Below the pieces are notes generated by a model. It worked only from the letters and a program-made list of their open reading frames with translations. It was not told where the DNA came from and ran no database searches. This document shows, piece by piece, positions 1-64,000 of a stretch of DNA of 64,000 nucleotides. The DNA is taken from NCBI GenBank assembly GCA_964491875.1, contig CAZBIC010000018.1, forward strand, positions 37,798-101,797. The letters run 5' to 3'. Position 1 is the first letter of the stretch, and each line of letters starts with the position of its first letter. Both the position numbers and the translations under genes were made by a program. This DNA is from an uncultured Bifidobacterium sp. (GTDB taxonomy: Bacteria; Verrucomicrobiota; Verrucomicrobiia; Limisphaerales; JADJPG01).

Positions 1-494
1 GATGACGGCGCCGCGAGGAGCACGGAACCCATGAGGGTCAGGGCGACTACGACGGCGCAGAACACCGAGTGCAGCCAGAAGGCCTGGAAGTAATTCGCGA
101 TGGGCCAGTAATGTTCCTTCGTGCCGCTGACGAGGCAGAAGAACGCGTAGAACAGTGCGAGCGAGAGCACGCACGCCGTCCAGCAGCCGAAGAACTTTCC
201 GAGCATGACCTGGGCGCGGGTGACTGGCTTGGCCAGGAGCGGGAAGATGGTGCGGCTTTCCTTCTCCGCCGGAATCTGGCGCGCCGCAGTGGCGACGGCG
301 ATGACGACGGAGGAGATCCAGATGAGCGTGAGGCAGACCTCCTTGAGGTAACGCGCGATGTTCGGATCGCCAAACAGATTCACCGAGCCGAGCAGCAGGG
401 TGATGAGCGCGGTGAGAAACAGCAGGACGTAGACGTCCTTGCGCCGAATCATTTCGAGGATTACGACGCCAGCAACAGCGAGGATGATGTGCAT
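1..494 (-). CDS. ABC-2 type transporter permease (3' end runs off the window)
   Basis: The minus-strand frame is open from the ATG at 494-492 to the window edge, so it has no stop and is absent from the ORF track. My own translation is MHIILAVAGVVILEMIRRKDVYVLLFLTALITLLLGS...AKPVTRAQVMLGKFFGCWTACVLSLALFYAFF, which is hydrophobic and polytopic in the NosY/ABC-2 style. It overlaps the stop of the upstream ATPase gene. Confidence 0.7.
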   Translation of the reverse strand, partial: MHIILAVAGVVILEMIRRKDVYVLLFLTALITLLLGSVNLFGDPNIARYLKEVCLTLIWISSVVIAVATAARQIPAEKESRTIFPLLAKPVTRAQVMLGKFFGCWTACVLSLALFYAFFCLVSGTKEHYWPIANYFQAFWLHSVFCAVVVALTLMGSVLLAAPS

Positions 495-1300
495 GTGGAG
501 GAGGAGTTAAGATTGAAGCCGATGATGCGGAGGAATGCCTGTTCGAGGTTGGTTTCGTTTCCGGTGAGGAGGCTAGCGACAGCGCCCGCCGCCTTGAGTT
601 CGCCCTGGTGAAGGATCGCGACGCGGTCGCAGACCGTCTCGACCTCGCCCATTTCGTGAGAGGAAAAGAAGACGGTTTTGCCCTCGTTCTTCAGGCGCTG
701 AATGATTTCACGAACTTTCATGCGCCCGATGGGATCGAGACCGCTCGTGGGTTCGTCGAGGATGAGCAGGTCTGGATTATTGATCAGCGCCTGTGCGAGA
801 CCGGCGCGTTGCTGCATTCCTTTCGAGTAAGTGCGAATGGGCCGTTTCCGCGCGTGATCCAGTTCGACAAGTTTGAGCACCACGTCGATGCGGCGTTCGC
901 GTTCAGCTTTCGGGATCTTGAAGATGCGCGCATAGAAGCGGAGGAGTTCCTCTGCGGTGAGGAACTTGTAGTAGTAGGTCATCTCCGGCAGGTAACCGAT
1001 GCGCTGGCGGGCGATGGGTTGACGCACATCGGTGCCGAAGAGATACGCCGCGCCACCAGTCGCGTTCGCGAAACCGAGCAGCACGTTCATGGTGGTGGTT
1101 TTTCCGGCGCCGTTGGGCCCGAGGAAGCCGAAGACTTCACCGGGATACACCGCAAGGTCGAGGCCTTGCAGCGCGACTTTGACGCCCTGGCCGATCTCAC
1201 GGGAACGAAACTCCACGCGGAGCTTCTCGGTCCGCAGGATCGGTTGCGGACCATTGGCGGCTGATGACTGAGACATATTGTTCATGACTTTCCTGTTCAC
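461..1300 (-). CDS. ABC transporter ATP-binding protein (ABC-2/NosF/CcmA-like)
   Basis: Walker A GPNGAGKTT, signature-like YSKGMQQR, Walker B LLILDEPTSGLD and H-loop FFSSHEM are all present. The exact start is uncertain (Met at 1300 or a nearby Met). Confidence 0.9.
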   Translation of the reverse strand: MNRKVMNNMSQSSAANGPQPILRTEKLRVEFRSREIGQGVKVALQGLDLAVYPGEVFGFLGPNGAGKTTTMNVLLGFANATGGAAYLFGTDVRQPIARQRIGYLPEMTYYYKFLTAEELLRFYARIFKIPKAERERRIDVVLKLVELDHARKRPIRTYSKGMQQRAGLAQALINNPDLLILDEPTSGLDPIGRMKVREIIQRLKNEGKTVFFSSHEMGEVETVCDRVAILHQGELKAAGAVASLLTGNETNLEQAFLRIIGFNLNSSSTCTSSSLLLAS

Positions 1301-1433
1301 GGCGGACCTCTTCCTGAACGGTCGCAGCCGGGAACAATTATGGTTTTGGAATTGATTTAGGATCGCTCGAAACGACGCGCTTCAATTGGCGCGACATTTC
1401 ATGCGAGGGACGAGGCAACCAGCTGACGCTGGT

Positions 1434-1847
1434 TCAGGCGACGGCGGGAGGGGCGCGTCCGGGGAGGAGTCGATACGCGACTTCTGGAAGGGAAATGAAC
1501 GCCGGAAGAGCCGGTGCGAGAAAGAGAATCAGCGGGAGAATCGCCGCGGCGGGTGCAAAGGAGGTTAGCTCGAGCGATCCAGTCTGGAGAAGAGTGATCA
1601 GGCACTCGTGACCTTGAGCGCCGGTGCCGTCGTGATGCGCATGGTCATGCTGATCGTGCAGCTCGTGGTGCAGCTCGGGGGTGAACTGGAGCGCGAGTGC
1701 GCTGAGGAGGTTTAGAGCCAGCAGAATACCCAGAAGCCGCCGCCACGACGGGTGGCGTGCGCCATCTGAGGTTCCTGACGACTTTGAGTTCATGTTGCGA
1801 CTGTACCGACCAGAAGCTGCCCCCCGGAGCGCTTCAGTTTCATTCAT
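1434..1847 (-). CDS. Small membrane-anchored His-rich protein with an HEC motif (paralog of 6831..7304)
   Basis: It has an N-terminal hydrophobic segment (LLGILLALNLLSALAL) followed by LHHELHDQHDHAHHDGTGAQGHECLITLLQTG. It aligns with the 6831..7304 product (LHEHVHDDAHHSEHECVISLFAHG). The start is probably the internal Met near 1793. Confidence 0.55.
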   Translation of the reverse strand: MNETEALRGAASGRYSRNMNSKSSGTSDGARHPSWRRLLGILLALNLLSALALQFTPELHHELHDQHDHAHHDGTGAQGHECLITLLQTGSLELTSFAPAAAILPLILFLAPALPAFISLPEVAYRLLPGRAPPAVA

Positions 1848-1958
1848 CGGTCGATCGCGCAGAAGGATTAATATGCGGGCGCCCGGTTGTCTTTCCCGAG
1901 CCGAGAAAGACGGTCAAGACGGTGACGGGGATTTGGTTGGTGGTTTGCATGGTTTGGT

Positions 1959-2444
1959 TCAATGCGAGTGGTGATGGGTATGATGCAGATGGATGTGGGC
2001 AAGCTGTCGGTGGGGATGACGCCGCGCGAAATACGCGGCGACGAACAGCGTGAAGGCGCCGAGCACGCTCTTGCCGACGCGTTTCGGCGCGATGCCAAGG
2101 CTGGCCACGCTGATCCGGGTTTTTCGTTCGTTGGCGGCGAGCTTCTCCACCCAGCCATCCATGCCGAGGCCGAGGAGCAGAACGAGCTCGGCTTCGGCAA
2201 CGGATCGGGCGAGCTGCGGACTGGCTTCCATCGCATGAGGGTCACCGCCCGGAGGCGTGTGACAGACGACGTGGAAATTCGTCCCGGCCAGCGCGCGTGC
2301 GAAGTCGTAGAGCGGAAAGAAGCTGGCGACGATCTGTGGGTGCCTTGAAGAGTTCGACGATTCGCGTTTGCACGAGGCAGCGGACATCGACAATACGATC
2401 ATCGCGGCGACAACGACCGACCGCGGGTTGATTGCCTGCTTCAT
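1959..2444 (-). CDS. ZnuA/TroA-family metal-binding protein, N-terminal half only, with a His-rich tail (possible remnant)
   Basis: After a signal or lipobox-like N-terminus (MKQAINPRSVVVAAMIVLSMSAASC) the sequence reads IVASFFPLYDFARALAG..PPGGDPHAMEASP..AELVLLLGLGMDGWVEKL, which is typical of a ZnuA N-lobe. The ORF ends in ...HIHLHHTHHHSH, where the ZnuA His-loop would be. No C-lobe is found in any frame downstream. Confidence 0.5.
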   Translation of the reverse strand: MKQAINPRSVVVAAMIVLSMSAASCKRESSNSSRHPQIVASFFPLYDFARALAGTNFHVVCHTPPGGDPHAMEASPQLARSVAEAELVLLLGLGMDGWVEKLAANERKTRISVASLGIAPKRVGKSVLGAFTLFVAAYFARRHPHRQLAHIHLHHTHHHSH

Positions 2445-2457
2445 ACGGCAACGCTGT

Positions 2458-3294
2458 TCATGGAACTTGTAGTAGGGCACGGAAGAGCCGGGTGCCGTGG
2501 TTGGGGAATTCGAACGTGGTGCTGGAGCCGTGGGGGATGAAATTGGTCAGTGTCGTCCAGTCGTTCTGGTTCGTCGCGGACTCGATGGTGCAAGGAATTG
2601 TTGGAATCGAATCGAGAGTGAGGGTGATCGAAGAAGGCGCTGCCGCAGCGGCGAGTTTGAGTCGCGGTCCGGGCGGAGGCTCGACATCGAAGAGCACCAC
2701 GGTTTCCGGGCTGGTCACGCTCTCTTGCGAGGCGCGGAGCCGGGCCTGAACCCGGAAGTGGACGGCATAACGTCCGGCGTGGCTGAAGGCCCAGTTGAGG
2801 TGGCGATGGGTGCCGGGACCGACGTTGAGCTTGCGTTGGTCGATCGTGTCGATGCCGTCGCGCGTGTTCCACCAGATGACAAAGTTCCCGAACGGATCAG
2901 TTTCATAGGCGCTGAACTGTCCGGGGCCATCGACGCGGGTGAGTTGGAGTTGAATCTCGTTGTTCACGAACGTGCCGGAAGCCACGCCTTCCGCAGAGAA
3001 TCCAAGATAGGGCAGCCCGAAGGCGGGCGTCTCGGGAATGACCCACGCGAAACGGTCCGGCGCGCCGAGCAAGTTGGTGTACGCCGGATGATTCGGGATA
3101 CGGTAGAGGCTGTACCACCGGACGAACACAGGATTCTCGGGCAAGGCGAGGTGGCCGTAGTTCAAATCATGGAGCGTGAAGCGCCAGCCGTTGGTCGCGT
3201 GGTAGTCGATGGCGACATCGAGATGGTAGAACGCTCGGACAGGGCTGGCACACAGAGCGAGTGCCGCGATCGACAGACACGCGAGGCTCTTCAT
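2458..3294 (-). CDS. Secreted choice-of-anchor M (TIGR03769-like) domain protein with a C-terminal FYRL-type domain
   Basis: It has a signal peptide (MKSLACLSIAALALCASPVRA). The motif GPGTHRHLNWAFSHAGRYAVHFRV matches the H-x-H-x-NW-x-F...G-x-Y signature of the surface-anchored repeat that accompanies ZnuA-type ABC systems. It ends in ...TRLFRALLQVP. Confidence 0.6.
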   Translation of the reverse strand: MKSLACLSIAALALCASPVRAFYHLDVAIDYHATNGWRFTLHDLNYGHLALPENPVFVRWYSLYRIPNHPAYTNLLGAPDRFAWVIPETPAFGLPYLGFSAEGVASGTFVNNEIQLQLTRVDGPGQFSAYETDPFGNFVIWWNTRDGIDTIDQRKLNVGPGTHRHLNWAFSHAGRYAVHFRVQARLRASQESVTSPETVVLFDVEPPPGPRLKLAAAAAPSSITLTLDSIPTIPCTIESATNQNDWTTLTNFIPHGSSTTFEFPNHGTRLFRALLQVP

Positions 3295-3314
3295 TGAAGG
3301 AGTTGAACCGTTGG

Positions 3315-3350
3315 TCGGACGTGTCCGCGTCGGAGTGACGCGGACACGCC
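3315..3350 (-). other. GC-rich intergenic hairpin (13-bp stem with one bulge, 9-nt loop)
   Basis: cggacgtgtccgcg / tcggagtga / cgcggacacgccg lies between the stop of 3361..4419 and the start of 2458..3294. There is no U-tract, so it is a possible U-less terminator or an mRNA processing or stability element. Confidence 0.35.
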
Positions 3351-3360
3351 GACGGGTTGA

Positions 3361-4419
3361 TCAATCGAGTTTGCGGAGTCGGAAGAACTGCGCCGGCTGA
3401 TTGCCGGGCAGCACGAGTGACGCAGTCCCGGTTTGCGCGGCGCCCTCACCCGCTCCGGCGGTGTTCACCGTGGGTCTCTGCGGGAGGGCTGTCCACGGAC
3501 CATCAGCGGTCGGCGCGCCTTCGAGGACGTAGCCGGCGGTGACGGTCGGCATGGTGAGGCGGACTGTTCGCTCAATGGCGAGCGTGGGTGCGGACACGAC
3601 GCGGAAGTCGAAGAACGAAATGCCCGAATCGGGGATGGGTGTGTGGCCTTCGGCAGTGCTTACGTCCACGAACTTGAACGCGGCGGTGTAGGTGCCGGGC
3701 GTGGCATTGGTCTCGGTCCAGAATACCGGCGAGAAGTCAAAATTGTCGGCGTCGCCGAGAAGGTGGCGATCGCCAGGATTGGCGAGGATGTCGAGCTGGT
3801 TGGTCAGGCCGATGTGCAATCCCGGCGTGAGCGAAACGAGCTCCATCGCGAGCACGGCACCGGGCATCGGTTTGGCATAAACGGCATTGTCGAAACTGCC
3901 GAACTGCGGGCCGAAGCGGTTGAAGAGCATGTGCCACTCGGGTGAGCCGTAGCCGTATTCGTTCGTTCCTGTGGCGGTGCGGTCGTAACGGAGCGACTGC
4001 ACCGAGCGGAAGCGCATGGTGCTGTAGTTCTCATCCGTCTTTGCGCTCACGAGGCGGCCCGCGAACGCGCCGGCTCCGGGCACGAGGGCGATCGGGTCCT
4101 GACGGGTGCTGACTTCCGGAACGCGGGCGTTGGAATTGGTAGGTACCACGACCAGTGCGTTCGTCGGGCCGGTATAGGAATAGGATCCGAGATTGTGGAA
4201 ATGATTCAGCAGACGGTTCTCCGCCGACGGATGTGGGTAGAACAGCGTGATGTGGCCGCGGTTGGGATTGGGCAGGCCGCGATAGATCGCCGGAGCGAAG
4301 ACCCCGGGGAGATCATCGTAGCCGACGTAGTAGCCGGATATTTGTGCTTCGGCAGATGGAGTGGAGATGAAGGTCGCGGCGAGGGTGCCGACGACAACCA
4401 GAGTTCTTACTTTTGTCAT
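3361..4419 (-). CDS. Secreted hypothetical protein (beta-rich) with a C-terminal FYRL-type domain
   Basis: The track ORF 3361..4836 has an Arg-rich, implausible N-terminus. The internal Met at 4419 gives the signal peptide MTKVRTLVVVGTLAATFISTPSAEA. It contains HFHNLG and ends in ...QPAQFFRLRKLD. I recognise no family. Confidence 0.6.
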   Translation of the reverse strand: MTKVRTLVVVGTLAATFISTPSAEAQISGYYVGYDDLPGVFAPAIYRGLPNPNRGHITLFYPHPSAENRLLNHFHNLGSYSYTGPTNALVVVPTNSNARVPEVSTRQDPIALVPGAGAFAGRLVSAKTDENYSTMRFRSVQSLRYDRTATGTNEYGYGSPEWHMLFNRFGPQFGSFDNAVYAKPMPGAVLAMELVSLTPGLHIGLTNQLDILANPGDRHLLGDADNFDFSPVFWTETNATPGTYTAAFKFVDVSTAEGHTPIPDSGISFFDFRVVSAPTLAIERTVRLTMPTVTAGYVLEGAPTADGPWTALPQRPTVNTAGAGEGAAQTGTASLVLPGNQPAQFFRLRKLD

Positions 4420-4547
4420 TGGGTTTCGGTTTTTATGTAGGTTTGCTGTGCGTGGTGCGACACAACGGATGTGCTTGCCGGCCTCCCGTTCACCAGCAGC
4501 CAACCAGACCGCCAGTGCCTGCAAAGGGTGTCGCGCCAAAATTGTCC

Positions 4548-5840
4548 TTAACCTTCGTTCGCGTTCTCGTTCACGGGCTGGAGTTGTTTCCATTCGGGGA
4601 AGGGATCGAGAAGTCTGGCCCAGCTGGATTCGCCGCGTTTCATCTCCGCGTCGGTCAGGAGGCAACCATCGAGTGCGGCGCGCATCTTCTCCTCGTCGAG
4701 TTGCTGGCCGATGAAGACGAGTTCCTGTCGGCGATCGCCGTAGGGTTTCTCGGAGAGACGCCGGATCTCGGCGAGCGATGCGGCGTCGGTCGGCCAGTAT
4801 TCCTTGTCCACCGCCGCCCACCAAAAGCCGGCGCATTGATGCACGCCGGTGCTGCCAGCTTGTTGCCAGAGCCCGGCGTGGTCCATGCGCGTGGCGAGCC
4901 AGAAGTGACCTTTGCTGCGCAGGAGTCCACGCCAGTCCCGGTGCAGAAAATTCCAGAACCGCTGCGGATGAAACGGCCGGCGCGCGCGATAAACGAAGCT
5001 GCCGATGCCGTATTCCGCGGTCTCGGGCTGTTCCTCGCCGCGCATCACCTTCATCCAGCCGGGCGCCTGTTGCGCGGCGGCGAAGTCGAACCGCCCCGTG
5101 TCGAGCACCTCCTTGAGCGGAACGCGCCCTTGCTCGGACTCCACGATGTGCGCGCGAGGATTGAGCTTCGTCAGGATGGCGCGCAGGGACTTTCGTTCCG
5201 TGGCGGTGACGAGGTCGGTCTTGTTCAGCACGATCACGTCGCAGAACTCCACCTGGTCGATAAGCAGATCCGTGACGGTGCGATCATCGTCGGCGTTCAG
5301 TGCGGCGCGACGTTCCTTGAGCGAGTCGGACTGTTTGAAGTCGCGCAGGAAATTCCTCGCATCAACGACCGTCACCATCGTGTCGAGACGCGCGACCTTG
5401 CTGAGCGTCTTGCCGTCGGTGTCGGTGAAGGTGAACGTCTCAGCGACCGGCAGCGGCTCGCTGATGCCGGTGGATTCGATGAGCAGGTAATCGAACTTGC
5501 GCGCCTTCGCGAGCGCCGCGACTTCCGCGAGCAAATCCTCACGCAGCGTGCAGCAGATGCAGCCATTCTGCATCTCGACGAGCTTCTCCTCGGTGCGCGA
5601 AAGCTTCGCGCCGCCGTTGGCCACCAGCGCGCCGTCGATGTTCACCTCGCTCATGTCGTTGACGATGACGGCGACGCGTAGGCCCTCGCGATTGTGGAGG
5701 ACGTGGTTGAGCAATGTGGTCTTTCCGGCGCCAAGGAATCCGGACAGCACGGTGACGGGAAGGCGCGTGGGCGCGCGGCGTGCAGCGGGTTTGACGCGGC
5801 GGAGTCTATTCGAAGAAGGCAGTGTGGTTTTCATCGGCAA
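4548..5840 (-). CDS. COG0523-family GTPase (zinc metallochaperone-like, ZigA/YeiR type)
   Basis: It has the P-loop [15 protein letters not shown], the CxCC metal motif ([11 protein letters not shown]) and a CobW C-terminal region. Confidence 0.9.
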
Positions 5841-6448
5841 TCGGGAAGTTCAAGTTTGTCTCCGGCCATCTCGTAGATGCTGGAGATGGAGCCATTCTCT
5901 ACAAACGGTCCGACACGGAGTGTGCCGAGCACGGTGATGGGCCGACCGGTCACCACGCGCAGGCCGGGCTCCGGCGCAGTGACGTGAATCCAGTGATTCA
6001 TCTTGGGCGTGGCACCGAAGCAGCACGACGCCTGGTCGCGAACGAGGAGGAAATCCGTGCAACCCTTCGCCGTGGTGCGGAGGGGAAGCATGAAGCCGTT
6101 TACCGCCACCTTGCGCTCGTGCAGCGGCCGGACGTATTGCGGAATCGGGTCGCGCAACTTTACCACTGGGTAGCGATGCGGTGGTTCGATCTCCATGTAG
6201 GTGTCGCACTTGAACCCGGACAGCATCGCGAAGCTGACCAGCAGATGCCCGGTGGCGTTTGTGCGAAAGCCGTTCGTCTCCATCTTCTCAGCAATGGCGC
6301 GCGCCCGGGCGAGCGTGCTCTGGATCGCGGCCACGTTGTTCGTTGATGCCGCCGCGGAATTGGTGGCCGCATCGGCTCCAGACGCGCTGGTTCCGACCCA
6401 GAAGGTCGCGAGCACAATGGCGAGGTGGATGAAATGGGAGAGATTCAT
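5831..6448 (-). CDS. DUF3299-family secreted protein
   Basis: The start is taken at the Met at 6448 ([19 protein letters not shown]...). [43 protein letters not shown] matches the DUF3299 core. It overlaps the COG0523 start by 10 nt. Confidence 0.7.
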
Positions 6449-6486
6449 TTCGAGTTCGAATCGAGTTCGTTGGAGCGAGCGGGCAG

Positions 6487-6576
6487 GGTGTGGTGATTGA
6501 GAGTCGAGCCGGTCGACGGTGCTGAAGCAGTCCATCCAACGCTGGCGCTCGTCGACGGGCATTCAATCACCACACC
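6487..6576. repeat. Perfect 14-bp inverted repeat separated by 62 nt
   Basis: GGTGTGGTGATTGA (6487-6500) pairs with TCAATCACCACACC (6563-6576). Two GTCGAC-containing sub-palindromes lie between the arms. It is followed by AAAAAGTTTTT and CGTATACG. It lies in the leader upstream of the DUF3299/COG0523 genes. Confidence 0.5.
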
Positions 6577-6830
6577 TCAAAAAGTTTTTCGTATACGCGC
6601 AGGACGCGGGCGCAATGGGCCGGCGACTCGTGCAGGGAGCTTTGTTTTCGTTCAGCGCGGAACAGGTTCCATGCTGGATCGGAGGTCGATTGCGTTCGCA
6701 CGCAGGCCTCCGAGTTTTGCTTCAACGGCGGAACAGAGATTAGTTGTGAAGCTGCCGCGGGCCGCATCGATGCACTTCACCGATGGTCGCGAGCGGCTTC
6801 AGAAACACGCGAGGAATCCGAGGGACGGAT

Positions 6831-7304
6831 TCAGGAGGGAGGGACGGGCGGACCGCGTTCCCGGGGACGAAGAAATTCGATCGACGAAACGGGGGAGACC
6901 AGTGCGGTGTGAGCGAGGGGTGTTTCTGAAACCGGTGCTGCCGTGGCGAGGGGTGCGGCTGCTTCGAAGTGAACCGACCCGTGGGCGAAGAGCGAGATGA
7001 CGCACTCGTGCTCGGAGTGATGGGCGTCATCGTGGACGTGCTCGTGGAGGGAAGGGCTGCCGGCGAGCGTGCCGCAGATCAACACCAGGGCACAGAGCGC
7101 CAGCGTGGCGAGAAGGCTCGCCGCGGTGCGGAAAACTGAGGTGACACGCAGATCTTGCAAAGCACTCGCATTACAGGAAGTCGCCCGCGGAACGACAAGT
7201 TCAATCACCGCGACCAGCGCCGGTTTATTTGCAAATGAACTGCAAGTGCCGTTGTGCGAGGGGAGAGCTGCGGAGATCGGAAGTTGAAAGGGGCGTCGCG
7301 CCAT
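6831..7304 (-). CDS. Small membrane-anchored His-rich protein with an HEC motif (paralog of 1434..1847)
   Basis: It has the hydrophobic segment LLATLALCALVLICG followed by SLHEHVHDDAHHSEHECVISLFAHGSVH. The start is uncertain. The ATG at 7304 sits in the loop of the hairpin at 7290..7322, so a downstream alternative start (for example TTG near 7160) is plausible. Confidence 0.5.
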   Translation of the reverse strand: MARRPFQLPISAALPSHNGTCSSFANKPALVAVIELVVPRATSCNASALQDLRVTSVFRTAASLLATLALCALVLICGTLAGSPSLHEHVHDDAHHSEHECVISLFAHGSVHFEAAAPLATAAPVSETPLAHTALVSPVSSIEFLRPRERGPPVPPS

Positions 7305-7322
7305 TCTTGAGCGCGACGCCCC
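7290..7322 (-). terminator. Stem-loop downstream of the 1001-aa Ig-protein gene
   Basis: This is a perfect 12-bp stem, GGGGCGTCGCGC / 9-nt loop / GCGCGACGCCCC. On the minus strand it is followed by TTTCAACTT. Confidence 0.5.
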
Positions 7323-7389
7323 GGATCAATGGGTTGAAGAGATGATTTTCCCCGCTCTGAGGATCAAAGCAGGGATCGTCGTCAGCAGG

Positions 7390-10300
7390 TCAGAATGAAA
7401 CGTTGCCACTCTGGTTGGTGCCGAGGAAGAAGCCTCCGCCAACGTTTTGCTTTTGGAGAACCACGCCTTTGATGCTGCTTTTCTTCAGCGTATCCGGGTG
7501 AACGAACGCGCCGCTGAGCAAGCCAGAGGCGGTAGTCAGGCTGAGCGTGAGTTTGCTGGTGTTGGTCGAAGTGACGGTGAACTTGTTCGCGGAACTGAGG
7601 GCTATGATGTTCGTCATGGGGACCGTCAGATTACCTTGTTCGAGCAGCAGCGGGCCACTGGTCCAGTCCAGCGCTGCTGCGCCTTTGGCCGGGGCGACGT
7701 AGCGAGAACCAAGTGCGAGCGTTTCGTTGGTGAAGCCAGCGAGGTAAATCTTCCCGCCGGCTGTTTCCTTCTTGGTCCACAGCAACAGCCCCGGCGTGTC
7801 GTTGGTGTCATTGTTCAAGATGGTCATCCATCCGATCAGTGATCCTTTGCCTTTGTATAGATTCACGTACACAGGCGTCTGGCCGTTCGCCGCCAACGTC
7901 ATCTTCTGTGCGATGGCGGTACCGTCTGAAAGTGTTCCTTTCAATGAAACCGCTCCGGCCGTGGTGATATCCAATGTCGCTGGACTCTGTCCCACCGGGC
8001 TGGCGGCTGCGTCTTCGCAGCCGGAGAGAAGCATCGTGTATTTGCCGGAATGGTTGGTCGCTGGATTCAACTTCGCATCGAAACCGGTGCGATAGCCAGA
8101 GAGGTCGCTGGTCCAGAATTCATTGCTCACCGTGCCGACTACTTCATCGGAGCCGACAGTCAGTTGGAAGGCCAGCGTGACCGTATTGGTTCCCTTGCGA
8201 AGGATCGTCTTCGTGGCGGCGAGTGACAAATCCAGCGGGCCGCTCACGGAGTAGGCTGCACCCGCGAGCATCAATTTGCCGCTGTAAGTGCCCTTATCCG
8301 TCACGGCGAGAGTGAACGAGCCGGATTGCTCGTGCGGCGGCTCGGGCGCGTTGGGGTAGAAGAGGCCGGAGTAGTTTCCTTTCAGCGTCACGAAGGGATT
8401 GGTCACGAAGTTCGCGACGACGGAAAGGTTTGAGGCCATCACGAAGGTCAGCGTCGCGGAGCTGCTGGATTCGCTGTTCGCGAGCCAGTTGCTGAAGATG
8501 TTGCCGGGCTTCGCCGTGGCCTTCAGTGCGTAAGATTTTCCAAGTTCAAGTAACTGGCCATTCGTCGCGCCGGAGACGAGTCCGCCGCCGTTGATGGTCA
8601 AGGCGAGCGGGAGATTCACTTTGTAGATTACGAGCCGCGTGTTAGTGATCGAGAAGTTGCCGGCCGCATCGGTGGCTGCGATCTGGAACGTGTTGGTTCC
8701 CGGAACGAGACTCGCGGTGGCGCTCCAGGAGTTGGTTCCTGAGGCCGCGACCGCTTCACCGCCGTTGTGTTGTATCAGCACTGACGTGACGGCCTGATTG
8801 TCTGCTGCGGATCCGGTGAGGTTAATCGTGTTCGAGGTGACGGAAGTAACGGCTGCCGCAGGTGAGACTACGATGAGCGTCGGGCGAATCGAATCGGGAG
8901 TGGGCGGGGTCGTCACTGTCAACGTCGCTACGGAGCTGGTCACGGCGCCGGCGACGTTCGTGATGACGACGGTATAGTCGCCGGCGTTGAGCACGACGGC
9001 TGGTGTGAAGGCGAGGGTTGAGTTCGTCGCGCCTGCGACGGCTACGCCCGTCTTGCGCCATTGATAACGGAGAGGCGCAGTGCCCGTCGCGGTGACACTG
9101 AACGTTGCGTTGCTGCCGGACGTCACCGTGACGCTCTCGGGCTGCGAGGAAATGCCGGGAGCTTCCGGCGCCGGGTTCACGGTTACTGATGCGACGGAAC
9201 TGGTGATCGAACCGACGGAATTGGTGACGATGACCTGGTAATTGCCTGCGTCATTGGTCGTCAAGCTTGTGAGCGTGAGCGACGCATTGGTGCCTGTTGT
9301 GACGTTGCTGCCTTCGTGCTGCCACTGAAAGGCGAGGGTCGCGGTGCCGGAAGCAATTACACTCAACGTTATACTGCCGCCAACGGTTCCAGTTTGACTG
9401 GCAGGTTGTGTTGAAATTGTGGGCGCGACGGGGGCGGAGTTCACCGTCAGCGTCGCTACTGAACTCGTGATCGAACCCGCGCTGTTGGTAACCACCACCG
9501 TGTAGCTGCCAGCGTCGCCCGTGATCGTGCTGGGCAGAGTGTACGTCGCGCTGTTTGCGCCGGTGATGAACGTTCCGTTCTTTCGCCAGCGATATCCCAG
9601 CGTCGCGGTGCCTGCGGCAACCACGGTAAAGCTCGCGCTGTTACCAGCGGTCACCGTCTGGCCGGAGGGCTGTGATGAAATCGATGGAGGAACGAGCACG
9701 GTCAGCGTCGCGGTGGAGCTTGTGATTGAGCCGTAGCTGTTGGTGATAACGACGGCGTAGCTGCCCGCGTGGTTGGTGGTGGTGCTGGAAAGTGTCAGCG
9801 TGGAATTCGTCGCTCCGCTTACGGACACGCCGTTCGTGCGCCATTGATAGCGGAGCGTGCCTGAACCGCTTGCCACCACGCTGAATGTCGTTGTAACTCC
9901 GTTGGTCACCGTGCGGCTCGTCGGTTGTGTCGATATCGTGGGAGGTGTCGTGCCGCTGCCTCCTGCGACGATGGTTAGGGTAAGATTTTTGGTCACTGTA
10001 CGATTTGCCCGGCCGCTGTCGGAAGCCGTCAACAGGACAGTAAACACACCTTCCTCTGTTGGCGTTCCTGTGATTCGTCCGGTCGAGGTGGCGCACGCCA
10101 AGCCGGTGGGAAGTGGCACTGCGGAAAACGTGTTCGCCGTGTCAGGGCCGGTGGTGATGCGGTATGAGAACGGAAGGCCGTTGGTGCCTCTCGCTGTCGC
10201 GGCGCTGGTGATGGTTGTTGAGGCACCGGACACCGCATTATACCCACCCATCAACGCGGCGAGACCGGCGATCCAGGTCGATACGATGGCGTAGCTGGAT

Positions 10301-10395
10301 CCCGCTACTGGAGTTGCCGTCAGGAAGACGCGCGTTACTGGGAGCACCTGCAGCGCGAGCGCGAGCAGGAGCGAGGGAATGTGAGTGGCTTTCAT
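7390..10395 (-). CDS. Large surface protein: conserved N-terminal module, He_PIG domain, four I-set Ig repeats and further Ig-like/beta domains
   Basis: The N-terminus is MKATHIPSLLLALALQVLPVTRVF...AIVSTWIAGLAALMGGYNAVSGAS. The He_PIG-like segment is PLPTGLACATSTGRITGTPTEEGVFTVLLTASD. The four roughly 88-aa repeats carry L[RGA][YF][QR]W and GxY.V.[IV]TN motifs. It ends in ...GNVSF. Confidence 0.85.
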   Translation of the reverse strand: MKATHIPSLLLALALQVLPVTRVFLTATPVAGSSYAIVSTWIAGLAALMGGYNAVSGASTTITSAATARGTNGLPFSYRITTGPDTANTFSAVPLPTGLACATSTGRITGTPTEEGVFTVLLTASDSGRANRTVTKNLTLTIVAGGSGTTPPTISTQPTSRTVTNGVTTTFSVVASGSGTLRYQWRTNGVSVSGATNSTLTLSSTTTNHAGSYAVVITNSYGSITSSTATLTVLVPPSISSQPSGQTVTAGNSASFTVVAAGTATLGYRWRKNGTFITGANSATYTLPSTITGDAGSYTVVVTNSAGSITSSVATLTVNSAPVAPTISTQPASQTGTVGGSITLSVIASGTATLAFQWQHEGSNVTTGTNASLTLTSLTTNDAGNYQVIVTNSVGSITSSVASVTVNPAPEAPGISSQPESVTVTSGSNATFSVTATGTAPLRYQWRKTGVAVAGATNSTLAFTPAVVLNAGDYTVVITNVAGAVTSSVATLTVTTPPTPDSIRPTLIVVSPAAAVTSVTSNTINLTGSAADNQAVTSVLIQHNGGEAVAASGTNSWSATASLVPGTNTFQIAATDAAGNFSITNTRLVIYKVNLPLALTINGGGLVSGATNGQLLELGKSYALKATAKPGNIFSNWLANSESSSSATLTFVMASNLSVVANFVTNPFVTLKGNYSGLFYPNAPEPPHEQSGSFTLAVTDKGTYSGKLMLAGAAYSVSGPLDLSLAATKTILRKGTNTVTLAFQLTVGSDEVVGTVSNEFWTSDLSGYRTGFDAKLNPATNHSGKYTMLLSGCEDAAASPVGQSPATLDITTAGAVSLKGTLSDGTAIAQKMTLAANGQTPVYVNLYKGKGSLIGWMTILNNDTNDTPGLLLWTKKETAGGKIYLAGFTNETLALGSRYVAPAKGAAALDWTSGPLLLEQGNLTVPMTNIIALSSANKFTVTSTNTSKLTLSLTTASGLLSGAFVHPDTLKKSSIKGVVLQKQNVGGGFFLGTNQSGNVSF
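8908..9945 (-). repeat. Four tandem coding repeats of about 264 bp (I-set Ig domains)
   Basis: These are protein residues 151-496 of the 7390..10395 product. The units begin PPTISTQP..., PPSISSQP..., APTISTQP... and APGISSQP.... Each ends in ...SS.A[TS][LV]TV. Confidence 0.85.
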
Positions 10396-10490
10396 AGATG
10401 TTCCATTCTAGGTCAAACAGGTCGCTGAACTTTCGAGTAGACCTTGAGTGTGCAGCATCCATGCCGCGGACCGCCTGGTCCGTTTTCAAC

Positions 10491-11417
10491 TCACGGCAAT
10501 GTCATTCGTATTTGGTAAAGTCTTGCAGGTGCGGTGGCGCTGGACGCTGTCACGGTCGTGTTGGCGGACGATGCGCTTGCGGGCCAGTTCGTCCACTGCT
10601 GCCAGGTGGAACCTTCGGTGGGTTCCTTGAATTGAATTTCATACGCGGCACCGGACTCGCGAACAAAGCCAAGGTCGAGCTGTCCGTCATGCAACTGGAA
10701 GTTCGTGAAGCGGGGCGCCGGGACGACTGTCACCACGGCGTTGCTGCTCACGGTGACGCCGTATTGCGAGGCCACATACACATTGTAGGTGCCTGCCTGA
10801 TTGGTGGACACGGCGCCAAAGTTCAGCGAGGCGTTTGTCTCGCCCGTGATGGCTGCGCCGTCCTTGCGCCACATGTAGCGGAGGGGCTCAGGTCCGGTCG
10901 CGGACACGGTCAGGGTGACAGACGAACCTTCTGTCGTACGGGTGCCTTGGGGTTGACCGGTGACGATCGGAAAGCCGCCGTTCCGTGGTTTGACGGTGAG
11001 AATGAGAACTTTTCTGACGGTCCGATCAGCCCGCTGATTGTCCGATGCGGTGAGGAGAACGGAGTAGACTCCATTGGTCGTCGGAGTTCCAGTGATGCGA
11101 CCGACGGTGGTGCTGATGGTCAGGCCGGGAGGCAGGTTCGAGGCGGCAAACCGATTTGCTGCGTCAGGTCCAGTGGTGACACGATAGTTGAAGGCGGTCC
11201 CATTTGTGGCGGTCGCGGTCGCGGGGCTGGTGATGGTGGTCGACGCTCCTGAGACGGCGTTGTAGCTGCCCAGCAATGCGCCCAGTCCGGCCAGCCAGGT
11301 GGAAACGATCGCAAAGCTGGTTCCGGCACTAGAGGTGGCGGAGACGAATACCCGCGTGACGGGCAGGACTTGCAGGACGATGGCGAGGACGAGAGATGGT
11401 ATACGAGATGTGTTCAT
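10491..11417 (-). CDS. Surface protein paralog: conserved N-terminal module, He_PIG, one I-set Ig and a C-terminal FYRL-type domain
   Basis: The start is taken at the Met at 11417 (MNTSRIPSLVLAIVLQVLPVTRVF...AIVSTWLAGLGALLGSYNAVSGAS). Other motifs are LPPGLTISTTVGRITGTPTTNGVYSVLLTASD and LRYMWRKDG...GTYNVYV. It ends in ...ARLYQIRMTLP. Confidence 0.8.
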   Translation of the reverse strand: MNTSRIPSLVLAIVLQVLPVTRVFVSATSSAGTSFAIVSTWLAGLGALLGSYNAVSGASTTITSPATATATNGTAFNYRVTTGPDAANRFAASNLPPGLTISTTVGRITGTPTTNGVYSVLLTASDNQRADRTVRKVLILTVKPRNGGFPIVTGQPQGTRTTEGSSVTLTVSATGPEPLRYMWRKDGAAITGETNASLNFGAVSTNQAGTYNVYVASQYGVTVSSNAVVTVVPAPRFTNFQLHDGQLDLGFVRESGAAYEIQFKEPTEGSTWQQWTNWPASASSANTTVTASSATAPARLYQIRMTLP

Positions 11418-11481
11418 GAGAGAGAGTCCGTTCTGAGATTGCTGAGTTGATGAGAATGGTTCACAGGACACCACGAGAGAT

Positions 11482-13188
11482 CTATGGAGAGAGCGCGGCC
11501 GTGCGGGTCGGTGTGCCAGCGACGGCTGGACTTGCTGACGTCGGCGTGAGCACCACGAACGATGGCAAGCCGAGGACTTTGAAGTAATCGAGCACTTCCT
11601 TGGTGGGAGGATGGTTCAAGCGCTCCGTCTGCAATCGCAACTGGCGGAAGCCCGCAAGGCGTTCCTTGACCGCGGGCGATTGGAACGTGGTGTGTTCCAT
11701 CGCCGAACAGTTCTTGCACCAGCTCGCCCAGAAATCGATGAACACCGGCTGTCCGCTGGCGCGTGCTTCCGCAAGGCCCGTGGCCAGTTGCTCGGATAGC
11801 GCCGCTTGAACTTCAGCCACGTCTGATTTGCCCGTGGCGGACGCGGTCATCAAACCATCCGAAGTGCGGAACAAGCTGACCGCCAGATGACCGTAGTAGA
11901 GCGCGAAGAGGATGATGAACACGCCGAAGCCGTACTTCACGCGCGCCATCCAGCGCCCGGGTTTGGGCAGGAAGGAAAGTCCCGCGCCAGCGAACGGCCA
12001 CGGCAGGCCCATGCCGATTCCCAGAAGGAACGGGAGAAACAATCCGGCAATGATGCCTTTGTTGTAGAACGTGGTCGCCTGCAGCAGCACCGAGATGACG
12101 ACTGGTGCCACGCACGCGCCGGCGAGCAACGCCGCCACGGTGCCCATCGAGTAGGCCGCGAGAAACTTGCTCTTGGAGGAACCGCTACCGCCGGAGCCTT
12201 GTCCTTGGAAACGCGAGAGATCGATCGCGAGCACGTCGAACATGCCGAGCGCGAGCACAATGAAGACGAGGGCGATGCCGAGGTTGAACCACGGCGAGGA
12301 GTTCAGCGTGCCGAATTTGGAGCCGGTGAGGACCACGACGAGGCCAAGGATGCCGTACGCTAGCGCCATCCCTGCGGCGTAAGTGGCGCCGAGGGCGAAG
12401 CCGCGTTTCTTGGAACCGGCCTGCGCGCCGGCGCCGATGATGGCGATGTTGATCGGAATCATCGGCAGCACGCACGGCGTGAGGTTCAACGCCGCACCGC
12501 CGAGGACGATCAGCAACATCGTGAGAACCACGCCCCAGAAGCCGCTGCCCGCCGCGAGACCTTCTGCCGCAGGCTGGCCCGACTTCGACTGGTCGAGGAA
12601 CTCGATAAATTCCTTCTCCTTCAAGTAACCGCTGCCGCGCGCGCTGACGGTGAAGCCTTCCGCGAGCTTGCGCCACTCGGCCGCGGATGCAGTTGCGGTA
12701 GCCGTCGGAGCCGCTTCATCGCGGAGCGCCGCCACCTTCCCATTCGGCGAGATGCTGAACTTCAGTTCCTCGGGGAAGAAACAGTTCGCTTCATCGCAAC
12801 CCTGGAAGTTGACGGTCAAAGTCGAGGCTCCCGTGGCGGAACCGGGCATGATCGCGGTGGATTCAAACGACGAGCGAAACACCTGCTTCTCCTTGCCGCT
12901 GAACTTGTCCTTAACCACGACCGGTTCCGGCAGCGCGAACGAAGGCGTTGTGTCCGCAGCGCCGCCAGTGGACCAGGCGAACGACAGCTTGTCCGCGTAA
13001 AGGATGTGATTCGTCGGGATGGCGAATGAGACGGTGACGATGCTGACCTCATTGCTCACCTGCACGCGCGGCGTGACCGTGAATGGGCTGACTTCGTCCT
13101 CTGCGCTGGCCATCGAAACAAAGGCGGTTTGGAGCAATAGCAGTCCAGCCAAGGCACGGGACACCGCTGGGATAACAATCCTTTTCAT
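11482..13188 (-). CDS. dsbD: Thiol:disulfide interchange protein DsbD/ScsB-like
   Basis: The N-terminal domain has CDEANC. The membrane core has LTPCVLPMIP and GACVAPV. The C-terminal thioredoxin has FWASWCKNC. Confidence 0.85.
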   Translation of the reverse strand: MKRIVIPAVSRALAGLLLLQTAFVSMASAEDEVSPFTVTPRVQVSNEVSIVTVSFAIPTNHILYADKLSFAWSTGGAADTTPSFALPEPVVVKDKFSGKEKQVFRSSFESTAIMPGSATGASTLTVNFQGCDEANCFFPEELKFSISPNGKVAALRDEAAPTATATASAAEWRKLAEGFTVSARGSGYLKEKEFIEFLDQSKSGQPAAEGLAAGSGFWGVVLTMLLIVLGGAALNLTPCVLPMIPINIAIIGAGAQAGSKKRGFALGATYAAGMALAYGILGLVVVLTGSKFGTLNSSPWFNLGIALVFIVLALGMFDVLAIDLSRFQGQGSGGSGSSKSKFLAAYSMGTVAALLAGACVAPVVISVLLQATTFYNKGIIAGLFLPFLLGIGMGLPWPFAGAGLSFLPKPGRWMARVKYGFGVFIILFALYYGHLAVSLFRTSDGLMTASATGKSDVAEVQAALSEQLATGLAEARASGQPVFIDFWASWCKNCSAMEHTTFQSPAVKERLAGFRQLRLQTERLNHPPTKEVLDYFKVLGLPSFVVLTPTSASPAVAGTPTRTAALSP

Positions 13189-13224
13189 ACGTCTTAAACT
13201 TTTGGTTACTTCGGGAACGAAGAC

Positions 13225-13443
13225 TCAGTTGCACCCGCAACCGCCGCCACCAACACCGCGCCCGCCGGACGCCGCCTCGCGCGAGAACCACATGTGTTCG
13301 GAGAACGCGTTGGCGAGGGGCTCACGGTCTGCGCGCATCGTGTAGTCGGCGGTCGTGCCGCGCTCCCACGGATTCACATGCGTGCAACCGGAGGTGAAGG
13401 CGAGGCCCGCGACGGCACCGAGGAGAAGAAGTTTTGGTTTCAT
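13225..13443 (-). CDS. DUF4266 lipoprotein
   Basis: This is a 72-aa protein with the lipobox LAFTSGC and a C-terminal GGGGCGCN. It is a paralog of 27755..27973. Confidence 0.8.
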   Translation of the reverse strand: MKPKLLLLGAVAGLAFTSGCTHVNPWERGTTADYTMRADREPLANAFSEHMWFSREAASGGRGVGGGGCGCN

Positions 13444-13976
13444 TATTCCTTGCTGGCGACGGCGGTGCCGATCAGCGCTTCGACTTCCTTCACATATTGT
13501 TTGTGTGTCTCGGAGCCGTGGAATCCTTTGTGTACTGACGTTACTTTGCCGTCAGGGCTCACCACGAACGAGGTCGGCATTGATTTGATCGCGGCTCGAC
13601 CGACGAGCTTCTTGGAGGCGTCACGCACCACCGTGAAGGTCACCGGATGTTTCTTGAGGAAGTCGTCCATCGTCGCGCGGTCTTCGTCTAGGTTCACCGC
13701 CAGCACGACGAGGCCCTTCTTGCCGAACTTCGTTTGCAGCTCTTCCATCACCGGGAAGGAGTCCTTGCACGGTCCGCACCACGACGCCCAGAAATCGACG
13801 ATGACCACTTTGCCTTTCAACGATTCCGGCAGCTTGCCTTCGAGCTGGAACTCGGAGAGTTCGGGAAAGGTGTCGCCGACTTTGATGCCCTTGTCCGCGG
13901 CAAACGCGCCGGAGGCGGTGAGGCAGAGTGCGAGTAATCCGGCCAGAACGGCTTTTTTAACGGGTGATGTATTCAT
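13443..13976 (-). CDS. TlpA-family periplasmic thiol-disulfide oxidoreductase
   Basis: It has a signal peptide and the motif VVIVDFWASWCGPC. It is a paralog of 27970..28509. Confidence 0.85.
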   Translation of the reverse strand: MNTSPVKKAVLAGLLALCLTASGAFAADKGIKVGDTFPELSEFQLEGKLPESLKGKVVIVDFWASWCGPCKDSFPVMEELQTKFGKKGLVVLAVNLDEDRATMDDFLKKHPVTFTVVRDASKKLVGRAAIKSMPTSFVVSPDGKVTSVHKGFHGSETHKQYVKEVEALIGTAVASKE

Positions 13977-14943
13977 GGAACTTCCTGGTTTGATGACGTG
14001 CGTTTTCAGTGAGGATGCAACCTTCGGCGCCCATGTGGGTGCTGATGAGGTTCAGGCCCTCCGATGGCCCTAAAATAAAAGCGGTCGTGGAGAGGACACC
14101 CGCGACGGTGCAACTGGGAGCGATGATGGAAACTGCGCGGCAGCCGTTGTCCACCGGGCGACCGGTGCGGGGATCGAGAATGTGTCCGTAACGCCGACCG
14201 TCAGCGGTGAAACAACGAAGATAATCACCCGACGTGGCCACCGCCATGTCGCGCACTGCAACTCCCGTCCAGCACTTGCCCGGCGCATTCGGATCCTCGA
14301 GGCCGATGTGCCACGCCGGCTTCCCGGGAGCCTGGCCGAGCACGCGAACGTCCTGGCCGAAATCAATGAGCGCGTTCTTGATGCCGTGCTCAACGGCAAT
14401 CTCCGTCACGCGATCCACGGCGTACTCCTTGCCGATGCCGCCGAAGTCGATGCACATGCCAGCGCGCGGCAGGAACACCGCGCCTTTGCGACGCTGAATC
14501 TTGCGTAGGCCAACCAGCTCGCGGGCGGCGGCGATCGCGGCGTCCGTCGGGATGACAGGCGGGCTGGCCTTCCAGTCCCACAACCGGATCAATGGAAGCG
14601 CCGTGGGGTCGAACGCGCCGCGCGTGAAGAAGTAAAGTTCCTGGCAGAGCGTGAAGAAACGCTCCGTCTCCTCATCGATCTCCGTCCACTCGACGCCCGC
14701 ATTCTGGTTGATGCGACTGACCAGGCTTTCCGGCAGAAAGCGCGAATATTTCGCCTCGAACTCCGCCACCCAGCGAATCGCCGCCTGCTTGAACTGCTCC
14801 GCCGTCACGCGCGATTCGGCGCCCACGGTGATCTCGCACCGGGTGCCCATCGCGCGGAACCCAAACTTCTGCGCGCCATCGGCAGAGAGTTCCTGGACGG
14901 ACTCGCTGATTCGCTTGAGGACGATGTCAGCGGCTAGAACCAT
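13957..14943 (-). CDS. apbE: FAD:protein FMN transferase (ApbE family)
   Basis: FRAMGTRCEITV, IDFGGIGKEYAVD, GDYLRCF and GHILDPRTGRP are typical ApbE motifs. No signal peptide or lipobox is evident at the called N-terminus. Confidence 0.85.
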   Translation of the reverse strand: MVLAADIVLKRISESVQELSADGAQKFGFRAMGTRCEITVGAESRVTAEQFKQAAIRWVAEFEAKYSRFLPESLVSRINQNAGVEWTEIDEETERFFTLCQELYFFTRGAFDPTALPLIRLWDWKASPPVIPTDAAIAAARELVGLRKIQRRKGAVFLPRAGMCIDFGGIGKEYAVDRVTEIAVEHGIKNALIDFGQDVRVLGQAPGKPAWHIGLEDPNAPGKCWTGVAVRDMAVATSGDYLRCFTADGRRYGHILDPRTGRPVDNGCRAVSIIAPSCTVAGVLSTTAFILGPSEGLNLISTHMGAEGCILTENARHQTRKFHEYITR

Positions 14944-16133
14944 ACGCGCACTCCTCCCGAGAAGACGTTGGCGTTCGGATACGCGTCCTTCGCGGTCGCG
15001 TTGTCCTTGCCCACCATGTCATAGCGCTTGTAGGCGAAGTCCAGCGACACGCGATCCTTGATCTTCCACGTCGCGCTCAAGCCGTAGGTGAACGTCTGCA
15101 TCGCCGAGAGCCGGTAATCAGCGGAATAGTGTTCCGGGATCGGAACATAAAACGGATCATCCGGCGGCAGGCTGGCATCGCCGGCAAATCTCACTCCGTA
15201 GAAGCTCGCCGCAGACTGGTCAACAAATCGGAACGACGGCGCCACCACGATGTGTTTGCCGAGCTTTTGATACCAGGTCAGCGCAACCGTGTGGCTCGCG
15301 ACGTTGTAGGAGTCATGATAAAAGCGGTACACCAACTCTGCGCTGCCCTTCAACGGCGTGACAAAGTGCGTCAATGCCAGGTAGCCGATCTGTTTGTCGC
15401 GATAGCCTGGACGCTTCTCGCGGAAGAGCGTGTTCGGATCCGGATAGTCATCGAAGCGAACGCCCTTGTAGGGATCGTTCATGTAGCCATTGGCCGCGCC
15501 CAGCGTGAGGTTCGCCGTCAGAATCGTTTTCGGCCCGAGCAACTGCGTTACGCCGATCAGCACATCGCCGCTGTTCTTGTACTCTTTGTCGCCGAACCAG
15601 AAGTCCGGCATGATCGTGTCGTAGGTGTAAGCAAACCCCAGCGCCAGCGTCGTGTTCTTGTCGTTGAAATCAATCGTGTGATTCAGTGAAAAGCCAACGG
15701 ACTCGTAATCGCCTTCGAGACTGTAGGCGAGTTGAGGAGTCGTGGTATGCCGGCCGCCCCACTTGACCGGCACCTGCAAGTTTCCCGCCGTGCGTTCGTC
15801 GTCCATCGTCGCCACCGGAACGCGCTTGCTGCCGGTCGGAGCGGGACCGCCCGTTGGAGTCGCGCCGGAGATCGCGTCGAAAACCAATTCGCCGTGGACT
15901 GAAACGGCTGGCGAGACTTCGAACTCGGCGAGAACACCATGGGTTCGCACATGAATGCGCCCGCTCTCCTCGCGATAATCCTCATATTTGTAGTCGGCAT
16001 GATTCTCACCACGCACGCGTTGGGCGAGCAAGGCCTGGAGGCAGACTCCGATGAAGACGCCGAGCCAGCGTTTGATGAGTGGCAGCCTCGAGCACCACAC
16101 CGTGATGGATACGTTATGAGTTGATGACTTCAT
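14934..16133 (-). CDS. DUF3570 outer-membrane beta-barrel-like protein with a DAISGAT motif
   Basis: DYKYEDYREESGRIHV...ELVFDAISGATPTGGP. It ends in an aromatic residue (...GGVRVWF). The start is taken at the Met at 16133 (the track ORF extends to 16229). DAISGAT is encoded at 15858-15878. Confidence 0.8.
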   Translation of the reverse strand: MKSSTHNVSITVWCSRLPLIKRWLGVFIGVCLQALLAQRVRGENHADYKYEDYREESGRIHVRTHGVLAEFEVSPAVSVHGELVFDAISGATPTGGPAPTGSKRVPVATMDDERTAGNLQVPVKWGGRHTTTPQLAYSLEGDYESVGFSLNHTIDFNDKNTTLALGFAYTYDTIMPDFWFGDKEYKNSGDVLIGVTQLLGPKTILTANLTLGAANGYMNDPYKGVRFDDYPDPNTLFREKRPGYRDKQIGYLALTHFVTPLKGSAELVYRFYHDSYNVASHTVALTWYQKLGKHIVVAPSFRFVDQSAASFYGVRFAGDASLPPDDPFYVPIPEHYSADYRLSAMQTFTYGLSATWKIKDRVSLDFAYKRYDMVGKDNATAKDAYPNANVFSGGVRVWF

Positions 16134-16679
16134 TCGAATGGACTTTGCGATTTCGACATTCTTAACTTCTACGAATCGGCGTGGCGTTCGCTCGAACGCC
16201 GGGAAGGTAGCCACCCTCCGATAAGACATCGCTTAACCAAACGTTAGAGTTCACTAACGAACTGAGCGCTGTTCGTGCGTTGCATTCATGAGAACAAGAT
16301 GTGGCGAGGCAGTTCATCGTCATTCCGATCTTCATAATCGATGGAGTGGGCTAGCCGAATTCATGCCAGTGAATGGAAGTTCATGGCCGGGGCTGGTAGG
16401 CAGTCGTCGCGCGGGTTGTTGGCGGGTTCGGACACAGGATGCGGGCGGATTTCCCAGTGTGTTCTGAGATGACTCCGCCTTCATCCGCCTGCCTGAAAAG
16501 AAAATGGACACCAACGCAAAGACACTTTCTTCCAGCGATTGGATGGAAGGCGGGGCCAAATCTTCCGCGCCGGTGACGCTGGGGCCCGTTTATTAAACGA
16601 CTTTAATCATTCGGGTAAACGTGTTGAACCGCACTGCTCATTACGACCGAATTCGCAGCGGTTGCTAATCTGCGTCGTG

Positions 16680-19600
16680 CTACTTGTTGCCGACGGATAC
16701 GGTGGAATTGTCCTCGGTTCTGCGCTCAAACCACGCATAGAGCACAGGCAAGAGCACTAGCGTGAGGAAGGTTGAAGAGATGATGCCGCCGATGACGACC
16801 GTGGCGAGCGGGCGTTGTACTTCCGCGCCGGCGCCGTGCGAGAGCGCCATCGGAACGAATCCCAGCGCGGCCACGGCGGCGGTCATCAGCACCGGACGCA
16901 GCCGGGTCATGGCGCCTTCGCGAACTGCGTCGAGCAGACAGCGGCCTTCCTCGCGCAGTTCGTTGAAGTAGCTGACCAGCACCACGCCGTTCAGCACGGC
17001 GACGCCGCTCAACGCGATAAAGCCGACCGCCGCTGTGATGCTGAACGGCATGTCGCGCAGCCACAGCGCGAAGATGCCCCCGGTCAGCGCCAGCGGGATG
17101 CCGGTGTAAACCAGCGCGGCCTGACGCAGCGAGCCGAACGCGACGAAGATGAGCACGAAGATCAAGGCCAGCGCGCCGGGCACGACGATGGCCAGCCGTG
17201 CGCGAGCTTCCTGCAAGTGCTCGAACTGCCCGCCGAACTCGATCTGGTAACCCTCGGGCAGCTGCACTTGTTCACGCACGGCGGCCTGCGCGGCTGTCAC
17301 CCAGCCCTCTACGTCGGTGGTATCGAGATTGATCATGAGAGCGGCGCGACGTTTGCCATCGTCGCGGCGGATCGGTTCCACGGCTTCGACGGTTTGGATG
17401 TCTGCCAGCGAACCGAGCGGCACGAGACCGTATTCGCCGACGCGCACAGGCAGCGCGCGAATCTGTTCCAACTGTTCGCGCAGTTCGCCGCGCAGTCGGA
17501 CGACGACTTCGTGAACATGCGTGTCGTGCGGCAGGCTGCCGACGGTCTGTCCGGCGAGCGCGGTGGCGATGGCGGAGTTCACGGCGGCGGCGGTGAGATT
17601 GCGGCGGAGAAGTTCCTCGCGCCTCACCGTAATGGTGAGAATCGGCGAACGTCCGTCCGTCTCGAATTCGACTTCCGCCACGCCGGGAATCTTTTCGAGC
17701 ACCGCCTTGGTTTTCTCCGCCATTGGTTCGAGGACATTGAAGTCAGGCCCGAACAGTTTCACGGAGAGATCCGCGCGCACGCCTTCGAGCATTTCGTTGA
17801 AACGCATCTCGATCGGCTGCGCGACGAGGGTCTCGGTGTTCGTAAAGCCCGTCTTGATTGACTCGGCGACGAGCTCCGCCAGTTCGCGTTTGGTGGGCGT
17901 GCGTTCGTCCACGGTGCGCCATTGGTCACGCGGTTTATAGAAGACGTAGAAGTCGGCTTCGTTGGGCGGCATCGGGTCGGTTGCGACCTCGGACGTGCCG
18001 ATGCGCGAGAAGACGCGCTCCACTTCGGGAAACTTCTCTCGCACGAGTTTCTCCACGGCGAGCTGATCGACGACGGACGCCTCGATGCTTTGGTCCACCG
18101 GGCGATAGAGCATCATGGTGGTGGAACCTTCGTCGAGTTTCGGCACGAACTCCGCGCCCAGTCGTGTGAAGACGAAGACTGACAGAATGAAGAGCGCCGC
18201 TGCGCCACCGACCACCGGCCAGCGCAGGCGGAGCGCGAGGTTCAAGGAAGGCAGGTAGAGCGCCTTGACCCAGCGGATCACGAAGTTCTCCTTCTCGCTG
18301 ATGTTGCCAGTGAGGAAGAGCGAGCACAGCGCGGGCATCAACGTGAGCGCGAGCACGAGCGCGCCGCCGAGCGCGAGCATTACGGTGAGCGCCATGGGAT
18401 GGAACATTTTCCCTTCGATGCCGGACAGCGCGAGGATGGGCAGGTAAACCACCGTGATGATCAACACGCCGAAGAACATCGGGCTGCCGACCTGTTTCGA
18501 GGCCTGCAGCACGGTGCGGACACGTTCCTCCACCGTGAGCTGGCGTCCGAGGTGCGCCTGCTTATGCGCGAGTTGGCGGACGATGTTCTCCACGATCACC
18601 ACCGCGCCGTCGATGATGAGACCGAAGTCCACCGCGCCGAGGCTCATCAGGTTTCCCGACACGCCCAGCTTCGTCATGCCGATCAGCGCGCAGAGGAACG
18701 ACAGCGGAATGGCGGTGGCCACGATCAACGCCGCGCGCCAGTTCCCGAGCAAGCCGAGCAGCACAACCACGACGAGCACGGCGCCTTCGAACAGGTTCCG
18801 TTTCACAGTGGCAATGGTGCGGTCGACGAGTTCGGAGCGGTCATACTGCGTTTGCACTTCGATGCCGGGTGGGAGTTTTTCCTGAAGTCCTTTGATGCGC
18901 TGGCCAACGCGATGCGCGACCACACGGCTGTTCTCTCCGGCGAGCATCATGACGGTGCCAAGCACGGTCTCTTCTCCGTTCTGCGATGCGGCTCCGGTGC
19001 GGACGGATGAACCGATGGCGACATCCGCGAGGTCCTTCACGAGCAAGGGCTTCACATCGCCGCCAAACTTCACGGGCAGGTTCGCAAGATCCTCGACCGT
19101 CTGCGCCTTGCTGACGGCGCGGACGATGAGCTTGCGGCCCGATTGATTGATGATGCCGCCGCCGGCGTTGTCCGTGTTCTGGCTGATGACGGTGGAGAAT
19201 TCCTCGAAGGAAAGATTCGCGGCTTGAAGTTTCTGCGGGTCCGGCTGGACGACGATCTGGCGTTCGTGTCCGCCGCTCGAATTGATCTCGGCCACGCCCG
19301 GGGTGGCGCGAAGGAACGGCTTGGCGATGTATTCCTGCGCTTCGTAGAGATGCAGCAGTTGTTCGAAACTTGAGGCGGGCTTGTTGGTGGCGTCGGCGTG
19401 CCACGAGAGCGTGTAATAGAAGATTTCGCCGAGACCGGTCGAGATGGGCGAGAGACGCGGCTCCGCGCCGGACGGCAGCTGATCGCGCACGGCCTGCAGG
19501 CGTTCGTTGACGAGCTGTCGGCTGCGATAAACATCGATGTTGTCCTTGAACTGCAGCGTGACTTGGGCGAGGCCGAACTTGGTGAGCGACCGCATCTCGG

Positions 19601-19838
19601 TGACGCCCGGCAGGCCGGCGAGTTCCTGTTCCAGCACGCGCGTGACGAGCATCTCCGCCTCTTCGGGCGCGAGCGCTGGAACTTCCGTGTTGATCTGAAC
19701 CTGCGGGCTGGTGATGTCCGGTACGGCGTCGATGGGCAGCTCGCGTGCGGACCACAGGCCGAAGCCGAGCAGCAGCGCGGCGCCAAGCAAGACGACGGCG
19801 CGCTGGCGGAGGGAGAATTCGAGGATGGAATTGATCAT
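16680..19838 (-). CDS. czcA: CusA/CzcA-family heavy-metal efflux RND transporter
   Basis: The product is 1052 aa. The N-terminus is MINSILEFSLRQRAVVLLGAALLL...LPIDAVPDITSPQVQI, and the ORF shows the RND 12-TM architecture throughout. Confidence 0.9.
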   Translation of the reverse strand: MINSILEFSLRQRAVVLLGAALLLGFGLWSARELPIDAVPDITSPQVQINTEVPALAPEEAEMLVTRVLEQELAGLPGVTEMRSLTKFGLAQVTLQFKDNIDVYRSRQLVNERLQAVRDQLPSGAEPRLSPISTGLGEIFYYTLSWHADATNKPASSFEQLLHLYEAQEYIAKPFLRATPGVAEINSSGGHERQIVVQPDPQKLQAANLSFEEFSTVISQNTDNAGGGIINQSGRKLIVRAVSKAQTVEDLANLPVKFGGDVKPLLVKDLADVAIGSSVRTGAASQNGEETVLGTVMMLAGENSRVVAHRVGQRIKGLQEKLPPGIEVQTQYDRSELVDRTIATVKRNLFEGAVLVVVVLLGLLGNWRAALIVATAIPLSFLCALIGMTKLGVSGNLMSLGAVDFGLIIDGAVVIVENIVRQLAHKQAHLGRQLTVEERVRTVLQASKQVGSPMFFGVLIITVVYLPILALSGIEGKMFHPMALTVMLALGGALVLALTLMPALCSLFLTGNISEKENFVIRWVKALYLPSLNLALRLRWPVVGGAAALFILSVFVFTRLGAEFVPKLDEGSTTMMLYRPVDQSIEASVVDQLAVEKLVREKFPEVERVFSRIGTSEVATDPMPPNEADFYVFYKPRDQWRTVDERTPTKRELAELVAESIKTGFTNTETLVAQPIEMRFNEMLEGVRADLSVKLFGPDFNVLEPMAEKTKAVLEKIPGVAEVEFETDGRSPILTITVRREELLRRNLTAAAVNSAIATALAGQTVGSLPHDTHVHEVVVRLRGELREQLEQIRALPVRVGEYGLVPLGSLADIQTVEAVEPIRRDDGKRRAALMINLDTTDVEGWVTAAQAAVREQVQLPEGYQIEFGGQFEHLQEARARLAIVVPGALALIFVLIFVAFGSLRQAALVYTGIPLALTGGIFALWLRDMPFSITAAVGFIALSGVAVLNGVVLVSYFNELREEGRCLLDAVREGAMTRLRPVLMTAAVAALGFVPMALSHGAGAEVQRPLATVVIGGIISSTFLTLVLLPVLYAWFERRTEDNSTVSVGNK

Positions 19839-19844
19839 GGGAGT

Positions 19845-20273
19845 CTAGGGCAAAGGTGAAGGTGAGGGCAGGGGACCGCTGCGTGGTGTGATGCGCACGA
19901 TGCTTCCGGGTTTCGGAAACGCGGGCAGCACGATTGAAAAATGCGCGCGACCCCGGCTGCGGACAATGCGGGGAATCGGTTGGGGCGTGAAGGTGACAGC
20001 GCGGCTGAACGCCGTGCTTTGATCGGGAGATACAATTTCGACGACGAGGTGATGACGTTGCCAGCTGCGATAGCCTGGTCCGGCGACCACGGAACCGCGC
20101 ACCGTCGCACCGTCGGCCGCGCGTTCGACGTGAATGTTCACCGGGCGAATAGCGCCGCGTGAAACCGCTTCGATGCGGAGGTGGGTGTTCGAGGGCGCGG
20201 TGATGCAACCGCCGGTTGAGAGGACCAGCGCGGTGAACACGGCCGGCCAGGCGATGTGCAAGAGGCGCATCAC
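19845..20273 (-). CDS. Small lipoprotein of unknown function, occupying the slot where the RND adaptor (MFP) is expected
   Basis: The product is 142 aa with the lipobox-like LVLSTGGC. It has an ATGA overlap with the TolC-like gene and lies 6 nt upstream of czcA. It shows no MFP or CusF motifs. Confidence 0.6.
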   Translation of the reverse strand: MMRLLHIAWPAVFTALVLSTGGCITAPSNTHLRIEAVSRGAIRPVNIHVERAADGATVRGSVVAGPGYRSWQRHHLVVEIVSPDQSTAFSRAVTFTPQPIPRIVRSRGRAHFSIVLPAFPKPGSIVRITPRSGPLPSPSPLP

Positions 20274-21532
20274 GGTTGGGTCAACAGGTTGGCGCCGGTG
20301 AGTTCCTCGATCTCCGCGGCGGCGTGGATGGCTTCGCGGCGGGTTTCGAGCAGGGTTTCCACAGCGTCGAGATATTGCTTCTGCAATTCGACGTAGGTGG
20401 TGGCGGGTACGGCGCCGAGGCGATAGTGGCGGTCGGCGAGTTCAGCAGCGTCCGCGAATTGCTTCGTGGAATCAGCGCGCCACTGGGCCATCTCCGCGCG
20501 TTTGGTTTCGTAGGCGCGGGAGGCGGAAACGACCCGGCGTTCGATGTCGCGGCGCGCGGTGTTCAGCAGCGTCTCAGCCTGCACCTGGCGCGCGCGGGCG
20601 GTTTCGACGTTCGCGCTGTTGTTGCGCCAGAGCGGGAGCGGGAACGAAACGCCGAGGCCGAAGATGCGATCCTGGCTGCCGGCGTTCTCCTCGCTGAACT
20701 GTGGCCCGACGGTGAAGGCGGGCCATCGTTCGTTCTTCGCGAGCGAAACGCGAAAGCCTTGCTGCTCCAGTTCCATCGCGCGCAGACGCAGGTCGAAGTT
20801 ATTGGTCTGAGCAGCGGCGAGTAGATTGTCGAGGGCTGGTGCGGCTGGGAGATCGGGTTCAGAGGGGCTGACTTCCAGTGCGGCGTCCGCGGAACGACCG
20901 AGCAGTTGATTGAGCGCGAGCCGCGCGTCATCGGCCTGCAAGCCGGCCTCGGTGGCGCGGCGGCGCAGGGTGACTTCCGTGGCTTCGAGAATGCGCAACT
21001 CGAGCTGTGGCGTGATGCCGGCGGGATCGCGTTGCACGAGGACTTCGCGGAGCACGCGGTAACGATCGGCAACTTCGCGGGCGACGCGGGCCTTCTCGCC
21101 AGCGGCGGCGAGCGCGTGAGCCTGGCCGCGGACGCGTGCGGCGAGGGCGGTCTTGAAGCGCGAGAAGCCAAGTTCGGCGAGAGTGACGTCTTGGTTTGCG
21201 ATGGCTTTGCGGAGGCTGAGGCGGCCGGGCCATTCGAAGGTCTGGCTCACGCCGACGCTCCACGCGACGCCTTCGCCGGCGAGTTGACCGCCGGTTTCGC
21301 GGGCGCGTTTGTGGCCGACGCTGCCGCTGATTTCCGGCGGCGCGAGACGGGCGGCGTTCTTGCGGGCGGATCGGGCGGCGGTGAGTTCCGCTTCGTAGAA
21401 GCGCAGCTCGGGATTCCGCGTGAGCGCCTCTTGGACGAGCGCCTGAATGGAGGTCGGAGCGGAGGGCGGCGTTGCAGCGTGAGCAAACGACGCGAAGGCA
21501 AGTGAGCAAATCAGGACAGGAATCAGTTTCAT
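20270..21532 (-). CDS. TolC/CzcC-family outer membrane efflux protein
   Basis: The start is taken at the Met at 21532 (MKLIPVLICSLAFASFAHA). It shows two-fold repeated coiled-coil and beta segments typical of OMF proteins (..LVQEALTRNPELR.., ..LLAAAQTNNFDLR..). Confidence 0.85.
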   Translation of the reverse strand: MKLIPVLICSLAFASFAHAATPPSAPTSIQALVQEALTRNPELRFYEAELTAARSARKNAARLAPPEISGSVGHKRARETGGQLAGEGVAWSVGVSQTFEWPGRLSLRKAIANQDVTLAELGFSRFKTALAARVRGQAHALAAAGEKARVAREVADRYRVLREVLVQRDPAGITPQLELRILEATEVTLRRRATEAGLQADDARLALNQLLGRSADAALEVSPSEPDLPAAPALDNLLAAAQTNNFDLRLRAMELEQQGFRVSLAKNERWPAFTVGPQFSEENAGSQDRIFGLGVSFPLPLWRNNSANVETARARQVQAETLLNTARRDIERRVVSASRAYETKRAEMAQWRADSTKQFADAAELADRHYRLGAVPATTYVELQKQYLDAVETLLETRREAIHAAAEIEELTGANLLTQP

Positions 21533-21669
21533 GACGGTACGGGACAAAGGAGTGCAGACATTTAAATCGATACGGGAAAACAAGCGCGACTGTCGCCACA
21601 CGGCGGAGTCGAGACACGAGAAAGCCCGAGCTGTTTCCCGGAGGAATCAGTTCAGGCGGAGGCGGAGGA

Positions 21670-22140
21670 TCAGATCAGGAGGACGGTGGAACGGGCGATC
21701 GTGACGGACAACGAAGCGGGACAGGGTCCGACGACGGGAGCGGTCGAAGTTGTCGGCTTGATGCGGGAGGCGTCGGAGGAAAAGCTGTAAACTGCGGCGG
21801 TGAAATCGTCAAAGCTCGGTGCGAAAACCCGGGTGGTTGCCGAGCAGTTCCTAGCGGTGCCCGTCCCGCTGAAGCTGAGAACATGATCGGGATGAAGGGG
21901 CTCGGCCTGTTCCGCGATGGAGGTGATGGCCCGTGAAACGACGCAATGAGAGTGAGTGATGACCTTGAGGGGGTCGGCGGAATCGTGGCTTAACACCACG
22001 CGCGCGCCATTTCGATCCATGGCCACCGAGACATCGTGTTCACCGCCGAGCCACGCCGTCAGGGCTGTGAGAACTGGGAGAATCGGTGTGGCTGAAAGCA
22101 AAAATGCCAGCAGGAGGAACGACGCCCAGAGTGGGCGCAT
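21670..22140 (-). CDS. Small secreted or membrane-anchored His/Cys protein (possible distant relative of the HEC proteins)
   Basis: The start is taken at the Met at 22140 (MRPLWASFLLLAFLLSATPILPVL). It contains ...ITHSHCVVSRAI.... It is the first gene of the TolC-lipoprotein-CzcA string. Confidence 0.45.
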   Translation of the reverse strand: MRPLWASFLLLAFLLSATPILPVLTALTAWLGGEHDVSVAMDRNGARVVLSHDSADPLKVITHSHCVVSRAITSIAEQAEPLHPDHVLSFSGTGTARNCSATTRVFAPSFDDFTAAVYSFSSDASRIKPTTSTAPVVGPCPASLSVTIARSTVLLI

Positions 22141-22257
22141 TGTTTTTCCATCTTGATGACGAATTGACATCAGGTTTAGCAGACGTTGGGGAACTCGCAA
22201 GTGTTCACCCGCAATTGAGGAGCCCTTTGCTGATTTTGACCACGCGACATGGGGTGT

Positions 22258-24705
22258 TCAGCGCACCTGACGCAGGCGGAAGAACTCATTCGATGCGGCG
22301 GTGGAGATGTTGACCTGGAAGGCCGTCGGCGCGGTGGAAACGCCGTTGGTGGAAGGACGCCAGTCTGGCAAGCCGTTCCAGCCTCCGGACATTTCCAGGA
22401 CGGCATCGGCGGGCGTTCTCGGCCAAGAGACGAGGCCACCGCCAGGCTTTGAAGCGATGCTGAGTCGCATGGGGGAAACGATCTCAACGACGCCGCTGGC
22501 GCTGGCGGTGGCAGAGTCGGCGCGCGCGGTCAGAGTCCAAGAATAGGTTCCGGGTTCGGCGTATTGGTGAACTACATGCCGGTTTGTGCTCACCGCCGAG
22601 GCGTCGCCGAAGTTCCACTCGTAGGTGACGTTCGCAGTCGTGTTGCTTGGACTGGCCATTGCGCCGAAAGGCACGGGCCATTCGGCAGGATACTGCGGCG
22701 GCACCAGCGCGCGGACGGCGAGCGAGTAGGGGCCTTGCGCGACGGCGACAGTTCCGGTCGCGAGTACGGAATTCTTCGAGCCGTTCCACGCGGCAAACGT
22801 GAACTTGTCGACGCCGACGAAGCCGGGATCCGGAAAGTAGGTGGCCACGGCGTTGCTCAGTCCGACGGCGCCGTGGGCCGGTTGCGAGATGATGCGTGCT
22901 GTGGCATTCGCGCCGGTGATGGGCAGTGTGATTTCGACTGCAGCGCCGCTGGTGGTATTGGTGGAGACGCTGGCGGCGACGGGTGCGACGCTGGAGTTGA
23001 CGTTCTCATTGCGCGGTCCGTTGTGGCAGTTGTAACAGCCGACGATCGCTCCCTGGAACAATCTCAGCGTCACATTGCCGCCATCGAGATCGGCCGTGAG
23101 CGTGCGCGGTCCGAGGGCGCGCGAGAGGACGGTGCCGCGGAAATCCGCTCCGTGACAAACGGCGCATACCTGATGGCCGTTGTCGCCGTTGATGGCGTCG
23201 TGATGGTAATTCACCCAGCCCTGGCCGATCGGATGCATTCCGTGCGGTCCACCCACGGCCGTGGTGGTGTTGTTCGGCATCGAGACGTGGCAGGCGGTGC
23301 ATTCCGCGGTGACGCCGCCGTGGCCCTGAATCTTCTCGTTGCGAATGTTGTCGTTGCGATGGGTGGCTGGAAATTCGGCGTGCGTGGAACCGTGACAGGC
23401 GGAGCATTGCAGCCCGCCGTGCCCGGCGGAGAAGCGATAGAGCGAGAGGCCGGCGGCGGGAGTGTTCGATTGGGTCGCGAAGATCTGGTTTGTCGCGATG
23501 CGCACGGTGCCGTTGGTTTCGAAGACGGAGGTGTAGCGAATCTGGCCGTTGTTCCGGGTGGCGTTTCCGGTGTGACAGCTCTGGCAGTTGGGTTCCATGA
23601 ACCAACCGACGCGATCGGGCGAACCGACCTGGCTCATGCTGCCGTGGCAGCTCTGGCATTGCATGGACATCGTGCCGTCGCGCTCGATCGCGCTGCCCAT
23701 CGCGCCGCGCAGGCATTTTGTTGCCGAGCCGGGATGGCATCGGTAGCAGGCGGCGCGGTGGGACGAGTGATCGAGGGCGATGTTCAGTTCCGGATCGAGA
23801 ACGGTTGCGTGCGTGGAATGAATCGACGTGGTCAGCGCCGGAACGCCGGGGAAACCGCCGGTGCCGAGAGCTTCCGAGGCGTGGCAGGTGGCGCAGAGCA
23901 CGGGCTTGCGATCTGCCACGACGCCGCGATAAAGGCCGCGAGGATTGAAGCCGTTGGCGGCGAGCGCGTCGCGGTAAACATCCCCGTGGTCGGCGAACTG
24001 CCGCTGGTCGTGCAGGCGCAGAATGTTCAGGCGGTAGTCGCGCTCCGGGTCGTTGCTCCAGACCCATCCGGCGCGGGGACGTGCTTCCGCCTGTGTTCCG
24101 GAGGCATGGCAGATGCGGCAATCCATTTCGTCGGAGACCGGGAGCACGATGTCATTGGAGGCGATCGCCGTGCCGCTGCTGTTGCGGGCGATGAGACGCA
24201 TGAGCGGATATGGATTCTTGCGGCCGGCATCATCGAAGGGCGTGATGGGAATGCCCTCAGCGCGAAACCAGTTTACCTTCTGCGCCACGCCGGGCGCGGG
24301 TCGGTTCGTCTGCTCGAACAACATCGACTGCGGGGCGTTGTTGGTGCCGGGCATCGGCCACGGCGTGAGTCCGAACTCCGGTTGCACCGCCGCGCCGTAG
24401 AGCGGCAGGACGAAGTCGTAGAAGTTGCCCTTGCCGCGCGAGGTGGAATTGAACGAACCGTCCGGGTCGGCCACGGCTTGATAGGTGACGGTGTAGCCGC
24501 TGCCATTCGTGACGAGCTTTCCCGCCGCGATCAGTTGCGCTTCGATGGTGTTGTAGGGCGGCAGAATGCTGAACACCGAGTAATCGCTGTCCATGCAGTG
24601 CATGCCGAGATTGTTCCAGCCGAGCAATTGATTGCTCGCGCCGAAGGTCGCGCCGGTCATGGCAAGAAGCGGGATTCCGAGGAGCAGATACAGTTTTGTT
24701 CTCAT
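22258..24705 (-). CDS. Secreted nine-heme c-type cytochrome with Ig-like/PKD domains and a C-terminal FYRL-type domain
   Basis: The start is taken at the Met at 24705 (MRTKLYLLLGIPLLAMTGATFG). There are nine CxxCH motifs: CRICH, CATCH, CYRCH, CQSCH, CQSCH, CSACH, CTACH, CAVCH and CYNCH. The PKD-like segment is YEWNFGDAS...HQYAEPGTYSWTL. It ends in ...NEFFRLRQVR. Confidence 0.9.
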   Translation of the reverse strand: MRTKLYLLLGIPLLAMTGATFGASNQLLGWNNLGMHCMDSDYSVFSILPPYNTIEAQLIAAGKLVTNGSGYTVTYQAVADPDGSFNSTSRGKGNFYDFVLPLYGAAVQPEFGLTPWPMPGTNNAPQSMLFEQTNRPAPGVAQKVNWFRAEGIPITPFDDAGRKNPYPLMRLIARNSSGTAIASNDIVLPVSDEMDCRICHASGTQAEARPRAGWVWSNDPERDYRLNILRLHDQRQFADHGDVYRDALAANGFNPRGLYRGVVADRKPVLCATCHASEALGTGGFPGVPALTTSIHSTHATVLDPELNIALDHSSHRAACYRCHPGSATKCLRGAMGSAIERDGTMSMQCQSCHGSMSQVGSPDRVGWFMEPNCQSCHTGNATRNNGQIRYTSVFETNGTVRIATNQIFATQSNTPAAGLSLYRFSAGHGGLQCSACHGSTHAEFPATHRNDNIRNEKIQGHGGVTAECTACHVSMPNNTTTAVGGPHGMHPIGQGWVNYHHDAINGDNGHQVCAVCHGADFRGTVLSRALGPRTLTADLDGGNVTLRLFQGAIVGCYNCHNGPRNENVNSSVAPVAASVSTNTTSGAAVEITLPITGANATARIISQPAHGAVGLSNAVATYFPDPGFVGVDKFTFAAWNGSKNSVLATGTVAVAQGPYSLAVRALVPPQYPAEWPVPFGAMASPSNTTANVTYEWNFGDASAVSTNRHVVHQYAEPGTYSWTLTARADSATASASGVVEIVSPMRLSIASKPGGGLVSWPRTPADAVLEMSGGWNGLPDWRPSTNGVSTAPTAFQVNISTAASNEFFRLRQVR

Positions 24706-24888
24706 AACCCTGGGTCCGATGATGTGACCTGCCTTGGTCGTCCCCGGCTGGGGACACGTCAGCATGTCTGTTGTGCGAGAGACTAGATCCTGCCGGGTTG
24801 GAAACGCGTTAGTCTGCGATTAGAAGGTTCTTATCATCGCGTTGCGGCTTGTGCGTGGGGCGGTGGGATGAGGTAGGATAGTGGTCGA

Positions 24889-26715
24889 TTGAAAGCCTTG
24901 AACCAGACCTTCCGGCCTGCCCGACGGGTGGGCTTTTGGTGTCCTTGGTTTGTGGTGTGGATGACCTGCTTCTTTGGGCTGTTCGAGGCGAACGTCTCCG
25001 CGGACGGATCGGCACCGCGTTTGTTCAGTGAGGAGTCCTGCGAGATGGCTGGAATCGCAGCCTTTCCCGCGAATGCCAGTGGCGCGAACTCCCGCATGGG
25101 GCGGCTGAATCCCGCCGCGTTGTGGTTCCTGGAAACTTCGACACAGGTGCTCCCGGTGCGCTTGACGATCAACCTACCGCACGGCGTGAGTTTCGAGGCG
25201 AAAATCGATCGCATCACTCGGTTCGAACTGGGGCGGGTGGTTTGTCGCGGCGTGGTTCCGGATCGGCCGGGGAGTTATGTGTCGTTTGCGATTACGGGCG
25301 ATGCGTTGGTGGGATCGCTTTTCATTCCGGGCCTCGGCGTGTTTCAGATTCAGCACGCGGGCAATGGCTGGCAGCAGGTCGCCGGGGTGAACGGAAGCTC
25401 GTTGCCCTCGTGCGCGACGCGGGGTCGATCTCATCGGCCCGAAGCCACGAGCAGTTTGGAGGAACCCGTTTTTCAGGCGGCGAGTGCCGGTGGATCTGTT
25501 TCGAATGCCGTCATCGACCTCATGGTCGTCTACACGGCGGCCGCCCGGGAGGGAGCGGGTGGAACGAACGGAATCCTCGCCTTGATTGATGCCGCAGTCG
25601 TGGAGGCGAACCTGGCTTTTGAGAACAGCGCGGTGCGGGCCGAATTGCGGTTGGTGCATCGCGCCGAGGTGAACTACCGGGAAACTGGTTCCATCAGCGA
25701 GGATTTGGATCATCTGGAGGATCCCGATGAGGACAGTCCGCTGATGCGCGTGCATCAACTGCGGGGTGAACATCGGGCCGACGTTGTTTGCATGATCACT
25801 GAAACGACGGGCGGACCCTACGGCTTGGCGAACCAGATGCGCGAGTTGGAGACGGAGTTCGGCGAGAAGGCGTTCAGCATCGTGCAGCGGCAGTTCGCCA
25901 TTTCGTACCAGGCGCTCGCGCACGAGATCGGACACAACATGGGCTGCCAGCATGATCGCGCGACCAGCCCCGCGGGTGGCATTTATGATGATTCCCATGC
26001 GCACCGTTTCGAAGTGGATGGAGTGCTCTATCACACCGTGATGGCGTATCAGCCGGGTCTGCCGATTCCGTATTTCTCAAACCCCAATGTGTCCTTCCTC
26101 GGAGTGCAGACTGGGATCGCGGAACCGGCAACGAACTCCGCGAACAATGCGCGCACCCTCAATCGTTCCGCTACGACGGTGGCTAGATTCGATTCGGTAA
26201 TTCGGGCGGGCCTGCCGCCTAAAGTTACGTTGGTGAGTCCGACCAATGGCGCGGCGTTCGTGGTACCGGCCGTGATCGAGATTTCCGGCGAGGCTAGCGA
26301 TGCCGACGGACGTGTGGCGGAGGTGGAGTTTTATGTGAACGGAGTTCAGGTCGCATCGCGGACTGCGCCGCCATTCTCGATTCGGTGGACCAACAGTGTT
26401 CCGGGGGTTTACTCGATCCGGTTGGAGGCACGGGATGATTCGGGGTGGGAAGTTTTCAGTCCGCGCGCAACGGTGACTTTGTTGAACCCCGGGCCTTCGA
26501 TCGATGTCAGCGCGAGCCGGAGAACGTCCAGCGGCAGCTTTCTCGTTCGCGTTCGCGGCGTGGATGGACAGGCGTTTCGCCTCGAATCTTCGGGCAATTT
26601 GGTCGACTGGTCGCTGCTGGTCACAGACAGCCTGCTGGGCGACTTCTTCGACTTCGACGATCTTTCCGCGAGCAGCCTTCCGTTGCGTTTCTATCGCGTG
26701 CTGCCGATTCCGTGA
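24889..26715 (+). CDS. Secreted reprolysin-like (metzincin) zinc metalloprotease with an Ig-like domain and a C-terminal FYRL-type domain
   Basis: It has HEIGHNMGCQHD (HExxHxxGxxHD) and the Ig-like segment PKVTLVSPTNGAAF...EVEFYVNG. It ends in ...LRFYRVLPIP. The called start is a TTG, so the exact start is uncertain. Confidence 0.8.
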   Translation: MKALNQTFRPARRVGFWCPWFVVWMTCFFGLFEANVSADGSAPRLFSEESCEMAGIAAFPANASGANSRMGRLNPAALWFLETSTQVLPVRLTINLPHGVSFEAKIDRITRFELGRVVCRGVVPDRPGSYVSFAITGDALVGSLFIPGLGVFQIQHAGNGWQQVAGVNGSSLPSCATRGRSHRPEATSSLEEPVFQAASAGGSVSNAVIDLMVVYTAAAREGAGGTNGILALIDAAVVEANLAFENSAVRAELRLVHRAEVNYRETGSISEDLDHLEDPDEDSPLMRVHQLRGEHRADVVCMITETTGGPYGLANQMRELETEFGEKAFSIVQRQFAISYQALAHEIGHNMGCQHDRATSPAGGIYDDSHAHRFEVDGVLYHTVMAYQPGLPIPYFSNPNVSFLGVQTGIAEPATNSANNARTLNRSATTVARFDSVIRAGLPPKVTLVSPTNGAAFVVPAVIEISGEASDADGRVAEVEFYVNGVQVASRTAPPFSIRWTNSVPGVYSIRLEARDDSGWEVFSPRATVTLLNPGPSIDVSASRRTSSGSFLVRVRGVDGQAFRLESSGNLVDWSLLVTDSLLGDFFDFDDLSASSLPLRFYRVLPIP

Positions 26716-26729
26716 ACGGAGGCGTGCGG

Positions 26730-27758
26730 TTACGGCGACAGTGAAACCCGGTAAAATCTCCTCGGCTCCGTGGCGACGGCTGAATCCGCGAAGCGCAGCA
26801 ATCCATCCACTACTTGATTCGTGCTCAAGGCGACCCATCGGGCCAGGTCGCTGCTGCACCAGATGACGTAGTTGGTTTGCACTGGGCCGGACGCTTCGAA
26901 TTGGAACGCTCCTTGCCCATATCCTCCGCCGGTGAGTCGGAGTTCCACGGTCAGTGGCTCCCGAATGGTCAGTCGTGCAACGGCGCTGGTGACGCTGCCG
27001 AACTGGTTGCTGGCGACCAGACGGTACCGGCCGGCGTCCGGTGGCTGCACGTCGGTGAAAGAGAGGGAAGCATTGGTGGCCGCCGTCAGCGGCAGGTCGT
27101 TTTGTTCCCAGCGAAAATGGATCGGCGGAGTCCCGATGACCTCGGCGGCAAACGCCGCGCTGCCACCTACCAGGACGGATTGATCCTGCGGCTGTGTCTC
27201 GAACACGGGCGGAGAGCTGGGCGGGTAAATCGTGATGATGGCCTCGGCCGTGGCCGGTATCGCATAGCTCAGATTACCCGCGACAAGAGTCACACTGTAA
27301 CGCCCGGCTCGCAGTGGGATTCCGGAGAGATAACCCGCCGCGCCAATGTTGGTGTTGATCGTGAGCCCTGGGGGAAGGGGAGTGCAGTTGAAGTAGTTCT
27401 TGTCGAAATCGGAGCCGGGATTGCTGACGCTGATCCGGTAGCGGAAGGACTGTCCCATCGGCTCGGCGACATCGAAGGTGGGCGTGCCGACCGGGGTGGT
27501 TCCGGAGTACTTCACCAAACCGCTGACTCCAGCGGAAGCCCCGGAGACCGCATCGTAGCCGCCCAACAGCGCGATCGCTCCGGCCAGCCAGGTGGAAACC
27601 AGCGCCCACGCCGAGGGAGCAGCGGTGACGCTTACGGAGGCAACCCGGCTGAGTGGCGCCAGCTGTAACAGGGCTGCGAGGATTAGAGACGCCGTCTTCA
27701 AGGCAATTTCAGTCTGGAGGATTGCAGCTTCATTTCGACTCGGATCTTGGCATTTCAA
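26730..27758 (-). CDS. Surface protein paralog: conserved N-terminal module, He_PIG, one I-set Ig and a C-terminal FYRL-type domain
   Basis: ...LILAALLQLAPLSRVA...ALVSTWLAGAIALLGGYDAVSGAS. Other motifs are LPPGLTINTNIGAAGYLSGIPLRAGRYSVTLVAGN and IHFRWEQND...GRYRLVASN. It ends in ...RRFYRVSLSP. The TTG start overlaps the DUF4266 stop (TTGA). Confidence 0.75.
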   Translation of the reverse strand: MKCQDPSRNEAAILQTEIALKTASLILAALLQLAPLSRVASVSVTAAPSAWALVSTWLAGAIALLGGYDAVSGASAGVSGLVKYSGTTPVGTPTFDVAEPMGQSFRYRISVSNPGSDFDKNYFNCTPLPPGLTINTNIGAAGYLSGIPLRAGRYSVTLVAGNLSYAIPATAEAIITIYPPSSPPVFETQPQDQSVLVGGSAAFAAEVIGTPPIHFRWEQNDLPLTAATNASLSFTDVQPPDAGRYRLVASNQFGSVTSAVARLTIREPLTVELRLTGGGYGQGAFQFEASGPVQTNYVIWCSSDLARWVALSTNQVVDGLLRFADSAVATEPRRFYRVSLSP

Positions 27759-27973
27759 TTACATCCGCAGCCACCGCCGCCGACGCTGCGGCCGCCATTG
27801 GAGGCTTCGCGGGAGAACCAGATGTGTTCGCGGAGGGTGAGCGTGGTGGGATCACGATCCGGCCGCATCGAGTAGTGCGCCAGGGCATCACGGTCCCACG
27901 GCTTCACGTTGACACAGCCGGCACCGGCACCCACCAGGACGATGAGGTTCAAGAGCAGCAGGAATTGTTTCAT
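27755..27973 (-). CDS. DUF4266 lipoprotein (second copy)
   Basis: This is a 72-aa protein with the lipobox GAGAGC and a C-terminal GGGGCGCN. Confidence 0.8.
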   Translation of the reverse strand: MKQFLLLLNLIVLVGAGAGCVNVKPWDRDALAHYSMRPDRDPTTLTLREHIWFSREASNGGRSVGGGGCGCN

Positions 27974-28509
27974 GGCTTCTTGGGGACGTGTTTCTCAAGC
28001 AGGTCCTCGACATGCCGGACAAACATGGCTCGGTTCTGCATGGTGCGCTCGCCGCTCTGGATGGAGACCACTTTGCCGTGGCCGTCGAGAATGTAGGAGG
28101 CGGGCAGGAGCGCGACATTGACGGTCGCCGCGAGCTTCTTTTTCGCATCGCGGACGACGGTGAAGCTGACCGGGTGCTGGCGGAGGAATTCGGTCATGGC
28201 CACGCGGCTTTTGTCCTCGTTTACGGCGATGATTACGAGCCCGCGTTTGCCCAGTCGCTTGTGCATATCTTCCATCATCGGGAACGTCCCGCGGCAAGGA
28301 CCGCACCAGCTTGCCCAGAAGTCGACGATGACGAGTTTGCCTTTCAAATCGGCGGGCAGAGTTCCTTCGAGGCCGAAATCCGCCAGAGCCGGAAAAGTAT
28401 CGCCCACTTTGATCGCGGGTTCGTCAGCCGCTGGAGCCGGCGTCGCTTGGACCATCGCAGTCGCGGTCAGCGCGATGAGCAGTTTAGTCCAGGTGCGATG
28501 GAGGTTCAT
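27970..28509 (-). CDS. TlpA-family thiol-disulfide oxidoreductase (second copy)
   Basis: It has a signal peptide and the motif LVIVDFWASWCGPC. Confidence 0.85.
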   Translation of the reverse strand: MNLHRTWTKLLIALTATAMVQATPAPAADEPAIKVGDTFPALADFGLEGTLPADLKGKLVIVDFWASWCGPCRGTFPMMEDMHKRLGKRGLVIIAVNEDKSRVAMTEFLRQHPVSFTVVRDAKKKLAATVNVALLPASYILDGHGKVVSIQSGERTMQNRAMFVRHVEDLLEKHVPKKP

Positions 28510-28521
28510 GGTGGAATGGGT

Positions 28522-29703
28522 TTAGTAGTGGAACCGCAGTCCAACGGTGTAGACGTGAGCCTGGGCAAAGCTGCTTTGTGGAGTGCCGTCGTCCAGGCCG
28601 CGCATTGCGTAACGCTTGTAGGCGGCGTCGATGAAGAACTGCTCGCCGAGTTTCACAGTCAATCCCACTCCGCAGGTCCACGATTGCAGCTCGGAGAGCC
28701 GGTAGTCGGCGGAGTAGAATTGTGGAATCGGAACCAGCGGTGGGTTTTCGGTATCCGACGGATCGGCGTCGAAGCTGCGCCGGTAGAAGTAAGCTTCGGA
28801 CTGACGGTAGTAGCGAATGAGCGGCGAGACGGTCACCCGGCGGCCGATGGATTGAAACCATTCGAACGTCAGCGTGTGGCCGAACAGTCCGTGCGAATCA
28901 TGGTAGAAGCGGTAGGTGAATTCGGCGCTGGCGTCGATGGGCTCAAAGAACTGGGTGAGTGTTGTGGAAAGGATCTGCTTGGTGCGATGTCCGGGACGTT
29001 TCTCTGGAAAAAGCGCGTTCGGATCGGGATAACCGGTGAAGCGGAATCCTTTGTAGGGATCAGAGAGGTAACCGTTGGCGGTGCCGAGGGTGAGGGTCGC
29101 GTTGAACAGGGTGGTTGGCGTGAGCACCTGACTCAATCCGAAGAGAAGGTCGCTGGTTTCCTTGTGCTCGGTGCGGCTGCCGAGTTGAAAGCCCTTCACC
29201 TGATCAAAGTTGTGGGCGACTCCGAGATTCAGCGTCGTGTTGCGCTTGTTGAAATCGACGACGTAGTTGAGCGACAGGCCAAGGGATTTGTAGTCCTCCT
29301 CATCGCTGTAGGCGATCTGCGGCGCGACGGTGTGTCGCCCGAGCTTGAAACGCGGTTCCAGCGCGACGGCGCGGCGGATGTCATCGATCTCGGTGGTTGG
29401 CACGGCCGAACTGCCCGCGGGGGGCGGTGCGCCGGTGGGAGTGGCACCGGAGATCCCGTCGTAGACCAGCGAACCTTTCAGCATCACGGCGGGCGCAATC
29501 TTTTGGTCGAACAAGGCCGAGTGGGTGTGGACGAGAATGCGGTCGGAATCCTCCGTGTAGAGCTCGTACTTGTAATCGATGTGGTTCTGCGCGCCGGAGG
29601 GAGAACGACCTGCTAGTGAGATGGCGAGCCCGGCCAGCAACGCCTTCAGCGAGCGCGTGCGCCGCCGGGCGTCGTCAGGGATGGCTTGGGGGCAGATGCT
29701 CAT
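28522..29703 (-). CDS. DUF3570 protein (second copy) with a DGISGAT motif
   Basis: HIDYKYELYTEDSDRILV...SLVYDGISGATPTGAPPP. It ends in ...GLRFHY. DGISGAT is encoded at 29440-29460. Confidence 0.8.
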   Translation of the reverse strand: MSICPQAIPDDARRRTRSLKALLAGLAISLAGRSPSGAQNHIDYKYELYTEDSDRILVHTHSALFDQKIAPAVMLKGSLVYDGISGATPTGAPPPAGSSAVPTTEIDDIRRAVALEPRFKLGRHTVAPQIAYSDEEDYKSLGLSLNYVVDFNKRNTTLNLGVAHNFDQVKGFQLGSRTEHKETSDLLFGLSQVLTPTTLFNATLTLGTANGYLSDPYKGFRFTGYPDPNALFPEKRPGHRTKQILSTTLTQFFEPIDASAEFTYRFYHDSHGLFGHTLTFEWFQSIGRRVTVSPLIRYYRQSEAYFYRRSFDADPSDTENPPLVPIPQFYSADYRLSELQSWTCGVGLTVKLGEQFFIDAAYKRYAMRGLDDGTPQSSFAQAHVYTVGLRFHY

Positions 29704-29711
29704 TCGTCGTG

Positions 29712-30803
29712 CTAGATCCCCGCGCCGATTGAGTTCATCGGCTTGTCCTTGGCGGTTCTTTCCGAACGTTGATGGGTGGAGGGAAACAGCAGACAGCTCG
29801 CATGGATTCGACGTCCATGGTGCTGGCGAAATTTCATGGAGGGCTGGCGGCCCACCAGTGCCCGCACGACCCGCAAGCCGAGGCCAAGCGTGAGCTCGCT
29901 TGCCGTGGGGGATGAACGAACCACGTTCATCGTCATGAAATCCACGTGCTTGCCTCGACGCAGAAGCCGGACGTGGATCGTTCCGCGCCCGTGGATCAGG
30001 GCGTTGTTGAAGAGTGCGTGGAGAATCTGCTTGCAGTACTTGCCATCCGTCCCGACCACGCAGCCTGGTTCACACGTGAACTGAATCTGGCGGTCCTGCG
30101 CGTGAGCGAGCAGTTCGAAATCCTTCACCAGCTCGCCCACGAGTTCGGAAAGATCCACGTTGTCGTTTCTCCAGACGAGCCGGCCCTGACCCGCCTTCGC
30201 AATGAGCAGCGACTGCTCGACGACGTGATTGAGCCGGAGCAGTTCCTCCTGCAAATCCTCCGCCATATCGGGATCGATCTTGCCCTGGGCTTGCTCGACT
30301 TTGTGGCGGAGAATCGTGATCGGGGTGCGGAGCTCATGCGCGACCTTGGCCGCGTATTCGCTCATTTCGAGGAACGATCGCTCCAGTCGGGCCAGCATGT
30401 CATTCAAATGCCGGCTCAAACTGCGGAACTGCTCGTCACCCTCCGGCAGGTCGACGATTCGGCCGAGGGTTCCCGGATTGATGGCTTGCAGCTGACGATT
30501 GAGATTCTCGATCGGTCGCAGAGACTGGCGCGCGATGTAGTAGCCCAGCGCGCTGATGAGGACGACCAGCGGGACGGAGACCAGGAGTGACGAGCGGAGC
30601 ATTTCGCCCATGATGTTTTCCACCTCCTCCTCGGTATAGCTGCCATGCAGGATCCAGTTGGGATTGATTTTGTTTTCCCGCTCGAAGGAGTCCTTGCGCA
30701 GCTCCAGATCCAGACGCCGGTAGGTGAAAGTGATGTGGATCACCGTCACCGCCACGAAGCCGAGCGTGAACCAGAGGGTGAGCCGGGTGCGCAGCGATTT
30801 CAT
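29712..30803 (-). CDS. Sensor histidine kinase (two TM segments, short periplasmic loop, HAMP, HisKA, HATPase)
   Basis: It has the H-box VAHELRTPITIL and the ATPase motifs ALFNNALIHG and GLGLRVV. It overlaps the response regulator gene by 4 nt. Confidence 0.85.
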   Translation of the reverse strand: MKSLRTRLTLWFTLGFVAVTVIHITFTYRRLDLELRKDSFERENKINPNWILHGSYTEEEVENIMGEMLRSSLLVSVPLVVLISALGYYIARQSLRPIENLNRQLQAINPGTLGRIVDLPEGDEQFRSLSRHLNDMLARLERSFLEMSEYAAKVAHELRTPITILRHKVEQAQGKIDPDMAEDLQEELLRLNHVVEQSLLIAKAGQGRLVWRNDNVDLSELVGELVKDFELLAHAQDRQIQFTCEPGCVVGTDGKYCKQILHALFNNALIHGRGTIHVRLLRRGKHVDFMTMNVVRSSPTASELTLGLGLRVVRALVGRQPSMKFRQHHGRRIHASCLLFPSTHQRSERTAKDKPMNSIGAGI

Positions 30804-31474
30804 TGTTCATCGGTCAGGGCAAACCCGACTCCGCGCACGGTGTGAAGCAACGGTTTGCTGCCCGGCACGTCGATCTTGTTGCGCAGGTAATTGACGTAAA
30901 CGTTCACGACGTTGGTCTGGGAATCGAAGTGCTGATCCCAGACGTGTTCTACAATCGCCATCTTGCTGACCGGCTTGGGCGAATTCACGAGAAGGAACTC
31001 CAGCAAGGCAAACTCGCGATTCGTCAGCACGATGTCCTGTCCTCCGCGGCGGACCTTCCGCGACAGCACGTCCATTTCGAGATCGGCCAGGCGCAGAGTG
31101 TTCGAAGCCTGCGGCCGTTGCCGTCGCAGAGTCGCGCGAAGCCGGGCGAGAAGTTCCGCCAGTGAGAATGGTTTGGGGAGGTAGTCGTCGCCGCCCGCAT
31201 CCAGGCCGCGAACGCGATCTTCGACTTCGCCGCGCGCGGTGACGAAGATGACTGGCGTGAGGATGCCTTTCTTCCGGAGATGGCGCACCACGCTGAAGCC
31301 GTCCTTCGCGGGCATCATCACGTCCAGCACGAGGGCATCGTATGGATTCGTCTCGGCGAGCCAAGTCGCTTCGTCGCCGTCGGACGCCAGATCCACGGCG
31401 TAGCCCTCGGCCTTGAGGCCCTGCACGAGAAGCCCCGCGGCTTTCGCGTCATCATCTGCCACGAGAATGCGCAT
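30800..31474 (-). CDS. OmpR-family response regulator, CusR/CopR-like
   Basis: MRILVADDD...YDALVLDVMMPAKDGF...FVTARGEVEDRVRGLDAGGDDYLPKPFSLAELLARL, plus a winged-helix segment LTNREFALLEFL. Confidence 0.85.
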   Translation of the reverse strand: MRILVADDDAKAAGLLVQGLKAEGYAVDLASDGDEATWLAETNPYDALVLDVMMPAKDGFSVVRHLRKKGILTPVIFVTARGEVEDRVRGLDAGGDDYLPKPFSLAELLARLRATLRRQRPQASNTLRLADLEMDVLSRKVRRGGQDIVLTNREFALLEFLLVNSPKPVSKMAIVEHVWDQHFDSQTNVVNVYVNYLRNKIDVPGSKPLLHTVRGVGFALTDEQ

Positions 31475-31760
31475 GTTGGTAGTTCGATTCTATTTCAGCA
31501 CTCCCGGAATCGGATAATGATACTCTGCTCATTTTGAACGCCGGAATCGCGTGAACTCCGTGAGGTGCGGTTCATTAGAGCAGAGGTTGATTGCGAATGG
31601 GTGGCTTCACTGCAAGTCCGGTTGGGGGGAGTTTGACCGATCCGCCGAACGGTCGTCTGGAAACTGGCGCGTGGAACACCGGCCATGGGAAAGGGCAGGG
31701 CGATGGCGATGAACATGGATTCATTTCACCTGATCCCCATGAAGAGGAAATGAAGCTTAA

Positions 31761-31776
31761 ATGACATTCCTGTCAT
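31761..31776. promoter_or_regulatory. CusR/CopR-type palindromic box ATGACA-N4-TGTCAT
   Basis: The sequence is ATGACATTCCTGTCAT, a perfect inverted repeat flanked by an AAA on the 5' side. It lies 113 nt upstream of the 31889 start and 287 nt upstream of the divergent response regulator start. It resembles the E. coli CusR box AAAATGACAANNTTGTCATTTT. Confidence 0.5.
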
Positions 31777-31888
31777 CGGACCTAGTCCGGTCGAACCCGC
31801 CAGCCAAGCCTTTCGCCTGACCCGGACCAGTTCCGGGGCTTGCGGCGGACTTGACCGGAACGGGAATGGATCTTCACTCTGCTCGCGA

Positions 31889-33658
31889 TTGAAAACCCGC
31901 GCCCGACATCTTGGCTTCGCTCTACTTGTCGTCGTTGCTCCATGCAGTTTGGAGACGGAAGCTTTCGCTCAGGCTCCCGCGCGACCGCTGAAGCCGGACG
32001 CGTATCGCAGGCACGCGTTGACGCGCGAAGGTGATGTTTCCCGAGGCGCAAAGCTTTTCTCTGACGATCAGCGACTTGCCTGCGCGCAGTGTCATTCCGT
32101 GGACGGTAGCGCCAGCAAAGCCGGCCCGGATCTATTCGCGGTGGGCGACAAGTTCGGGCGCCGTGATTTGGTGGATGCGGTGCTGCTGCCGTCGGCCACG
32201 ATCTCTCCCGGCTACGGGACGGTGATCGTGGAAACAAAATCCGGGGACGAACATCAAGGGATTCTAAAACAGGCGACGGGTGCCAGCGTGCAACTCATGG
32301 GTGCCGACGGCAAGCTGGTGACCATGGCCGCGGCCGAGATCAAGGAGCAGCGAGGCAGCACGCTCTCGCTCATGCCGGAAGGATTGCACGCCGGACTTTC
32401 ATTGCAGGAGTTCGCTGACCTTACGGAGTATCTGGCCTCGTTGCGTCAGCCAGAATCCGCGTTGGCCAGCGACCACGGCATGCCGAACGTGATTCCTCCT
32501 CTCGCCAAGCCGGTGATCGTGCGGCCGTTTTTCTCGCAGGAACTCAAGCTGCCGCGGCAGAAGGTGCAAACCGGCCTGACGGCGTTCCATCAGATCCCCG
32601 GGTCAAGCAATGTATTCCTCGTGCTGCATCAGAAGGGACGAATCTGGCGGATGGAGAAAACGCCCATGGGTGAAGACAAGTCCGTGTTTGCCGACCTCGA
32701 AAACGATGTCTTCTGCGAACGCGGGCCGAATGGATTGCAGGATCTGGCGTTTCATCCGAAGTTTCGCGAGAACCGCAAGTATTACCTCCAATACCAGGTG
32801 TTCGAGGACGGGAAAGTCGCCACGATCGTTGTCGAGAAAACTTTCGCCAAGGACTTCAGAACTGAGTCAGGCCAGGCTTCGCGACGCGTGCTGAAGATTG
32901 ACAGCGTGGCCGAGGATCACAGCGGCGGTTGTCTGCAATTCGGGCCGGACGGTTATCTTTACGTCGTCATGGGCGACACCGGTCCACACCACGATCCCAA
33001 CGGTCACGCCCAGAACCTTCAGCTTCTGCTGGGCAAACTGCTGCGGCTCGACGTGGATCGCACGGAGGGCGAGCTGGGCTACGCCGTTCCCAAAGACAAT
33101 CCGTTCGTAGGCCGGGCCGACGCGCGTCCGGAGATCTGGGCTTACGGACTCCGCAATCCCTGGCGCTTCAGCTTCGATCGTGCGACCGGCGATCTGTGGC
33201 TTGCTGATGTCGGACAAGATCGCGAGGAGGAAGTGGCCATCGTGCGTCGCGGTGAGAATCACGGATGGAATGTCTACGAAGGCTTCGAGCCCTTCTCCAA
33301 CCAATATCGCCAGGAAGGACGCGCCTTCACTCCGCCCATCTTCGCCTACAAACGGAAGTATGGAGTCTCGATCACGGGCGGCTTTGTTTATCGCGGTGAC
33401 AAAAAAAGTTCCTTCTACGGAGTGTACGTGTGTGGTGATTACGTCTCGAAGCGCATCTTCGGTGTCACCCAGGAGAACGGAAAACTGAAGGCGGCGCGCC
33501 AGATTGGTGAACTCCCGCAAGGGCTCGTGTCCTTCGGCACCGACGAAGCGGGCAATATCTACGCGGTAGGATACGAAGGAATGATCTACCGGCTGGATTT
33601 CACCGGGTCGGACTTTGATGAGGTCCGTGCTGAGCCAGCCGGAACTGTCGGCCGATGA
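31889..33658 (+). CDS. c-type heme domain fused to a PQQ-dependent (sorbosone/glucose dehydrogenase-B type) beta-propeller dehydrogenase
   Basis: It has a signal peptide. The heme site is CAQCH, in a Planctomycete/Verrucomicrobial-type heme-binding domain (...GPDL..VG.K...L..S.L.PS..I..GY). The propeller motifs are HSGGCLQFGPDGYLYVVMGDTG and NPWRFSFD. Confidence 0.8.
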   Translation: MKTRARHLGFALLVVVAPCSLETEAFAQAPARPLKPDAYRRHALTREGDVSRGAKLFSDDQRLACAQCHSVDGSASKAGPDLFAVGDKFGRRDLVDAVLLPSATISPGYGTVIVETKSGDEHQGILKQATGASVQLMGADGKLVTMAAAEIKEQRGSTLSLMPEGLHAGLSLQEFADLTEYLASLRQPESALASDHGMPNVIPPLAKPVIVRPFFSQELKLPRQKVQTGLTAFHQIPGSSNVFLVLHQKGRIWRMEKTPMGEDKSVFADLENDVFCERGPNGLQDLAFHPKFRENRKYYLQYQVFEDGKVATIVVEKTFAKDFRTESGQASRRVLKIDSVAEDHSGGCLQFGPDGYLYVVMGDTGPHHDPNGHAQNLQLLLGKLLRLDVDRTEGELGYAVPKDNPFVGRADARPEIWAYGLRNPWRFSFDRATGDLWLADVGQDREEEVAIVRRGENHGWNVYEGFEPFSNQYRQEGRAFTPPIFAYKRKYGVSITGGFVYRGDKKSSFYGVYVCGDYVSKRIFGVTQENGKLKAARQIGELPQGLVSFGTDEAGNIYAVGYEGMIYRLDFTGSDFDEVRAEPAGTVGR

Positions 33659-33955
33659 CGGTCGACGTTATTTGCCGACGCCGCTCGTGATTCGGCTCAC
33701 TCGTGAGGTTCCAGTTCCTGTACCTCTTGGGCAATGAACACAACCGTAGGATCGTCCGGTGTCGAAGTCTTGACGCCCGGCTTATCAGCATTGCGGGCGG
33801 CATCGTGAAGGAGTTCTTACGCAGGTGGCCAGAGTAGCCAGAGCAATCTCCAAAATCTTTCGTCTAAGAAAGAGTGGGCTGCGGTGTCAGATGGGATGAA
33901 ATGCCGTCAGATACGGGTAAATCGACCGAACGCGACACGCGACGCCTGACCCAGC

Positions 33956-34516
33956 ATGACTGTGCCTTGTCCTGATACTTCCAGCGCTGAGCCGCCGCGA
34001 GTCGAGACGATCGAAGAGTTGTTCGCCGCTCTCGAATCGCCCTTGTTGAGCTATGCCCTGCGGCTGCTCGGAGATCGGTCGCTGGCGGAGGATACCGTTC
34101 AGGAAGCCTTTATGAAACTCCATGTCCAGTTCGCCGAAGTCCGCGAGCCCAGGCACTGGCTCTATCGGACCGTTCATAACATGGCGCTCAATCACCGGCG
34201 TAAGTCCGGCAAGATTGTCCCGCTCGATCGGGCGGGCGGCGACGAGGGATCGCCGGGCTCCGTTGACGCCAGTGATCCATTGCCGTTGCCGGATGAACAG
34301 ATCGCGCGGTGGGAGGGCATCGGTCTGGTGCGGCTGAGTTTGCAATCGCTGGACGCGCGGAGCCGGAACTTGATCCGCCTGAAGTTTATCGACGAATTAT
34401 CCTACAAGGAAATCAGCAGCCGCACCGGCCTGTCCGTCACGCATGTGGGCTACCTGTTGCATCACGCGATTAAGGCCGTCGCGGCGGAGCTCGCAAAAAC
34501 CGGAGTTGTCCCATGA
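33956..34516 (+). CDS. ECF-type RNA polymerase sigma factor
   Basis: Region 2 is LRLLGDRSLAEDTVQEAFMKL...WLYRTVHNMALNHRRK. Region 4 is LIRLKFIDELSYKEISSRTGLSVTHVGYLLHHAIK. Confidence 0.85.
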   Translation: MTVPCPDTSSAEPPRVETIEELFAALESPLLSYALRLLGDRSLAEDTVQEAFMKLHVQFAEVREPRHWLYRTVHNMALNHRRKSGKIVPLDRAGGDEGSPGSVDASDPLPLPDEQIARWEGIGLVRLSLQSLDARSRNLIRLKFIDELSYKEISSRTGLSVTHVGYLLHHAIKAVAAELAKTGVVP

Positions 34517-37500
34517 GCTTTGAACCATCCGAATCACCCCGCGACGCCATGGAAGCACGCCTCACGGCGTTGCTGCTCGGGGAACTTTCCGCCGAGGAGG
34601 AGGGAACGCTGCGCGCTGCGCTCGCGCAGGATGCCGCGCTGGCGCAACTGCACGACCGTCTCGCGCGCACGCTTGGGTTGGTGCGCGAGGCGGCCGGTTC
34701 GCTTCGTGAGGAAACCACGCCGCCCGCCGAAGCGCTCCGGCTTTCGGCGGACCGGCGTGAGAAGCTGCTGCAACATTTCAAGGTTATCCCGCAATCGACG
34801 CTGGCTCGGACGAAGCGTCCCTCCGTCAACTGGCGTGAATGGGCGGCTGTGGCGGCCATGTTGATGGGATTGATCGCCGTCGCCGCGATTCATTTCGCAC
34901 CCAACTTTACGCGAGCGCGCTCGGCGGGTCCTGCGGTGTTCTCGGCCCAACGGAGAGAAGAGCTCGGCTTGGAGCTGGCCGACGTCAGCGACGCTGTGAA
35001 GTCCGAACATCTGGTCGCGGGAACCGTCACTCGTGGGCGTTCGGAAATATCGAAATCCGCTGGAAGCGCTCAGGACGTTGCGCCAGTCGCCAAGTTTTTC
35101 GCCGATGTCGCGGGTGCTGAACCAGGGTCCAAGCCGCAACCGTCGCGTCCTGCGAGCAGTCCGCGTGGAAGCGAAATCGCCCTGCCACAAGTCGCTCAAA
35201 CGGCGGGACTGGCAGTGCAGGATGGGGAAGCAGTTGTAGCTTTCGATTCAGTGGCTCCCGCGGACGGTTTCGCCGATCTGAGGGCTTACTCGGTCACGCC
35301 GCGGGATAAGAACATGGGGACCATCGCGGGTCGTGTCGCTGGCCAAAGTCAGGGGTTCGCGGGTGGCGGTGTTGGTCTCGGGGGAGCCGTCGCGCCTGCC
35401 GGAGCGGTGAGTGTCGATGAACTCTTCGCGTTCAGCTCTGGTCAGGCTGCTGCCAAAGGTGACGCCACGACTACGACAATGCCGATGTACGCAACGACCC
35501 GCGAGTTGAAGTCCGACAGCAAGGCGGAGGGGGAGAAACAATTGTTCTTTGGCACCGCTGATGGCGGTGTCAGCGGCGCTGCCAATCGTGAGTTGAGGGA
35601 AAACGTCGTGAGGCAACAAATCGCCGCTGTGGATAACGCGTGGAAGGATCCTGCCCCGTTGCTCCCGCCGGCGGCTCCGGTCGTTATTCCACCGCCCGCG
35701 CAACCTGCGCAGATCACGGAAGCCTTTACAGGTCTCCCTGTTTCCGAGGATTTCGTCGCTAGAGCCCCGGGAGTCTTGCCGGAGCGTCTCGCGAAGAATC
35801 AGTCTGATCGATATTGGTTCTACGGTCAAAATCCTCCCGCGTCTCCCCCGACTCCCACTCCTGTTCCGGCCTCCAAACCAACGGAACCTACCGCACCGCC
35901 GTCGGCGGACACACCAACGACGATCACGACGCCGGCCGCGCCGAAAACGTTGGCAGAGGTGTCCTCCCTCTTCGCCGCCACTTCGTTTTCAAAAACGGCT
36001 GAGCCAAAACAAAAGGACAACATCGCTCCCGGCGCCGCCGAACTGGATCTTCTCTCCGTCACTGAACGCCGAGCGGGCGACGTCGGGCTTCAGCCAGTGA
36101 ATGGCACTGCGCTCAACACGCCCGCAGGCCCAGGACAGAAATCAGATTCGCGATGGGACTCTACACTGGATGATTCAACCAAACTCGGGACTCGGCTGGA
36201 CGTCACGGTAACCAATATTGCCGCAGCGCAGTACGCGAAATCATCTGGCGAATCATTGGGCCGCTTTGGAAACGTCGCTCTCCACGAGCGTAACTTGATC
36301 ACATCCGCGCCTGAACCTGTTGAGTCGCGCTCGAAGCGCCTCGAAGTCGTCCTCCCCCAACAACTCGCGCGCGAGGCGGATGCCAAGAGCGAGGTCGAGC
36401 GTCAAAGCAGTGTCGTCGCCGGCAAGCCCCTGCAGTTGGAAAACGAAGTCTCGGAACGCAAGCGCGTTGATGAGTTCGCCGCGTTGCAGAAAGGGCTGAT
36501 TGTTGAAGAAGGCCGCGTCCTGCGGCGCGCACCCGAGGCTCCGGTTCCTCAGCCCGAGGTCAGCACGGTGGACAACGCCTTCTCCACCTTCTCGCTCAAT
36601 GTCAGCGACGTCTCCTTCAAGCTGGCGGCGGCGGCATTGGAAAAGGGGCAGATGCCGGACCCCGCCACGATTCGCAGCGAGGAATTCATCAACGCCTTTG
36701 ACTATCGCGACGCGGAGCCGGGCGGCAGCGCGCCCATTGCCTTCGCCTGGGAACGCGCGCGGTATCCGTTCGCGCATGATCGCGATCTAATTCGCTTCTC
36801 GGTGAAGACGGCCGCGAGCGGTCGCCAGCCCGGCCGGCCGCTCAACCTGGTGCTGCTCATCGACAATTCCGGTTCCATGGAACGCGCTGACCGCGTGCGC
36901 ATCCGGCAGGAATGCCTGCGCGTGCTCGCCAGCCAGCTTCAGCCGCAGGACCGCGTGAGCGTCGTCTCCTTTGCGCGCACGGCCCGGCTGTGGGTGGACG
37001 GCTTGCCCGGCGGTCAGGCCGGTGAACTCCCGCAGCGCGTCGGCGGTCTCACGCCCGAAGGTGGCACCAATCTCGAAGAGGCGATGAACCTCGCCTATCA
37101 GACCGCGCTGCGACATTTCCTCGCGAACGGCGTGAACCGCGTGGTGCTGCTCACGGATGGCGCGGCGAATCTCGGCGACGTCCAACCCGGGACTTTGAAG
37201 AAGAAAGTGGAGGCACACCGCCGGCAGGGCGTGGCGCTCGATTGCTTTGGCATCGGTTGGGATGGGTTGAACGACGAACTGCTCGAGGCCCTGTCGCGCA
37301 ACGGGGACGGTCGCTACGGGTTCGTGAACACACCCGAGGCCGCGGCGGGCGAGTTCGCGGGGCAACTCGCCGGTGCGCTCAAAGTCGCGGCGTCCGACGT
37401 GAAGGTGCAGGTGGAATGGAACCCGCGCCGCGTCACGGCTTATCGCCAGATCGGTTACGCGAAACATCAGTTGAAGAAGGAACAGTTCCGCGACAACACG

Positions 37501-37881
37501 GTGGACGCTGCCGAAATCGGCGCCGCGGAAGCTGGCAATGCGCTTTACACCGTGCAGGTGAATCCGCGCGGCGAAGGACCGCTCGGCACCGTCCGTGTGC
37601 GGTTCAAGGTTCCCAGCTCGGGCGACTATCGAGAGCACGAGTGGCCGCTGGACTACGACGGAAGCGCCAGGCCACTGGAGCAATCCAGCGCCGCGCTGCG
37701 ACTGGCCGCGAGCGCCGCTGCGTTCAGCGAATGGCTGGTGTCGAGTCCCTTCGCCGGTGAGGTCACGCCCGACAAACTGCTCGGCTACCTGGGCGGCGTT
37801 CCCGAAAGCTGGCCCGCTGATCCGCGTCCCAAAAAACTCGAGTGGATGATTCGCCAGGCCAAGAGCGTTTCGGGCAAGTGA
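34513..37881 (+). CDS. Anti-sigma-like N-terminus, one TM segment, a long Pro/Ala-rich linker and a YfbK-type VWA domain protein
   Basis: It has an ATGA overlap with the sigma gene. The N-terminus is LTALLLGELSAEEEGTLRAALAQDAALAQL and the TM segment is WAAVAAMLMGLIAVAAIHFA. The C-terminus has FSTFSLNVSDVSF..EEFINAFDY, the VWA MIDAS motif DNSGS..GGTN..LLTDG and a DUF3520-like tail. Confidence 0.75.
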   Translation: MSFEPSESPRDAMEARLTALLLGELSAEEEGTLRAALAQDAALAQLHDRLARTLGLVREAAGSLREETTPPAEALRLSADRREKLLQHFKVIPQSTLARTKRPSVNWREWAAVAAMLMGLIAVAAIHFAPNFTRARSAGPAVFSAQRREELGLELADVSDAVKSEHLVAGTVTRGRSEISKSAGSAQDVAPVAKFFADVAGAEPGSKPQPSRPASSPRGSEIALPQVAQTAGLAVQDGEAVVAFDSVAPADGFADLRAYSVTPRDKNMGTIAGRVAGQSQGFAGGGVGLGGAVAPAGAVSVDELFAFSSGQAAAKGDATTTTMPMYATTRELKSDSKAEGEKQLFFGTADGGVSGAANRELRENVVRQQIAAVDNAWKDPAPLLPPAAPVVIPPPAQPAQITEAFTGLPVSEDFVARAPGVLPERLAKNQSDRYWFYGQNPPASPPTPTPVPASKPTEPTAPPSADTPTTITTPAAPKTLAEVSSLFAATSFSKTAEPKQKDNIAPGAAELDLLSVTERRAGDVGLQPVNGTALNTPAGPGQKSDSRWDSTLDDSTKLGTRLDVTVTNIAAAQYAKSSGESLGRFGNVALHERNLITSAPEPVESRSKRLEVVLPQQLAREADAKSEVERQSSVVAGKPLQLENEVSERKRVDEFAALQKGLIVEEGRVLRRAPEAPVPQPEVSTVDNAFSTFSLNVSDVSFKLAAAALEKGQMPDPATIRSEEFINAFDYRDAEPGGSAPIAFAWERARYPFAHDRDLIRFSVKTAASGRQPGRPLNLVLLIDNSGSMERADRVRIRQECLRVLASQLQPQDRVSVVSFARTARLWVDGLPGGQAGELPQRVGGLTPEGGTNLEEAMNLAYQTALRHFLANGVNRVVLLTDGAANLGDVQPGTLKKKVEAHRRQGVALDCFGIGWDGLNDELLEALSRNGDGRYGFVNTPEAAAGEFAGQLAGALKVAASDVKVQVEWNPRRVTAYRQIGYAKHQLKKEQFRDNTVDAAEIGAAEAGNALYTVQVNPRGEGPLGTVRVRFKVPSSGDYREHEWPLDYDGSARPLEQSSAALRLAASAAAFSEWLVSSPFAGEVTPDKLLGYLGGVPESWPADPRPKKLEWMIRQAKSVSGK

Positions 37882-37897
37882 ACTTTTAACCGCCTCC

Positions 37898-40800
37898 ATG
37901 AATACCCATCGCGGGGCTGATGACAACCGAGAGAACCACCTTATGCAGACCTATCCGATTAGTTTACTTCGTTCCGCGCCCGGTTATTTGAGGACAGCGC
38001 ATCGAGCGGCAATCCTGATGACGCTTCTTGTTTCCGTGCTAGGCCTCCTCGCGCCTCCGCCAGCGCGGGCCGCCCAGGCCGAGCTGAAGAATCTCTCGCT
38101 CAACGGAGGCATCGAGGACGGCAAGGCGCGGCTCGTGATTGAGGCGAACCTGACCGGACTGCCCGGTGACAAGGACAAGGCTCTCTTCGCCACCACGCTT
38201 CAGCACTTGCTGCAGATCACCCGGGAGAAACATCTGCACACCGTCAACGCCACGTTTGAGCTTCTTCAGGGCGAGCCACGGGAGCTTTCGCTCACGCTTA
38301 CCGGCGATGGCGAGATTCGGAAAGTCACCGGAGAAAAGCTGCTCGACTGGAGCGTGCGTCAGGAGACGAACGGCACGCGAGCGCTGGTGTTGCGACCGCG
38401 CAAGTCGGACAAACCGCTCACCCAGATCGCTGTGACCATCGTCGCGGAGCGCGAGACCCCCTCCTGGCGGAATCCCGTTCAGCCGCTCACCTTCGCGCCG
38501 CCTCAGACCGCGTTGTTCAACGGCTACTTGAAAGTGGAGACCGCGCTTGAACTCGATGCTCAGCCCATTGCCCCCACGGGTCTCGTGCCCATGGACGTCA
38601 AGTTTCTGCCCGATGGGATGCGCGCTGAATCGAAGGTGGGTGAGCCGGAGCCGATCGCCTTCCGATTCCAAGGATCGGCCTACACGCTTCCACTGAACGT
38701 GACTTTGGCCGACCCCGAGGCCCGGCGAGTCGTGCTGCGCGAGTTTCAACTCAACGGCGCGCTGAGCGATTCGGGCGCCGCCTTCACTCTCACGGCGATC
38801 GCTCGGGTGAAGAATCCGCGCGGCGGTTCCATCGCGCTGCTTTCCGGCGGTGTGGCCCTGGCTGAGCTGGAGCGCAACGCCGACTGGCGGGTGCGCTTCA
38901 CGAACGATCAATTCGTCCTGATGTTCGACAAGCCCGGAGATTTCCCCGTCCGCCTCAGGTTCAACGCGGCGGTCCGGCAGAGCGGAGGTTGGAACAAGGT
39001 GGATTTCCGTGTCGCGCCGAGCGCCCTCCAGCCAATCACGCTCGCTGGGCTGGCGGCGGACACACAGTTCGAGTTCGCTGGGGCGGCGCGACCCGACCGC
39101 AGCGGCAGCGACTTCAAGAGCTTCCTGCCGCCGGACGGCGCCGTGAAGTTGGGCTGGAAGGAAGTGCGTGCTGAAGTGGAGGGCAAGCTGTTCTACGCGG
39201 CGGAAATGCTCGCGCAGATCAGCATCAGCCCGGGACTCATGCGGCAGACGGCGTTGATCGACGGCAAGATCATGCAGGGCGAATTGAACCGGCTGGTGGT
39301 GGCGGTACGAGGGCAGGGCAACGTCACCGCGGTGCAGGGTGCGAATCTGCTCTCGTGGAATGTCGAAGCCGGAGCGGTTGCGGGAGAGCGACGGTTGGTC
39401 ATTCAATTCAACCAGCCGCAGAAGGACGCCTTCGCGGTGCAGGTGCAGATGCAGACGGAGCTGGGCGCGTTCCCTCAAGCGGTGGAGGCAATGCGCCTCC
39501 AGCCTGAGGGCGCGACGCGTTTCGCCGGTCATTTCCGCGTGGTGAACCAGGGCGCGGTGCGGCTCGAAGTCGTCCAGTCCACGGGCCTGTCGCAGATTTC
39601 GCCGGAGCAATTTCCCGAGAGCGACGCGACGAAGGCGCTGCTCGCCACGAGCGCCAGCCAGCGATTCGCCTTCCGCTTCTCTAGCGGTGAATTCGCCCTG
39701 CGCATCAATGCGGACAACGTGCTGCCCGAGTTGAGTGTGTCTCAATTGCTCGCCTATCACCTCGGCGAAGCGGAGCTGGCGATCGACGGCGAGTTCGAAC
39801 TCGACATCCGCGAGGCGCCGGTGCGCGAGGTGGTGTTGCGCGTGCCGAAGGGATTCGTCGTCGCCCGTCTCGCCGCCGCCGGTCTCAGTGATTATTTCCT
39901 GCGCGAACCGGCGGACCAGCCAGACGCGGAACTACGACTTGTCTATGGCCAGCCCATCGCCGACCGGCAGGTGATTCAACTCCGCCTGGAACGCAACGGG
40001 GCGCTCGGCCAGCCGGACTGGACGCTTCCGCGCGTGGAAGTGATGAAGGCGAAGTCCACTCGCGGCCACATCGCCGTCTCGGCGGACGCGGGGTTTCGGC
40101 TCACCCCGGATCGCACGGTCGCATTGACGGATATCGCGACGGCGTTCTTTCCGCGCAAGGTCGCGGGCATCCAGGCGGCATTCCGATTGAGCGAGCCGGC
40201 GTGGGAAGCAGCGTTGCGCGTCGAGCGCCTGCCGCAATCGATCCAGGCGGATGTCTTCCACCTGTTCTCCATCGGCGAAGGCATCGCCTACGGCAGCAGC
40301 ACCATCAACTACCAGATCTCCGGAGCGCCGGTGTCGGCATTCCAAGTCGCGTTGTCGGACGAGTATTTTAACATCGAGTTCACTGGCAAGGACGTGCGCA
40401 ACTGGCAGAAGTCCACCAACGGGTATGTCGTGCAATTGAACACGCCGGTCTCCGGCACTTACACGTTGCTGGCCACGTGCGAACGGCCGTTCAAGGCCCA
40501 GGGGGAGACACTCACGTTTACCGGCGCGCGCCCGCTCGGGGTGCAGAGCGAGCAGGGTCACACGCTGGTGGTGAGCGCGTATCAGTTTCAAGTCGCTCCC
40601 GCCAATGTCTCGCCCGGATTGCTGGAGCTGGAGACCGGCGAGGTTCCCGCGGAATACCGGCTGTTCTTCGACGCGCCGATTCTCAAGGCGTACCGCTACA
40701 CCGTGCGGCCGTTCAATCTGCAACTCGCGCTGAGCCCGCTCCAGCAAGGCGAGACGCTCGGGCTTGTCGTGGATCGCGCGGCACTGTCCACGCGCATCTC

Positions 40801-43800
40801 GAAGGATGGCGAAGTGCTGACTGACGCGCGTTACTTCGTGAAGAACCGCGGCAACCCGCACTTCCGTCTCACGCTGCCCGAGGGCACCACGCTCTGGGCG
40901 GCGACGGTGAACGGCGCGACGGTGGTTCCTGTGAAGGACGGCACTTCGAACCTCATTCCGCTCCCCCAGCGCGCGGATCCAAACGCGGTGCAGACGCTGG
41001 ACCTCAAGCTGGCCTCGCGCTCGAAAACGCCGGCTCGTGTGACGGCGCTGGCGCCGGTGGTGGCCGCGCCGGTCTTGCTGGCGGAATGGAAGCTGGAGCC
41101 GGACACGGCGCAGCGGTTGACCTACAGAAGCGGTTCGCTCGCGCCGGCGGGGGGCGTGGCTGACCTGTCGGGCTTCGCCGGGTTGGCGCGGATGTTCAGT
41201 CGCGGCGACGCGATCCTCCAGGCCGGACTCGCGCTAGTGCTCGTCGTCTTCGGAGTCTGGGCGTGGCGCTGGGCGACGCGTGACGGAACTTTTCGCTTCG
41301 GCGTGCGGCACCTCGGAGGAACGCTCGTCGGGCTGCTGTCCGTGCTGATCGCGACCACAATCTTCCTGACGTTGCTCGACACCGCTGGCCGACAAATGCA
41401 GTCGCCGCCGCGCGGGTTAACCTTCCTGGCGCCCGTCCAGCAAAGCGGCAGCGCGTTGAGCGTCGAAGTGGCGAACGTCGCCGATGAACTGACGTTCTGG
41501 AGCGCGCTCGGTTTCGGCTGGCCCGCGTTGCTGGCGCTGGTGGTCTGGGGGCACGCCCTCCTTCGTCAGAGCGACGGGACCAGCGTGGTTCGGGTTGTCC
41601 TGGGATGGACGCTCGTCGCGTGGGCCGCGCTTCGCTGGCCGAACGGTGCCGGAGGATTTGTCGTGTTGGTGATGGCGTTTCTCGTCGTGCACGTGTTGCT
41701 TCCGTCGGCGCGAAACCTTTTCCGCGTACCACGCCGACCAGCGCCGCCAGCTGAACCCGGGCCGGCTGCGGCGACTGCGGCTCTCATCTTGGGCGCTCTC
41801 TTGTGGTTCAGCACCGGAACGGCGGAAGCCGCCGCGCCCGCGACTGCGGCCTCGTTCATTAAAGAGCCAGCGATGGCGGAGTCGGTCACGCAGGTCATTC
41901 GCGTCGAGGAGAAGTTCGCGCTGGCCACCGCGACGGTTCGCTGGCACGCGCAGAAGGATCAAGTGTTGCCGTTGATTTTCGAGCCGGCGGTGGTTACCCG
42001 AATCAGCTTCCCGACGAATGCGCTGAAGCTGGTGCAATCGTTTGCGAACTCGAAGCGTGTTCAACAGTTGATCGCGGAACAAAGCGGAACGTTCGACATT
42101 CAGGTGCAATATCAGCTGCAGGTCGTCCAGCGAGACGGCGAGAGCGGCATCGCCTTGCCGACCCATCACGGGCTGGTGAATCGTCTCACGTTGACGCTGG
42201 TGGATTTGGATGTGGACGTGACGTCACCCAACGCCGTGTCGGTGACTCAGGACGCGGTTTCAACCAACGCGACGACCACGGCGCTCGTCCTCGCGCCGGC
42301 GGTGGATTCGTGGATCGGCTGGAAACCGCGCAGCCGCGATGTGAAGCGCGAGAAGGCGGTGTTCTTCGCGGAGCTGTTCCAGCTCTACGTGCCCGCGGCC
42401 GGGGTTGTGGAGGGCGTGCATCAAGTGCAGTTGCGTCCGGCTCAGGGCGAGTTGAGCGAGGTCGTCTTCGACGTGCCCGGCGCGGCAACGGTGACGGATG
42501 TGATGGACGCCGCGTCCTCTGCTCCGCGATCCGAGAAGAGAAGTGCCAGCCCGTCGATCATCGCGCTCTGGCGGTTTGATCCGGACACGCGAAAGCTGCG
42601 CGTGACACTGAACGCTCCGCAATCGCGACCGTTCACTTTGATTGTGCGCTCTCAATTGGCGACCGGCCCACTGCCGTTGAATCAGAATGCCGGTTTGCTG
42701 TCTGTGGTTGGCGCGGCGGGCCAGCTGGGATCCATCGGCATCGCCACCGGTTCAGAAGTGCAGCTCGACGCAGTGGCGGCGGACAACTTCTCGTCGATCA
42801 ACCTCGAAGACTTTCCCGCACCGGTGCTCAATCCGCTCCGCGCGCAGATCGCCGGCATCACGCTGCGCCGCGCTTTCCGCTACGCGGACGCCAAGGGTGA
42901 GATTGGGATCAAAGCGTCGGCGGTTGAGCCGGATGTGCGCGTAGAGACGCAGGAGACGCTCTCGCTGAGCGAGGATCGCACGTTGCTCGCGGCCAATGTT
43001 TCGGTCGCGGTCACACGCGCGGGCATTTTCCGGCTCAGTTTCCTGCTGGCGACGAACCTCGACGTGGAGAGCATCAGCGGCGCGGCGTTGAGTCATTGGA
43101 CGGAGTTGAAGGCGCCCGAGGGTCGCATCATCACCCTGCATCTGAAGGGAAAGACCGAGGGCCAGCAGCAATTCAGCGTGAATCTCGCTGGACCGGGCAC
43201 GAAGGCGACGACGAACTACATCGTGCCGCGGCTGACGTTTCGCGAGGCCGGCAAGCAACGCGGGCAACTGGTGATTGTGCCGGAGCAGGGCATGCGACTG
43301 CAGGTCGGGACGCGAGATGGCGTCACGCAGCTGGATCCGCAGAAGTCGGGCATCCGGCAGAAGGGCGTGCTCGCGTTCCGGTTGTTGCAATCACCGTGGA
43401 GTCTCGCACTCGGCATCGAACAAGTGGACGCGTGGGTGCAGGTGACCAGTCTGCAGCACGCGACTGTGACGGAAGCTCAGGTCAAGGTGGCGGCGAACTT
43501 ACAGTATCAGATCGAGAACACCGGCTTGAAGTCACTGCGCGTGCGCGTGCCGACGAACGCGGAGAGCGTGCGGTTCCGCGGTGAACAGGTGGCGGATTTT
43601 CTCGTCGTGCCCGGCAGCGTGACGAACGATATGCAGACCTGGGAGGTGAAGCTGCATCGCCGCATCATCGGCAAGTATCTGCTGCAGGCGACGTGGCAGA
43701 CGCTCGTGCCCGAAGCCGCGACGAATGTGCCGGTGCGGGGCGTTGAATGTCTCGATGCGAATCTTCAACGCGGTTTCGTGACGGTGCAATCCGGTGGCCG

Positions 43801-45058
43801 GTTGCAGGTCCGGGCGCAGGCGCTGCCCGCCGCGCTTCAGCCCGCCGAGTGGCAGGCCATTCCCCGTGCATTGTTGCAGGACATTCCGGACGCCTCGGCG
43901 AACTTCACCTTTCGCCTGGTCGAACCGGTGTTCCTCCTCGCGCTCGGACTCGAACGTCACGAGGCGACCAAGCTCCTTCCCGCCCGCGTCAACAACGTGA
44001 CGCTGACCTCCGTGATTTCCGATGAAGGCGTGATGTTGACCCAGGTGAAACTGGAACTCGTGCCCGGCGACAAGCGGCTGCTCAACTTCACGTTGCCCGC
44101 CGAGGCGAAGTTCTGGTTCGCGTTTGTGAATCAGAACGGCGTGTGGCCGTGGCGCGAACAGGATCGAATCCTGATCCCGCTGGAACAACAATCGCGGACA
44201 GACAAGGCCACGACGGTCGAGCTGTTTTACTCCAGCCGCATCGGTGCGCCGGGCGGACGAAAACTCGATCTCTCATTGCTGGGACCGAAATTCGACCTCC
44301 CGCTGGAGAACATCACCTGGCAGGTTTATCTGAACGAGAAGTGGCAGCTGGCGGAATGGTCGGGCACGCTGCAATTGCAGGAGGACGAGCGTGTGACAAC
44401 TCCGTTGCTCGTCGACGTGAAGAGCTATCTCGACAATGAAGTCGTCCAGAACCGCGCCAAAACGAAAGCCGCAGAGGATATGCTCTCGCTGGGCAATACG
44501 CTGCTCGAGCGCGGCAATCCCCAGCAGGCGCGCCAGGCGTTCCAGAGCGCCTTTGGCCTGAGCACGCACGACAGTGCGTTCAACGAGGATGCCCGTGTGC
44601 AATTGCACAACCTCAAGCTTCAGCAGGCGTTGGTCGGCCTCAATGTTCGACAGTCCGCATCCGCCGGTGAATCAGCACCGGCTCCGGGAAACCTCAAGGA
44701 TCTCCGCAACCGCAAAGACGTCGCCTACACCCAGCAGGAGGCAAAGCAAATCATCGACGCCAACTCCGCGGACGACAACGCTGCGCTGATGCGCCTCGCG
44801 GAACGAATCATCCAGCAACAGGACGCCGCTGTCACCGCGCCCACGGCCATTCGCGCCTCGATTCCGCAACAGGGTCGGCTCCTGACCTTCCGCCGCACCG
44901 TGCAAATCGACACGACCTCGGACCTTCGCCTCTCGCTGCACACGATCGCGAAACAGGCTGCTTCAACGGGGATGCGTGTTGTCATCCTGGCGATGTTGTT
45001 TGCGGGATTCATTCTGTTGGCCTGGATGGCCGGAGGCTCGAGTCGGAAGACTTCATAG
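37898..45058 (+). CDS. Giant (2386 aa) membrane protein built from two paralogous units of about 1100 aa, separated by a 5-6 TM cluster
   Basis: This is one uninterrupted ORF. It has a signal or TM segment near the N-terminus (AAILMTLLVSVLGLLAPPPARA), a TM cluster encoded at about 41200-41830 and a C-terminal TM (VVILAMLFAGFILLAWMAGG). I recognise no family. The true start may be the Met at 37943. Confidence 0.7.
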   Translation: MNTHRGADDNRENHLMQTYPISLLRSAPGYLRTAHRAAILMTLLVSVLGLLAPPPARAAQAELKNLSLNGGIEDGKARLVIEANLTGLPGDKDKALFATTLQHLLQITREKHLHTVNATFELLQGEPRELSLTLTGDGEIRKVTGEKLLDWSVRQETNGTRALVLRPRKSDKPLTQIAVTIVAERETPSWRNPVQPLTFAPPQTALFNGYLKVETALELDAQPIAPTGLVPMDVKFLPDGMRAESKVGEPEPIAFRFQGSAYTLPLNVTLADPEARRVVLREFQLNGALSDSGAAFTLTAIARVKNPRGGSIALLSGGVALAELERNADWRVRFTNDQFVLMFDKPGDFPVRLRFNAAVRQSGGWNKVDFRVAPSALQPITLAGLAADTQFEFAGAARPDRSGSDFKSFLPPDGAVKLGWKEVRAEVEGKLFYAAEMLAQISISPGLMRQTALIDGKIMQGELNRLVVAVRGQGNVTAVQGANLLSWNVEAGAVAGERRLVIQFNQPQKDAFAVQVQMQTELGAFPQAVEAMRLQPEGATRFAGHFRVVNQGAVRLEVVQSTGLSQISPEQFPESDATKALLATSASQRFAFRFSSGEFALRINADNVLPELSVSQLLAYHLGEAELAIDGEFELDIREAPVREVVLRVPKGFVVARLAAAGLSDYFLREPADQPDAELRLVYGQPIADRQVIQLRLERNGALGQPDWTLPRVEVMKAKSTRGHIAVSADAGFRLTPDRTVALTDIATAFFPRKVAGIQAAFRLSEPAWEAALRVERLPQSIQADVFHLFSIGEGIAYGSSTINYQISGAPVSAFQVALSDEYFNIEFTGKDVRNWQKSTNGYVVQLNTPVSGTYTLLATCERPFKAQGETLTFTGARPLGVQSEQGHTLVVSAYQFQVAPANVSPGLLELETGEVPAEYRLFFDAPILKAYRYTVRPFNLQLALSPLQQGETLGLVVDRAALSTRISKDGEVLTDARYFVKNRGNPHFRLTLPEGTTLWAATVNGATVVPVKDGTSNLIPLPQRADPNAVQTLDLKLASRSKTPARVTALAPVVAAPVLLAEWKLEPDTAQRLTYRSGSLAPAGGVADLSGFAGLARMFSRGDAILQAGLALVLVVFGVWAWRWATRDGTFRFGVRHLGGTLVGLLSVLIATTIFLTLLDTAGRQMQSPPRGLTFLAPVQQSGSALSVEVANVADELTFWSALGFGWPALLALVVWGHALLRQSDGTSVVRVVLGWTLVAWAALRWPNGAGGFVVLVMAFLVVHVLLPSARNLFRVPRRPAPPAEPGPAAATAALILGALLWFSTGTAEAAAPATAASFIKEPAMAESVTQVIRVEEKFALATATVRWHAQKDQVLPLIFEPAVVTRISFPTNALKLVQSFANSKRVQQLIAEQSGTFDIQVQYQLQVVQRDGESGIALPTHHGLVNRLTLTLVDLDVDVTSPNAVSVTQDAVSTNATTTALVLAPAVDSWIGWKPRSRDVKREKAVFFAELFQLYVPAAGVVEGVHQVQLRPAQGELSEVVFDVPGAATVTDVMDAASSAPRSEKRSASPSIIALWRFDPDTRKLRVTLNAPQSRPFTLIVRSQLATGPLPLNQNAGLLSVVGAAGQLGSIGIATGSEVQLDAVAADNFSSINLEDFPAPVLNPLRAQIAGITLRRAFRYADAKGEIGIKASAVEPDVRVETQETLSLSEDRTLLAANVSVAVTRAGIFRLSFLLATNLDVESISGAALSHWTELKAPEGRIITLHLKGKTEGQQQFSVNLAGPGTKATTNYIVPRLTFREAGKQRGQLVIVPEQGMRLQVGTRDGVTQLDPQKSGIRQKGVLAFRLLQSPWSLALGIEQVDAWVQVTSLQHATVTEAQVKVAANLQYQIENTGLKSLRVRVPTNAESVRFRGEQVADFLVVPGSVTNDMQTWEVKLHRRIIGKYLLQATWQTLVPEAATNVPVRGVECLDANLQRGFVTVQSGGRLQVRAQALPAALQPAEWQAIPRALLQDIPDASANFTFRLVEPVFLLALGLERHEATKLLPARVNNVTLTSVISDEGVMLTQVKLELVPGDKRLLNFTLPAEAKFWFAFVNQNGVWPWREQDRILIPLEQQSRTDKATTVELFYSSRIGAPGGRKLDLSLLGPKFDLPLENITWQVYLNEKWQLAEWSGTLQLQEDERVTTPLLVDVKSYLDNEVVQNRAKTKAAEDMLSLGNTLLERGNPQQARQAFQSAFGLSTHDSAFNEDARVQLHNLKLQQALVGLNVRQSASAGESAPAPGNLKDLRNRKDVAYTQQEAKQIIDANSADDNAALMRLAERIIQQQDAAVTAPTAIRASIPQQGRLLTFRRTVQIDTTSDLRLSLHTIAKQAASTGMRVVILAMLFAGFILLAWMAGGSSRKTS

Positions 45059-45280
45059 GCGCCGCACCGTTTTGCGGGAACACTGCCTGCAAACGGTGGA
45101 CAATAAGTGAGCCGGAGTTTCTCCGAAGCCAGAACTGGCTGCGGGAGCGCGCAGACGGTCGGCTGAATCCAAACGCCAAAAAGAGAATGGCTTTTCCCCG
45201 TCGACTGTTGCTACGTTTCGTCGACCCAGCGACAAGGTTTTGTCGAACAAAGTTTAGCGACGGGTAATCACTGTACAAGG

Positions 45281-48200
45281 ATGCTCACAATCTGCGACCA
45301 GCGTATGAACTACATCACTTATGTTCTTGGAGTTTTCTGCGCGTTGTCATGGATGCTGGCCGGCGCCGGCTTGGCTCAGGCTCAACCAAGTTTGCGAGTA
45401 GAGCCGCAGACGCTCGTTTTCGATTCCGTCGGCAATCGGACCATCTATGTGGAGCTCGACTGGATGGAAGCGCCCGACCATTCCCACAAGCCATCGCAGG
45501 AAGTGCTCGACCGTATTGTGCGCACGTTCGCCGCCGAGGGCTACAGCATCGTGATCGAGTTGGGCAATGCGATTCCTCATCAGGATAACCTCGAGATCAC
45601 CGGCAGTCCTTCTGGTTCGCCTGATATCCAGGCCATCCGGAACGAACATTTCGCTCATCGGTTCGACCCTCGGTACTTCTACAGCATCTGGGCTCACCGG
45701 TATAACGACACCGGCAGTTCTGGGATTGCGGATCTCCCCGGTCGCATTCATCTGGTCACACTGGGATCGTTTCCAGGACAAGTAGGCACCTTTGCCCACC
45801 AGGTGGGGACGTTTATTCATGAGTTCGGCCACAACCTCGGTCAACGGCACGGAGGCGCGGATCATTCGAACTATAAACCCAATTATGTCAGCGTGATGAA
45901 CTATCACTTTCAGCTGAGCGGAATTGGACCGGTGCTCCAGGCGCTTGGCCTGGTGAATGGCTCCCAAGGTTTCAATGACTTCGGCTATTCTCACGGAGCG
46001 CTCCCACCCCTGAATGAAAACAGCCTGGACGAGCGCGTGGGGATTGGCTTGGGACGGGCAGTGGATTGGAACTGCGACGGCGACGCGACGGACTTCAATT
46101 TCGCCCGGGATCTTCAGGAGAATGGAAATTGGTGTTCGCCGTCGACCAGCCTGTCCATTCTGTCGGACTTCGACAATTGGACGAGTATCAACGACTTCAT
46201 TCCGGCAGGCGCTTTTAGATCTGCCAGTTTTGAGGCCGCACCTTCGGAACCTTCGGAGACTTGCATCGACTGGGAACAGCATCAGGCGATGCTGCGTGAG
46301 CTTGGGCCCTTGGCTGAACCATCGCCGCCGCCCGCCGCCAGAATCTCCGCCGCTGCTGGCGACTCCGGCCCGGGCTTCATGATCTACAACGACGGGACAG
46401 CGAATCTGACGGTGAGCGCGATTAACAGAGTGACTCCGGCGGCCTGGATCGGGTGGACGCCGCAACCGCCATTTGTCATCCCCCCAGGTGGGTCGCGACT
46501 GGTGGTTGTCACGGTCGATTTCACCCAGGCTCCGGTCGGTACCAGCACGCGCGAGCTTGCGATTGCTTCAAACGATCCAGACGGAGGCACAAACGTCAGC
46601 GTGGTCGTTGTGAACCAGGCCTCCACGGCGAATCTCTTCGTCCGCCAAAGAGAGAGCGCCGATCCGGCGTCCATCACTTGTCCGCTAACTTACACACTCG
46701 AGGTCGGCAATCGGGGGCCTACGGGGGCGACCGGCGTGCTGGTGACCAATGAACTTCCAGCGGGCGTGACCTTTGATTCCGTCACGAGCTCGCAGGGGAC
46801 GGTTACCCGGAACGGTTCCATCATTGTCGCGGATCTGGGGACAATCCCGTTCGCCAGCAACGCCACCGTCAGCATCACCGTGATCCCGACCAGAACATCG
46901 TCATTGACGAACCGCGCAGAGGTTACGTCTGCACAGACCGATCCCGATCCGACGGATAATATCGCGATCGAAACGACCACCGCCTTTGTGGATAACACGG
47001 GGCCGGTCCTTCTGGCGGCGGCGGCGGAACCTGACGGCCGTTCGGTGATTTTGACCTTCTCGGAGCCAATCTCTCCGACGGGTCTTAATCTCGATCGATA
47101 CTCGGTGATGGACGGCGCCACCAACTTGGTGCCGGTGGAAACGGTGCAGGCGGGTCCGTTGCCAAACCGGGTCGAGCTCAAGCTAAATCTCCTGACCCGC
47201 ATGGGGCCTTTCGCGGTCCGCGTCACCAACATCACGGACTGCATCGGCAATCCGACGCCGCCGACTGCCGGAGACGTTTACGTCGCGTTGCCCTCCTTTA
47301 CTTTCGTGGCCGCCGGTTCTTCGTGGAAGTATCTCGACAATGGCTCCGACCAGGGTGTCGCGTGGCGCGGACTGGCTTTTGACGATCGCAACTGGTCCAC
47401 CGGCCCGGCCCAGTTGGGCTACGGGGATGGCGACGAACAAACCGAAATCGGCTTTGGCGGAAATCCCAACGCCAAGTTTATCACCACTTACTTCAGGAAG
47501 ACGTTTGTGCTGGAGGACGCGACCAAGCTGACGAATGCCGTCATTCATCTTTTGCGCGACGATGGTGCCGCCGCTTACCTGAATGGAACGCAGGTGGTGC
47601 GCAGCAACCTCGCGGCGAACGCCACCAGCACCACTCCCGCGGCGAGCTCGATAAGTCAGGAGGACGAAACCGCTTTCTTCTCCACCCGGATAAACAGCGG
47701 ACTGCTGCAAACTGGCACCAACGTCCTCGCCGTCGAAGTCCACCAGTCCTCCGCGACAAGTTCGGATCTTAGCTTTGATTTGGCGCTGACGGCCGAGCTT
47801 CGGCTCGCGGCGGTGAGACCCGCAATTGTCCAGCATCCTGAAAGCCAGATGGCTTTGGTGGGAGACACCGTCTCATTCAGCGTCGCAGCGACCGGAACGC
47901 CTCCGTTGCACTACCGTTGGCGATTCAACAACAGCTTCCTTCCATCCATCCAGCCGCAGACATCGACCCTCACACTTACCAATGTTCAGCTGACGAACGC
48001 CGGTCTCTACACCGTCCTCGTCACCAACAGCGCGAGCGCCGTGGGAGTCCTGAGCGGGCGCGGGACACTCCAAATCATGACTGATGGCGATGGTGATCGA
48101 ATGGGTGATGCGTGGGAAGTTCAGCACGGATTCAATACCAACGACGTGTCAGACGCTGTCGGCGATGTGGATGAAGACGGCACGAGCAATCGTGAAGAAT

Positions 48201-48466
48201 TCCTGGCTGGCACCGACCCTCGCGACCCCGGAAGCTTCCTGAAAATCGATTCGATCGCGGCGCTGACGAACTCGATTCGCCTTGGGTTCACAGCAGTTTC
48301 TAATCGCAGCTACAGCGTCCTCTATCGCGAGAGTTCCGCGGTCGCTCCGTGGCGACGTCTTACGAATTCTCCGGGCCTCGCCACCAACCGGATCGAAACC
48401 ATTCTCGATGTGCAGGGAACGAACCGGCATCGCTGGTACCGGCTGGTCACACCGAAGGTGCCTTAA
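45281..48466 (+). CDS. Multidomain secreted protein with an N-terminal metzincin-like domain and a C-terminal FYRL-type domain
   Basis: The metzincin motif is HEFGHNLGQRHGG. The DUF11-like segment is LTYTLEVGNRGPTGATGVLVTNELPAGVTF. It also has a W.YLDNGSDQG...LGYGDGDE...YFRKTF...LAVEVHQSSATSSDLSFDL jelly-roll, an Ig segment LHYRWRFNN...GLYTVLVTN, a thrombospondin-3-like Asp-rich linker DGDGDRMGDAWE...DEDGTSNREEFLAGTDP, and the ending ...HRWYRLVTPKVP. The start is probably the Met at 45305. Confidence 0.8.
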   Translation: MLTICDQRMNYITYVLGVFCALSWMLAGAGLAQAQPSLRVEPQTLVFDSVGNRTIYVELDWMEAPDHSHKPSQEVLDRIVRTFAAEGYSIVIELGNAIPHQDNLEITGSPSGSPDIQAIRNEHFAHRFDPRYFYSIWAHRYNDTGSSGIADLPGRIHLVTLGSFPGQVGTFAHQVGTFIHEFGHNLGQRHGGADHSNYKPNYVSVMNYHFQLSGIGPVLQALGLVNGSQGFNDFGYSHGALPPLNENSLDERVGIGLGRAVDWNCDGDATDFNFARDLQENGNWCSPSTSLSILSDFDNWTSINDFIPAGAFRSASFEAAPSEPSETCIDWEQHQAMLRELGPLAEPSPPPAARISAAAGDSGPGFMIYNDGTANLTVSAINRVTPAAWIGWTPQPPFVIPPGGSRLVVVTVDFTQAPVGTSTRELAIASNDPDGGTNVSVVVVNQASTANLFVRQRESADPASITCPLTYTLEVGNRGPTGATGVLVTNELPAGVTFDSVTSSQGTVTRNGSIIVADLGTIPFASNATVSITVIPTRTSSLTNRAEVTSAQTDPDPTDNIAIETTTAFVDNTGPVLLAAAAEPDGRSVILTFSEPISPTGLNLDRYSVMDGATNLVPVETVQAGPLPNRVELKLNLLTRMGPFAVRVTNITDCIGNPTPPTAGDVYVALPSFTFVAAGSSWKYLDNGSDQGVAWRGLAFDDRNWSTGPAQLGYGDGDEQTEIGFGGNPNAKFITTYFRKTFVLEDATKLTNAVIHLLRDDGAAAYLNGTQVVRSNLAANATSTTPAASSISQEDETAFFSTRINSGLLQTGTNVLAVEVHQSSATSSDLSFDLALTAELRLAAVRPAIVQHPESQMALVGDTVSFSVAATGTPPLHYRWRFNNSFLPSIQPQTSTLTLTNVQLTNAGLYTVLVTNSASAVGVLSGRGTLQIMTDGDGDRMGDAWEVQHGFNTNDVSDAVGDVDEDGTSNREEFLAGTDPRDPGSFLKIDSIAALTNSIRLGFTAVSNRSYSVLYRESSAVAPWRRLTNSPGLATNRIETILDVQGTNRHRWYRLVTPKVP

Positions 48467-48531
48467 TCCGTTCCGATGCGCCAAACCGCCTGACCCCATG
48501 CGCAGTTGTTTCGCCCCTCTCGAAAATGTGA

Positions 48532-49243
48532 CATGGAGATCCTGATACCGAGCGGTCCCACGTTCCGCTCTCAAAATGGCTGAGGGCTTTGTTTCTTCTG
48601 GGCCCGTCCAAGAAATCCCTCAGTGCTAGTCAGATTCACCGGATGATCGGCGTGACCTACAGGACGGCCTGGTTCATGTATCATCGAATTCGTTTTGCGA
48701 TGACACGCAATCAGGGGCGGAGCCGAGGTTGCAGTGGACGGTGGAGGTGGACGAGACATTCGTGGGCCCCAGAGCCAGGCCCAAGACGCCCGTGGTCGCG
48801 CTCATCGAGCGCTGTGGTCTGGCCCGCGTGAAAGTGATTGCCTCGGTCACGCAAAAGAACCTCGGCGCGGCGTTGGGTGAATGCGTGAGCCGTGAAGCCA
48901 CGGTGAACACGGACGAGCACCCCGGCTACAAGAACCCGTTGAAGCACTGGAAAGAACATAACACGGTCCCTCACTCGCGCGGAGAATACCAGCGCCACAA
49001 CCAGGATGGTTCGAGGGCCTCGACCAATACGGCCGAATCGATCTTTTCCCTGTTCAAACGAGCCATCATCAGAGCCTGGCATCACATCTCCGGGAGCACC
49101 TGGCCCGCTACGCCAACGAATTCGCCTTCCGCTGGAACACGCGCCACGACACCGATGGCCAGCGCCTGGGAAAGTTTCTCCAGCGGATCGAGGGCAAACG
49201 GCTCACTTATCGCCAGGCCTCCCTCCCTTTATGCGTTTGTTAA
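48532..49243 (+). pseudogene. IS1595-family (ISXO2-like DDE) transposase remnant, N-terminally truncated with at least two frameshifts
   Basis: Frame a reads ...HVPLSKWLRALFLLGPSKKSLSASQIHRMIGVTYRTAWFMYHRIRFAM. Frame b reads VEVDETFVG...VNTDEHPGYKN...HNTVPHSRGEYQ...NTAESIFSLFKRAII. Frame c reads HLREHLARYANEFAFRWNTRHDTDGQRL..IEGKRLTYRQA. The zinc-ribbon N-terminus is missing. Confidence 0.8.
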
Positions 49244-49355
49244 GGATATAATCCCGAATAGTGGAGTAACCATAACTGGTGACTGGCTGGGGAAGGAGAT
49301 TCGGTTACTTTGACGACGTGTTACACGCTTGGTTCTCAGGTGTATTTGTGTGAAG

Positions 49356-49388
49356 AGGCCGGACCTGTTGTCCGGCCTTTCGTTTTTT
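49356..49388 (+). terminator. Canonical rho-independent terminator
   Basis: It has a 9-bp stem AGGCCGGAC, loop CTGTT, second arm GTCCGGCCT, followed by TTCGTTTTTT. Confidence 0.7.
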
Positions 49389-49453
49389 CCAAGGGGTGGT
49401 TTTCCGGCGGCGGGTGGCCATGAAGCGGGCAAATCACGGTCACAAGGCTGGCT

Positions 49454-49469
49454 TGTGAAAAAATTCACG
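49454..49469. promoter_or_regulatory. CRP/FNR-family-like site TGTGA-N6-TCACG upstream of nuoB
   Basis: The sequence is TGTGAAAAAATTCACG, matching 9 of 10 half-site positions of TGTGA-N6-TCACA. It lies 82-97 nt upstream of the nuoB ATG, in an AT-richer stretch. Confidence 0.35.
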
Positions 49470-49550
49470 AATTAACCTTGCCTGACTTTTTTTGGCTGAT
49501 TAGCTTCCCAAAGTTGGTCGGCGCGGTCTTCCTCCGGGGCGCCTCTCCTT

Positions 49551-50105
49551 ATGCAGAACAACGCTGAATTCGGCTATAATTCGAAAATCGAAGGCGACGT
49601 CATTGTGACGCGGGTCGATGCGGCTTTGAACTGGTTCCGCAAGAATTCCCTGTGGCCGATGCCGATGGGGCTGGCGTGTTGCGCGATTGAGTTGATGGCA
49701 TCAGGTGCGAGCCGGTTTGATATTTCGCGGTTTGGTTCGGAGGTGATGCGGTTTTCGCCCCGTCAGTCAGATGTAATGATCGTGGCGGGGACGGTGACTT
49801 ACAAGATGGCGCTGTCCGTGAAGCGGATCTACGACCAGATGGCGGAGCCGAAGTGGGTAATCGCGATGGGCGCATGCGCTTCGACGGGCGGTATGTATCG
49901 CAGCTACGCGGTGCTGCAGGGTGTGGACAACATCATCCCCGTGGATGTGTATGTGGCGGGTTGCCCGCCCCGGCCGGAGTCTTTGCTCGACGCGTTGGTG
50001 AAGATGCAGAACAAGGTGGCCCGCCAGCCGGTCGTGGAGGAACTGGAGATTACCAACATCCTTCGCGCAAAGAAGGATCGCCGGTCAAAGGTTAGCGCCA
50101 CCTGA
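49551..50105 (+). CDS. nuoB: NADH-quinone oxidoreductase subunit B
   Basis: [13 protein letters not shown]...GACASTGG...[13 protein letters not shown] (N2 cluster cysteines). Confidence 0.95.
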
Positions 50106-50146
50106 ACGACGCTCTCCACGCTCAACTCATACGAATCTAAGCAACC

Positions 50147-50722
50147 GTGTCCGCCATTGAATCAGCCCAGAAGTTGAAAGCGCAGTTCGGAGATTTTATC
50201 TCCGAGCCGAGCGAGTTTCGTGGTGAAACGACGGTCAAGATTACCGACGCCGAAAAAATCGCCGACGTGTGCGCCTTCGCAAAGAAGGATCTAGGGTTCG
50301 ATTACCTGATCGACATCAGCAGCGTGGACAATTACGGCGAAGACCCGCGTTGGACGGTGGTTTACGAGCTGAGCAAGCTCGCCGGGAACATCCATCTGCG
50401 CCTGAAGACGGACGTGAGCGAGGAGAAGTCCGAGCTGCCGACGGTGACGGGCGTGTGGCGCACGGCGGACTGGCACGAGCGCGAGATTTACGACATGATG
50501 GGCGTCCGCTTTCGTGGGCATCCCGACCTGCGCCGCATCCTGATGTGGGAGGGTTATCCCTATTTCCCGCTACGAAAGGATTTCCCGCTGGCCGGCAAGC
50601 CGAGCGAGATGCCGGACGTGGCGTTCAGCAAGCCCGCGCCGCTCGAAGGCGGTCCGTTTGTGACGGTCGCTGGCGGCAAAGATTCCCTAGCCCGCGAGCC
50701 GCGAGTGCGGACGCCGGAGTAG
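50147..50722 (+). CDS. nuoC: NADH-quinone oxidoreductase subunit C
   Basis: ADWHEREIYDMMGVRFRGHPDLRRILMWEGYPYFPLRKDFPL. It has a GTG start. Confidence 0.95.
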   Translation: MSAIESAQKLKAQFGDFISEPSEFRGETTVKITDAEKIADVCAFAKKDLGFDYLIDISSVDNYGEDPRWTVVYELSKLAGNIHLRLKTDVSEEKSELPTVTGVWRTADWHEREIYDMMGVRFRGHPDLRRILMWEGYPYFPLRKDFPLAGKPSEMPDVAFSKPAPLEGGPFVTVAGGKDSLAREPRVRTPE

Positions 50723-50726
50723 CCGC

Positions 50727-51002
50727 ATGGAGCTTCCGGAAGACAAGCGAGCAGCGATTCTGGAAGCAATCTACGGCGGTTCACCGCGCAAGATCGAAGC
50801 GATCAAGCTGGTGCGCGAAGCGACAGGGTGCGGCTTGAAGGAAGCGAAAGAGTTTGTCGAGAAGCTCGGCGCGGAACTCTACGCGAAAGAGCCGGCGAGA
50901 TTTACCGCGGCACCGACGGGCAAGAGTGGTTGCGTGGGTGTGGTGATGCTGGTCGCGGTGATTTTCGGTGTGGCAGCGATAGTGGTGAAGATGTTGGTCT
51001 GA
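50727..51002 (+). CDS. Small membrane-anchored protein with a ribosomal L7/L12 C-terminal-domain-like motif
   Basis: The product is 91 aa. KIEAIKLVREATGCGLKEAKEFVEKL resembles the L7/L12 CTD ([24 protein letters not shown]). The C-terminal TM segment is VGVVMLVAVIFGVAAIVVKMLV. It lies 4 nt after nuoC and 14 nt before nuoD. Confidence 0.65.
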   Translation: MELPEDKRAAILEAIYGGSPRKIEAIKLVREATGCGLKEAKEFVEKLGAELYAKEPARFTAAPTGKSGCVGVVMLVAVIFGVAAIVVKMLV

Positions 51003-51016
51003 GATTTTTTCAGCGA

Positions 51017-52294
51017 ATGGCAAACGTTCAAGACATTGAATTTCGCGAAGCAGCGGGTCGCGCGGCGGAAGCTGCGGCTTCCGGCGAAATGCGCGATCTC
51101 GAAGGTGAGAAGATGGTCCTCAACATGGGGCCGTCGCACCCGTCCACCCACGGCGTGTTGCGCATCCTGCTGGAGATGGACGGCGAGATCATCACCAAGG
51201 CGATGCCGGACATCGGCTACCTCCATCGCGGTGACGAGAAGATCGCGGAGAACATGACTTACACCCAGTTCATTCCTTACACGGATCGACTGGATTACCT
51301 CGCGCCGCTGGCCAGCAACGTCGCCTACGCGATCGCGGTCGAGAAGCTGATGGGCATCGACAAGCAGCTCCCGCCGCGGTGCCAGTATATCCGCGTGATT
51401 TGCTGTGAGCTCGCGCGCATCTCGGCGCACCTGCTCGGCGTGGGCTGTTTCGCGATGGATGTCGGTGCGTTGACCGTGTTCATGCACACGTTCACGGAAC
51501 GCGAGAAGCTTTACAATTTGTTCGAGGCGTTGACCGGCGCGCGCTTTACAACGAGCTACACCCGTATTGGCGGCGTAGCGCGGGACATCCCGCCGGGCTG
51601 GGTAGATCAAGTCCGCAAGTTCCTCAACGAAGTCGTCGTAAACATTAACGAGACGGAAACGCTACTCACGCGCAACCGCATCTGGGTGGACCGCACGCGT
51701 GACGTCGGCATCATCTCTAAGGAGATGGCGATTGATTACGGCCTGAGCGGTCCGAACCTGCGCGCCAGCGGCATCGATCACGATTTGCGCAAGGCGGCTC
51801 CGTATCTTTGCTACGCGGATTTGCAGTTCGACATTCCGATCGGTTCTGTCGGCGACAGCTACGATCGTTACCTCGTGCGGATGGAAGAGATGCGCCAGAG
51901 CGTGCGCATCGTGCATCAGTGCCTCGACAAGCTGCCGGGCGGCGCGGACAACAAGTCTGGCGAGCCGGTGAGCATTCCCGATGGCAAGACGGTGTTGCCG
52001 CCAAAGAACAAGGTGCTCACGAGCATGGAGGAACTGATTCATCAGTTCATGATCGTGACGCAGGGCGTGAACGCGCCGGCGGGCGAAGTTTATTTCGGCC
52101 ACGAGAATCCGAAGGGCGAGCTGGGCTTCTACATCAACAGCCGAGGCGGCGGCACGCCGTACCGGATGAAGATCCGCTCTCCCTCGTTCGTGAACCTCAG
52201 CATTCTGCCGGCGCTGCTGCCCGGTCACATGATGAGCGACGTCGTGACGATCTTGGGCTCCGTGGATTTCGTAATGGGAGAATGCGACCGATGA
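51017..52294 (+). CDS. nuoD: NADH-quinone oxidoreductase subunit D
   Basis: The start is taken at MANVQD (51017). The track ORF from 50828 overlaps the small ORF in another frame. Motifs are LNMGPSHPSTHGVLR and GYLHRG.EK. Confidence 0.95.
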   Translation: MANVQDIEFREAAGRAAEAAASGEMRDLEGEKMVLNMGPSHPSTHGVLRILLEMDGEIITKAMPDIGYLHRGDEKIAENMTYTQFIPYTDRLDYLAPLASNVAYAIAVEKLMGIDKQLPPRCQYIRVICCELARISAHLLGVGCFAMDVGALTVFMHTFTEREKLYNLFEALTGARFTTSYTRIGGVARDIPPGWVDQVRKFLNEVVVNINETETLLTRNRIWVDRTRDVGIISKEMAIDYGLSGPNLRASGIDHDLRKAAPYLCYADLQFDIPIGSVGDSYDRYLVRMEEMRQSVRIVHQCLDKLPGGADNKSGEPVSIPDGKTVLPPKNKVLTSMEELIHQFMIVTQGVNAPAGEVYFGHENPKGELGFYINSRGGGTPYRMKIRSPSFVNLSILPALLPGHMMSDVVTILGSVDFVMGECDR

Positions 52295-52782
52295 GTTTCA
52301 CCGTTCCAGCCAAGCTCGAGGCCGAAATCGACGAGCTGATTACACATTATCCGGCCGACAAAAAGCGGAGCGCCTCGCTCATGCTGCTGCACGCGCTGCA
52401 GGAACACTTCGGCTGGCTCTCGAAGGACGCCATCGAGTGGACCGCGAAGAAGCTCGGCCTCCAGCCGATCAATGTCTTCGAGCTGGTCACGTTCTACCCG
52501 ATGTTCCGCCAGCAACCGGCGGGCAAATACGTGATCAAAGTCTGTCGCACGTTGAGCTGCGCGCTCGGCGGATCCGGCAAGCTGCACGAACATTTCTGCA
52601 CGAAGCTCGGTCTCGACGCGCACGCGCATGGGTTACAGACGACAACGGACGGGAAGTTCTCCGTCGAGTTTGTCGAATGCCTCGCGAGCTGCGGCACGGC
52701 GCCGGTGATGATGTGCAACGAGGAGTTTTACGAGGGCGTCTCGCACGCGAAGGCGGACGAGATTTTAGGGAAGTGCAAATGA
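52291..52782 (+). CDS. nuoE: NADH-quinone oxidoreductase subunit E
   Basis: The start is at 52291 (MSFTVPAK), with an ATGA overlap with nuoD. The 2Fe-2S cysteines are CRTLSC...CLASCGTAP. Confidence 0.95.
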   Translation: MSFTVPAKLEAEIDELITHYPADKKRSASLMLLHALQEHFGWLSKDAIEWTAKKLGLQPINVFELVTFYPMFRQQPAGKYVIKVCRTLSCALGGSGKLHEHFCTKLGLDAHAHGLQTTTDGKFSVEFVECLASCGTAPVMMCNEEFYEGVSHAKADEILGKCK

Positions 52783-52784
52783 TT

Positions 52785-52858
52785 TGGTTGCCCGACATGG
52801 ATTTGAACCATGACAAACAGATTCAGAGTCTGCTGTGCTACCGTTACACCATCGGGCA
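52785..52858 (-). tRNA. tRNA-Gln (anticodon CUG), CCA encoded
   Basis: I folded a manual cloverleaf on the minus strand: TGCCCGA TG GTGT AACGGTA GCAC A GCAGA CTCTGAA TCTGT TTGT CATGG TTCAAAT CCATG TCGGGCA A CCA. It has a 7-bp acceptor stem with U1-A72, U8, A14, GG in the D-loop, U33 and a TTCAAAT T-loop. Confidence 0.9.
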
Positions 52859-52911
52859 ATCCGGTGGAGGCGAAAACGTAAAGATTTCTCACGTAGAGTC
52901 AAGCCGTTGAT

Positions 52912-54336
52912 ATGCCGCAACAATTCCGACTCATTCTCAAGAACGTCGATGCCGCTGGTTACACCAACGACATCGACTGCTACATCCGCAACGGTGGCTA
53001 CGAAACGCTGAAGAAAGCGCTCGCTATCGCGCCGAAGGATTTGCCTGACGGCAAGAAGGTGTCGCCGCAGGAACAGCTCCGCGAGGACGTGAAGCTCTCC
53101 GGTTTGCGCGGACGCGGCGGCGCGGGTTTCTCGTGCGGACTCAAGTGGAGCTTCGTGGATCGCCGCAGCGGCAAGCCGATTTATCTCATCTGCAACGCGG
53201 ACGAATCCGAGCCGGGCACGTTCAAGGACCGCCAGATCATTCACAAGGATCCGCACCAGCTCATCGAGGGCATGATCATCTCCTGCTTCGCGAACGACGT
53301 GAAGCTGGCCTACATCTACATCCGCGGTGAATTCCCCGAAGGCGCACGCATCCTGAATCGTGCCCTGACCGAAGCGCGGGCGAAGAACTTCCTCGGGAAG
53401 AACATTCTCGGCAGCGGCCAGGACATCGAGATTCACGTCCATCGTGGCGCGGGTGCTTACATCTGCGGTGAAGAGACGGGCCTCATCGAATCGCTCGAAG
53501 GCAAGCGTCCGTATCCGCGCATCAAGCCGCCGTATTTCCCGGCGATTCTCGGACTCTGGATGTGCCCGACCATCGTCAACAACGTCGAGACGCTCTGCCA
53601 TGTGAAGCACATCGTGCAGATGGGCGCGGCGGAATACGCCAAGCTCGGCACGCCGAACAACACCGGCACGCGCATCGTGAGCCTGAGCGGTCACGTCAAG
53701 AAGCCCGGCTATTACGAAATCGAAGTCGGCAAGGTGACGCTCGGCGAGTTAATCAATCACCCTGACTTCGGTGGTGGTTTGCTGGATGGACGAAAGCTCA
53801 AGGCGATCATTCCCGGCGGTTCCTCATCGAAGGTGCTCAAGGCTGGCGAGAAGTTTAAGCTCAAGAAGAAGGGGCCGGACGGGAAGGACATCGAGCAGGA
53901 AACCGACGTGCTCGATCTGCCCTACGACTTCGATTCACTGATGGCCGCCGGCACGATGTCCGGCTCCAGCGCGGTGATCGTCATTGATGACTCGGCGGAC
54001 ATCGTCGAAGTGCTCGCCAACATCAGCGAGTTCTACGCGCACGAGAGCTGTGGCCAGTGCACGCCGTGCCGCGAAGGTTCGCTCTGGATGAGCAAGGCTC
54101 TCCATCGCCTCACGCACGGCGGCGGCCGCAAGGGCGACGCGGATTATCTCGTGAAGATTGCGGACAACATTCCCGGCGGCCGCACGATCTGCGCGTTTGG
54201 CGAAGCGTGTTCGTGGCCGGTGCAAAGTTTCGTCGGCAAGTTCAAGGACGACTTCGTGGCGAGAGGTGCCGCGGACGAAGCGAAGCGCGGTTCCGCCTCG
54301 CCTGAAACCAAAACGGCCGCTGCTGCCGCCCATTGA
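52912..54336 (+). CDS. nuoF: NADH-quinone oxidoreductase subunit F
   Basis: GLRGRGGAGF, the FMN/NADH motif YICGEETGLIESLEG, and the 4Fe-4S motif ESCGQCTPCREG. Confidence 0.95.
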   Translation: MPQQFRLILKNVDAAGYTNDIDCYIRNGGYETLKKALAIAPKDLPDGKKVSPQEQLREDVKLSGLRGRGGAGFSCGLKWSFVDRRSGKPIYLICNADESEPGTFKDRQIIHKDPHQLIEGMIISCFANDVKLAYIYIRGEFPEGARILNRALTEARAKNFLGKNILGSGQDIEIHVHRGAGAYICGEETGLIESLEGKRPYPRIKPPYFPAILGLWMCPTIVNNVETLCHVKHIVQMGAAEYAKLGTPNNTGTRIVSLSGHVKKPGYYEIEVGKVTLGELINHPDFGGGLLDGRKLKAIIPGGSSSKVLKAGEKFKLKKKGPDGKDIEQETDVLDLPYDFDSLMAAGTMSGSSAVIVIDDSADIVEVLANISEFYAHESCGQCTPCREGSLWMSKALHRLTHGGGRKGDADYLVKIADNIPGGRTICAFGEACSWPVQSFVGKFKDDFVARGAADEAKRGSASPETKTAAAAAH

Positions 54337-54344
54337 TTTCCAGT

Positions 54345-56060
54345 ATGTCGAACGCTGCGTCAACTGAAGCCAAGCCCGCCGCACCGGCCGCACCGGCCAC
54401 ACCGCCACCGATCGAGAAGATCAAGGTCAAGGTGGACGGTCGCGAGATCGAGGTGCCGAAGACCATGCCGGACCCGATGACCGGCAAGCAGGTGCCGACC
54501 ACGATGATTCAGGCCACCAACCTCGCGAAGGTGGACGTGCCGCATTATTGCTATCATCCGAAGCTCCCGGTCGCCGGTAACTGCCGCATGTGCCTCGTCG
54601 AGTTCGGCACGCCTGCGATGGGACCGGATCGCAAGCCGGTGATGAACCCGGACGGCACGCCGAAGATTGCGAAGTCGCCGCGTCCCGCCATCGCTTGCGC
54701 CACGCCGATCTCGCCGGGCATGGAGATTTACACCGCAACGCCAGGCGTGAAGCAGATGCGCGAAGGTGTTCTCGAATCGCTGCTCATCAATCATCCGCTC
54801 GACTGCCCGATCTGCGATCAAGCGGGCGAGTGCAAGCTCCAGGAATACTCCGTCGAATACGGCCAGGCGCAGAGCCGTTTCGTCGAGGCGAAGGTTCACA
54901 AGCCGAAGACCGTGGATCTCGGGCCGCGCATCGTGCTCGACGCCGAACGCTGCATTCTTTGCACGCGCTGCATCCGCTTCACGAAAGACGTCGCGGGCGA
55001 CGACGCGCTCGGCATCGTGAATCGCGGCAGCTACAACACGATCTCGACCTTCCCCGGCACGCCGTTCGCGAACAACTACACGCTGAACACCGTGGATATC
55101 TGTCCGGTCGGCGCGCTGACCTCGAAGGATTTCCGCTTCCGCATGCGCGTGTGGTTCCTGAAGGAAACCAAGAGCGTCTGCACGAGCTGCGGCACGGGCT
55201 GCAGCATCACGGTCGGCTCGCGTGAGGAGAAGATTTACCGCTACGAACCGCGAGAGAACGACGCGGTGAACTCGTCGTGGATGTGCGATGCCGGACGTCT
55301 GAACTACAAGTGGGTCGGCCGTGAGGATCGTCTGAAGGACGTGCTGGTGCGCGGACAGAAATCGACTTGGTCCAACGCGCTTGGCGAGATCAGCGAGAAG
55401 CTGCGCAAGGCGGCTCCCGGTTCCGTGGCCATCGTGGCTTCGGCGCGCCAGACGAACGAGGAGCTGTTCCTCCTGAAGAAGATCGCGACGAAGCTTAAGG
55501 CCGTGACGGATTCCGTTCCGCGCAACGGTGAAGGTGACAAGTTGCTCGTCAATGCGGACAAGAATCCGAACAGCAACGGCGCGATTCTCATCGGCATCGT
55601 CGATTGCCACGCGGAGATGGGCCGCAACCTCGCGAAGATCGCGGACGGTATCAAGTCCGGCGCGATCAAGACGCTCATCGTCTTCGGCGAAGACGTGACG
55701 AAGCACGGCATCAGCACCGAACTGCTCGGCAAGCTGGAGACGCTCGTCGTCAGCGATATTCTTCCGAACAAGACGACGACGGCGGCGCATTACCTGTTGC
55801 CTGGCTGCGCGCATGCGGAGAAGCGCGGCAGCTTCACGAACGTGAAAGGCCGCGTGCAGCGCTTCATGAAAGCGGTCGAGCCGAAGGGCGACGCGCGGGC
55901 CGAGTGGGAGTTCCTGCATGAGCTGGTTTACAACGTCACCGGCCAGAACGGCTTCGTGAACATCGAAGGCTTGTTCAACCAGATGGCCGCTGAGGTGCCG
56001 GCCTTCAACGGAGTGACGTGGGCGTCGCTCGGCGACACGGGTGTGTCCATTCAACTTTAA
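54345..56060 (+). CDS. nuoG: NADH-quinone oxidoreductase subunit G (short, about 570 aa form)
   Basis: CYHPKLPVAGNCRMCLVE, HPLDCPICDQAGECKLQ, CILCTRCIRF and CPVGAL. A TTG at 54333 is an alternative start. Confidence 0.9.
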   Translation: MSNAASTEAKPAAPAAPATPPPIEKIKVKVDGREIEVPKTMPDPMTGKQVPTTMIQATNLAKVDVPHYCYHPKLPVAGNCRMCLVEFGTPAMGPDRKPVMNPDGTPKIAKSPRPAIACATPISPGMEIYTATPGVKQMREGVLESLLINHPLDCPICDQAGECKLQEYSVEYGQAQSRFVEAKVHKPKTVDLGPRIVLDAERCILCTRCIRFTKDVAGDDALGIVNRGSYNTISTFPGTPFANNYTLNTVDICPVGALTSKDFRFRMRVWFLKETKSVCTSCGTGCSITVGSREEKIYRYEPRENDAVNSSWMCDAGRLNYKWVGREDRLKDVLVRGQKSTWSNALGEISEKLRKAAPGSVAIVASARQTNEELFLLKKIATKLKAVTDSVPRNGEGDKLLVNADKNPNSNGAILIGIVDCHAEMGRNLAKIADGIKSGAIKTLIVFGEDVTKHGISTELLGKLETLVVSDILPNKTTTAAHYLLPGCAHAEKRGSFTNVKGRVQRFMKAVEPKGDARAEWEFLHELVYNVTGQNGFVNIEGLFNQMAAEVPAFNGVTWASLGDTGVSIQL

Positions 56061-56066
56061 GCGCGC

Positions 56067-57125
56067 ATGAACTGGGAATTCCTCATCATCTCGCTCATCA
56101 AAGTCGTCTGCGTCTTCGGCGCGGTGCTGACGATGTTCGCCTACGCCGTCCTCGCCGAACGCAAAATCTCCGCATGGATTCAGGGACGCGTCGGCCCGAA
56201 CCGCACTGCGCCGCCGCTCGCCTTGAAGATTCCGTTCCTGGGCGCGCTGCTCCAGAGCTGGGGCATGTTCCAGCCGATGGCGGACGGCTTGAAGGCCTTC
56301 CTCAAGGAAGACTTCACGCCCAATTACGTGCGCAAGGCTTACTTCTGGCTAGCGCCTGCCATCTCCATGGTGCCGGCGTTTCTCGTGCTGGCCGTGGTTC
56401 CGTTCGGCTCGAAGCTCGGTAATGAACCGATGGTCATCGCGAATCTCGACGTCGGCATTCTCTACACGTTCGGCATCATCTCGCTCGGTGTCTATGGCAT
56501 CGTGCTGGCGGGCTACGCGAGCAACTCGAAGTATCCGTTCCTCGGCGGCATCCGCTCCAGCGCGCAGATGATCAGCTACGAAATCGCGATGGGCATGAGC
56601 GTCATTCCGCTCTTCCTCATCGTCGGCCAGTTGAATCTCAGCGAGGTCATCACCTGGCAGGCGAACAACGGCTGGCTGATTCTTTATTCGCCGATCTCGT
56701 TCGTGATTTTCCTAATCGCCGCCTTCGCCGAGACGAACCGTCTGCCGTTCGATTTGCCGGAATCTGAGACGGAGCTCGTCGGCGGGTATCACACCGAATA
56801 CAGCTCGATGAAATTCGCGCTCTTCTTCATGGGCGAATACGCCGCGATGATCGCCGCCTCGGCGATGATGGTGACGCTCTTCTTCGGCGGTTGGACGCTG
56901 CCCGGCCTCAGCACGCCGGCGAGCACCATTGCCGCCGGGCTGCTGCACATCGGGATCTTCGTGGCGAAGCTGCTCGCCTTCATGGTCCTGTTCATCTGGG
57001 TGCGCTGGATGTTGCCGCGCTTCCGCTACGACCAGCTCATGGACCTCGGCTGGCGTCGGTTCATCCCGCTGGCGCTGGCGAACATTTTGGTGACGGCTGT
57101 GGTGTTGTGGATGAAGGCGAACTAG
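56067..57125 (+). CDS. nuoH: NADH-quinone oxidoreductase subunit H
   Basis: AERKISAWIQGRVGPNR...AFAETNRLPFDLPESETELVGGYHTEYS. Confidence 0.95.
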   Translation: MNWEFLIISLIKVVCVFGAVLTMFAYAVLAERKISAWIQGRVGPNRTAPPLALKIPFLGALLQSWGMFQPMADGLKAFLKEDFTPNYVRKAYFWLAPAISMVPAFLVLAVVPFGSKLGNEPMVIANLDVGILYTFGIISLGVYGIVLAGYASNSKYPFLGGIRSSAQMISYEIAMGMSVIPLFLIVGQLNLSEVITWQANNGWLILYSPISFVIFLIAAFAETNRLPFDLPESETELVGGYHTEYSSMKFALFFMGEYAAMIAASAMMVTLFFGGWTLPGLSTPASTIAAGLLHIGIFVAKLLAFMVLFIWVRWMLPRFRYDQLMDLGWRRFIPLALANILVTAVVLWMKAN

Positions 57126-57134
57126 TCGAAGCAC

Positions 57135-57707
57135 ATGATCGTCAAACGCGAAAAACTGACATTCTGGGAACGGCTTTATCTGCCGGCGATTCTCGGCGGG
57201 TTCAAGATCACCGCGAGCCATCTCGTCGATACGCTGTTCCGGGGAAACAATGCTGCGAAGCAGACCTCGAAGGGTTACTACCCGGAAGTGCCGTGGACGG
57301 TCGGCCAGAACTATCGCGGCGCGCCTTATCTTGTGCGTGATCAGGAAGGCCACACCAAGTGCGTCTCCTGCCAGCTCTGCGAATTCGTCTGCCCGCCCAA
57401 GGCCATCAAAATTACGCCGCCGGGTCCCGACGGCAAGCCGGCCGACCGCGCGAATGCGGAGAAGCTGCCGCAGGAATTCGAGATCAACATGCTCCGGTGC
57501 ATCTTCTGCGGCTTCTGCCAGGAAGTGTGTCCCGAGGAAGCCATCTTTCTGCAGAAGGATTACTCGCTGTCCGGCCTCAGCCGGCAGGAGATGATTTACA
57601 ACAAAGAGAAACTGCTCTCGCTCGGCGGCACGCACGCCGGCATCCAGAAGTGGAAACACAAGCTGGAGGAGGCGAAGGAGCAGGAGAATTTTCCGGTGAA
57701 GGTCTGA
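57135..57707 (+). CDS. nuoI: NADH-quinone oxidoreductase subunit I
   Basis: It has two 4Fe-4S ferredoxin motifs: CVSCQLCEFVCP and CIFCGFCQEVCP. Confidence 0.95.
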   Translation: MIVKREKLTFWERLYLPAILGGFKITASHLVDTLFRGNNAAKQTSKGYYPEVPWTVGQNYRGAPYLVRDQEGHTKCVSCQLCEFVCPPKAIKITPPGPDGKPADRANAEKLPQEFEINMLRCIFCGFCQEVCPEEAIFLQKDYSLSGLSRQEMIYNKEKLLSLGGTHAGIQKWKHKLEEAKEQENFPVKV

Positions 57708-57714
57708 CCGACTC

Positions 57715-58221
57715 ATGGCAATCCAAGACATCTTTTTCTACCTCTTCGCCGCGCTGACGCTCCTCTGCGCCTTCCTCGTCGTGGCGAATCCGTTCACGCG
57801 CAACCCGGTCACCAGCGCGATGTTCCTCGTGCTCTCCATCATCTCGATGGCCGGCCTGTTCGTTTTGCTGCACGCGTTCTTCCTCGCGGCGGTGCAAATC
57901 CTCGTTTACGCGGGCGCGGTGATGGTGCTGTTCCTGTTCGTGATCATGCTCCTCGATTTGAAGGAGGAAGCCCGTCGCCACTACAAGACCTTCGGCGTAG
58001 TGACTGGCGTTGTCTCGGTCGGTGCGCTCCTGGCCATTGCGGTGCGTGCGATTACGACTTCAGGTCTCAGCGCCGGAGTCCAGCCGCAGGCTGAGGGCGC
58101 GACCAAGGCGCTCGGTAAGCTGCTCTTCACCCAGTATCTCCTGCCGTTTGAGATTGTTTCCGTCCTGCTCCTCGTGGCCATGGTCGGCGTGATTCTCCTG
58201 AGCAAAAAGGATATCAAGTAA
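57715..58221 (+). CDS. nuoJ: NADH-quinone oxidoreductase subunit J
   Basis: The product is hydrophobic (168 aa) with ...[19 protein letters not shown].. and is in the expected operon position. Confidence 0.9.
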
Positions 58222-58535
58222 TGCACTTAACGCCTGTCGGACTCGAACATTACCTGATCGTCAGCGCGGCGCTCTTTTGCCTCGGCGTGCTCGGCGTCAT
58301 CATGCGGCGGAACCTGATCGTGATGTACATGTCGCTCGAGCTGATGCTCAACGCGGCCAACCTCGCGCTCGTCGCCTTCTCGCGGTTCAACAACAACCTC
58401 AACGGCCAGGTCATGGTCTTCTTCATCATCACGGTGGCCGCGGCGGAAGTCGCGGTGGGCCTCGCGCTCATCGTCGCGCTCTTCCGCAAGCGCCAAACCG
58501 CCCACGTCGAAGACCTCACCTCGATGAAACTCTGA
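58221..58535 (+). CDS. nuoK: NADH-quinone oxidoreductase subunit K
   Basis: The product is 104 aa with [14 protein letters not shown]...[13 protein letters not shown]. Confidence 0.95.
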
Positions 58536-58544
58536 TTTCCGCGC

Positions 58545-60476
58545 ATGTTCGACAATCTCAAACCTGAAGACCTGGCCTGGCTGATTCTGCTGCTGCCACT
58601 GCTCTCGGCGGCGGTCATCGGTCTGTTCACGCATCGCAGTCACCGGCTGAGCGCGCAGATTTCCATCACCGCCGTCGTGCTGTCATTCCTGGTGAGCTGC
58701 GGCATGTTCGCGATGTTCAAGAGCTCGCCGCTCGTTCTGCCGTCTCCGTTGACCTGGCTGAATATCGGCGACCTCAAGGTGGAGATTGGGTTGCGCCTCG
58801 ATCCGCTCAGCCTGCTGATGCTCCTCGTTGTGACCGGTGTCGGCACGATGATTCACATCTATTCCTACGGCTACATGAAGGAAGACCGCTGCATGGGCCG
58901 TTACTTCGGCAGCCTCAGCCTCTTCATGTTCTCGATGCTCGGCATCGTGCTTTCGAACAACCTGGTGATGACCTTCATCTTCTGGGAGCTCGTCGGTGTC
59001 TCCAGCTATCTGCTGATCGGTTTCTGGTACGAGAAACCGTCCGCCGCCGACGCGTGCAAGAAGGCGTTCATCACGAACCGTCTCGGCGACTTCGGGTTCA
59101 TTCTCGGAATCATCCTCGTCTGGGCCACGCTCGGCTCCGTCAGCTTCGACGAACTCCAGCAACGTTTGCTCAAGGCTCCCGAAGCCTGGGGCGGCGTCGC
59201 CGCGATTGCTGGCCTGCTGATCTTCTGCGGTGCGATGGGCAAGAGCGCGCAATTCCCGCTGCACGTCTGGCTCCCGGACGCGATGGAAGGCCCGACACCC
59301 GTCAGCGCGCTCATCCACGCCGCGACGATGGTGGCCGCCGGCGTTTACATGCTCTGCCGCGTGTTCTTCCTCTTCGGCGCGCACACCGTCTGGCCGGAGT
59401 TCCTCGGCTTCCTCAACGGCTGGTCCGCACTCGACCTCATCGCGTGGATCGGCGGCTTCACTGCGCTCATCGCCGCGTTGATGGCCGTTCAGCAGAACGA
59501 CATCAAGCGCATCCTCGCCTACTCCACGCTCTCCCAGCTCGGCTACATGGTGATGGCCGTCGGCCTCACCGGCCCGGTGGCGTCGATGTATCACCTCACG
59601 ACGCACGCGTTCTTCAAGGCACTGCTGTTCCTAGGTGCCGGCTCGGTCATTTACGCCTGCCATCACGAGCAGGACATCTGGCACATGGGCGGCCTGAAGA
59701 AGAAGATGCCGGTGACCTTCTGGACATTCCTCCTCGGAACGCTCGCGCTCTGCGGCGTGCCGCCGTTGAGCGGCTTCTACTCGAAGGATTCCATACTTGC
59801 GGCCGCAGCTGACCCGATTCACGGAAACGTCTTCTTGTTCATCCTCGCGTCATTGGTCGCATTAATGACTACGTTCTACATGTCGCGTCTGGTGTTGGTG
59901 ACGTTCTTCGGTGGAACTCGCTCCGACCATGCCGATCACGCTCACGAATCGCCGAAGGTGATGGCCTGGCCACTCATCCTCCTGGCTGTGCCGACCGTTC
60001 TCGCCGGTTTCTGGGGTATCGACGCATTATTCGCCCATCAGTTGACGCCGGAGGTACATCTCCACCACGGTAACTTCCTCGAAACGCTCTTCGCTCCCTT
60101 TGGCCACGCACCGCTTCCTGCGTTCGTTGGTCTCGGCGCAACCGTCTTCGGCTTCTCCTTCGCCTACAGCCTCTACGCGAACGCGGAGAAAGATCCGCTC
60201 CCGGAGAAGCTCGGTCTGCTCTCCCGCGCGATGCGTGATCGCTTCTACTTCGACGAGATTTACTCAGGCCTCATCACCATCACCCACGAAGCGGTTTCGC
60301 GACTGGCTGACTGGTTTGACCGCTGGATCATCGCCGGTCTTGGCGTTCGTGGCCTGCATGGTTCCACGGAAATCTTCGGCCGCGCCCTGCGCCTCGTGCA
60401 GACCGGCAACCTCCAGACCTACGCCTTTTTGTTCGTAGCGGGAGTGGTCCTCGTTCTCCTCTTCGCCCTGAAATGA
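58545..60476 (+). CDS. nuoL: NADH-quinone oxidoreductase subunit L
   Basis: FWELVGVSSYLLIGFW...GKSAQFPLHVWLPDAMEGPTPVSALIHAATMV. Confidence 0.95.
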   Translation: MFDNLKPEDLAWLILLLPLLSAAVIGLFTHRSHRLSAQISITAVVLSFLVSCGMFAMFKSSPLVLPSPLTWLNIGDLKVEIGLRLDPLSLLMLLVVTGVGTMIHIYSYGYMKEDRCMGRYFGSLSLFMFSMLGIVLSNNLVMTFIFWELVGVSSYLLIGFWYEKPSAADACKKAFITNRLGDFGFILGIILVWATLGSVSFDELQQRLLKAPEAWGGVAAIAGLLIFCGAMGKSAQFPLHVWLPDAMEGPTPVSALIHAATMVAAGVYMLCRVFFLFGAHTVWPEFLGFLNGWSALDLIAWIGGFTALIAALMAVQQNDIKRILAYSTLSQLGYMVMAVGLTGPVASMYHLTTHAFFKALLFLGAGSVIYACHHEQDIWHMGGLKKKMPVTFWTFLLGTLALCGVPPLSGFYSKDSILAAAADPIHGNVFLFILASLVALMTTFYMSRLVLVTFFGGTRSDHADHAHESPKVMAWPLILLAVPTVLAGFWGIDALFAHQLTPEVHLHHGNFLETLFAPFGHAPLPAFVGLGATVFGFSFAYSLYANAEKDPLPEKLGLLSRAMRDRFYFDEIYSGLITITHEAVSRLADWFDRWIIAGLGVRGLHGSTEIFGRALRLVQTGNLQTYAFLFVAGVVLVLLFALK

Positions 60477-60483
60477 TCCTCGC

Positions 60484-62022
60484 ATGCTGACCTCGATCAT
60501 CCTCCTCCCCTTTCTCGCCGCGCTGGTGATTCTCTTCACGCCGCGCAGCTATCGCGTCGTGTTCCGCGGCGTGGCGTTGCTGGCGACGCTTGGCTCGCTG
60601 CTGGTCGCAACGAAGATGTTCCTCGGCTACGAAGCGGCTGAAGCGGGCGTGGGTGGCTACAAGTTCATCGAGAAGGCCGCGTGGGTTCCGTCGCTCGGGA
60701 TCAACTACTTCGTCGGTGTCGATGGCATCAATGTCGGGCTCATCTTCATGGGCGCCATCGTCGCGTTCGCCGCGGCATGCGTGTCGTGGGAAATCAAAAC
60801 CAACGAGAAGCTCTATTACCTGCTGCTCATGGTCATGACCGGCGGCATCCTCGGGGCGTTTGCCTCGCTCGACCTGTTCTTCTTCTACGCGTTCCATGAG
60901 TTCGCGCTCATCCCGACCTTCATCATGATCGGCCTGTGGGGCCGCGGCGAAAACAAGAACTACGCGACCTACAACATCACGCTCTACCTCAGCGCCGGCG
61001 CGCTCATCGCGCTGGTCGGCTTGATTGGACTTTATCTCCAGGTGCCGGCGGCGCAGCGCACCTTCGACATCGTCGCGCTCACCGACTACTTCCGCGCTAA
61101 CCCGATGCCCGCGAGCGCGCAGCACTTCATCTTCCCGCTGCTCATGTTCGGCTTCGGCATCCTCGTTTCGCTCTGGCCGTTTCACACCTGGGCGCCGCTC
61201 GGCTACGGCGCGGCTCCGACCGCCACCGCCATGCTCCACGCGGGCGTGCTGAAGAAGTTCGGTCTCTACGGCCTCATCCGCATCGCACTTCCGCTGATGC
61301 CCGACGGCGCAAAGGACTGGCTGAACATTCTCGCGTTGCTCTGCCTCGGAAACATTCTTTATTGCGGCTGGGTCGCCATGCGCCAGCGCGACTTAAACCA
61401 GCTCATCGGCAACTCGTCCGTGGCGCACATGGGCTTCGTCTTCCTTGGCATCGCGAGCCTGAACCTCATCGGCGTGACCGGCGCGGTGGTGGTGATGATC
61501 GCGCACGGATTGCTCGCCGCGCTGACCTTTGCGCTCAGCGGCTACATCCGGACGCAGACGAACACGCTGAACATGGACGAGATGGGCGGACTGCTCCGCA
61601 AGCTCCCGTTCATTGGCGCGGCGCTCGTCATGGCGATGATGGCTGGCTGCGGCCTGCCGGGCTTCGCGAACTTCGTCGGCGAACTCAGCGTGATGTTCGG
61701 TGCGTGGAAAGCATCCTTCGGCCACGCGAAATGGTTCGTCGTCGCGGCGGCGTGGGGTGGTCTGGTCATCGGCGCGATCTACATGCTGCGCGCGGTACGG
61801 AGCGTTCTGCACGGCGAGCTTTCCGACAAATGGAACTCCGTCGAGGACGCGGTGCTCTGGCGCAAGACGCCATTCGTGCTGCTGCTTGCGGCGCTGCTGG
61901 CGTTCGGATTCTGGCCGCGCCTGTTGACCGACAAGATCAAGCCCAGCGTCGAAGCCATCGTGAAGATGGCCACCGCCACCAAGACGCCGGAAGCCAAAGT
62001 ACAGACCGCGCAGGTTAAGTAA
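60484..62022 (+). CDS. nuoM: NADH-quinone oxidoreductase subunit M
   Basis: This is an antiporter-like subunit with WPFHTWAPLGYGAAPTATAMLHAGVLKK. Confidence 0.95.
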   Translation: MLTSIILLPFLAALVILFTPRSYRVVFRGVALLATLGSLLVATKMFLGYEAAEAGVGGYKFIEKAAWVPSLGINYFVGVDGINVGLIFMGAIVAFAAACVSWEIKTNEKLYYLLLMVMTGGILGAFASLDLFFFYAFHEFALIPTFIMIGLWGRGENKNYATYNITLYLSAGALIALVGLIGLYLQVPAAQRTFDIVALTDYFRANPMPASAQHFIFPLLMFGFGILVSLWPFHTWAPLGYGAAPTATAMLHAGVLKKFGLYGLIRIALPLMPDGAKDWLNILALLCLGNILYCGWVAMRQRDLNQLIGNSSVAHMGFVFLGIASLNLIGVTGAVVVMIAHGLLAALTFALSGYIRTQTNTLNMDEMGGLLRKLPFIGAALVMAMMAGCGLPGFANFVGELSVMFGAWKASFGHAKWFVVAAAWGGLVIGAIYMLRAVRSVLHGELSDKWNSVEDAVLWRKTPFVLLLAALLAFGFWPRLLTDKIKPSVEAIVKMATATKTPEAKVQTAQVK

Positions 62023-62047
62023 CCGGCATGATTGAATTTTCATCCTG

Positions 62048-63547
62048 ATGAACACCGCTCTGATTAGTCTGGAAATCGCCGTGCTGGTGCTCGCCTTGGG
62101 CGTGCTGCTGCTCGACCTCTGGCTGCCCGCTGAAAACAAGCGCAAGCTCGGCTACGTCGCCGCGCTCGGTGCGTTCGGAATCCTCGTCGCCAGCTTCATC
62201 TGGCTGCCGGTCAACGCGACTTTCAATCTCCCCCTGCAAGCTGCCGGACAAGCCCCCGTCAACGTCCCGGTGTATCTCACGCTCCCGACTCTCGGAGATA
62301 ACATCGTGCTCGATCTGCCTGCGCTCTTCTTCAAACGCTTCTTCCTGTTCGCCGCGGTCATCGTGCTGCTGATGTCCGCCGAGTTCGCGAGCCGCATTCA
62401 GACCGGCATCTCCGAGTTCTACAGCCTCACGCTCATCGCGCTGGCCGGAATGATGTTCGCCGCCTCCGCGAAAGACTTCGCGATGCTCTTTGTCTCGGTC
62501 GAACTCATCACGATCACCTTCTACATCCTCACGAGCTTTCAGCGGAACCGTGTCGCCTCCCTCGAAGCCGGCGTGAAGTATCTCATCCTCGGCGGCCTTG
62601 CGTCGGCGATGATGGTTTACGGAATCGCGCTGGTATACGGAACCTCGGGCACGATGAACTTCACCGAACTGAACGCCAAAGCGCTCGGGCTGGCGGACAA
62701 ACCGGTCTTCCTGCTCGGACTCCTCCTCGTCATCTGCGGACTCGCGTTCAAGATCGCGGCGTTCCCGCTCCAGATTTGGGCGCCGGACGTTTATCAAGGC
62801 TCACCCGCACCGGCGACCGCCTTCCTCGCAGTCGGTTCGAAGGCGGCGGGCCTCATTCTCCTCATGCGGGTCCTCTTCAGCGCGCTGCCGCTGGAGTTTG
62901 TCGTCCGTTGGAAGGGCCTGCTGATGGCGATGTCGGCCATCACAATTCTCTACGGCAGCCTGTGCGCGATTCCGCAGCGCAACCTCAAACGTCTGCTCGG
63001 CTACTCCAGCATCGCGAACGGTGGCTACCTGTTGCTCGGTCTCGCCGCGTTAAGCGAGTCCGGCAAGGTGGCGGTGCTTTACTACCTCAGCGGTTACCTG
63101 TTCACCGTGCTCGCGGCCTTTACGGTCATCGCCGTCGTGCTGCGTGCGACGGACATTGAAGACATCAGCGGTCTGGCCGGATTGAACCAACGCTCGCCGT
63201 TACTCGCTGGCGCGATGACTCTCGCGATGGTTTCCCTCGCCGGCATCCCGCCGCTCGCCGGGTTCTTTGGGAAGTTCCTCCTGCTGAAAGCTGCGATTGA
63301 CCAGGGCTCCACTTACTACTGGCTTATCGCCGTGGCGCTCGTGGGTGTGGTGATTTCGCTCTACTACTACTTCGGTGTCATCCGCGCGATCTACTGGTCG
63401 AAGGAACCGGCCGATGTTTCGCCGCTCTTCGTGTCGCTGCCGCTGAAGGTCTCCCTCGGCGCGTGCATCGCCGGCATGCTCTACCTCGGTATATACCCGG
63501 CTGCGGCGTTGAATCTGGTGACTGTGGTGGTCCGGGACTGGAAGTAG
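62048..63547 (+). CDS. nuoN: NADH-quinone oxidoreductase subunit N
   Basis: This is an antiporter-like subunit with FKIAAFPLQIWAPDVYQGSPAPATAFL. Confidence 0.95.
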   Translation: MNTALISLEIAVLVLALGVLLLDLWLPAENKRKLGYVAALGAFGILVASFIWLPVNATFNLPLQAAGQAPVNVPVYLTLPTLGDNIVLDLPALFFKRFFLFAAVIVLLMSAEFASRIQTGISEFYSLTLIALAGMMFAASAKDFAMLFVSVELITITFYILTSFQRNRVASLEAGVKYLILGGLASAMMVYGIALVYGTSGTMNFTELNAKALGLADKPVFLLGLLLVICGLAFKIAAFPLQIWAPDVYQGSPAPATAFLAVGSKAAGLILLMRVLFSALPLEFVVRWKGLLMAMSAITILYGSLCAIPQRNLKRLLGYSSIANGGYLLLGLAALSESGKVAVLYYLSGYLFTVLAAFTVIAVVLRATDIEDISGLAGLNQRSPLLAGAMTLAMVSLAGIPPLAGFFGKFLLLKAAIDQGSTYYWLIAVALVGVVISLYYYFGVIRAIYWSKEPADVSPLFVSLPLKVSLGACIAGMLYLGIYPAAALNLVTVVVRDWK

Positions 63548-63557
63548 CTCGCGGACT

Positions 63558-63584
63558 CGACGTTTCGCTTGTGGAGAAACGTCG
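63558..63584 (+). terminator. Stem-loop after nuoN (9-bp perfect stem, no U-tract)
   Basis: CGACGTTTC / GCTTGTGGA / GAAACGTCG begins 11 nt after the nuoN stop. Confidence 0.35.
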
Positions 63585-63604
63585 GGGGTGGTCAACGTAT
63601 CGCC

Positions 63605-64000
63605 ATGATAAGAGCCGCTCTTTCCGTCGGTGTCCTCCTGCTGGTCCTCGTCGGTTGCAAGACTCCTCAAAACACCAGCGGCCACGGCTGGCCAAAGCAT
63701 CGTCTTCAGGCAGCCCAGATTACTTCTCTCAATCTCCCCAACGGTCAGCAGTTTGACGCGTCGGGTCTGTGGCTGCTCGACACCGGGGAGCTGCTCACGC
63801 TGCGCAACACTCGGGACTCGATCCTGTATCGCATTGATTTTCTCCCCGGCGGTCAGGAGGCGAACCTGAAGTCCTTCAATGACTGCTTTTCGAACGACAG
63901 CCTTCGCGTTGTCGCGGGCGACAGCAAAAGCTTCGACTGCGAAGGCATCGCGCGGGACGAGCAGGGACGGTTCTACATTTGCGAGGAACGTGGGCGGTGG
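63605..64000 (+). CDS. Lipoprotein, partial (runs off the window), possibly phytase-like/SdiA-regulated beta-propeller type
   Basis: My own translation is MIRAALSVGVLLLVLVGCKTPQ...DASGLWLLDTGELLTL...CEGIARDEQGRFYICEERGRW. The lipobox is LVGC. The family assignment is weak. Confidence 0.55.
   Translation, partial: MIRAALSVGVLLLVLVGCKTPQNTSGHGWPKHRLQAAQITSLNLPNGQQFDASGLWLLDTGELLTLRNTRDSILYRIDFLPGGQEANLKSFNDCFSNDSLRVVAGDSKSFDCEGIARDEQGRFYICEERGRW

Follow-up and report, generated by a model that had tools for sequence, protein, structure and literature searches.

Natural substrates of the flavin transferase ApbE include FMN_bind proteins (NqrC, RnfG, PplA), NqrB/RnfD, DUF2271, DUF3570, Flavodoxin_4 and FMN reductase, and in those described so far the acceptor site belongs to a domain whose fold holds the flavin. 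The first position of the acceptor motif has been described as a strictly conserved Asp in known substrates; ApbE needs no more than the 7-residue motif, is most effective on one close to a terminus and accepts Ala in place of Asp and Ser in place of Thr (PMC12052999), and an engineered version is known as the Flavin-tag (Tong et al. 2021; review PMC12052999). DUF3570 of Chlorobium luteolum is an experimentally proven ApbE substrate, and the DsbD/DUF3570 flavinylation cluster has been described with four or five components, without an Ig-like partner and with its function left open (Meheust et al. 2021, eLife, PMC8238504).

The window, that is, the whole 64-kb stretch of DNA analysed here, contains two operons of this kind on the minus strand. 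The first encodes DUF3570a (14934..16229, with a likely true start at M33, position 16133), with a signal peptide, a predicted fold that is all-beta and barrel-like, and VWF as its last residues; ApbE (13957..14943), whose ATG sits within the DUF3570a codons GTA-TGG-TTC-TAG (V-W-F-stop; overlap of 10 nt); a TlpA/ResA-like periplasmic thiol-disulfide oxidoreductase with a signal peptide and a CxxC motif (13443..13976); a DUF4266 lipoprotein with the lipobox FTSGC and a C-terminal GCGCN CXC motif (13225..13443); and a DsbD-family transmembrane thiol:disulfide electron transporter with DsbD_N, DsbD_TM and thioredoxin-like domains (11482..13188). The second comprises DUF3570b (28522..29703), a TlpA-like redoxin (27970..28509) and the DUF4266b lipoprotein (27755..27973). 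Pfam bears out the neighbouring products as ApbE (3e-77), DUF3570, DUF4266, DsbD and a redoxin of the TlpA-like type. The inventory and gene order match the published cluster (DUF3570, ApbE, a thioredoxin-like protein, DUF4266 with CXC, and DsbD present or absent), with several differences. Each DUF3570 has one [ST]GA[ST] site, whereas two are reported there; the ApbE, unlike that of the published cluster, carries no export signal, and neither a signal peptide nor a lipobox was found on the operon ApbE in any of 14 operons examined, so that the enzyme and an exported substrate are not obviously in one compartment. The DUF3570 acceptor motifs noticed earlier, DAISGAT (15858-15878) and DGISGAT (29440-29460), are present as read, but such motifs have already been published and DUF3570 flavinylation is proven, which limits the novelty to the Ig proteins.

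A further difference is that the Verrucomicrobial version invariably includes one or sometimes two additional genes whose leader bears the candidate acceptor. In the window these are three minus-strand genes for exported proteins: Ig1 (7390..10395; 1001 aa) with a leader module, He_PIG, four Ig_3/I-set repeats, Big-like domains and a C-terminal region; Ig2 (10491..11417; 308 aa) with the module, He_PIG, one Ig domain and a C-terminal beta-sandwich; and Ig3 (26730..27701; ~323 aa) with the module, He_PIG, an I-set Ig domain and a C-terminal sandwich. Pfam bears out the He_PIG and Ig_3/I-set domains in all three (for Ig1, Ig_3 2.9e-43 and He_PIG 7.7e-09, with a leader module match of 1.3e-35). 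The lengths first given for Ig1 and Ig2 hold, whereas the 342 aa assigned to Ig3 had to be corrected, the TTG at 27701 (M-K-T-A-S-L...) being most likely the start rather than 27758 as judged from its fit to the family consensus. Translations reproduce the common N-terminus, with 27 invariant positions in a 65-residue alignment and leader identities to Ig1 of 72% (Ig2) and 48% (Ig3). The module spans residues 1-59 in Ig1 (10219..10395; h1 SLLLALALQVLPVTR, h2 AIVSTWIAGLAALMGG) and Ig2 (11241..11417) and positions 27534..27701 in Ig3. Its candidate acceptors are exactly where they had been placed: NAVSGAS at 10219-10239 (Y-NAVSGA-S59 in Ig1), NAVSGAS at 11241-11261 and DAVSGAS at 27534-27554. 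The match claimed to D-[AG]-x-[ST]-G-A-[ST] holds from position 2 onwards and fails at position 1 in two of the three, which have Asn there. With 0 Cys in Ig2 and 2 each in Ig1 and Ig3, nothing else in these proteins is an obvious redox group.

An exhaustive, motif-independent profile search with the leader module, with representatives clustered at 50% identity, yielded 307 representatives (152 at E<=1e-10), all from Verrucomicrobiota, in which the module nearly always stands at the very start of the protein and is joined to differing mature parts of 300-1300 aa. Comparison with Pfam and NCBIfam models, including ESPR, gave no match at E<=10; judged by sequence, the leader defines an undescribed family. 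It begins with a signal-peptide-like helix, h1, carrying the invariant L-Q-x-x-P-x-x-R, followed by a variable linker and by another helix, h2, which has one conserved face (A-I-V-[FS]-[RT]-W-x-x-G-A-x-A-x-L-G), and it ends in [YVF]-[DHQN]-A-V-S-G-A-[ST] immediately upstream of the first He_PIG beta-strand. Conservation within the leader is highest in this last segment: among 155 sequences the columns hold A in 140, V in 143, S in 149, G in 146 and A in 145, the G-A core being broken in only a few members (SAAS, SGGS, SSAS, SGCS). The acceptor column is Ser in 135 and Thr in 17, so that a hydroxyl residue occupies it in 152 of 154 representatives, and the conservation of the acceptor Ser that the sequence-only reading had named as decisive is borne out. 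Position 1 is Asp in 71 of the 155 (46%), with H in 48, Q in 23 and N in 11. The module is no generic leader: ordinary signal peptides take its place both in the one remaining Ig protein of the window (45281-48466) and in P0187 and P0188, two Ig homologues that lack it.

Since Ig1 and Ig2 have 72% identity in their leaders, the three copies in the window are not three independent observations, and the likeness to an ApbE site might be coincidental, reflecting three recent paralogues with a common N-terminus that serves export only. This we hold to be extremely improbable: the module is kept across the 307 clusters on differing mature parts, the motif is its best-conserved part, and the motif hardly occurs in the background. 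Within the window, [DN][AG]x[ST]GA[ST] matches only five times in six frames, three times in the Ig proteins and twice in DUF3570, and a relaxed pattern run over ~485,000 six-frame residues from all fetched loci matched 18 times in DUF3570, 26 times in module leaders and twice elsewhere, both strays lying in short ORFs unlike any reference protein. Taken with the operon linkage described below, these results effectively refute coincidence.

In every informative locus (~30), the module gene lies directly downstream of the DUF4266 or DsbD gene of a DUF3570 operon, in the order DUF3570-(ApbE)-TlpA-DUF4266-(DsbD) and then the leader-bearing gene, and ApbE is inside the operon in ~20 of the 24 loci in which that interval is visible. 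Three loci were retrieved via the mature part of the protein and are therefore free of motif bias; in them the 5-gene unit has unrelated genes on either side. The sequence-only reading had named wide occurrence of the module in genomes lacking ApbE as a refutation; in the ~30 loci the module was never met outside a DUF3570/ApbE operon. One or more leader-bearing genes form the conserved end of the DUF3570-ApbE-TlpA-DUF4266(-DsbD) flavinylation operon in its Verrucomicrobial form. The earlier statement that all three Ig genes directly follow DUF3570/TlpA/DUF4266 is accurate for Ig3, which comes after DUF4266, but not for Ig2, which follows DsbD, or for Ig1, which follows Ig2.

The leader site also resembles the acceptor of the cognate DUF3570, which reads [YFH]-D-[AGS]-[IVL]-S-G-A-[TS] across 18 loci, for example YDAVSGAT against YDAVSGAS in the module. 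At the level of sequence, the eight leader residues appear as a copy of the operon's own DUF3570 acceptor loop, including positions to which a signal peptidase is indifferent; position 1, which is Asp in all 18 of the cognate DUF3570 proteins, is relaxed in the leader. In an AF2 model of Ig2 (m75fb8fcf6589), leader helices are predicted at 3-27 and 35-54 (pLDDT 46-61, with residues 48-57 below 50), and the motif falls in a low-confidence flexible junction with h2 on one side and the confidently folded He_PIG on the other. Neither Pfam, AF2 nor Foldseek, which returned generic tandem Ig for the Ig2 model, revealed a flavin-binding fold or pocket around the motif; the prediction is in line with the earlier claim that the acceptor sits in a short linear element rather than in a flavin-binding domain.

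These observations lead us to favour, by a small step beyond an even chance, the reading that the leader is a natural, linear and fold-less "flavin tag" for ApbE on exported He_PIG/Ig-repeat proteins. The operon ApbE, to which the leader segment would be exposed, would take FMN from FAD and attach it to the last Ser/Thr of the motif, which is Ser59 in Ig1 and Ig2, so that the Ig stalk would carry at its base a covalently bound, flexibly tethered flavin outside any flavin-binding fold. Flavinylated stalk and flavinylated DUF3570, the latter probably an outer-membrane barrel, would then act together at the far end of an electron path outside the cytoplasm, of presumed direction and purpose, fed by DsbD through TlpA to DUF4266 with its CXC motif. 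The leader shares with natural substrates the consensus x-[AG]-x-[ST]-G-A-[ST], the terminal Ser/Thr and genomic linkage to ApbE, but differs in its fold-less junction and in having H, Q or N in place of Asp in more than half of its members. With the engineered Flavin-tag it shares a 7-residue linear motif near a terminus that needs no flavin-binding fold, but the tag is synthetic, whereas the leader site lies within a larger conserved leader and prefers Ser over Thr. If correct, the reading would make the leader a fold-less ApbE target and a natural counterpart of the synthetic tag. The proposal of an undescribed ApbE substrate class accordingly gains from operon linkage, acceptor conservation, DUF3570 mimicry and the fold-less site, and loses from the 46% Asp, the overlap with a peptidase site and the ApbE that lacks a signal peptide.

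That overlap is the basis of a competing explanation, in which the leader is only a lineage-specific bipartite Sec signal peptide without flavin and the likeness of the motif stems from the small residues of a cleavage site; we regard this as unlikely, if the most serious of the alternatives. Autotransporters and two-partner-secretion proteins carry such a bipartite leader (ESPR) of 50-60 residues, similar in length to the ~58 residues here, with an n1-h1-n2-h2-c layout and on large repeat-rich surface proteins. The module shares this layout, length and type of carrier, with K/R at 2, 5, 22 and 40 and an acidic or polar residue only at 53. Here h1 would be the N-terminal extension, R/K40 and h2 (KD ~1.7-1.8) the true n- and h-regions and Y-[DHQN]-A-V-S-G-A the c-region, with signal peptidase I cutting S-G-A-S before its last residue, so that Ser59, directly ahead of the He_PIG strand, would be the first residue of the mature protein. 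By sequence the motif could indeed belong to a cleaved leader, this being an ideal signal-peptidase I site: the -3/-1 rule is satisfied (S in 149/155 at -3, A in 145/155 at -1), the residues seen in place of A at -1 (G, S or C) and of S at -3 (A or T) are all peptidase-compatible, the folded domain starts straight after the site, low-confidence AF2 helices are usual in leaders, and the ordinary signal peptide of the neighbour p835 holds TGAT by chance. A signal peptide would nevertheless leave unexplained the near-invariance of -2 (G 146), -4 (V 143), -5 (A 140) and +1 (S/T 152/154), positions that signal peptidase leaves free, as well as the shared preceding aromatic, the 8-residue identity to the cognate DUF3570 acceptor and the exclusive ApbE-operon linkage. 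It is h1 (hydropathy 2.27), not h2 (1.81), that matches the operon's real signal peptides (1.9-3.2), and both helices have conserved faces (L15, Q16, P19, R22; A36, W41, G44, A47, G50), a feature not usual in plain signal peptides. Besides lacking a match to the ESPR model, the module differs from ESPR in that its Ig hosts are not autotransporters and that its c-region is conserved far past -3/-1 and copies the ApbE site. Cleavage would in any case be compatible with flavinylation if ApbE acts before export.

The flavin-tag reading must also be set against a module that docks, anchors or sorts for the DUF3570 system without itself accepting flavin, its conserved helix faces binding the DUF3570 barrel, DsbD or DUF4266 and the acceptor-like peptide imitating the DUF3570 loop, whether as a pseudo-substrate that binds ApbE or a DUF3570 partner or as a tether of the Ig stalk to the complex. 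Invariant positions and helix faces outside the motif, unneeded by an ApbE for which seven residues are enough, speak for such a role, as do the strict operon linkage, a relaxed Asp position suggestive of weaker catalytic selection than in DUF3570, and a weak hhalign match of the module profile to the N-terminus of DUF3570 (probability 55%, E 1e-4). We nonetheless give it little credence: the acceptor hydroxyl is kept in ~99% with S/T interchange, as catalysis rather than mere binding predicts, AF2 offers no confident interaction surface, and we know of no precedent for an ApbE pseudo-substrate. Proteobacterial DUF3570/DUF4266/TlpA neighbourhoods, a further point for docking, likewise hold an extra exported partner with a short conserved sorting-type element, the JDVT-CTERM signal, but this one sits at the C-terminus, is built around Cys and is handled by a CPBP protease, whereas the leader lies at the N-terminus, has no Cys and bears a motif of the ApbE type (Haft, preprint 10.1101/2023.06.07.544157).

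The second operon of the window is headed by an OmpR-type response regulator (30800-31474) and a HAMP/HisKA sensor kinase (29712-30803), together spanning 29712..31474 on the minus strand, and such a pair also heads the operon in loci L001, L017 and L029. A multihaem c-type cytochrome with 9 CxxC pairs and a PKD domain is encoded at 22258..24765 on the same strand; its orthologue lies within the operon in L001 and adjoins the module gene in L017.

Translation and alignment of the three minus-strand reading frames confirmed that the exported He_PIG/Ig proteins Ig1 (7390-10395), Ig2 (10491-11417) and Ig3 (26730-27701) begin with a common N-terminus of ~59 residues (the module, or leader), as described in the sequence-only reading, and that the [ND]AVSGAS heptads closing it lie exactly where that reading had placed them. 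The third gene also stood, but its start is probably not at 27758 as proposed: judging from the translation, the TTG codon at 27701 (MKTASL..., the family consensus) fits better. The SGAS core is present in all three proteins, with motif position 1 occupied by Asn in Ig1 and Ig2 and by Asp in Ig3. When the window was scanned in six frames with [DN][AG]x[ST]GA[ST], only five matches were obtained, namely the three Ig leaders and two sites in DUF3570 proteins, a family with proven flavinylation by the FAD:protein FMN transferase ApbE. The He_PIG domain (PF05345) scored 36.3 bits in Ig1, 45.4 bits in Ig2 and 22.0 bits, just under the cut-off of 24, in Ig3, and Ig_3/I-set domains exceeded the Pfam cut-off in each. 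Because Ig2 has no cysteine, we rejected the idea that the Ig proteins are thiol-redox clients of TlpA/DsbD; they have no redox handle other than the candidate acceptor.

An exhaustive profile search with the module against 1.84 billion representatives returned 307 proteins at E ≤ 0.001, including 152 at E ≤ 1e-10, in which the module nearly always occupies the extreme N-terminus of a host protein of ~300-1300 aa. A word-indexed search with the 65-aa module alone yielded only fragments of 57-116 aa, uninformative on architecture, which was taken instead from the exhaustive representative search and a search with full-length Ig2. The module had no match to Pfam or NCBIfam models even at E ≤ 10, and no published description of such a leader on Ig proteins was found in the literature. 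Across 155 aligned sequences, L15, Q16, P19 (154/154), R22, W41, G44 and G50 are near-invariant, together with the terminal motif. The residue before the motif is most often Y (52), V (40) or F (20), and the 'Asp' position holds D in 71 sequences, H in 48, Q in 23 and N in 11; there follow A (140), V (143), S (149), G (146), a second A (145) and the candidate acceptor, which is Ser in 135 and Thr in 17, so that the hydroxyl, whose conservation among homologues the sequence-only reading had asked about, is retained in 152/154. Beyond the motif, the sequences continue into several unrelated mature proteins, and the leader can therefore be regarded as a portable unit. Nor does this organism export its Ig proteins in general by this route: Ig homologues lacking the module have ordinary signal peptides, as does the 1061-aa DUF11/Ig_3 protein (45281-48466) that served as a control for the leader.

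The window was placed on contig JADJPG010000029.1 of a Verrucomicrobia metagenome-assembled genome. Both sets of module genes lie in minus-strand operons belonging to the DsbD/DUF3570 flavinylation-associated cluster of Meheust et al. 2021 (PMC8238504). Operon 1 comprises DUF3570 (14934-16229), ApbE (13957-14943), a TlpA-like redoxin (13443-13976), DUF4266 (13225-13443), DsbD (11482-13188), Ig2 and Ig1, and operon 2 a response regulator, a sensor kinase, DUF3570 (28522-29703), a TlpA-like protein, DUF4266 and Ig3. Co-located genes for DUF3570 (PF12094), ApbE (PF02424), a thioredoxin-like protein and DUF4266 (PF14086), with or without DsbD, were found in the window and in other loci, all annotated by comparison with the window's own proteins. 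The loci comprised 21 distinct ones from a genome scan and contig look-ups and ~10 more from metagenomes. The scan used a three-sequence alignment; since the motif was part of one of its patterns, the scan loci did not serve by themselves as evidence of motif conservation. Wherever upstream sequence was available (~30 loci), the module gene directly follows the DUF4266 or DsbD gene of a DUF3570 operon, which bears out the co-occurrence with ApbE, DUF3570 and DUF4266 that the earlier reading had proposed to examine. Three loci identified by similarity to the mature protein, and therefore free of motif bias, consist of a compact DUF3570-ApbE-TlpA-DUF4266-module unit with unrelated genes on either side. 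ApbE is encoded between DUF3570 and TlpA in ~20/24 loci showing that interval; those without it there are second-copy operons, such as operon 2 of the window. The number of module genes per operon is one or two. Since flavinylation of DUF3570 by ApbE has already been shown, with the function of the system left open (PMC8238504), this part of the finding is known; the new part is the leader on Ig proteins, and the text of the supplementary tables of Meheust et al. contains no He_PIG or Verrucomicrobia entries.

The cognate DUF3570 acceptor reads [YFH]-D-[AGS]-[IVL]-S-G-A-[TS]-P-x-G in 18 loci (for example, YDAVSGAT), and YDAVSGAS of the module matches it across eight residues. The 'Asp' position is invariant in these DUF3570 proteins and is D in under half of the module family. 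Among ~485,000 six-frame residues from all loci, a relaxed motif pattern matched 18 times in DUF3570 and 26 times in module leaders; the only two matches elsewhere were in short reading frames resembling none of the reference proteins. That the likeness of the motif is a coincidence appears hardly credible. A profile-profile comparison of the module with the DUF3570 N-terminus (hhalign probability 55%, E 1e-4) is suggestive only, and a common origin of the two is no more than possible. The DUF3570 signal peptide (…LALALQLLQLQRGRA|EN…; 16040-16133 in the window, and also in L010, L012 and L014 among the genome loci compared) resembles the first leader helix, h1 (…LALALQVLPVTRV…), and YDA[IV]SGA[ST] comes after both.

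Each of the two DUF3570 proteins of the window has a single [ST]GA[ST] site, whereas Meheust et al. described a conserved pair of sites in DUF3570s associated with ApbE. In the operon 1 copy, the longest reading frame includes a 32-residue, non-hydrophobic N-terminal extension, so that the start of this copy is likely M33 at 16133. No relative of DUF3570 was found in the PDB. A low-confidence AlphaFold2 model (two sequences, pLDDT 50), used for secondary-structure content only, is all-beta with ~16-18 long strands after the signal helix; with a C-terminus ending in ...VWF, the protein as modelled fits an outer-membrane barrel.

AlphaFold2 (31-sequence alignment) modelled residues 60-308 of Ig2 confidently as a He_PIG domain, an Ig domain and a C-terminal sandwich (pLDDT ~90-97), and residues 1-59 as two low-confidence helices, h1 (3-27) and h2 (35-54), with residues 48-57 at pLDDT <50. 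Foldseek detected no structural relatives beyond tandem-Ig proteins, and no FMN_bind, DUF2271, NqrB/RnfD, DUF3570, Flavodoxin_4 or FMN_red domain was found around the site by Pfam, AlphaFold2 or Foldseek. The low-pLDDT leader and the tandem-Ig matches thus point to a predicted acceptor, Ser59 in Ig1 and Ig2, in a flexible junction just ahead of the strand that opens the first domain, without a flavin pocket. In this the module differs from the natural ApbE substrates described so far, all of which hold the flavin in a folded domain; as a candidate substrate, its closest counterpart in working is the engineered flavin-tag. A 7-residue motif is enough for ApbE, best near the termini, and Asp-to-Ala and Thr-to-Ser changes are tolerated with partial loss (PMC12052999); a follow-up paper on the flavin-tag holds no mutational data.

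The sequence-only reading had proposed the Ig proteins as ApbE substrates, and the proposal stands in part. The module has the core [ST]-G-A-[ST] and the association with an ApbE gene, and it lacks both a conserved Asp at position 1 and a folded flavin-binding domain. The non-Asp residues weaken the substrate reading without excluding it, because the effect of Asp-to-Ala was minor in one tested substrate (PMC12052999). On balance, we lean slightly towards flavinylation of the candidate Ser/Thr by the operon ApbE: a flavin would be placed at the leader/He_PIG junction, tethered at the base of the Ig stalk, and the stalk would act with flavinylated DUF3570 downstream of a DsbD, TlpA and DUF4266 thiol relay.

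The module may instead be a bipartite cleaved leader bearing no flavin, an explanation that we consider rather unlikely. S-G-A|S, with S at -3 and A at -1, is a textbook signal-peptidase I site at which all substitutions at -1 and -3 are peptidase-compatible, and the charges (K/R at columns 2, 5, 22 and 40; acidic at 53 only) agree with an n1-h1-n2-h2-c arrangement; moreover, the neighboring multihaem cytochrome carries a chance TGAT inside an ordinary signal peptide. However, signal peptidase leaves the conservation at -2, -4, -5 and +1 and of the preceding aromatic residue unexplained, and it is h1 (Kyte-Doolittle 2.27), not h2 (1.81), that has signal-peptide-grade hydropathy (1.9-3.2 for the operon's own signal peptides as controls). 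Cleavage and flavinylation are not mutually exclusive. The module shares its layout, but not its sequence (no Pfam or NCBIfam match at E ≤ 10), with signal peptides carrying the extended region (ESPR) of autotransporters. We rejected h2 as a classical transmembrane anchor, given its hydropathy below the range of the operon's signal peptides and R/K at column 40 in 123/155 sequences, as well as a hairpin with cytoplasmic Ig domains that would suit a signal-less ApbE, for which h1 is too short (~13 residues, with the invariant Pro) and with which the charge pattern is at odds. ApbE recognition does not require the conserved faces of h1 and h2, which suggest an extra role in docking, anchoring or export delay. 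That the module as a whole is a docking or pseudo-substrate element is distinctly improbable.

No signal peptide or lipobox was found on the operon ApbE in the 14 operons examined (the window, L001, L007, L008, L011, L012, L014-L016 and L019-L023), unlike TlpA, DUF4266, DsbD and DUF3570, all of which have export signals. The apbE ATG (gene 13957-14943) overlaps the V-W-F-stop codons of the operon 1 DUF3570 (end 14934-14948) by 10 nt (ATGGTTCTAG), which forces the conserved M-V-L start of ApbE and implies translational coupling of ApbE to DUF3570. Either flavinylation precedes export or ApbE reaches the periplasm by some other way; the same puzzle holds for DUF3570, with its invariant acceptor, and is thus not peculiar to the Ig proteins. 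One elaboration would have the signal-less, DUF3570-coupled ApbE modify unfolded pre-proteins in the cytoplasm: the bipartite leader would present the linear motif, delay export until the FMN has been added and be cleaved thereafter at S-G-A|S, leaving a mature stalk that begins with FMN-serine. With a flavinylated DUF3570 barrel in the outer membrane, this stalk would make up a flavin conduit independent of cytochromes, along which thiol-derived electrons (DsbD/TlpA/DUF4266) would reach the cell surface. As a whole, this scheme is very doubtful.

The targets ascribed to ApbE so far are a few folded flavin-binding domains. In ~4% of ApbE-encoding genomes no substrate is known, and neither is the function of the DUF3570 system (PMC8238504). 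The module family is operon-locked, and the linear acceptor motif in the leader is its only redox-relevant feature. If flavinylated, it would be the first natural 'flavin tag', a new, fold-less substrate class, and would bring the core components of the Verrucomicrobial DUF3570 system to five. Verrucomicrobia are abundant in soil and wastewater, and a flavin-bearing Ig stalk should fluoresce, offering a direct way into the function of the DUF3570 system in these bacteria. With an ApbE lacking a signal peptide, one must ask where exported proteins are flavinylated. Were the leader simply cleaved, it would still be a new bipartite leader, sharply conserved and confined to one operon.

No dedicated leader protease is conserved in the operon across the loci compared, and we rejected this candidate: a reprolysin-like peptidase adjoins in a few loci only and an S49 peptidase in one. 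In the window, the reprolysin-like (M12B) metallopeptidase with Big_7 (24889-26715, plus strand) is convergent and comes right after the Ig3-type module gene; the gene is at the same place in L017 (5364-7328), L029 (8039-10171) and L035 (2209-4044) and absent from most loci. Processing of the Ig protein or of its leader is a possible role of this enzyme.

A multihaem cytochrome is inserted in or adjoins the operon in some loci, a position that hints at an electron-transfer role of the whole neighborhood. In the window it is a c-type protein of ~835 aa (22258-24765, minus strand) with nine CxxC pairs, a PKD domain and a C-terminal sandwich. Its counterpart in L001 (6283-8850) separates DsbD from the module genes within the operon, and that in L017 (7477-9972) is followed by a further module gene. 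The C-termini of Ig2 (10491-10720), Ig3 and the L001 cytochrome form a similar ~70-residue beta-sandwich on unrelated exported proteins, with a tail of the form ...W...(R/L)(F/L)Y(R/Q)(V/I/L)...P-stop, and this may be a lineage-specific sorting or anchoring domain.

Between the two DUF3570 operons (16680-21601, minus strand) are an AcrB-type RND transporter (1052 aa), a 142-aa reading frame and an outer-membrane efflux protein (OEP, 443 aa); in L025 and L003, too, the RND transporter gene is found beside the operon. On the plus strand, 33956-48466 encodes an ECF-type sigma factor (186 aa) and, after it, proteins of 1122 aa (VWA/YfbK_C), 2386 aa and 1061 aa, the last being the DUF11/Ig_3 control protein, and 49551-64000 an ordinary NADH:quinone oxidoreductase (nuo) operon with NuoB-, NuoF- and NuoG-like subunits by Pfam. 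Finally, L008, L010, L012 and L020 contain clear Limisphaerales-type operons in metagenome-assembled genome records labelled 'uncultured Bifidobacterium/Bifidobacteriaceae', probably a binning or labelling error.
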